The notes: generated by a model not told the origin, from the sequence alone. Positions 1 through 25,389 are shown, numbered from the stretch's first letter. The stretch is 25,389 nt of DNA from Pseudomonadota bacterium (GCA_043767805.1 JAYUGC010000147.1:1-25389), one strand, 5' to 3'. Numbers and translations: made by a program.

Positions 1-1100
1 GTCGGTTTTCCGGGGCGGACGTTGACGGCGCTCACCCAGGTGTCTTCCGTGATGCCGCTTTCGACGATGAAATATTGATACGCGAGCACGCCGTCGGCCG
101 GAACGTCGAAAGGCTTCGGCATTTTCCAGGTGCGATCGGGGTTTTGGATTTCGTCGTGCTCCGCTTCGTCCGTTACCTTGGGCTCGTCTTTGGGAGAGCC
201 TTTGGGAGAGCCTTTGGGAGAGCCGTTTTTGATCCATGCGGAGAAGGTCTGAATGTCTTCGGCGGAAAGGTGTTTGGCGTCGAGAAACTCGCCGTAGCGA
301 GGGTCGGCCTGCCAGGGCGGCATGCGGCGGGCCGCGATGCGGGTGGCGGCCGTCAAGGAGGCGCCGGCGACGTCTTCATAGGTGCCGAGCGGCTGAAATT
401 CCGCGATGCTTCCGTCCTGGTGGCAACGCAAGCACTGGCCCCGAGCGATGATGGCTTTGATGTGAGAGTAGTACGTAATTTTGGAGGGCGCCTTTTCCTC
501 TACCTTGTACTGATAGAGTCCCATCTCGCAGCCTTGGGTCTTCTTCTTTTGGAAGCTGGACGGGGTGCCCGCTTTCAGTCTGGTGATACTGTCTTCGAGG
601 TAGTTGTTCTTAGGCGCGGGCTTACGGCCGCTAATCCCGTACTGATCGTCGATGGGGCCTTGATAGACGGATGAAAATTCCTCGTCCAGCAGGACGACGG
701 TGGGAGACGTGGTGATCTCGGCTTCGCGGGCGATCAAGCTCAGGGAGTCGTGCACGATCGTCGCTCCCTCCACTTTGCTAAAAATGGACTTCGTGAATTC
801 AGAAGTGTCCTCATCGGCGCTCGAGAAGACGATGAAGAAGTTAAAGTCCGCTTTGTATTTTTCGATGAGCTCCTTGAAGCGCGGCACGTACAACTTGGCG
901 ATAGGGCAGGAAGCACGCACGAAGAAGAGAACGTTTCCCTTCTTTCCTTCGAAGAGAGCGGGGGAGAGCTCCTTCTCCGGAGACCGATAATCGAAAGCGT
1001 TTTTGACTAGGTCCCTGAGGAGCGGGTTGCGCGGGTTAGTGGGCACTTGCGCCCGCGAAAACGTCGAAAGAGTGAGCAACGCCAAAAGAACGTAACGCAT
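1..1100 (-). CDS. Secreted redoxin-domain / c-type cytochrome (CxxCH) multidomain protein, probably continuing into a copper-monooxygenase-like domain; 3' end outside window
   Basis: Absent from the ORF track; translated by hand from ATG 1100 (GAGGAG RBS upstream) and open to the window edge. N-terminal signal peptide MRYVLLALLTLSTFSRA; redoxin-like LFFVRASCPIAKLYVP...TTSPTVVLLD...YQGPIDDQY; heme motif CLRCH; MPPWQADP; FDVPADGVLAYQYF. Confidence 0.85.
   Translation of the reverse strand, partial: MRYVLLALLTLSTFSRAQVPTNPRNPLLRDLVKNAFDYRSPEKELSPALFEGKKGNVLFFVRASCPIAKLYVPRFKELIEKYKADFNFFIVFSSADEDTSEFTKSIFSKVEGATIVHDSLSLIAREAEITTSPTVVLLDEEFSSVYQGPIDDQYGISGRKPAPKNNYLEDSITRLKAGTPSSFQKKKTQGCEMGLYQYKVEEKAPSKITYYSHIKAIIARGQCLRCHQDGSIAEFQPLGTYEDVAGASLTAATRIAARRMPPWQADPRYGEFLDAKHLSAEDIQTFSAWIKNGSPKGSPKGSPKDEPKVTDEAEHDEIQNPDRTWKMPKPFDVPADGVLAYQYFIVESGITEDTWVSAVNVRPGKP
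188..223. repeat. 12-bp tandem repeat x3 (CTTTGGGAGAGC), encoding GSPK x3 on the minus strand
   Basis: Exact copies at 188-199, 200-211 and 212-223. Confidence 0.95.
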
Positions 1101-1186
1101 GAATTAACTCCTCAAAAAATTGAGGCGTACGGATAGCATGACGCGCAAGGTCAGATCAAGCCTCGCGTGCAAGGATCTTGGCCGAC

Positions 1187-1573
1187 TTAAATAGCCGGAG
1201 TTGCGGAGGTTTCTTCGCCTTCTTCCGACGAGTCGTCTTTGAAAGTGTCCAACCACTCCTGGAGGAGCCCATGGACGCGTTCGGCTTGAAACGCTTCCCA
1301 CGTGCCCACGCCGGAGTCGGAAAACTCTTTTTCCCACTCCTCGATGAGGGTGGCGTCGGGCGCGGGCATGGATTGGTAGCGGCCCATTTGGTCGTCCAGA
1401 ATCTCCCAAGCGTCTTCGGCATCCCGCTGCTCTTCTTTGGTGAGATCGAGGTTCATGCCTTCGTTGCTTGCCTGCGCGGCCTCGTAAATATCGCCGCGGA
1501 AGTGAACCACTTCGTCGGTTTCCAAATCGTAGAAGAAGACATGTCCGGCTTTGATGGGCTCTAAAAATTCCAC
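1187..1573 (-). CDS. Acidic UPF0158-like protein
   Basis: FYDLETDEVV...RYQSMP...WEAFQAERVHGLLQEWL resembles the UPF0158 pattern. GTG at 1573 with a GAGGA RBS is preferred over TTG 1645. Confidence 0.6.
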   Translation of the reverse strand: MEFLEPIKAGHVFFYDLETDEVVHFRGDIYEAAQASNEGMNLDLTKEEQRDAEDAWEILDDQMGRYQSMPAPDATLIEEWEKEFSDSGVGTWEAFQAERVHGLLQEWLDTFKDDSSEEGEETSATPAI

Positions 1574-1651
1574 GGCTATTCCTCGCCAAAGGTTTGAGGA
1601 AGGGGAACCTAGCGATAACCGCGTAATTCCGCAAGGCCCGCTCAAGTAAAG

Positions 1652-1774
1652 CTAAGATACCTGGCTGTATTTGAGGCCTTGGGAATTAGCCACCCACCGG
1701 TAGCCGTCGGACTCGAACTCGGCGAAAGCAGTTAGCGAAATGAGCGCGAGGACGGAGATGAGAAAACGAGGCAG
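1652..1774 (-). CDS. Possible small (40 aa) signal-peptide ORF or truncated gene remnant
   Basis: GGAGG then CTG start; (M)PRFLISVLALISLTAFA-EFESDGYRWVANSQGLKYSQVS-TAG. An alternative TTG start lies at 1786. Confidence 0.3.
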   Translation of the reverse strand: MPRFLISVLALISLTAFAEFESDGYRWVANSQGLKYSQVS

Positions 1775-1892
1775 GCGAGCCTCCAAAGAAAGAAGGCTAG
1801 GGGTGGGTGTTTGAGAGCGCAACTAGAAACGCCGGTGGTCCGGGGAGATTGCCGACCGCCCTTGGAGACGGGACAAAATCCAGGATTAGCCG

Positions 1893-1946
1893 GATTCTAG
1901 GCCCGGGGGAGGGCCTCCGGAGTCGGATTCCAGGCCGATTCCAGGC
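1893..1946. repeat. Helically phased direct repeats GATTC(C/T)AGGC, a possible operator
   Basis: Copies start at 1893, 1926 and 1937 (offsets 33 and 11 bp) in the divergent intergenic region. Confidence 0.4.
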
Positions 1947-1983
1947 TGGATCAGTACGTTTTTGCCGATCCATTCCATTTTTA

Positions 1984-2013
1984 TGGACTCGGGTCCGGAA
2001 ATTCGTATATAAC
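1984..2013 (+). promoter_or_regulatory. Putative sigma70 promoter giving a possibly leaderless mRNA
   Basis: TGGACT (1984-1989), N18, TATAAC (2008-2013); ATG 2021 follows 7 nt later with no Shine-Dalgarno sequence. Confidence 0.35.
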
Positions 2014-2020
2014 GCGATGC

Positions 2021-2653
2021 ATGATTTTCGGAAGTAAACTCTTCGTCGTGGAGGACGATCTGTCCCTCCAAGCGGCCGTTCAAGCGGTTTTCGGCATCCA
2101 TAACGATGTCGAGACGGCCTCCGACCTCGCGGCCGCTCGGGCTCGTTTGGGCGTCTCTCCTTTCGATGTCATCTTGCTCGATAAAGGCCTGCCGGATGGC
2201 GATGGCCTTAGTTTGATCGCGCCCTTGAGAGAGCATTATCCTTTCGCGGCCATTCTCGTGATGACCGGCAGCCGGGACTTCAACGCCGCCAGCAAGTGTA
2301 TAGCGGCGGGCGCTGACGACTACATCGTAAAATCGGAAACTCTCATTTCCGATCTCCTGGTACGCCTGCCGATCGTGCTTCACCACGCTTCCTTGCGAAG
2401 AACCGCGTCGCTCGTGCAGGCGATGCCGAGCCTTAAATTGCCCCAGGCCCAAACGGATCTCTCGTCGGAAAGCTATCGTCACTTTCTCGCCACCGCGGAA
2501 AAATCCTTTCTCAGCGGCGCCCTCGATCTTTGTGGCGGCGATGCCACTTTAGCCGCCGAAAAAATTGGCATGGCGAAAAGCACCATCTTCAAAAAGATTC
2601 TCGATTTCGGCATCGAGCGGCGCGGGATCCGCGGTAACCGAGGGAGGGCTTAA
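2021..2653 (+). CDS. Response regulator: receiver domain plus Fis-type HTH, no AAA+ domain
   Basis: VVEDD...DVILLDKGLPDGDG...VMTG...GADDYIVK receiver; C-terminal ALDLCGGDATLAAEKIGMAKSTIFKKI HTH. Confidence 0.88.
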   Translation: MIFGSKLFVVEDDLSLQAAVQAVFGIHNDVETASDLAAARARLGVSPFDVILLDKGLPDGDGLSLIAPLREHYPFAAILVMTGSRDFNAASKCIAAGADDYIVKSETLISDLLVRLPIVLHHASLRRTASLVQAMPSLKLPQAQTDLSSESYRHFLATAEKSFLSGALDLCGGDATLAAEKIGMAKSTIFKKILDFGIERRGIRGNRGRA

Positions 2654-2655
2654 CC

Positions 2656-3282
2656 ATGGCAGTATTGGCTTTTCTATATTCCGGAATCCTCCTCGGCCTC
2701 TCGCAGGGTTTTTCGCCCGGGCCTCACTCCGCCCTGGTGATTACCCAAACGCTTCGCTTTTCTCTCAAAGAGGGAATCAAAGTCGCGGTCGCTCCCATCG
2801 TGGCCACTATTCCTATATTGCTGCTCTGCGGGCCCATCGCAGCTCTTGCCGCTCGCGCTAATCTCGCTCTCGGCGCCATCTCGATCGTCGGCGCGCTCTT
2901 CTTGCTCAAGCTTGGCTGGGAAAATCTCTCGCTGCAAAATTTCATAGTCGAACCCGGCGCCACGGCCGAACCGGCTTCGTTCTGGCGAGGCGCCTTCACC
3001 GCGCTCCTCAGTCCTCATCCTTATCTTTTCTGGATCACCATCGGGACGCCCCAGCTGGTCAAGGGATGGGCGCTGACGCCCTGGACAGCCGTTCTCTTCT
3101 TTCTCGGCTTCATGACCCTTTTTGTTCTGGCGAAGGTAGCCTTGGCCCTGCTTTCCCTGAAGCTCAAGAAAGACACGAGCGCGAGCTCCATTCTTTTCAT
3201 AATGCGGGCCATGGGAATCGTCATGGCCGGCATTGGTCTCGCCGTCGGATGGGATGGACTGAAGTTGTTGGGGGTCGCATGA
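2656..3282 (+). CDS. LysE/RhtB-family amino acid/small-molecule exporter
   Basis: GFSPGPHSALVITQTLR, GALFLLKLGW, SFWRGAFTALLSPHPYLFW; several hydrophobic helices; GGAGG RBS. Confidence 0.9.
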   Translation: MAVLAFLYSGILLGLSQGFSPGPHSALVITQTLRFSLKEGIKVAVAPIVATIPILLLCGPIAALAARANLALGAISIVGALFLLKLGWENLSLQNFIVEPGATAEPASFWRGAFTALLSPHPYLFWITIGTPQLVKGWALTPWTAVLFFLGFMTLFVLAKVALALLSLKLKKDTSASSILFIMRAMGIVMAGIGLAVGWDGLKLLGVA

Positions 3283-5801
3283 AGCAGGAAGGTGTCTATC
3301 TCGTCGTTGGGGCAGGGCCCTGTGGGTTGACCATGGCGGGCTTACTGGCGCGTAGGGGTCACTCCGTCGTCGTCCTCGAAAAGCTGGCCTCGCCCGATCA
3401 CGCAGCTCGTTCTAACGATGAGAGAGCGATCAATCTCTCTCTTTCTCCGAGAGGCCTCTCGGTTTTGGCGAAGCTGGGCCTGGAGAAACAAATCAGGAAC
3501 GCGTCATTGCCGACCCCGGGCAGAATGGTCCACTTGCCCAGCGGGCAGCAGGTTTGGCAGCCCTATGGCCTCGGTAAAGAGGGAAGCCTTCTAACGGTCG
3601 CCCGAGAAGAGCTTCACCGGATTCTAAGAAACGGTTTGAGTCAGTTTCCGAACGTCGAGATTTGCTACGGGAGTGAAGTCGTTGCCATCGATAAGAGCTC
3701 CGGCTCCGTGACCTATAGGGAGCAGGGACGGGAAGCGCGGCTAACGCCTACGCTCACCGTCGGAACCGACGGAGCTTTTTCCAAAGTGCGGCAGCTCATG
3801 CACCGAGGCGAGTACGCGAGTTACCGTCAGACTTTCTTTGGATGGAGTTACAAGCAGGTAAACATCTGTTCCGCGTTCGATCCGAACGGCGTGCACATCT
3901 GGCCCGCGAAAGACGCGCTCATCGTCGCGTTGCCCAATTCCCGAGGAGGTTTTACCGCGAATCTGTTTCTGGAGCGGAGCTCCGCTACTTCGTTCCAGGC
4001 GCTGCAAGGTGCTCAAGATATGACCGCCTTTCTAGCCGATCGCTTTCCCGATCTGGCGTCTGTGGCTTCGAAGATGGCTTCGCAACTGGAGAGGAATCCG
4101 GAAAACCATATCGTTGAGACTTCCACCGATCGTTGGCACGTGGGCGACAAATTCGTTCTCGCCGGCGACTCCTGCCACGCGATGTACCATTTCTATGCTC
4201 AGGGTCTGAACACGGGGCTGGAAGATTGTGATGAGCTGGATCGGCGGCTTGCCCACCACGCGCGCGCCGAGGCGCTCTCGCGCTACCAACAGAGCCGTAA
4301 GCCGAGCGCGGATTCCATTTCCGAGCTGTCGCGAGCGAATTTCACCACTCTCAAAGACCGGGTGGCGTCGCCGCTGTACCACGCCCGCCTCGTTACGGAA
4401 CTTTGGTTAAACCAGGTGCTCGGAAAGTTTTGGCTCCCCACCTATCGCCTCATTTCCGACTCGGGCTTTTCCCAGTCCCGAGTCCGCCGCCGGCTCGCGT
4501 TGCGCCGATGGACGTTCACTTTGGCGGGATTACCTTTACTGGTGGGGTCTATGGCTATTTTTGTGACTATGAGCCGCGTGTTGCAGGCGCTCCGTTCCAA
4601 AGAACTTCCGCCGCCCTGTTTGCCGGAGCAGGAAGCGAGCCCGCTGAAGAAGCACTTCGCCTTTAAGTCGCTCTGCCTGATTTTTGGCGCTTCTCTACTC
4701 ATGGGCGCGGCTCCCAGCCAGAGAACGGTTCGGGTGGGACTTGCTTCCACGCTGTCCGACATTGGGACAAACTCGTCCATCCCTCACGGCGATTTCTTCC
4801 GGCGTGGCATTCAACTCGCCATCAAACATTCCGCAAAGACGCTTCGAGCGGCCGGGATCCGCATCGAGCTGAAGGATTACGATTACGGCAACGATCGCCT
4901 GAAGGTCATGGAAGTGGCGAAGAGCACGGTGGCGTCCGATGTCGCGGCGGTCATCGGGTACAACTTTTCCGATCACGCCATTCTCGCGGCCCCCATCCAT
5001 CAAAAAGGGAAGCTGGCCTTCATTACTCCCACCGCGACCGCGGACCGTGTTTCGGAGCTGGGCGAGTTCGTTCACCCCTTGTCTTTCAACAATGCCTTTC
5101 AGGCCCGGTTGCTCGCGGTCATTGCCCGGAAAGAAATGAAGGCCAAGAAAGTCTTCGCGGTAGTGGCGCAAGATTGCACCTACTGCCAGGATTTCGCCGC
5201 CGGCTTTGCGAAAAGCTTTGGAGAGCTTGGCGGAGAAGTGGTGACGCTACCGGTTCTCAAGGACGACACGAATTTCACCGGCGTCGTGCAGGAATATCAA
5301 AAGCGCGGGGGCAAGTCCGAGCTGATCTTCATTCCCAATCACGAAGTCGTTTCAGCGGCCATTATTCAGGCCTTTCTCAACGCCAAGATCAAAGCTCCGT
5401 TCTTGGGTGGCGATGGGTGGGCTAATTACGGAACCCGCATTTTTGAGTCCATGTTTCAGGAGAGAACCTTCACTGCTTTGGCCATCACGCATTGGGACAA
5501 GCAGATGGTGAATCGTTTCACCGCCAAGTTTCTTTCGGACTACGAGGCCGCAAACGATCAGGCCCCGAACATGACCGCGGCCATGGCCTACGATTCCATG
5601 CTCTTTCTGATTGAGGCCTTGAAGACTTGCCCCGCTTTGGATCGCGTCGCCATCGAGGCCTGTCTCAGCAAGCAAACCACCTTCGAAGGGGTGACGGGGT
5701 CGTACCGCTTCCCGAAACCAAATGCCGCTCCCGAAAAGAGCCTCGTCATCTTGAAACGCAAGAACCGCCGTTTCGAGTTCTTGAAAGTGGTATCGCCTTG
5801 A
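3279..5801 (+). CDS. Kynurenine 3-monooxygenase-like FAD monooxygenase (~3279-4640) in frame with a LivJ/LivK-type periplasmic amino-acid-binding domain (~4644-5801)
   Basis: ATG 3279 overlaps the LysE stop (ATGA). Monooxygenase motifs VVGAGPCG, RAINLSLSPRG, GRMVH, QPYG, DGAFSKVR, HIWP, GDSCH...QGLNTGLEDC. Binding-protein motifs RGIQLAI, AVIGYNFS, ITPTATA, FLGGDGW, AYDSM, FEGVTG. Confidence 0.85.
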   Translation: MKQEGVYLVVGAGPCGLTMAGLLARRGHSVVVLEKLASPDHAARSNDERAINLSLSPRGLSVLAKLGLEKQIRNASLPTPGRMVHLPSGQQVWQPYGLGKEGSLLTVAREELHRILRNGLSQFPNVEICYGSEVVAIDKSSGSVTYREQGREARLTPTLTVGTDGAFSKVRQLMHRGEYASYRQTFFGWSYKQVNICSAFDPNGVHIWPAKDALIVALPNSRGGFTANLFLERSSATSFQALQGAQDMTAFLADRFPDLASVASKMASQLERNPENHIVETSTDRWHVGDKFVLAGDSCHAMYHFYAQGLNTGLEDCDELDRRLAHHARAEALSRYQQSRKPSADSISELSRANFTTLKDRVASPLYHARLVTELWLNQVLGKFWLPTYRLISDSGFSQSRVRRRLALRRWTFTLAGLPLLVGSMAIFVTMSRVLQALRSKELPPPCLPEQEASPLKKHFAFKSLCLIFGASLLMGAAPSQRTVRVGLASTLSDIGTNSSIPHGDFFRRGIQLAIKHSAKTLRAAGIRIELKDYDYGNDRLKVMEVAKSTVASDVAAVIGYNFSDHAILAAPIHQKGKLAFITPTATADRVSELGEFVHPLSFNNAFQARLLAVIARKEMKAKKVFAVVAQDCTYCQDFAAGFAKSFGELGGEVVTLPVLKDDTNFTGVVQEYQKRGGKSELIFIPNHEVVSAAIIQAFLNAKIKAPFLGGDGWANYGTRIFESMFQERTFTALAITHWDKQMVNRFTAKFLSDYEAANDQAPNMTAAMAYDSMLFLIEALKTCPALDRVAIEACLSKQTTFEGVTGSYRFPKPNAAPEKSLVILKRKNRRFEFLKVVSP

Positions 5802-7588
5802 TTAAACCCTGCAAGCGGGCTTTCTCTTTAAAGAGCCAGATTTTGGCCATGACGCTTGGCTGTTTCGCCATTCTCGCGGGGAGCATCCTATGGGTCCAGC
5901 GGAGCTACATTCGCCAGCTGAAACTCGACGAGCTCGAAAAGGTCGGCTCGCTTCTGCTCGCTTCGGGCGAAAGAGAGACCGACGACCTCATTCCGGGAAT
6001 TTTACTCAAGGAGGAGCACCTGGCCCTGAAAATGCTTCTCGAACGAATCGCCTCGCGAGGGGACCTGAAGGAAGTGGATTTCGGGCAGCCTTCGGCTGAT
6101 TTTCTCCAGAAACAAAAAGGCTGTCACGTCGCTTCCCCGCGATCGTGGGTTTGTATCGACGTCGAAAAGAACGAAGTAGTCAGCTACCACCAGGCGGTCC
6201 TCGACGGTCAAATTCTCGGCGTGCTTCGTAAAGTGAAATCAGGCCCGAAGTACGCGCTCAGTGAAGCCCGCCGGCCCTTTCTCACCATTATCGGAGTTTT
6301 GATGCTCTGCCTGGTCGGATTGGTGGCGGGCGTTGCCCTCTTTCTCGACAGAGTCGTACGAGCCCCCTTGTTATCTCTCGGAAAAATATTGGAGCCGGCG
6401 CTCGCCGGAGAGGTTCCTCTGGATACCCCGCTCAGCCGGGTAAAGGAAATCAACTCGGTCATCGGGCAGGTGAAGGAGCTCGTCATTCGATCTCGCGACA
6501 ACCGAGCGAGGGCTCTGATTGGCGAGATGGCGGCCGAGGTAGCTCACGACATTCGATCTCCGCTCGCCGCCCTCGGTGTGGTGGCTGAGTTTAGCCCTGA
6601 GTTACCGGAAGACCGTAAGGCTCTCTTGCGCAATGCTTTGCAGCGCATTCGGCAGATAGCCGACGATTTGCTCGCTCGTCATGCCAAGATTGGATCCGTG
6701 AACGCGGAGGAAGCGAGTCAGCCCGCCTCGGCGGCTTACCCCGATCTCATTCTTCCTCTCTTGGAAGACGTCGTGGAGGAGAAGCGGCTCTCCGCGCACG
6801 GTAACCAGATCGAAATTCGCGTTCTTCCCGACGAAGCGGCCTATCAGCTTTTCGCCGCCATCGTTCCCGCGGAGCTCGAGCGGGTCGTGTCGAACCTGCT
6901 AAACAACGCCGTGGAATCTTTCGGGCCGAAGGGAGGATTAGTCGAGGTTCGCCTGAGTGGATCCGCGACTGGAATTAAGATCGAAGTCAAAGATAACGGC
7001 GGCGGCATCGCACCCGACGTGCTGCCTCGCCTCATGGAGTACGGATTTACCTCAGGGAAACCCGGAGGATCGGGCCTCGGTCTCTATCACGCCAAACGGC
7101 GCATCGAGGCGTGGGGTGGGACCCTGCAGATTCGATCGAGTGTGGGAGTGGGAACGGAAGTCGTGATCCAGTTGCCGAGATGCGACTCGCCGGCCTGGCA
7201 TGTGCCGGAGCTGGTCCTCGCGCCCGGAAGCGAGGTCGCGGTCATCGACGACGATCGCGGCATCCATCGGCGCTGGCTGGAACGTCTGGCGGACGTGATC
7301 CCGGCTTCGCAAATAAAGCACTTCTTGTCGCCCGACGCGTTTTTGGCCTGGTACCGTCAGCGGGATTTGACCACGGAGGCTCGTCTGCTTGTGGACTATA
7401 GCTTTCTGGGAGAAACTTTATCTGGTCTCGATCTCATCGAGAGGGAAGGGTTGGGAGCCCGGGCTTTCCTCGTCACGGGAATGCATCGAGACAAGACCTT
7501 GCTCCAGCGTTGCGAGCGGCTCGGAGTAGGTCTCATTTCAAAATCTGTTCTGGAATTCGTTCCGGTTCGCGTGGGAGCCAGTCAATGA
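5798..7588 (+). CDS. Membrane hybrid sensor histidine kinase (2 TM, HisKA, HATPase, C-terminal receiver)
   Basis: TTG 5798 overlaps the upstream stop (TTGA). H-box VAHDIRSPL, N-box SNLLNNA, DNGGGI, GSGLGL; receiver VIDDD...LLVDY...LVTG...ISK. Confidence 0.9.
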   Translation: MIKPCKRAFSLKSQILAMTLGCFAILAGSILWVQRSYIRQLKLDELEKVGSLLLASGERETDDLIPGILLKEEHLALKMLLERIASRGDLKEVDFGQPSADFLQKQKGCHVASPRSWVCIDVEKNEVVSYHQAVLDGQILGVLRKVKSGPKYALSEARRPFLTIIGVLMLCLVGLVAGVALFLDRVVRAPLLSLGKILEPALAGEVPLDTPLSRVKEINSVIGQVKELVIRSRDNRARALIGEMAAEVAHDIRSPLAALGVVAEFSPELPEDRKALLRNALQRIRQIADDLLARHAKIGSVNAEEASQPASAAYPDLILPLLEDVVEEKRLSAHGNQIEIRVLPDEAAYQLFAAIVPAELERVVSNLLNNAVESFGPKGGLVEVRLSGSATGIKIEVKDNGGGIAPDVLPRLMEYGFTSGKPGGSGLGLYHAKRRIEAWGGTLQIRSSVGVGTEVVIQLPRCDSPAWHVPELVLAPGSEVAVIDDDRGIHRRWLERLADVIPASQIKHFLSPDAFLAWYRQRDLTTEARLLVDYSFLGETLSGLDLIEREGLGARAFLVTGMHRDKTLLQRCERLGVGLISKSVLEFVPVRVGASQ

Positions 7589-9003
7589 ATCAAAATCTAG
7601 AACAGGCCCTATCTCGGTTGGAACCTCTCTCGCGCGAGCTCGAGCCCACGCCTTCTCAATTTTCCGGATGGATGCAAGAGGCGACGAGCTTCGCTTCCCA
7701 GTTTCTCGAAACTCTTCCCGAGCAACCGGCTCGTAAAGCTTTCAAAGGCGCGGACGTGTTTCGTGGCCCGATGCCCGCCAACCCGCGGAACCATCTCGAC
7801 GTATTTCGTGAGCTCGAGGAGAACACCCTTACCGCCGGACTCAATGCAGCGTCCCCTCGCTATATGGCGTTCGTCCCTCCAGGCGGAATTCCTTCGGCCG
7901 CGGTGGCGGATTTTCTCGCGGCGCTGACCAATCGCTATTCCGGTCTGTACGCGGCCTGTCCCGGCGCGGTTGAAGTCGAAAATGCCGCCGTGGGCTGGCT
8001 TCGCGACGTCGTCGGCTTTGGTCCTGGCGCGTGGGGCACTCTTTTGAGCGGAGGCACCCTCGGAGCGCTCGCCGCGCTGGTGGCGGCGCGGGATACGAGA
8101 TCACCTGAGCGTTGGGCCCGGGGCGTCGTTTATCGGACGTCCCAGTCCCATCATTCCTTGAGCAAATGTCTGAAGGTGGTGGGTCTCGGGCACATTGCCG
8201 TTAGAGAGATCGAAGTCGATGCCGAGTTTCGCATGAGCCCTCAGGCTTTAAGAGAGCAGATCTCCAAGGACAAGGCTACGGGCCTCGAGCCTTGGATTCT
8301 CATCGCCACGGCGGGAACCACGAACACGGGCGCGATTGATCCGCTTCCTGAGCTCGCCGTAGTGGCACGAGCCGAGGGACTTTGGTTCCACGTGGATGGC
8401 GCTTATGGCGGGCTTTTCATTCTGGCCGACTCCGCGAAGGAGGCGCTTGCTGCGATGAAGGAAGCGGACTCGTTGGTTCTCGATCCGCATAAGAGTCTGT
8501 TTCTGCCCTATGGTTGCGGCGCCGTGCTGCTCAAGCGCGGGGAGCTTCTCAACCAGGCGTTCTCCTACAGCCCCTCTTATTTACAAGATCTGGCTCAAGA
8601 TACGGATCGATCGCCTTCGGACTACTCTCCCGAAGGCACCCGCCATTTTCGAGGGCTGCGCATCTGGCTTGCGCTTCAGCTCCATGGCGTCTCCCGGTTT
8701 CAGGCGGCGCTCGAAGAAAAACTTTGCCTGGCCCGTTACGCCTTTGAGAAACTCTCGAGCGTAGCTGGCGTCGAAATAGGCCCGGCTCCGCAGTTGAGCT
8801 GCGTTACCTTCCGGCTCAAAGGAGAAGACAGCCGTACCGAATCTCTGATGAAAAGGGTCGCTCAGTCGGCGGAGTTCGCGTGCAGCTCGACTCAGCTTCG
8901 CGGCAGGTTTTTCGTGCGCCTTTGCATTCTCAATTTTCGCACGCACCGCGAGGATGTAGACCGCGTGATCGCGGATTTGACAGCCCAGTCGATCGGCCTG
9001 TGA
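7585..9003 (+). CDS. Group II PLP-dependent (aromatic) L-amino acid decarboxylase
   Basis: ATG 7585 (ATGA overlap). SGGT, ATAGTTNTGAIDPL, HVDGAYGG, DSLVLDPHK (PLP lysine), RGLRIW. Confidence 0.92.
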   Translation: MNQNLEQALSRLEPLSRELEPTPSQFSGWMQEATSFASQFLETLPEQPARKAFKGADVFRGPMPANPRNHLDVFRELEENTLTAGLNAASPRYMAFVPPGGIPSAAVADFLAALTNRYSGLYAACPGAVEVENAAVGWLRDVVGFGPGAWGTLLSGGTLGALAALVAARDTRSPERWARGVVYRTSQSHHSLSKCLKVVGLGHIAVREIEVDAEFRMSPQALREQISKDKATGLEPWILIATAGTTNTGAIDPLPELAVVARAEGLWFHVDGAYGGLFILADSAKEALAAMKEADSLVLDPHKSLFLPYGCGAVLLKRGELLNQAFSYSPSYLQDLAQDTDRSPSDYSPEGTRHFRGLRIWLALQLHGVSRFQAALEEKLCLARYAFEKLSSVAGVEIGPAPQLSCVTFRLKGEDSRTESLMKRVAQSAEFACSSTQLRGRFFVRLCILNFRTHREDVDRVIADLTAQSIGL

Positions 9004-9026
9004 CAAAAATCGTCACCGCAGACCGG

Positions 9027-9043
9027 TTGGCCTGGGCTTTGCG
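9027..9043 (+). promoter_or_regulatory. Possible sigma54 -24/-12 promoter upstream of the activator gene
   Basis: TTGGCCTGGGCTTTGCG has GG-N10-GC spacing with TGGC and TTGC; preceded by inverted repeat GTGAC-N7-GTCAC (9000-9016). Confidence 0.4.
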
Positions 9044-9114
9044 GAGTTCACTGGGCGTAGGCAGGCAACGAGCCTGTCTGGGCTCACGGAACCGTAGGTA
9101 AGATCGACGACTGT

Positions 9115-10485
9115 ATGGCAAAGAAGTCCCGAATTTTAGTTTGTGACGACGACGAGCTGGTGCACCAGTCGGTGAAGCTTTGCCTTGGGAAGCTTTACGA
9201 AGTGGCCCATGTATTCAACGGCGAAGAGGCCCTGCAACACGTGAAGACCCACGCCGTCGACGTTCTTTTGCTCGACGTTCAAATGAGAACCCCCGACGAG
9301 GGGCTCCGTTACCTCTCCCAGATAAAGAAGGCCGATGGGGACGTCATCATCCTGATGCGAAGCGCGATGACCGACTTCGGCACCGTGGTCGAGGCCATGA
9401 AACTGGGTGCGACCGATTATCTTCCTAAGGACGCGAGCCCTCCTGAGCTCAGCATCGCCATCGATCGCGCTCTCGAAATCCGCGAGACGCAGCTCAGGCG
9501 GCACCAGCAAAATTCCGAAGTGGAGACCTACCACAACCGGCACGTCATGGTGGGTGAGAGTAAGCCCGTCGAGGCTCTGCGACAGACTTTGAAGAAGGCC
9601 CGCAACGCGCACGCGAATACCGTCATCACCGGTGAGCCCGGCGTGGGCAAAGAAGTAGTGGCTCGGTTACTCCGCGGCGTCCTGCCGGACGGATCGCTGG
9701 CTCCCTTTGTCAGCGTCGATTCCTCGACCATTCAGAGCACCATGGCCGAGAGCCTGCTCTTCGGTCATGAAAAGGGCGCCTTCACCGGAGCCGATAAAAC
9801 CAAAAAAGGGTTATTCGAGGAGGCCGACGGGGGCATCATCTATTTCGACGAGATAGGCAACATGCCGCTCGACATTCAAGCGAAGCTCCTGCGGGCCGTT
9901 CAAGAAAAGGAAGTGTCTCGCCTCGGATCTTCCCGGACCATCCCTTTAGACTTTCGAGTCGTGTGCGCCACCAACCGCAACATGGATGAGATGGTCGCGG
10001 CCAAAGAATTTCGTTTCGATTTGCTCTCTCGACTCAGCGTAATCCCGATTCCTATTCCCGCGCTCAGGGATCGAAAGAGCGATATCCCGCTTCTCGTCGA
10101 GCATTTCTTGAAAAAATCCGCGGTGGGCGCGTCCTACAAAGTCCTTCCCGCGGCCATGGACATGCTCGTGCGCTACTCGTGGCCCGGAAACGTGCGCGAG
10201 CTTTCGAACGTGCTTACCTTCTGCCTTACCATGGTCGAGGGCGATACTATCGATGTGGCGGATCTTCCGGTGCGCATTCAAGAGTCGCAGCCCGTGGTGG
10301 CCAGCGAGAACCCGAGCGGATCGGGAGATTTTTACGATCAGGTCAAAGAATTCGAAAAAGCCATTCTCACCCGGGAGTTTGCGCGAGCGGGACACAACAT
10401 CGCTCAGCTGTCCCGGAATCTGAAGATGGATCGTTCTCATCTTTACGCGAAGCTTCGTAATTATGGGCTTCATACCAGCAAATGA
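9115..10485 (+). CDS. NtrC-family sigma54-dependent response regulator (REC-AAA+-HTH)
   Basis: Receiver CDDD...LLLDVQM; Walker A GEPGVGKE; ESLLFGHEKGAFTGA; Walker B YFDEIG; WPGNVREL; C-terminal HTH. Confidence 0.95.
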   Translation: MAKKSRILVCDDDELVHQSVKLCLGKLYEVAHVFNGEEALQHVKTHAVDVLLLDVQMRTPDEGLRYLSQIKKADGDVIILMRSAMTDFGTVVEAMKLGATDYLPKDASPPELSIAIDRALEIRETQLRRHQQNSEVETYHNRHVMVGESKPVEALRQTLKKARNAHANTVITGEPGVGKEVVARLLRGVLPDGSLAPFVSVDSSTIQSTMAESLLFGHEKGAFTGADKTKKGLFEEADGGIIYFDEIGNMPLDIQAKLLRAVQEKEVSRLGSSRTIPLDFRVVCATNRNMDEMVAAKEFRFDLLSRLSVIPIPIPALRDRKSDIPLLVEHFLKKSAVGASYKVLPAAMDMLVRYSWPGNVRELSNVLTFCLTMVEGDTIDVADLPVRIQESQPVVASENPSGSGDFYDQVKEFEKAILTREFARAGHNIAQLSRNLKMDRSHLYAKLRNYGLHTSK

Positions 10486-11089
10486 GATTCGGATTTTGGT
10501 GACCGCCGTGGCTCCGGCCGCGGATTTGACTCGTTTCCTTACGGAAGCGGAGCGGGAAGAGGAGAAAGGTTTCGCCAGCGAATCCGCTCGTGCTTTGTTT
10601 CTGACGGCCCGAATTTCGATCCGGCGAGTCCTGGGAGACCTGCTTCGCGTGGACCCTCTCGAAATTTCCCTGGCCCGTCGGCCGGAAGGTAAGCCGTATC
10701 TCCCGGCTCACCCGGATCTTTGCTTTAATGTTTCCCATTCCGGCGCGCTCGTTCTCATCGGGCTCAGTCAGGGCCGAGAGATTGGTGTGGATATCGAAAA
10801 GGTGAGGGAACGGCCTCGATGGCGCGAGCTCGCCGTTCGTTTCTTTTCTTTCAAGGAACAGGCCGCGACCCGGGATTTGGAGAGCTTTCTCCGTATATGG
10901 ACGAGGAAAGAGGCGTACCTCAAGCTGCGGGGTGGGGGAATCGATCGGGCACTCAATAGTTTCAGCGTGCTTGGGGAAGATTCCGAATTGAACGCTGTTT
11001 TAGTCCCGCTTACGGTTCCCGACGGCTACGTGGCGTCCCTGGCTGTCGACGGAAATCGAGCTATCGAGCTTAACGAAGGCCGAAAGTAA
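10463..11089 (+). CDS. Sfp-type 4'-phosphopantetheinyl transferase
   Basis: GKPYL, FNVSHSG, IGVDIE, WTRKEAYLK motifs. Confidence 0.93.
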   Translation: MGFIPANEIRILVTAVAPAADLTRFLTEAEREEEKGFASESARALFLTARISIRRVLGDLLRVDPLEISLARRPEGKPYLPAHPDLCFNVSHSGALVLIGLSQGREIGVDIEKVRERPRWRELAVRFFSFKEQAATRDLESFLRIWTRKEAYLKLRGGGIDRALNSFSVLGEDSELNAVLVPLTVPDGYVASLAVDGNRAIELNEGRK

Positions 11090-12104
11090 GCCAGAGACCA
11101 AAGCGCCCGGACTGCCGAGCGGCCCGCCCCCATTCCGTCGAGCCGTTGCCGCCGAGATGGCGCCCCTCGACGGTGAAGAACCATTCCCGCTGCTTCGCCC
11201 GAATGTTTTGCGTGTAGCCGAGCACGGTCAAGACACTTCCGTCATTCAGACTCGTGACCGATGTGAGAAACGGCGTGCTGCCCCCGTCTCCGCGCCGGAG
11301 ATCGGCAAACAAAATGTCTCGGCTATAAAAGCTTCCCGTTCCCCAGGCTGGCCGATGAAAGGCTCTCGACGTGGGAAAAGCGTAAGCATCCGAGCGGTCC
11401 ATAGGGCGCGCTTGGTTGCCGTGGCCATTGCGAAAGTATTCCACCGCGAGACGATAGGGAACCCACCGCGGGCTCCACTGAACACCGGTGAGCCAGTCGC
11501 ACCGAAGGCCGCCGCCGCTCGGCGGGGCATGGAGGTTTCCCTCCTGATACGAGAGCCATTCATCGGAAACTTGCTCGGTCATTCCCAAACCGACAAAGCG
11601 ATCGGCCACGAGGCCCCAAGTATCAACGATTTCCCCGCTGCGCTTGACCAGGAGGAAGGGACTCAGTCTCGCCCATTTATCGGTTTCCGAGACGACCACT
11701 CCGACTTTCGCACTCCACCGAGCATCGGGCATCCACTGAACCTGACCGAGCCACACTCCCTCCTGAGGTAAAAGCGGAGAGACGAGGCTCAGACCGCTCA
11801 GCGCGGGATTGCCGGGGCTCGTGAGCAAAGCGGTCGACTGATCGAACGTGCGCTTGCCGAGCGACCATTGAAAACTATCCGATGAGCGCTCATAGAAACT
11901 TTCCCAGAGCACGCACCCGGGAGGAGTCCTTTCCCCCTTGGTAACGACGGAGCACTGCCCCTCGACCTTGACGCGGTTATTCTCCTGGTCGTAAAGGAGC
12001 CGGCCTTTTCCCGTGAAGGCGCCTTGATCCGTGGACTCGGCCACAGAGCTGTAGCTCACTTCGGGAGCAACGTGCAGCTCTATCGCGGGAGAGGCGAAAA
12101 GCAT
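11070..12104 (-). CDS. Putative outer-membrane beta-barrel-like protein associated with the Lol-like exporter
   Basis: GGAGGAG RBS. Amphipathic aromatic-rich strands (WLTGVQWSP, LAVEYFRNGHG, FGLWLTFG); last gene of the ABC/LolA-like operon; no clear signal peptide. Confidence 0.55.
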   Translation of the reverse strand: MLFASPAIELHVAPEVSYSSVAESTDQGAFTGKGRLLYDQENNRVKVEGQCSVVTKGERTPPGCVLWESFYERSSDSFQWSLGKRTFDQSTALLTSPGNPALSGLSLVSPLLPQEGVWLGQVQWMPDARWSAKVGVVVSETDKWARLSPFLLVKRSGEIVDTWGLVADRFVGLGMTEQVSDEWLSYQEGNLHAPPSGGGLRCDWLTGVQWSPRWVPYRLAVEYFRNGHGNQARPMDRSDAYAFPTSRAFHRPAWGTGSFYSRDILFADLRRGDGGSTPFLTSVTSLNDGSVLTVLGYTQNIRAKQREWFFTVEGRHLGGNGSTEWGRAARQSGRFGLWLTFGLR

Positions 12105-12106
12105 GG

Positions 12107-14065
12107 CTATCTCCTCCCTACTCGGCCCGCGCTTTGCGACAGGCTTTCGGGATTGAAGAAGCTCTCCGGAAAAGTGTCCGGCTGAGCCGGGCCAAAAGAG
12201 ACTTGGGTGAAATCCCCGGTTCTCAAAGCATCTTCGATCTTCGCGCTGACGAGTCTTTTATCAGAGCCGTACTGATAGCGAACCGTTTTCAAAAGTTTTC
12301 CGGACAGGGCGAAGAGTTTGGCTCCGGGCGGGGGCTTGCAACCGGTTCCCATGTCGATTTCAATGCGTCCGTAAGCGGCTTGGGAATTACCCGAGCGAGG
12401 CTTAAGAACGAGCGTGCCCTTGGCGAAAGACTGTGCTTCGTAATCGTCGGCAAAACGGACGCCGGCCACGTCCGCATTCGACGCCTGGCCGATGAGTCTT
12501 TGGGCGGGCGAGATACGGATGGGCTTTCTCATATTCTCTTTTTGCATCCACATCGCGCTTCCGGACGAAAGAACCGCTATGCGGCTACCGGCCGGATCGG
12601 AAATGGCGACGGCGAGAAAGCGATTCGTCTTGTTCGCGACGAGATAGGTCACCGCTTCGCCTTGGGACGGGGTAAACCGAACTTCGAGGCGAAAATCTCC
12701 CGGGGGAATTTGACGAAGCGAGTCCACGAAGGCCATCTGAGAGCTGGCATCCCTGGGATTACACTGAGCGTGCGCGGGAGAGGGGGCGAAAGACGCCGCG
12801 AGAATGCCCGAAGCGAGTAACCGCAGAGCTCCGGAAAGGCGCGCCGAGAGAGAACGGCTCGCCAAGGTGCGGGCGCTTAGCCAAGAGGCGAGAGCGGTGC
12901 TCATTAGCGTAACGATCAGCACGGCAAAAGAGCCCGTCCAATCGAGCAGAAATTGAAGGTGATATCCTTCGGAAGATCCCGGAGGAGGCGGCATCGGCAG
13001 CCCGCCCGCGAGCCGCACCAGGTACGACAAGGCGCCCGCGGCGGCGACCCCCGCGATACCCGCGACAAGGCCTAGCAAAGCGCCTTCCCAGAGGATGAGG
13101 CGAGACAGTTCCCAGTCCTGCATGCCGATGGCTTGGAGGGTGGCCATCTCCGCTCTTCTTTCGAAAAGCGCCATCATCAGGGTGTTGGTCACCGCGAGCA
13201 GGGTCAGAAGAAAGAACATCGCTTCCATGAACGAAAAAAGGCGGCCGTAGAGGGCTCGCACCGACTGATAGTAATCCGCAAGGTCTTCCCAGCGTTTGAC
13301 GACGAGATTCGGAGCACCCGATGCCAGCATTTCCTTCACTGCGACGTGAGCCGAGGCGGTGTCTTCCGTGTTTTTTAGGCCGATGACGAGGCCATCCACC
13401 AGGTTGGTGTCATAGAGGCGGAGCGCGGTTTCCACTGGGAGGATCAGACTTACGGCATCGAGCTGCTTCGAATCGGATTCGGTCAAGCCTGCCACGGTAA
13501 CGTCCATGGCATTGGTTCGCCCTGAGTCCGTCGAGACGAGAAGGGACACGGAATCTCCCACTCGCGCGCCGATGCGGTCCGCGAGAACGCGGCCGAGCAG
13601 CACTCCCTCAGGACGTTCGGGATCCAGGCCTTCTCCTTCGACGATGCTAGTGAGGGAAGCCATGCGGGAAAACGAGTCGGGTTCCACCGCGTAGCCGGAA
13701 AAAATATCCGAGCGATCGGACGTTCCCACGATGCCGGTGACCTTGCGCCGCGGGGAAAGGGACTCGAGTTTGGAGGCGAGAGCCGGGTTGTTCCGCAGTT
13801 CGCGCGTGATCCGTTCCAGCTCCGAGACGGCGAGGCGGTGCTGCTCGGGGACCGCTCCGTCGAAGTAGCCTTGTGCGGCGATTTGAAGGTGGCCGTTACC
13901 GGAGTGTGAAAACCGCTCCGCGAGACCCCAATGGGAAAACTGAACGAAACCATAGAGCATCAAGGTGCAAGTGGTTCCGAGTGCGATACCGCCGAGCGTG
14001 AGCCCAGTGCGGCGCTGATTTCGACTGAGATTGAGGAGGGCCATTTTAAAGAGCGTCTTGTTCAT
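12107..14065 (-). CDS. FtsX/LolE-like ABC permease fused to a LolA-like (outer-membrane lipoprotein-sorting) domain
   Basis: Permease motifs NLSRNQRRTGLT, VKRWEDLA, NTLMMALFERRAEMATLQAIG, MPPPPG. After ~aa 433, MWMQKENMRKPIRISPAQRLIGQASNADV and SGKLLKT, typical of the LolA-like family. Confidence 0.85.
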   Translation of the reverse strand: MNKTLFKMALLNLSRNQRRTGLTLGGIALGTTCTLMLYGFVQFSHWGLAERFSHSGNGHLQIAAQGYFDGAVPEQHRLAVSELERITRELRNNPALASKLESLSPRRKVTGIVGTSDRSDIFSGYAVEPDSFSRMASLTSIVEGEGLDPERPEGVLLGRVLADRIGARVGDSVSLLVSTDSGRTNAMDVTVAGLTESDSKQLDAVSLILPVETALRLYDTNLVDGLVIGLKNTEDTASAHVAVKEMLASGAPNLVVKRWEDLADYYQSVRALYGRLFSFMEAMFFLLTLLAVTNTLMMALFERRAEMATLQAIGMQDWELSRLILWEGALLGLVAGIAGVAAAGALSYLVRLAGGLPMPPPPGSSEGYHLQFLLDWTGSFAVLIVTLMSTALASWLSARTLASRSLSARLSGALRLLASGILAASFAPSPAHAQCNPRDASSQMAFVDSLRQIPPGDFRLEVRFTPSQGEAVTYLVANKTNRFLAVAISDPAGSRIAVLSSGSAMWMQKENMRKPIRISPAQRLIGQASNADVAGVRFADDYEAQSFAKGTLVLKPRSGNSQAAYGRIEIDMGTGCKPPPGAKLFALSGKLLKTVRYQYGSDKRLVSAKIEDALRTGDFTQVSFGPAQPDTFPESFFNPESLSQSAGRVGRR

Positions 14066-14733
14066 GCCAGTCTCCCGTCTATTAAGAGGATTTGCCGGTC
14101 GGCGCGATTAGCGAGTCGCGTCTCGTGGGTAACGAGAAGAAGCGCCGCCTTCCACTGCCCACAGAGATCGAACAATAAATCGATGACCTGCTCACCGCTT
14201 GCGGCGTCGAGGTTGGCCGTTGGCTCGTCGGCTAGGATGAGCCGCGGGCGATTGATGAGCGCTCTGGCGAGCGCGACGCGTTGGCGTTGGCCGCCGCTGA
14301 GGGTCGCGGCGCGCTGATTGGCCTGGGCGCCAAGGCCGATGCGTTCCAAAAGGTTTTGCGCCTGGGCGTGGGCTTCACGAGGGTCGGTACGTTTCAGAAG
14401 AGCGGGCAACACCACGTTCTCCAGCGCCGTGAGTACCGGAACCAAATGAAAATGCTGAAACACGAAACCCAAACCGTCTCGGCGAAACAGAGTCTTCTCC
14501 TTGGGTGAAAGAGTGTGGAGCGCTTTTCCTTCGAACCATACTTCTCCACAATTCGGATCCTCGATGAGACCCGCGACCTGAAGGGCCGTTGATTTTCCGG
14601 AGCCGCTGGGTCCGGTAAGGGCCACTTTTTCTCCCGCTTTCACCTGCAGACTGAGCCCGCGCAGGGCGGTGACCTCGGTGTTGACCCCGTTCCCCATGCG
14701 GTAGCGTTTCGTGATTTGGCGAAGCTCGAGCAC
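14062..14733 (-). CDS. ABC transporter ATP-binding protein (LolD/MacB type)
   Basis: GPSGSGKS, GFVFQHFHL, LSGGQRQRVA, ILADEPTANLD, VTHE. Confidence 0.95.
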   Translation of the reverse strand: MLELRQITKRYRMGNGVNTEVTALRGLSLQVKAGEKVALTGPSGSGKSTALQVAGLIEDPNCGEVWFEGKALHTLSPKEKTLFRRDGLGFVFQHFHLVPVLTALENVVLPALLKRTDPREAHAQAQNLLERIGLGAQANQRAATLSGGQRQRVALARALINRPRLILADEPTANLDAASGEQVIDLLFDLCGQWKAALLLVTHETRLANRADRQILLIDGRLA

Positions 14734-14734
14734 G

Positions 14735-15247
14735 TTACTTGTCTCCCTTCAAGCGGACTAGAAGTCGTTCCATGCGCGCGGCTTCAGCTTCAAGCTTCTG
14801 CTGACGCGCGATTTGCAGCGCTTGCCGAGCGTCTTCCTGCGCGATCTCCGACTTTTTGAAAAGAGACGGGAGCACTGCGTAGACCTCGGCCCGATTCATC
14901 AAGGCGATGAGCTGAACCTTGGGATCCCGGTCGGCCTTGGCCTTTCGAACGCTACGATCCAAAAGAGGAAAGGCATCGGCGAGGTATCTCAGCTTGGCGT
15001 TCGCATCTTCCACATGACGACAACGCATCGCCGCCATCGCGCCCGCGAAGGACGCCCAAAGCACTTTATCTTTTTGCGCCACGAGGCGCAGGTATCCGTC
15101 TTCCAAAGCCGTGAGTGCTTTTTCGCCTTTCAGGCCTTCGGCCTGCTGCCTATGACGCTCGAAGATCTCCCGAGGGTTTTCCGTCGAGGCGAACACCGGC
15201 AGGTAGACCAGCAGAGAGACCAGCAGAAGACAGAGGAGACGTTTCAT
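14735..15247 (-). CDS. Secreted alpha-helical (TPR-like) hypothetical protein
   Basis: Signal peptide MKRLLCLLLVSLLVYLPVFA; Ala/Leu-rich helices; ATGA-coupled to the ACP gene. Confidence 0.7.
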   Translation of the reverse strand: MKRLLCLLLVSLLVYLPVFASTENPREIFERHRQQAEGLKGEKALTALEDGYLRLVAQKDKVLWASFAGAMAAMRCRHVEDANAKLRYLADAFPLLDRSVRKAKADRDPKVQLIALMNRAEVYAVLPSLFKKSEIAQEDARQALQIARQQKLEAEAARMERLLVRLKGDK

Positions 15248-15528
15248 TGGCCCACCAAGAAATCGACGATGGTGTTGACCGAGCGAAAGACACCCTTTTG
15301 GTTCTCCCCGACCATGACGTTGAACTCCTGCTCCAAACCGACGATGAGCTCCAGCGCGTCGATGGAATCAAGCGCGAGGCCCATGCCGAAGAGAGGAGCG
15401 TCGTTGTCGATCTCAGACGGAGATAAGGCCAGGTTGAGCTGGCGGATCATCATGGTCTTGACCGCCTCCGTAATCGCCTTTCGCTGAATCAGATCCGAGG
15501 GGGTAACGAACGCCAGTGAAGTTTCCAT
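15244..15528 (-). CDS. Acyl carrier protein
   Basis: 94 aa; APLFGMGLALDSIDALEL phosphopantetheine motif; AAGGA RBS. Confidence 0.93.
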   Translation of the reverse strand: METSLAFVTPSDLIQRKAITEAVKTMMIRQLNLALSPSEIDNDAPLFGMGLALDSIDALELIVGLEQEFNVMVGENQKGVFRSVNTIVDFLVGQ

Positions 15529-15952
15529 AAGTCGGTTTCCTTTCCTTGAGAGTTAATTGCCTTTGCCATACCCCTTGCACGGAGCTGGGGAGACGAAGGG
15601 CCAGTTTTTGATCTTTGATAGCGGCCAGGGTGAAAGTCGCTTCCACCAGGCAATCCGCTGAGCCGCTAGCCAATACTTTCTGAACCAGTTGAATTTTCGC
15701 CAGCGGCGGGCTCGTGAGCTCGCAGGTGACTCGGTATTTCGTTCCCGGGCGAGCGGGCCTTCTGAACCGGATTTCAGAATTGACGACGAGAAAGCAGTAG
15801 CCATCCCGGTGAAGGGCTTCCAATTCCACGCCCATGGCTTCAACGAAAGCGATGCGGGCCGCCTCGAACCACAGGAAGTAAACGCTGTGATGGAGGACGC
15901 CGTAGCGATCGATCTCGTTGAAGCGAGGAACCATTTCGATCTGAAAGCTCAC
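15413..15952 (-). CDS. YbgC/4HBT-type hotdog acyl thioesterase
   Basis: RFNEIDRYGVLHHSVYFLWFEAAR, IRFRRPAR; GTGA-coupled to the KS gene; C-terminal tail overlaps the ACP gene by 116 nt. Confidence 0.88.
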   Translation of the reverse strand: MSFQIEMVPRFNEIDRYGVLHHSVYFLWFEAARIAFVEAMGVELEALHRDGYCFLVVNSEIRFRRPARPGTKYRVTCELTSPPLAKIQLVQKVLASGSADCLVEATFTLAAIKDQKLALRLPSSVQGVWQRQLTLKERKPTYGNFTGVRYPLGSDSAKGDYGGGQDHDDPPAQPGLISV

Positions 15953-18429
15953 GCTTGCCCCACCTTCTCGACGACCTGCACCACTGCGTAACCGCCGTGT
16001 GAGACGGTAAGCACGAAAACTCGTTCAATCGCAGTCGGCTGGGCGTGTTCCGTGGCGTTCACTTTCAGGTCGGAACTCGGCTCGCAGCCCTTCATGGGCG
16101 GCACGGTCTGGTGCTTTAAGGCGGAAAGAGCCGCGAACATGCCTAGCGCGCCGACGGTTCCTCGGGGGTGGCCGAAGACCCCAACCGGCGAATAGACCGG
16201 GGTATCCGGACAAGAGCCGAGAATGCCTTCGGAGAGCACTTTATCGAGCGCGCCGAGACCCGTGCCGTTGGCCACGATTAAGTCCGGGCGGCCAAAACGA
16301 TCGACGGCCAATCGCAGAAGCTTCGCGGTGTTGGCGCCCGTCGCGGCATAGCGGTGCGCGCCCGGTGTGTCTTCGCCGCTGACCAAAGATCCGCGAAGTA
16401 CGGCTTTCGGCTTCGCGCCGCGAGCCAGGGCGCCCTTCGCCTTCTCAAGGAGAAAAGTGATTGAGGCCTCACCGAGGAGGTAGCCGTGGGCTTCCCCATG
16501 AAAAGGACGAAGCCCTTTTTCGAGCGTGTCTCCCGACGGAATATGGCGAAGGTCGAGATACCCTTTTTCAAGGAGCGTCGAGTACTCGTCGACTCCCCCG
16601 CACAGCACGGCTTCCAGGCGCGGATCGCTCAGAGCCAGAGCCGCGGACTGAATGGCGAGAGACGAGGCCGCTTCTCCTTGCGTCACCATTACGGAAGGCC
16701 CCTGAATGAGATGATCGATGTTGAGGTAGCCCAAGCAGGCGTTCAGTACCGTGTTGGGAAAGAGCGAGGGATTTCCCGCGCCGATGCCTTCTTGTACGAC
16801 CGTGCGATAAAACTGCTGAAGGACGTCGAGAGGTCCGGTGTCAGTTCCCAGAAAGATGCCGACCTTCTCCCGATTTTTCGTCGTTACTTTGAGGCCCGAG
16901 CTGGTGAGGGCTTGGGTCGCCGAGACGAAAGCGAGCGAAGAGAAGCGATCGAGCTTTCTCAGGTTACGACTCCGCCGGAGGACGGAAGTGGTCGCGGCCT
17001 CCGTCAAATCGACCGTACCGGCATGGCTCGTCGAAAAGCGTCCCGTAAAAGAGGGATTCGGGCCGTGATCCCGTACCCGAGACTCTCCTTCTTGAATCGC
17101 TCGGTCCAAGACGTCTGCGTCGGTGCCGAACGGAGTGAGTACGCCCGTTCCGGTGATCCAAAGGGTATCCGTCACAGGGGCATGAGTCTGTTCCGAGGCG
17201 GTGCGAGAGAAAACGGCGGAAGCATTGGAACCGCCAAAGCCGAAAGAGTTCGCCACCACGGATTGTTTCGTAAGTGAGGTCCCGGACCCTTGAGACATCG
17301 CAAGCGGGCAACCCTTACGCGGACCCTTGAAGCCGTGGCTCGCCGGAAGGCGTTCAGCGGCCAAGCTCAGACAAGCCAGCGCGGCATTGAGTGTCCCAGC
17401 CGCGCCAAGGGTGTGGCCCGTGGCTCCCTTGGTGCTGAGCAGAGTGAGCTCAGGGGCGCTGGCGCCGAAAGTATTTTGAATGGCTTTGGTCTCGGCAGGA
17501 TCGTTCAACTCGGTACCCGTGCCGTGAGTGAAAACGCCCTGGACTTGAGAGCCGTCGACTTGGGCGTTCGTCAGAGCGCCCGTCATCGCGGCGCGAGCTC
17601 CGCGACCGGTGGGGTCCGGAGCGGTCGGGTGGTAAGCTTCCGACATTACGCTGGTGCCAGAGAGATAAGCGTAAGGCGCCCGGGCGGGGCGAGGTTTCGC
17701 TTCGAGAATCATCGCCGCGGCGCCTTCGCCCAGGCTCAACCCCGGATCGCCTTCGCTAAAGGGAGAGGTCAGCGTTTTTGAGAGTCCCCCGAGGGAGCGA
17801 AAGCCCGCGACGGAAAGTTCCGCGATGGGATCCACGCCGTAAACGAGGGCGGCATCCAACTCTCCGCTCTCCAACTGAGCTTTGGCGAGCTCCAAGATGA
17901 CGGTGCCCGAGGAGCAAGCGGTGGAAACCACCGCGCGGCTTCCTTTGATTTGAAAGAGAGCGGCGGTCATGTCGTTCATGGAGTTGTAGGCGCCGGAGAG
18001 CACGAGACTGGGGTGCCGGCTCTTTCCGGTTCTCGCGTGCTCCCGAAAGAGCGATTCGAGATCGGTGGTGCCGCCGAGGCTAGTGCCGCAGAAAATTCCG
18101 ATGCGCTCGGGCGAAATCCCCGAGGACAGCAGTCCGCTATCGACAAGAGCTTCCTGAATCGCGAGTAAGGCGAGCAGGCCCGCCCGGCTGGTGCGCTTCA
18201 AGGTTTCCCGGGGAAATCCCGTACGGCGGCGAAGCTCCTCGTCGGAGAGAGCGACTTCCGCGACGAGGGGAAGATCACCCGTGGCGCCATTGGCCGCGAG
18301 GTGAGTGGAAGGACGGAACCAGGCCTCTCGGCCTGAACCCTTTTCCTGACAAAGCTCGGCGAACACCTGGGGGGCGTTGTTACCGGCGGAGCAAATCATC
18401 CCAATTCCCGTTACGGCGATTCCACTCAT
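15949..18429 (-). CDS. Didomain beta-ketoacyl-ACP synthase: active FabF-like KS fused to an inactive chain-length-factor-like domain (CylI-like)
   Basis: Domain 1 has STACSSG (Cys172), THGTGT, GHTLGAAG, NSFGFGG. Domain 2 (from ~17170) has PSLFPNTVLN, TQGEAAS (Cys position = Glu586) and ANGTG (His replaced by Asn). Confidence 0.93.
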   Translation of the reverse strand: MSGIAVTGIGMICSAGNNAPQVFAELCQEKGSGREAWFRPSTHLAANGATGDLPLVAEVALSDEELRRRTGFPRETLKRTSRAGLLALLAIQEALVDSGLLSSGISPERIGIFCGTSLGGTTDLESLFREHARTGKSRHPSLVLSGAYNSMNDMTAALFQIKGSRAVVSTACSSGTVILELAKAQLESGELDAALVYGVDPIAELSVAGFRSLGGLSKTLTSPFSEGDPGLSLGEGAAAMILEAKPRPARAPYAYLSGTSVMSEAYHPTAPDPTGRGARAAMTGALTNAQVDGSQVQGVFTHGTGTELNDPAETKAIQNTFGASAPELTLLSTKGATGHTLGAAGTLNAALACLSLAAERLPASHGFKGPRKGCPLAMSQGSGTSLTKQSVVANSFGFGGSNASAVFSRTASEQTHAPVTDTLWITGTGVLTPFGTDADVLDRAIQEGESRVRDHGPNPSFTGRFSTSHAGTVDLTEAATTSVLRRSRNLRKLDRFSSLAFVSATQALTSSGLKVTTKNREKVGIFLGTDTGPLDVLQQFYRTVVQEGIGAGNPSLFPNTVLNACLGYLNIDHLIQGPSVMVTQGEAASSLAIQSAALALSDPRLEAVLCGGVDEYSTLLEKGYLDLRHIPSGDTLEKGLRPFHGEAHGYLLGEASITFLLEKAKGALARGAKPKAVLRGSLVSGEDTPGAHRYAATGANTAKLLRLAVDRFGRPDLIVANGTGLGALDKVLSEGILGSCPDTPVYSPVGVFGHPRGTVGALGMFAALSALKHQTVPPMKGCEPSSDLKVNATEHAQPTAIERVFVLTVSHGGYAVVQVVEKVGQA

Positions 18430-18431
18430 AA

Positions 18432-19532
18432 CTACTCCACGCTCACTTCCATACTTTTCGTTTCGAAGAACGGGGTCGAGGACGTTACGGCCTTGGCGAT
18501 GCTCTGATCCGATGGGCCGATGCCTTTCAGCCCGGGAAAGGCGATGTCGATGGGGAGAAAGGCAAATCCGAAGCCCTTACCGGTAGTCGGAGAAACGCCC
18601 GAGTAACGAAGCTCGCCCACGGCGCAACCATTCACGTACACCGGCTCGCCCGCTTTTGAATTCTGCCAGGGAAGGGTAGCCCCTTCCGTTTGAAAGCCGA
18701 CTAGCCCGCGAGAGACCTCATCCCTTCTTTGAATGAGGCGCTCGTAATAGAGATAGGACTCCTTGCGGAAGTCGAGCGTGTAGCGAACTCCCATCTCGAA
18801 GGGGCAGTCACCCGAGCGAAGGGTGATGCCGAAGGCCGGCATGCGCGTCTCGTGGCAAAGGACGCGAAGTTCTTCCGAAGTAATCGGCATCGCGGAAAAC
18901 TCCGGGACGGCGTCCAGAGCTTCCAGAAGAGCGCCGTACTCCGTGCGATTGACGATAAAGCGATACCCGTACTCCCCGGTAATTCCGCTGCGCAGGCACA
19001 GCCCTTTCGTTTCACAGAGATCGAACTCCATGGCATAAAGAACCCGAAGGCCAGTGACTTCCGGGCCCGCTATGGCTTTGGCGACCTTCCAGGAGTAAGG
19101 GCCTTCGATGAGAATCGAGGAGAGAGCTTCGTCTTTGTCCTGAATCTGAACGTCGGGGAAAGCCTTGGCTTCGGTGCTGAGAAAGTCGGTGACCGCGGCT
19201 TTCGCGTCCCGGGTAATGAGAAGCTGAAAGCGATCTTCGCGGTTGATGACGTAGATCATGTCGATAAGGCGGATGTTTTCGTCCAGCACCGGCGTCATAA
19301 GAGAGCAAAGCGGCTGAAGGTAAGTGAGGCGTCCAGGCAGAACGCGATCGAGAAATTCCGCGGCTCCGTCGCCGGAGACCTCGAGGATCGATCCGGTCTC
19401 GTTGGTATTGATGTACCCCACTCGCTCGCGGATATTTTGATAACCCGGGTCTAGCGCCGTGGCGCTAAATCCGCTCAAGGAAGTCAGCTCGGTTTCCTGA
19501 GTCCCCATTTCCAGTTCGTCGTCTCGGTACAT
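18432..19532 (-). CDS. GcvT/aminomethyltransferase-fold protein (CylF-like)
   Basis: LEVSGDGAAEFLDRV, IEGPYSW, RSGITGEYGYRF, ETRMP, SPTTGKGFGFA; ATG 19532 with AAGGA RBS. Confidence 0.88.
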   Translation of the reverse strand: MYRDDELEMGTQETELTSLSGFSATALDPGYQNIRERVGYINTNETGSILEVSGDGAAEFLDRVLPGRLTYLQPLCSLMTPVLDENIRLIDMIYVINREDRFQLLITRDAKAAVTDFLSTEAKAFPDVQIQDKDEALSSILIEGPYSWKVAKAIAGPEVTGLRVLYAMEFDLCETKGLCLRSGITGEYGYRFIVNRTEYGALLEALDAVPEFSAMPITSEELRVLCHETRMPAFGITLRSGDCPFEMGVRYTLDFRKESYLYYERLIQRRDEVSRGLVGFQTEGATLPWQNSKAGEPVYVNGCAVGELRYSGVSPTTGKGFGFAFLPIDIAFPGLKGIGPSDQSIAKAVTSSTPFFETKSMEVSVE

Positions 19533-19576
19533 AGTGTTTTCCTTTCGTGAAGTGCCAATTCCCATTGATTCCAGAT

Positions 19577-19592
19577 TGCAACGGCGGTGCCA
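19577..19592 (-). promoter_or_regulatory. Sigma54 -24/-12 promoter of the leftward (GcvT-KS-TE-ACP-export) operon
   Basis: Minus strand reads TGGCACCGCCGTTGCA, matching TGGCAC-N5-TTGCW, ~45 nt upstream of ATG 19532. Confidence 0.85.
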
Positions 19593-19645
19593 GGGGGCGG
19601 TGAGCCTAATGGCCGACGATTCAAGAGGTTAGGTTGGCGGGGAAA

Positions 19646-19674
19646 ACCTACAGCTGTAGGTGGGAGCCCCTACA
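19646..19674. promoter_or_regulatory. Candidate enhancer (UAS) between the divergent promoters
   Basis: Perfect 16-bp palindrome ACCTACAGCTGTAGGT (19646-19661), overlapping TGTAGG-N8-CCTACA (19655-19674). Confidence 0.6.
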
Positions 19675-19724
19675 ATCGGAGGGAAAAGAGCTCCTCCACA
19701 AGGCCAAAGCGCCGCGAACTTTCG

Positions 19725-19740
19725 TGGCACAACGCTTGCT
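19725..19740 (+). promoter_or_regulatory. Sigma54 -24/-12 promoter of the rightward (FabG-FabZ-GNAT-FabD) operon
   Basis: TGGCACAACGCTTGCT matches TGGCAC-N5-TTGCW; followed by GAGGA RBS and ATG 19767. Confidence 0.88.
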
Positions 19741-19766
19741 TTGGTGCTGTTCCGAGGAATTTTCTT

Positions 19767-20276
19767 ATGATCTCGATCGCTATTCCAATGGGACTGCACT
19801 GGTACTTAGGGCGAGTGGGCGCGAGTGCCGACATTGCCTTGCTACTCTTTGCCGCCGCGAGCTTGTTTCTTCTCTTTGGCCGGAGGGACACCTCTCCGCT
19901 TGACCGCACCGTGGGTCTCTACCTCGGAGTAATCGCCGTCCTCAGTCAGTTTTCTCCGCTCCCGGTCATCCGGCAGTTTTTCTCGGCTGGGATGTACGCC
20001 TCGCTTTGTCTGATGGCGTTTCTCCCCTTAGTGGTGGGGCGAGCTCCCTTCACCGAGTTCTTTGCGATGAGACGAGTTCGCAACGAAGCCGACCGAAAGA
20101 GCCTACGATTCAAGGCCATCGTTCACGAGCTCGCCTGGATCTGGGCTTTTATTTTCGCCGTCGCTTTCGCTCTCGCCGTGCATGCGTCCCGGGGCAAGGC
20201 GGTGCTCGTGGTGACGGCAATAGGCATTCCGTTTTCAGTCCTTTACCCCAAATGGAGAGCCCGTCATGCAAGTTGA
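19767..20276 (+). CDS. Multi-pass membrane protein (VC0807/septation-protein-like PFT motif)
   Basis: About 5-6 hydrophobic helices; GRAPFTEFFA...RFKAIVHELAWIWA. Start moved to ATG 19767 on the basis of the RBS and promoter. Confidence 0.7.
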   Translation: MISIAIPMGLHWYLGRVGASADIALLLFAAASLFLLFGRRDTSPLDRTVGLYLGVIAVLSQFSPLPVIRQFFSAGMYASLCLMAFLPLVVGRAPFTEFFAMRRVRNEADRKSLRFKAIVHELAWIWAFIFAVAFALAVHASRGKAVLVVTAIGIPFSVLYPKWRARHAS

Positions 20277-21006
20277 AACCAAGAAGAAGCTGGCCCTAGT
20301 CACGGGCGGAACCCGCGGAATCGGAAAGGCCATCGTGGAAACCCTCGTGGAAATGGGCTACTTCGTCGCGTTTACCTATCAGTCCAACTCGGCGATAGCC
20401 GATGAGATGGTCGTCCAGTGGGGAGCCGATTCGGTTTCCGGTCATCAACTGAAAGCGGAAGACGCCGTTGGAAACCGTCAGCTCGTCCGCGATCTGAAAG
20501 AGGTCCATGGGGGAGTCGAAGTTCTGGTGTGCAACGCGGGCGTCATGAAGGACGAGCACTTCGCCATCATGAGTGAGCAGAACTGGAACTCGGTCCAGCA
20601 GATCAATTTCGTGAGTCTATTTCCCATGGTTCAGGAAGTGGCCAAGGGTATGATCCATCGGCGCTCGGGAAACATCGTTTTGATGTCCTCCGTGGCGGGC
20701 CTTCGAGGCCAGGTAGGGCAAACGAATTACGCGCCCACGAAGGCGGCCATGATGGCCTTCGGAAAAACCCTCAGCCGAGAGATGGGTCGTTACGGAGTGC
20801 GAGTGAACATGGTTGCGCCTGGCCTCATCGATACGGACATGACCCGCAAGATTGATCGCGTTCACAGTGCGCGTCTGAAAGAGCAGATTCCCTTGGGCAG
20901 AATGGGGCAGGCGGTGGAAGTCGCCCGAGCCGTTCGTTTCTTGGTCTCATCCGAAGCGTCTTATGTGCACGGCGCGACTTTGGTCGTGGATGGGGGGCTC
21001 GTATGA
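20266..21006 (+). CDS. fabG: 3-oxoacyl-ACP reductase (SDR)
   Basis: TGGTRGIG, CNAG, SSVAG, GQTNYAPTK, VAPGLIDTDMT, VDGG. Confidence 0.93.
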   Translation: MQVETKKKLALVTGGTRGIGKAIVETLVEMGYFVAFTYQSNSAIADEMVVQWGADSVSGHQLKAEDAVGNRQLVRDLKEVHGGVEVLVCNAGVMKDEHFAIMSEQNWNSVQQINFVSLFPMVQEVAKGMIHRRSGNIVLMSSVAGLRGQVGQTNYAPTKAAMMAFGKTLSREMGRYGVRVNMVAPGLIDTDMTRKIDRVHSARLKEQIPLGRMGQAVEVARAVRFLVSSEASYVHGATLVVDGGLV

Positions 21007-21437
21007 AAATACTAGAGTCGGATCAGATCCGAAAAATCATTCCGCATCGGCCGCCGTTTCTTTTCATCGACCGGGTGCTCGAGATTACGCCCGGCAAATT
21101 CGGCAAGGCGATAAAGGCGATTGGCAGCAATGAGCCTTATCTGCAGGGTCACTTTCCGGAGCAGACTATTTTCCCCGGCGTGCTGATGATAGAGGCCTTG
21201 GCTCAGACCATTGCCGTCGTCATGGGCTACACGGAGGAGCCGGGAACGGGGGCTTCTCCAAAGGTCGGGTACCTGGCGAAAGTCGAAATGAAGTTTCTGC
21301 AAGTGGTGAGGCCGGGGGACACGCTTACCCTCGAAGTGCGGCTCCTTTCGCACGTGAATAATTTCGTTCAAATGCAGTGCCGCGCGCTTTTGTCCTCGGG
21401 GCCCGCCGGCGAAGGCCGCTTGACGGTGGCGCTTTGA
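21003..21437 (+). CDS. fabZ: 3-hydroxyacyl-ACP dehydratase
   Basis: IPHRPPFLFIDRV, GHFPEQTIFPGVLMIEALAQ, VRPGD. Confidence 0.94.
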   Translation: MKILESDQIRKIIPHRPPFLFIDRVLEITPGKFGKAIKAIGSNEPYLQGHFPEQTIFPGVLMIEALAQTIAVVMGYTEEPGTGASPKVGYLAKVEMKFLQVVRPGDTLTLEVRLLSHVNNFVQMQCRALLSSGPAGEGRLTVAL

Positions 21438-22111
21438 GAAATCGTAACAAAATAATCCTGGGCATTTGTGGGCAATGCGTTCTCATCGCCGTGTTCGGCG
21501 GGTGGGGGATGAGTGTGCGCTCCGCGTCCCGCACTAAGGTAACGGCTGAGCTGGATCGCGCGCTTCTGGCGGGAGAGGCCGTATCCGCGCCTGACGCCAA
21601 GGACGCGGCGTTCTTGCGCTGGCCTCGCGCGAAGCACACGGAAGACCTTTCAGAACTAGAAGCGATTGCCCGCAGCGCCCTTCAATACGATTTACCGGGC
21701 GTCATGCAGGCCGCCGTCACGCGGGCCGTGGAATTGGCTCCGATAAGCCCACGGGTAAAAGGCCTTCAGGCATTGCACTATTTGATTTCAGCTCGCGATA
21801 CGGACCGGTCTCTGGAGAGAGTCAGCCATCTACAGAAAAGTCTGGAGGCCATTGCCGAAGCTACGGCTCTAGCTCCTGACGACCTCGTGCTCCGTCGGGA
21901 TCGCATCCTGATCCATTCCCACATTCCTAAAGCCTTTGCCGACGTGGACGGTCTCGAAGCGGATCTGGAGTTTTTTCGTAAGGCCTACAGGGACCATCGC
22001 CTCACTCAGGATGAGCTGCGCCAAGTGGGTATCGCCGCTGAATTTTACCTAAGAGACGAGCATCCGGACTGGCTTGCGGAGTTCGGGTGTAAAGAAGGGA
22101 AGGTCCCATGA
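21434..22111 (+). CDS. N-terminally anchored/secreted TPR-like hypothetical protein
   Basis: TTG 21434 overlaps the fabZ stop. Hydrophobic N-terminus; RAVELAP and EATALAPDD TPR-like turns. Confidence 0.7.
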   Translation: MRNRNKIILGICGQCVLIAVFGGWGMSVRSASRTKVTAELDRALLAGEAVSAPDAKDAAFLRWPRAKHTEDLSELEAIARSALQYDLPGVMQAAVTRAVELAPISPRVKGLQALHYLISARDTDRSLERVSHLQKSLEAIAEATALAPDDLVLRRDRILIHSHIPKAFADVDGLEADLEFFRKAYRDHRLTQDELRQVGIAAEFYLRDEHPDWLAEFGCKEGKVP

Positions 22112-23301
22112 AGCAGATGAGCTGGGTATTCTTGGGACTGCTCCCTCTTTTCGTACTCCCGACGGGACAAGCCCTCATCGGGAGTAGTTTCCTCTACGCT
22201 TCGATGCTGTGGTGGAAGCTTTTGCGACGGGAGCCCGCGGCGCTCGGCGGAGTGATTTTCTGCGGGTATTTTGGCTTAGCGCTCTGTTACCACGTCTTGG
22301 GCTGGCAGGGAGTGGCGCCTTTGACGGGCATCGTAATCTATGGCGGCCTCGCGTTGTATTTCCTGGGCCGCGCGGTCCGGGGAAGCGACTCCAAAGCAGC
22401 TCTCCTGCATGTTGCCATCTGCGGGACCGCGATCGCGGTGAGTTTTTTGCTGCGCCCGCACGTTGCGTATATTTTTGCTCCGATAGCCCTCGTGACCCTC
22501 GGGTTTATGACCGAGGATCGCTGGCGCAAGCTCCTTTACCCCTCGTTTTATCGACGTAAAGGCTTCAAAGTGGAGCGAGTCGCGAGTCAGGAGGCCCGGC
22601 AGCGGGTCGACGAGATTCTTTCAGCGTCTTACGGAGAAATTTATCTGCATTCCGGCCTGCGTTCCGGCGGTAAAGTAGCGTGGCAAGAATTTTTGGTCCG
22701 CTGTCTCGCGCCGTCGCCCGGGAAAAGCTCGGTGATGTACCTCATCCGATCGGAAGAGGGCATTGCCGTGGGTTGTTTTCAGCTCTACTTCCTCGCCGAG
22801 GCAAAACGCTTTCCGTTTGAGATCGAGCTCGGTATGGACTTGGGTTGGATGCGCCGGGAGCTCGGAACTTTGGCGGAAGTAGGGCGCCTCGCGATTTTGC
22901 CCGAATGGCGCAATAATGGCTCGTTGTGGGAGTGCCTCTTTCACGCGCTGGCTCATGAGTGCGTCGCGAAGCAAGTCGCGTTCGTCGTTTGCCAGGCCGT
23001 CTCTCACGTTTATCCCATGTACCGAAAGATGGGCTTCCAGCCTTTTCTCCAAGAAGGCCGCTCCGTTTTGGACCGCGAATTTCAGACCCCGTGCGTGCCC
23101 TGCTATCTAAATCTCGCCCGCAAGATGGGCGCTCGCCTCGCTCAGGCGAGCGTGGTCAAGGGAACCTCTTTGAAACGTCGTCGGCGTTTGGAGATCTTCT
23201 TGAGCGAGGTGTCTCGTCGACAAGTGAACGAAAAGAGCCTGCTGGAGCTCACGTTGCTTCCACCCGAGGCCGTGCAAATTGATACGGAAGGGAACCCATG
23301 A
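22108..23301 (+). CDS. Membrane-anchored GNAT N-acyltransferase (FeeM/N-acyl amino acid synthase-like)
   Basis: About 135 aa multi-TM N-terminus, then FKVERVAS, AVGCFQL, FPFE, AEVGRLAILPEWR, YRKMGFQPF. Confidence 0.78.
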   Translation: MKQMSWVFLGLLPLFVLPTGQALIGSSFLYASMLWWKLLRREPAALGGVIFCGYFGLALCYHVLGWQGVAPLTGIVIYGGLALYFLGRAVRGSDSKAALLHVAICGTAIAVSFLLRPHVAYIFAPIALVTLGFMTEDRWRKLLYPSFYRRKGFKVERVASQEARQRVDEILSASYGEIYLHSGLRSGGKVAWQEFLVRCLAPSPGKSSVMYLIRSEEGIAVGCFQLYFLAEAKRFPFEIELGMDLGWMRRELGTLAEVGRLAILPEWRNNGSLWECLFHALAHECVAKQVAFVVCQAVSHVYPMYRKMGFQPFLQEGRSVLDREFQTPCVPCYLNLARKMGARLAQASVVKGTSLKRRRRLEIFLSEVSRRQVNEKSLLELTLLPPEAVQIDTEGNP

Positions 23302-24218
23302 ATGATCCGCTGCTTTTTCTTTTCGACGGTCAGGGAGCTTTTCAGCCCGGTTGGGGCAAAGAGCTTTGCCGGTTTTCCGATTTTGCGGCCGCCATGGAGC
23401 GGGTGAGCGACGCGGTGGGGAAAAATCTCGCCGACGCCGCCTGGGGAAGAAACGCCGCGCAGACGCCGCGAGACAACGAGCTCCTTCAAATTACCTTGTT
23501 CGCTTTGAGCCGCGGCCTGATGTCCGTTATCCGAAATCAGGTGGGCGAAAGGCCTAAGCGGTTGGGATTTGCGGGCCATAGCCTCGGCGAATGGTTTGCC
23601 TTGGTGGAGTCGGGTGCGATCACCGAAAAGGAAGGGGCACGCCTTGTTCAGCTTCGCGGTCGGCTCATGGAGAAAGCCGGGCGTTTGACCCCTCAGGACA
23701 TGCTGGTAGTGCAGGGCCGGGAGCTGGGTCCCGTGAAAGCACTTGTCAGTTCCTATAAGGGACTTTCGATCGCAAACCACAACGCACCCGATCAGATTGT
23801 CGTATCCGGGGACGTGCCGTCCCTCGGGGATTTTGCCCAAGCCCTTCGCCAAAAGTGGCGGATGCCCTCTCGCTGTCTCGGCACGGGAGTGGCTTGCCAT
23901 AGCGTCTATCTTTCCCCGGTCGCGGGAGAGATGAACGACGCCATAGAAGGACTCGAGATCTCCAAGACCAATACTCCTTACTTTAGCGTGGAGGCAGGGC
24001 GCGAATTACAAGAGCCCGAGGAAATTCGAGGTTTCTTGCGGACTCACATGCTGGCGCCGGTGCAGTGGACCACGGCTCAGGAAAAATTCGTCGCTCTCGG
24101 TTTCCGGCGAGCCGTCGAAATCGGCCCGAGCAAAATTCTAAAAGGCCTCGCGATGAAAACGGTACCCAGCCTCAATGTGAAAACCGCACAGGAGGTGATT
24201 CAAAATGGACTGGACTAG
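23298..24218 (+). CDS. fabD: Malonyl-CoA:ACP transacylase
   Basis: FDGQG, GHSLGE, RGRLM, NHNAPDQIVVSG, ACHS, PVQW, EIGP. Confidence 0.93.
   Translation: MNDPLLFLFDGQGAFQPGWGKELCRFSDFAAAMERVSDAVGKNLADAAWGRNAAQTPRDNELLQITLFALSRGLMSVIRNQVGERPKRLGFAGHSLGEWFALVESGAITEKEGARLVQLRGRLMEKAGRLTPQDMLVVQGRELGPVKALVSSYKGLSIANHNAPDQIVVSGDVPSLGDFAQALRQKWRMPSRCLGTGVACHSVYLSPVAGEMNDAIEGLEISKTNTPYFSVEAGRELQEPEEIRGFLRTHMLAPVQWTTAQEKFVALGFRRAVEIGPSKILKGLAMKTVPSLNVKTAQEVIQNGLD

Positions 24219-25389: not shown

What the first reader, a model, noticed from the sequence alone, without database searches (positions are those of the whole stretch)
2021..10485. Possible self-contained amine signal circuit (synthase, exporter, binding protein, kinase, sigma54 activator)
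Seen: a tightly coupled run of LysE exporter, KMO-like hydroxylase, LivJ-type binding domain, hybrid kinase and aromatic decarboxylase, followed by an NtrC-type activator. No cognate Liv permease is present in the window. Known: Vibrio LuxP/LuxQ/LuxO uses a periplasmic binding protein, a hybrid kinase and a sigma54 activator. Inference: the two enzymes make a hydroxylated aromatic amine (kynuramine-like), LysE exports it, and the binding protein and kinase sense it and switch on the neighbouring sigma54 biosynthetic operons. This would be a quorum-sensing-like system with an undescribed signal. Alternatively, the amine is the head group of the acyl product.
Basis: inference. Interest (0 to 1): 0.82.

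Follow-up and report, generated by a model that had tools for sequence, protein, structure and literature searches.

The report
Kynurenine-type signal-and-sensor gene cassette
A predatory-type bacterium carries a compact gene set that appears to make a tryptophan-derived small molecule, export it and sense it outside the cell to switch on a nearby lipid-synthesis cluster. Sister versions of this cassette built on a different enzyme occur in related bacteria, often beside DNA-transfer genes.

Summary
Three corrections apply. The first gene (2021-2653) is a receiver/HTH regulator, not LysE. LysE is 2656-3282. The KMO-like hydroxylase and the LivJ-type binding domain are one 840-aa ORF (3279-5801).

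The decisive test, co-occurrence in homologous loci, is passed for KMO-like + LysE + binding protein + kinase, but not for the decarboxylase. These four genes recur in 3 further loci. The enzyme-binding protein fusion recurs in two distant metagenome proteins.

The binding protein + kinase pair defines a distinct family: 18 loci in 15 of 401 Bdellovibrionota genomes. Twelve of those loci carry a radical-SAM enzyme + EamA exporter in place of KMO + LysE.

A complex model docks the binding domain onto the kinase's periplasmic domain (score 0.85, best control 0.00). Two perfect sigma54 promoters sit divergently before the neighbouring lipid operons. The KMO paralogue keeps all four kynurenine carboxylate-binding residues, and the genome has a separate housekeeping kynurenine pathway.

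Best reading (about 0.5): a make-export-sense loop with a kynurenine-derived amine. The chemistry, ligand binding and phosphotransfer are untested. I found no description in print.

The parts
2021..2653 (+). Response regulator: receiver plus probable Fis-type HTH, no AAA+ domain.
   Evidence: PF00072 1.1e-16. C-terminal 90 aa give HTH_8 E 0.004, below cut-off, and align to the NtrC HTH at 414-452, E 0.066.
2656..3282 (+). LysE-family exporter, 208 aa, with 5 hydrophobic segments in a simple hydropathy scan.
   Evidence: PF01810 44.3 bits against cut-off 25.6. Hydropathy. 36-44% identical LysE genes sit beside the KMO paralogue in L017, L018 and L019.
3279..4514 (+). KMO-paralogue domain (FAD monooxygenase) of the 840-aa fusion protein. 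Its ATG overlaps the LysE stop (ATGA).
   Evidence: PF01494 8e-31. The 10 best solved relatives are all KMO (4e-48). R82, Y96, N354 and Y389 correspond to PfKMO R84, Y98, N369 and Y404. It lies outside the housekeeping KMO clade (100/99).
4515..4712 (+). Linker with two hydrophobic segments: residues 413-431, and residues 460-478 preceded by KKH. They look like the KMO tail anchor followed by the retained signal peptide or anchor of the binding protein. There is no stop codon between the domains.
   Evidence: Translation, DNA, hydropathy. G013's separate KMO paralogues end in one C-terminal TM; the housekeeping ones have none.
4725..5801 (+). Peripla_BP_6 (LivJ-fold) solute-binding domain of the fusion. 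It belongs to a distinct, kinase-associated subfamily with invariant ATADR, DCxYCQ and GDGW motifs.
   Evidence: PF13458 3e-29. Alignments. Family hits are bimodal (<=1e-118, then >=1e-64). The clade is separated from generic paralogues with support 100.
5798..7588 (+). Sensor histidine kinase, 596 aa: TM, a ~127-aa periplasmic domain with 2 invariant Cys, TM, linker, H-box (H250), HATPase, and a divergent C-terminal receiver. The TTG start overlaps the fusion's stop (TTGA).
   Evidence: invariant E72, L81, C109, C119. Receiver-like C-terminus. H-box.
7585..9003 (+). Group II PLP decarboxylase of aromatic-amino-acid type, 472 aa. Its ATG overlaps the kinase stop (ATGA). Found in this cassette only.
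   Evidence: PF00282 170.6 bits. Best solved relative 4OBU at 4e-65, which is R. gnavus Trp decarboxylase. DPHK lysine at 302-303. No decarboxylase in L017, L018 or L019.
9028..9043 (+). Weak sigma54-like site (9 of 12) in the 111-nt gap before the activator gene. Possible autoregulation.
   Evidence: sequence. Many 9/12 sites occur in coding DNA too, so this is a lead only.
9115..10485 (+). NtrC-type sigma54 activator: REC, AAA+ with GAFTGA, lid, HTH_8.
   Evidence: PF00158 1.4e-54, PF00072 2e-20, PF25601, PF02954. GAFTGA at 221-226 and Walker A at 173. Below every NCBIfam equivalog cut-off (LuxO 259.7 against 800).
10463..11089 (+). Sfp/HetI-type 4'-phosphopantetheinyl transferase. It overlaps the activator's 3' end by 23 nt.
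   Evidence: PF01648 and PF22624. HetI 4.8e-25, below cut-off.
19578..19592 (-). Perfect sigma54 -24/-12 promoter before the minus-strand operon: GCV_T-like, KS-CLF, thioesterase, ACP, unknown, ABC ATPase, MacB-LolA fusion, unknown (11070-19565).
   Evidence: 0 mismatches; 0.05 expected. The sequence suggests the true start is the ATG at 19532, which has an AAGGA ribosome-binding site.
19646..19661 (.). Perfect 16-bp palindrome ACCTACAGCTGTAGGT midway between the two promoters, with a third half-site at 19667-19674. Candidate enhancer (activator binding site).
   Evidence: It is unique in the window at up to 3 mismatches.
19725..19739 (+). Perfect sigma54 promoter before the plus-strand operon: membrane protein, FabG, FabZ, unknown, FeeM-like acyl-amino-acid synthase, acyltransferase, unknown (19767-25389).
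   Evidence: The promoter lies inside the mechanical ORF 19587-20276, so the gene more likely starts at ATG 19767, after GAGGA.

Best explanation
The interval is one member of an undescribed cassette family of Bdellovibrionota.

The family's constant core is a special LivJ-fold binding protein and a membrane histidine kinase that it docks onto, usually with a sigma54 activator. Upstream of this core sits one of two alternative 'enzyme + exporter' pairs: a membrane-anchored KMO paralogue with LysE, or a small radical-SAM enzyme with EamA. A variable tailoring enzyme accompanies them: a decarboxylase here, an SDR or GNAT elsewhere.

The most likely mechanism here is a make-export-sense loop:
1. 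L-kynurenine from the housekeeping pathway is 3-hydroxylated by the KMO paralogue at the membrane.
2. The product is decarboxylated to a kynurenamine-type amine.
3. LysE exports it.
4. In the periplasm the binding domain captures it. That domain is tethered to the membrane because it is fused to the enzyme.
5. The loaded binding domain changes the activity of the kinase.
6. The phospho-signal reaches the NtrC-type activator, and perhaps the receiver-HTH protein.
7. The activator binds the palindrome between two divergent sigma54 promoters and switches on a dedicated type II fatty-acid/polyketide-like lipid cluster.

Shown: the gene content, the coupling, the fusion, its recurrence, the promoters, and an intact kynurenine-binding site.
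Supported by a model only: docking of the binding domain on the kinase.
Inferred: the identity of the product, its export, ligand binding, the direction of kinase control, which regulator receives the phosphate, and that the activator acts on these two promoters.
For: (1) Start/stop overlaps join LysE, KMO-binding domain, kinase and decarboxylase.

(2) The fusion is conserved. P0004 is 847 aa, 44-45% identical over 100% of the query. P0011 is 842 aa, 30% identical over query residues 9-822. There are no differences or indels across 3136-5668 in contigs of a run not flagged as a possible source.

(3) Recurrence of KMO-like + LysE + binding protein + kinase in L017, L018 and L019.

(4) In 401 Bdellovibrionota genomes, 18 family-specific binding-protein hits lie in 15 genomes, and the scores are bimodal. 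A kinase is adjacent in 18 of 18. Four loci are KMO type, 12 are radical-SAM type and 2 are bare.

(5) An exporter accompanies the enzyme. LysE is present in 4 of 4 KMO-type loci. EamA is present in 8 of the 8 radical-SAM loci whose contig extends upstream; the other 4 are cut at the radical-SAM gene. Seven further radical-SAM loci come from metagenomes.

(6) Independent fusions of the same binding-protein family to radical-SAM enzymes through a single TM: P0013, P0014, P0042, P0052. A KMO homologue is fused to an ABC exporter: P0021.

(7) Complex model: ipSAE 0.85 (runs 0.83-0.86), best of 3 controls 0.00. The runs agree in >=97% of contacts and the partner's pLDDT is >=89. The mark was reached by 116 of 157 solved complexes and 2 of 215 mismatched pairs. 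These counts hold only roughly because my own alignments were used. The interface uses the family-invariant motifs of both proteins.

(8) The KMO paralogue keeps R, Y, N and Y, the residues that bind the L-kynurenine carboxylate in PfKMO (PMC6376250, passage seen).

(9) The genome also has a housekeeping KMO next to TDO, plus kynureninase, 3-HAO and a cyclase-family gene. The cassette enzymes lie outside the housekeeping clade.

(10) Two perfect sigma54 promoters flank a unique palindrome. L019 has the same layout of two divergent 11/12 sigma54 sites, about 2.4 kb past its kinase, before different biosynthetic operons.
Against: No product, export, binding or phosphotransfer has been measured.

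The decarboxylase occurs in none of the other 3 KMO-type loci, so an amine cannot be the family's common signal.

All three KMO-binding protein fusions have two hydrophobic segments between the domains. Read naively, this would leave the binding domain in the cytoplasm. The periplasmic placement therefore needs one segment to be non-spanning, as in rat KMO (PMC7862291, abstract and passages seen).

KMO-type binding proteins are not one clade in the binding-protein tree: 2 changes on a quick tree with 13 of 33 forks unresolved. Receptor and enzyme have therefore not simply co-diverged.

G013's enzymes have H in place of the N that contacts the carboxylate.

No sigma54 activator was found within the 20.9 kb held for L019.

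No sigma54 site of 10/12 or better lies near the type IV secretion genes of the sister loci.

No Hpt domain is on this contig, although the kinase has a receiver.

Two loci have the binding protein and kinase without any enzyme, so the sensor pair can work with a signal that is not made next door.
Confidence: 0.5

Rival explanations
1. Sensor of an outside cue, not of a self-made signal. The binding protein and kinase detect an amino-acid-like compound from the environment or from prey. The KMO paralogue, decarboxylase and LysE are a co-regulated metabolic or detoxifying response that happens to share the operon.
For: Two loci have the binding protein + kinase with no enzyme or exporter (L107/L021 and L121). 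The closest solved relatives of the binding domain are amino-acid-binding proteins of uptake systems (4GNR, 3TD9, ~1e-22). Known binding-protein-dependent kinases mostly sense nutrients (PMC8050422, passages seen).
Against: The enzyme is covalently fused to the binding domain in three KMO cases and four radical-SAM cases. An exporter, not an importer, always accompanies the enzyme. No uptake permease is in the window. The enzyme's substrate is available inside the cell.
Confidence: 0.2
2. Building-block supply. The hydroxylase and decarboxylase make an aromatic amine. The FeeM-like synthase (22108-23301) N-acylates it with the fatty acyl chain made by the sigma54 operons. The lipid is the real product and the two-component system only regulates it.
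For: A FeeM-like domain (PF21926, 8.9e-7, 29.3 bits against cut-off 27), a dedicated ACP, KS-CLF, FabG, FabZ, acyltransferase and thioesterase, and a PPTase co-transcribed with the activator. The decarboxylase is unique to this locus.
Against: KMO + LysE + binding protein + kinase recur in three loci without any FeeM or fatty-acid genes. The decarboxylase is translationally coupled to the kinase, not placed in the sigma54 operons. The lipid cluster has its own LolCDE/LolA-like exporter, which leaves LysE without a role. This rival is not exclusive of the main reading.
Confidence: 0.13
3. Receptor-enzyme. The fused protein is a transmembrane ligand-gated enzyme. Occupancy of the periplasmic binding domain controls the cytoplasmic hydroxylase (or radical-SAM enzyme) directly, and the kinase is a parallel output.
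For: The enzyme-TM-binding domain architecture recurs with two unrelated enzymes. The binding domain also matches PF01094, the receptor-family ligand-binding region (2.5e-14). By my recall this domain heads receptor guanylate cyclases.
Against: In most loci the enzyme and binding protein are separate genes: 3 of 4 KMO-type genome loci and all 12 radical-SAM genome loci. Fusion is therefore optional. The linker is poorly conserved.
Confidence: 0.07
4. Fortuitous neighbours: the genes are adjacent without a shared function.
For: None beyond the absence of experiments.
Against: Overlapping start/stop codons. Conserved fusion at 30-45% identity. Recurrence in 18 loci of 15 genomes.
Confidence: 0.02

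Closest known systems
Vibrio AI-2 circuit LuxP/LuxQ/LuxU/LuxO (with LuxS as synthase)
   Same: A periplasmic binding protein without a transporter is encoded beside a membrane hybrid kinase. The output is an NtrC-type sigma54 activator. A dedicated enzyme makes the ligand.
   Different: LuxP is Peripla_BP_4 and LuxQ has a LuxQ-periplasm (dCache-like) sensor (PMC8050422, table passage seen). Here the binding protein is Peripla_BP_6 and the sensor is a ~127-aa domain with no Pfam match. No Hpt is in the locus. The activator scores 259.7 against the LuxO cut-off of 800. Synthase, exporter and receptor are in one operon, and the synthase is fused to the receptor.
Other binding-protein-dependent sensor kinases (TorT/TorS, XylFII/LytS, HptA/HptS)
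   Same: A solute-binding protein docks on the kinase's periplasmic domain, and the genes sit next to signalling genes rather than transporters (PMC8050422, passages seen).
   Different: Those systems sense nutrients or respiratory substrates from outside and have no linked biosynthetic enzyme or exporter. In the passages I saw, Peripla_BP_6 proteins are listed only with a chemoreceptor (BasB/BasT) and with transporters.
Kynurenine 3-monooxygenase (P. fluorescens, yeast, rat, human structures)
   Same: The fold is the same. The 10 best solved matches are all KMO. The four carboxylate-binding residues are identical, and the five hydrophobic pocket residues are identical or conservative. It has a C-terminal membrane anchor as in mammalian KMO (PMC7862291).
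   Different: It is a second, fast-evolving copy outside the housekeeping clade that sits next to TDO. It is encoded with an exporter and a sensor, and fused to a binding domain.
Pseudomonas quinolone signal (PQS) system
   Same: A quorum signal draws on the tryptophan/kynurenine pathway, and a flavin monooxygenase (PqsH) performs a late hydroxylation.
   Different: PQS is an alkyl-quinolone sensed by a cytoplasmic LysR-type regulator. It has no binding protein, kinase, sigma54 activator or LysE exporter.
3-hydroxy-L-kynurenamine of mammals
   Same: It is the predicted product type, decarboxylated 3-hydroxykynurenine, and it exists as a bioactive amine (PMC8295276, abstract seen).
   Different: It is known from mammalian cells. 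I found no bacterial producer or receptor in my searches (listings only).

Membership tests
LuxP/LuxQ/LuxO-type quorum-sensing circuit | Binding protein of the LuxP type (Peripla_BP_4) | tested here: not met
   The domain is Peripla_BP_6/ANF_receptor; Peripla_BP_4 was not reported.
LuxP/LuxQ/LuxO-type quorum-sensing circuit | Kinase with the LuxQ-periplasm sensor domain | tested here: not met
   Pfam finds only HisKA and HATPase_c in the kinase. The periplasmic part is ~127 aa.
LuxP/LuxQ/LuxO-type quorum-sensing circuit | Hybrid kinase receiver plus a separate Hpt protein (LuxU) | tested here: inconclusive
   The receiver is detectable only by a family profile. There are 3 Hpt domains in the genome, none on this contig, and all lie inside frames of 370-1017 aa.
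LuxP/LuxQ/LuxO-type quorum-sensing circuit | LuxO-equivalent sigma54 activator | tested here: not met
   The LuxO model scores 259.7 bits against a cut-off of 800. The protein is an NtrC-class activator only.
Kynurenine 3-monooxygenase | FAD monooxygenase fold with KMO as the nearest solved relatives | tested here: met
   PF01494 at 8e-31. The 10 top PDB hits are all KMO, best 4.2e-48.
Kynurenine 3-monooxygenase | L-kynurenine carboxylate-binding residues (PfKMO R84, Y98, N369, Y404) | tested here: met
   R82, Y96, N354 and Y389 in the window protein. Residue roles come from PMC6376250.
Kynurenine 3-monooxygenase | Orthology with the pathway enzyme (the clade that sits with TDO) | tested here: not met
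   The housekeeping copies form one side of a 100/99 branch, and all 6 cassette enzymes are on the other side. The pathway copy is G000:C14, next to TDO.
Kynurenine 3-monooxygenase | Catalysis of kynurenine 3-hydroxylation | not testable with these tools
   Needs an enzyme assay.
[quoted passage not shown] | Pyridoxal_deC domain with the PLP lysine | tested here: met
   PF00282 at 170.6 bits against cut-off 27. DPHK at 300-303.
[quoted passage not shown] | Aromatic substrate specificity | tested here: inconclusive
   The best solved relative is Trp decarboxylase 4OBU (4e-65), followed by a desferrioxamine-pathway decarboxylase and DOPA decarboxylases. The best NCBIfam hit is a diaminobutyrate decarboxylase model at 183 bits against cut-off 900.
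LysE-type exporter | LysE domain over the curated cut-off | tested here: met
   44.3 bits against 25.6.
LivJ-type binding protein of an ABC importer | Peripla_BP_6 fold | tested here: met
   103.1 bits against 31.7.
LivJ-type binding protein of an ABC importer | Cognate LivHMGF-type permease and ATPase nearby | tested here: not met
   None is among the 24 ORFs of the window. A kinase is the neighbour in 18 of 18 family loci.
NtrC-class sigma54 enhancer-binding response regulator | REC + AAA+ with GAFTGA + HTH, with sigma54 promoters in reach | tested here: met
   for the protein. Two perfect -24/-12 sites. Binding to them was not tested.

The most novel reading that the evidence does not exclude
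Bdellovibrionota carry a previously unrecognised family of cell-to-cell signalling cassettes. Each cassette encodes its own signal synthase, signal exporter and periplasmic receptor-kinase. The synthase is either a kynurenine-hydroxylase paralogue or a small radical-SAM enzyme, each with a tailoring enzyme that diversifies the signal. The synthase is sometimes welded to the receptor. The cassettes act as portable density or kin switches for conjugative type IV secretion genes and for sigma54-driven secondary-metabolite clusters. The signal in this window would be a 3-hydroxykynurenamine-type amine, a compound class not known as a bacterial autoinducer.
Probability: 0.35. Interest if true: 0.9.

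Novelty: new variant of a known kind. Interest (0 to 1): 0.74.

Why it matters
If the reading holds, it adds a new chemical class (kynurenine-derived, and a second class derived from a radical-SAM enzyme) and a new receptor family to bacterial signalling. It does so in a phylum of mostly predatory bacteria where, in my searches, no such circuit is described.

The cassette is self-contained in about 7 kb: exporter, enzymes, receptor and kinase. It has a clean sigma54 read-out. It can therefore be tested directly in a heterologous host and could serve as an orthogonal signalling part.

The enzyme-receptor fusions are natural 'Rosetta stone' links that tell which enzyme product to test on which binding protein.

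The repeated position beside VirB4, pilin or coupling-protein genes suggests signal-gated conjugation in these bacteria.

Tried and rejected
- Earlier notes of this scan: nothing by place, sequence or words.
- Literature: eight full-text searches gave no paper describing a KMO or radical-SAM + exporter + binding protein + kinase cassette. I saw listings only for most hits.
- PADLOC: no defence-system match for 8 of 9 cassette proteins. The activator matches only generic RtcR/PspF AAA+ models.
- Sigma54 sites near the type IV secretion genes of G013 and of radical-SAM loci: none at 10/12 or better in a relevant place.
- The palindrome elsewhere in the window (for example before 2021): not found at up to 3 mismatches.
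- Sigma70 and terminator scan of 1600-11200: no more sites than in shuffles, so the operon's own promoter is not located.
- RNA evidence: no RNA holder listed.
- KMO-like genes of 11 relatives' loci (L002, L007-L016) have no LysE, binding protein or kinase within their ~1.5-kb flanks. I treat them as pathway copies.
- The near-length word-based protein search returned only 5 proteins. The exhaustive search was needed to see the other fusions.
- P0004's own contig was not recovered by the metagenome scan, so its neighbours are unknown.
- P0008 (389 aa, 74% identical across the junction, 2 stretches) looks like a fragment and I give it little weight.

Full report
WHAT IS THERE

The window is a whole 25.4-kb contig of a 4.5-Mb draft genome. 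Relatives that share its phylum, and one that shares its family, in the genome search are titled Bdellovibrionota / Pseudobdellovibrionaceae where titles are given.

On the + strand, 2021-9003 is one run of genes joined by a 2-nt gap and then by ATGA, TTGA and ATGA start/stop overlaps, which I read directly from the sequence:
- 2021-2653: a receiver protein with a weak Fis-type HTH.
- 2656-3282: a LysE-family exporter.
- 3279-5801: an 840-aa ORF.
- 5798-7588: a membrane histidine kinase.
- 7585-9003: a group II PLP decarboxylase.

After a 111-nt gap come an NtrC-type sigma54 activator (9115-10485, with GAFTGA) and an overlapping Sfp-type phosphopantetheinyl transferase (10463-11089).

- The 'KMO-like hydroxylase' and the 'LivJ-type binding domain' are one polypeptide.
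- The kinase's receiver is so divergent that Pfam misses it in this copy. It shows only through a profile of nine homologous C-termini.

THE FUSION IS REAL

The 840-aa ORF has an N-terminal FAD monooxygenase, two hydrophobic segments (residues 413-431 and 460-478), and a Peripla_BP_6 domain. There is no stop between the parts.

Contigs of three runs of one study cover 3000-6000 without a single difference or indel. The run not flagged as a possible source covers 3136-5668 in four pieces.

Fusions of the same kind also exist far away in sequence:
- P0004: 847 aa, 44-45% identical over the whole length.
- P0011: 842 aa, 30% identical.

A family-level relative, G013, has the set twice: activator, KMO-like, LysE, binding protein, kinase, SDR, an unknown ~300-aa protein, and an HTH_3 protein. 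Both copies are divergent from VirB2/TrbC and VirB4/TraC genes.

L019 has KMO-like, LysE, GNAT, binding protein and a kinase that is 36% identical over its full length.

KMO-like, LysE, binding protein and kinase therefore travel together. The decarboxylase does not.

The KMO-like genes in 11 other loci of relatives stand alone within their ~1.5-kb flanks. In a tree, the 9 of these that I included (L012 and L016 were left out) form one side of a 100/99 branch, and all six cassette enzymes lie on the other side.

A LARGER FAMILY

With a profile of the binding domain, hits in 401 Bdellovibrionota genomes fall into two classes. Eighteen hits have E <= 1e-118, in 15 genomes. Everything else is at 1e-64 or weaker.

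I fetched all 18 loci and typed them by tblastn:
- A kinase is adjacent in 18 of 18.
- 4 loci are the KMO type, in 3 genomes.
- 12 loci, in 11 genomes, read EamA exporter, small radical-SAM enzyme, binding protein, (GNAT), kinase, sigma54 activator.
- 2 loci have only the binding protein and kinase.
- EamA is present in all 8 radical-SAM loci whose contig reaches upstream. The other 4 end at the radical-SAM gene.
- VirB4 or coupling-protein genes lie in the fetched stretch of 7 of the 18.

A metagenome scan gave 218 relatives, of which 80 were kept. Among the 16 closest (30% identity or more):
- 7 are the radical-SAM type.
- None is the KMO type.
- 9 are cut at a contig end or consist of binding protein and kinase only.

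Two of the radical-SAM loci lie beside type IV secretion genes.

The exhaustive protein search also shows this binding-protein family fused to the radical-SAM enzyme through a single TM (P0013, P0014, P0042, P0052). It shows a KMO homologue fused to an ABC exporter (P0021).

On a quick tree the family is cleanly separated from generic LivJ-like paralogues (support 100). The enzyme type is clustered but not monophyletic: KMO type needs 2 changes, and 13 of 33 forks are unresolved.

DOES THE BINDING DOMAIN TOUCH THE KINASE?

I modelled the kinase's periplasmic part (residues 34-160, 9-row alignment) with the binding domain (6-row alignment).
- ipSAE was 0.85 (three runs, 0.83-0.86), against 0.00 for the best of three controls.
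- The runs agree in at least 97% of contacts, and the partner's pLDDT is at least 89.
- The mark was reached by 116 of 157 solved complexes and 2 of 215 mismatched pairs. These counts hold only roughly because I supplied my own alignments.

The contact residues include the motifs that are invariant in each family. On the binding protein these are ATADR and DCxYCQ. On the kinase it is the stretch around E72 and L81.

The kinase's periplasmic part also has two invariant cysteines. This supports docking; it does not show it.

WHAT THE ENZYMES MIGHT MAKE

The ten best solved relatives of the N-terminal domain are all kynurenine 3-monooxygenases.

The four residues that hold the L-kynurenine carboxylate in the P. 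fluorescens enzyme are R84, Y98, N369 and Y404 (PMC6376250, passage seen). They are R82, Y96, N354 and Y389 here. The five hydrophobic pocket residues are identical or conservative.

Four of the six cassette enzymes keep the full tetrad. The two G013 copies have H for N.

The genome can supply kynurenine:
- A housekeeping KMO lies directly before a tryptophan 2,3-dioxygenase gene on another contig.
- Kynureninase, 3-hydroxyanthranilate dioxygenase and a cyclase-family gene cluster on a third contig.

The decarboxylase's nearest solved relative is the tryptophan decarboxylase of R. gnavus (4e-65). No NCBIfam equivalog cut-off is met.

3-hydroxykynurenine followed by decarboxylation would give 3-hydroxykynurenamine. 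That compound is known from mammals (PMC8295276, abstract seen). This assignment is inference.

The differing third enzyme (decarboxylase, SDR, GNAT) suggests that each cassette makes a different derivative.

OUTPUT

The only two perfect TGGCAC-N5-TTGC sites in the window (0.05 expected) face away from each other at 19578-19592 and 19725-19739. A unique perfect 16-bp palindrome lies between them.

They precede two operons:
- Minus strand: GCV_T-like, KS-CLF fusion, thioesterase, ACP, ABC ATPase, MacB-LolA fusion.
- Plus strand: membrane protein, FabG, FabZ, FeeM-like synthase, acyltransferase.

L019 repeats the pattern. Two divergent 11/12 sites lie about 2.4 kb past its kinase, before quite different genes: ATP-grasp and EamA on one side; glutamate mutase, desaturase-like, and aspartate-semialdehyde dehydrogenase and kinase on the other.

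That the window's activator acts on these promoters is inferred from proximity.

MECHANISM AND RIVALS

The pattern is an enzyme acting on an internal metabolite, an exporter that always accompanies the enzyme, a transporter-less binding protein that docks on a kinase, and a sigma54 output. It is repeated with two unrelated enzyme/exporter pairs and is sometimes hard-wired by fusion. A make-export-sense loop explains this best (about 0.5).

The main rival is that the sensor detects an external cue (0.2). The two enzyme-less loci favour this reading.

It is not exclusive of the main reading. It cannot explain the three KMO-type loci without lipid genes, nor the LysE gene.

A receptor-enzyme reading (0.07) and chance (0.02) follow.

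OPEN PROBLEMS

- Topology. All three KMO fusions have two hydrophobic segments between the domains. If both span the membrane, the binding domain would be cytoplasmic. G013's separate KMO paralogues end in one TM, and the radical-SAM fusions have exactly one. Rat KMO was predicted to have two TMs but has one, plus a helix lying along the membrane (PMC7862291). A periplasmic binding domain is therefore plausible but unproven.
- The kinase has a receiver, but no Hpt domain is on the contig.
- It is unknown which of the two regulators receives the phosphate.
- The promoter of the sensing operon was not found.

COMPARISON AND NOVELTY

The logic matches LuxS/LuxP/LuxQ/LuxO, but membership fails on the binding-protein family, the sensor domain and the LuxO model score (PMC8050422). 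It is a new variant of binding-protein-dependent two-component signalling.

Three features have no description in my eight literature searches:
- a kynurenine-hydroxylase paralogue, or a radical-SAM enzyme, as the presumed signal synthase;
- a co-encoded exporter;
- natural synthase-receptor fusions.

The scan's earlier notes held nothing either.

Noticed in passing
L109-L120, L027-L034 (e.g. L033:8230-14389): Sister cassette EamA exporter, ~230-aa radical-SAM enzyme (CxxxCxxC), family binding protein, Acetyltransf_3 GNAT, kinase, sigma54 activator. Found at 12 loci in 11 of 401 Bdellovibrionota genomes and at 7 metagenome loci. The radical-SAM enzyme matches no NCBIfam equivalog; the best hit is viperin-like, 1e-11, far below cut-off.
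   Followed up: partly
L017:2515-5669, L018:1530-4724, L033:16782-19773, L027:15753-19001, L109, L111, L115, L118, L120: Conjugative type IV secretion genes (VirB2/TrbC pilin, VirB4/TraC, coupling protein/TraU) lie next to the cassettes in 7 of 18 genome loci and 2 metagenome loci. No good sigma54 promoter was found before them.
   Followed up: partly
window 12107-14065 (-): One 652-aa ORF joins a MacB/LolCE-type permease (MacB_PCD, FtsX) to a C-terminal LolA-like domain, next to a LolD-like ATPase. This is an unusual permease-carrier fusion, presumably for the lipid product.
   Followed up: no
window 15949-18429 (-) and 18432-19565 (-): An 826-aa protein with two ketosynthase-like halves (KS plus a second PRK06519-like half) is followed upstream by a GCV_T-like (aminomethyltransferase-fold) protein as the first gene of a sigma54 operon. 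The product of the cluster is unknown.
   Followed up: no
window 19587-20276 (+) and 18432-19565 (-): The mechanical ORF starts look wrong. The + strand sigma54 promoter lies inside ORF 19587-20276, so the likelier start is ATG 19767 after GAGGA. The GCV_T-like gene more likely starts at ATG 19532 (AAGGA upstream) than at 19565.
   Followed up: partly
L019:13157-20838: Past L019's kinase, two divergent sigma54 sites (11/12) control EamA + ATP-grasp on one side. On the other side are glutamate mutase E and S, a fatty-acid-desaturase-like protein, aspartate-semialdehyde dehydrogenase and an amino-acid kinase. It is a different, amino-acid-derived product under the same kind of switch.
   Followed up: partly
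P0021, P0113, P0126, P0097: Other KMO-homologue fusions in public data: to an ABC exporter (1034 aa), to cyclase-family (kynurenine-formamidase-type) domains (690 and 701 aa), and to an NRPS condensation domain (845 aa).
   Followed up: no
G000:C14:18391-20760 and G000:C122:15415-19646: The housekeeping kynurenine pathway is split over two contigs: KMO and TDO are adjacent; 3-HAO, kynureninase and a cyclase-family gene are clustered.
   Followed up: partly
window 3-1100 (-) and 1104-1634 (-): A 366-aa protein with weak thioredoxin/redoxin-like matches (below cut-offs) and a 176-aa protein with no family match lie left of the operon, on the other strand.
   Followed up: no
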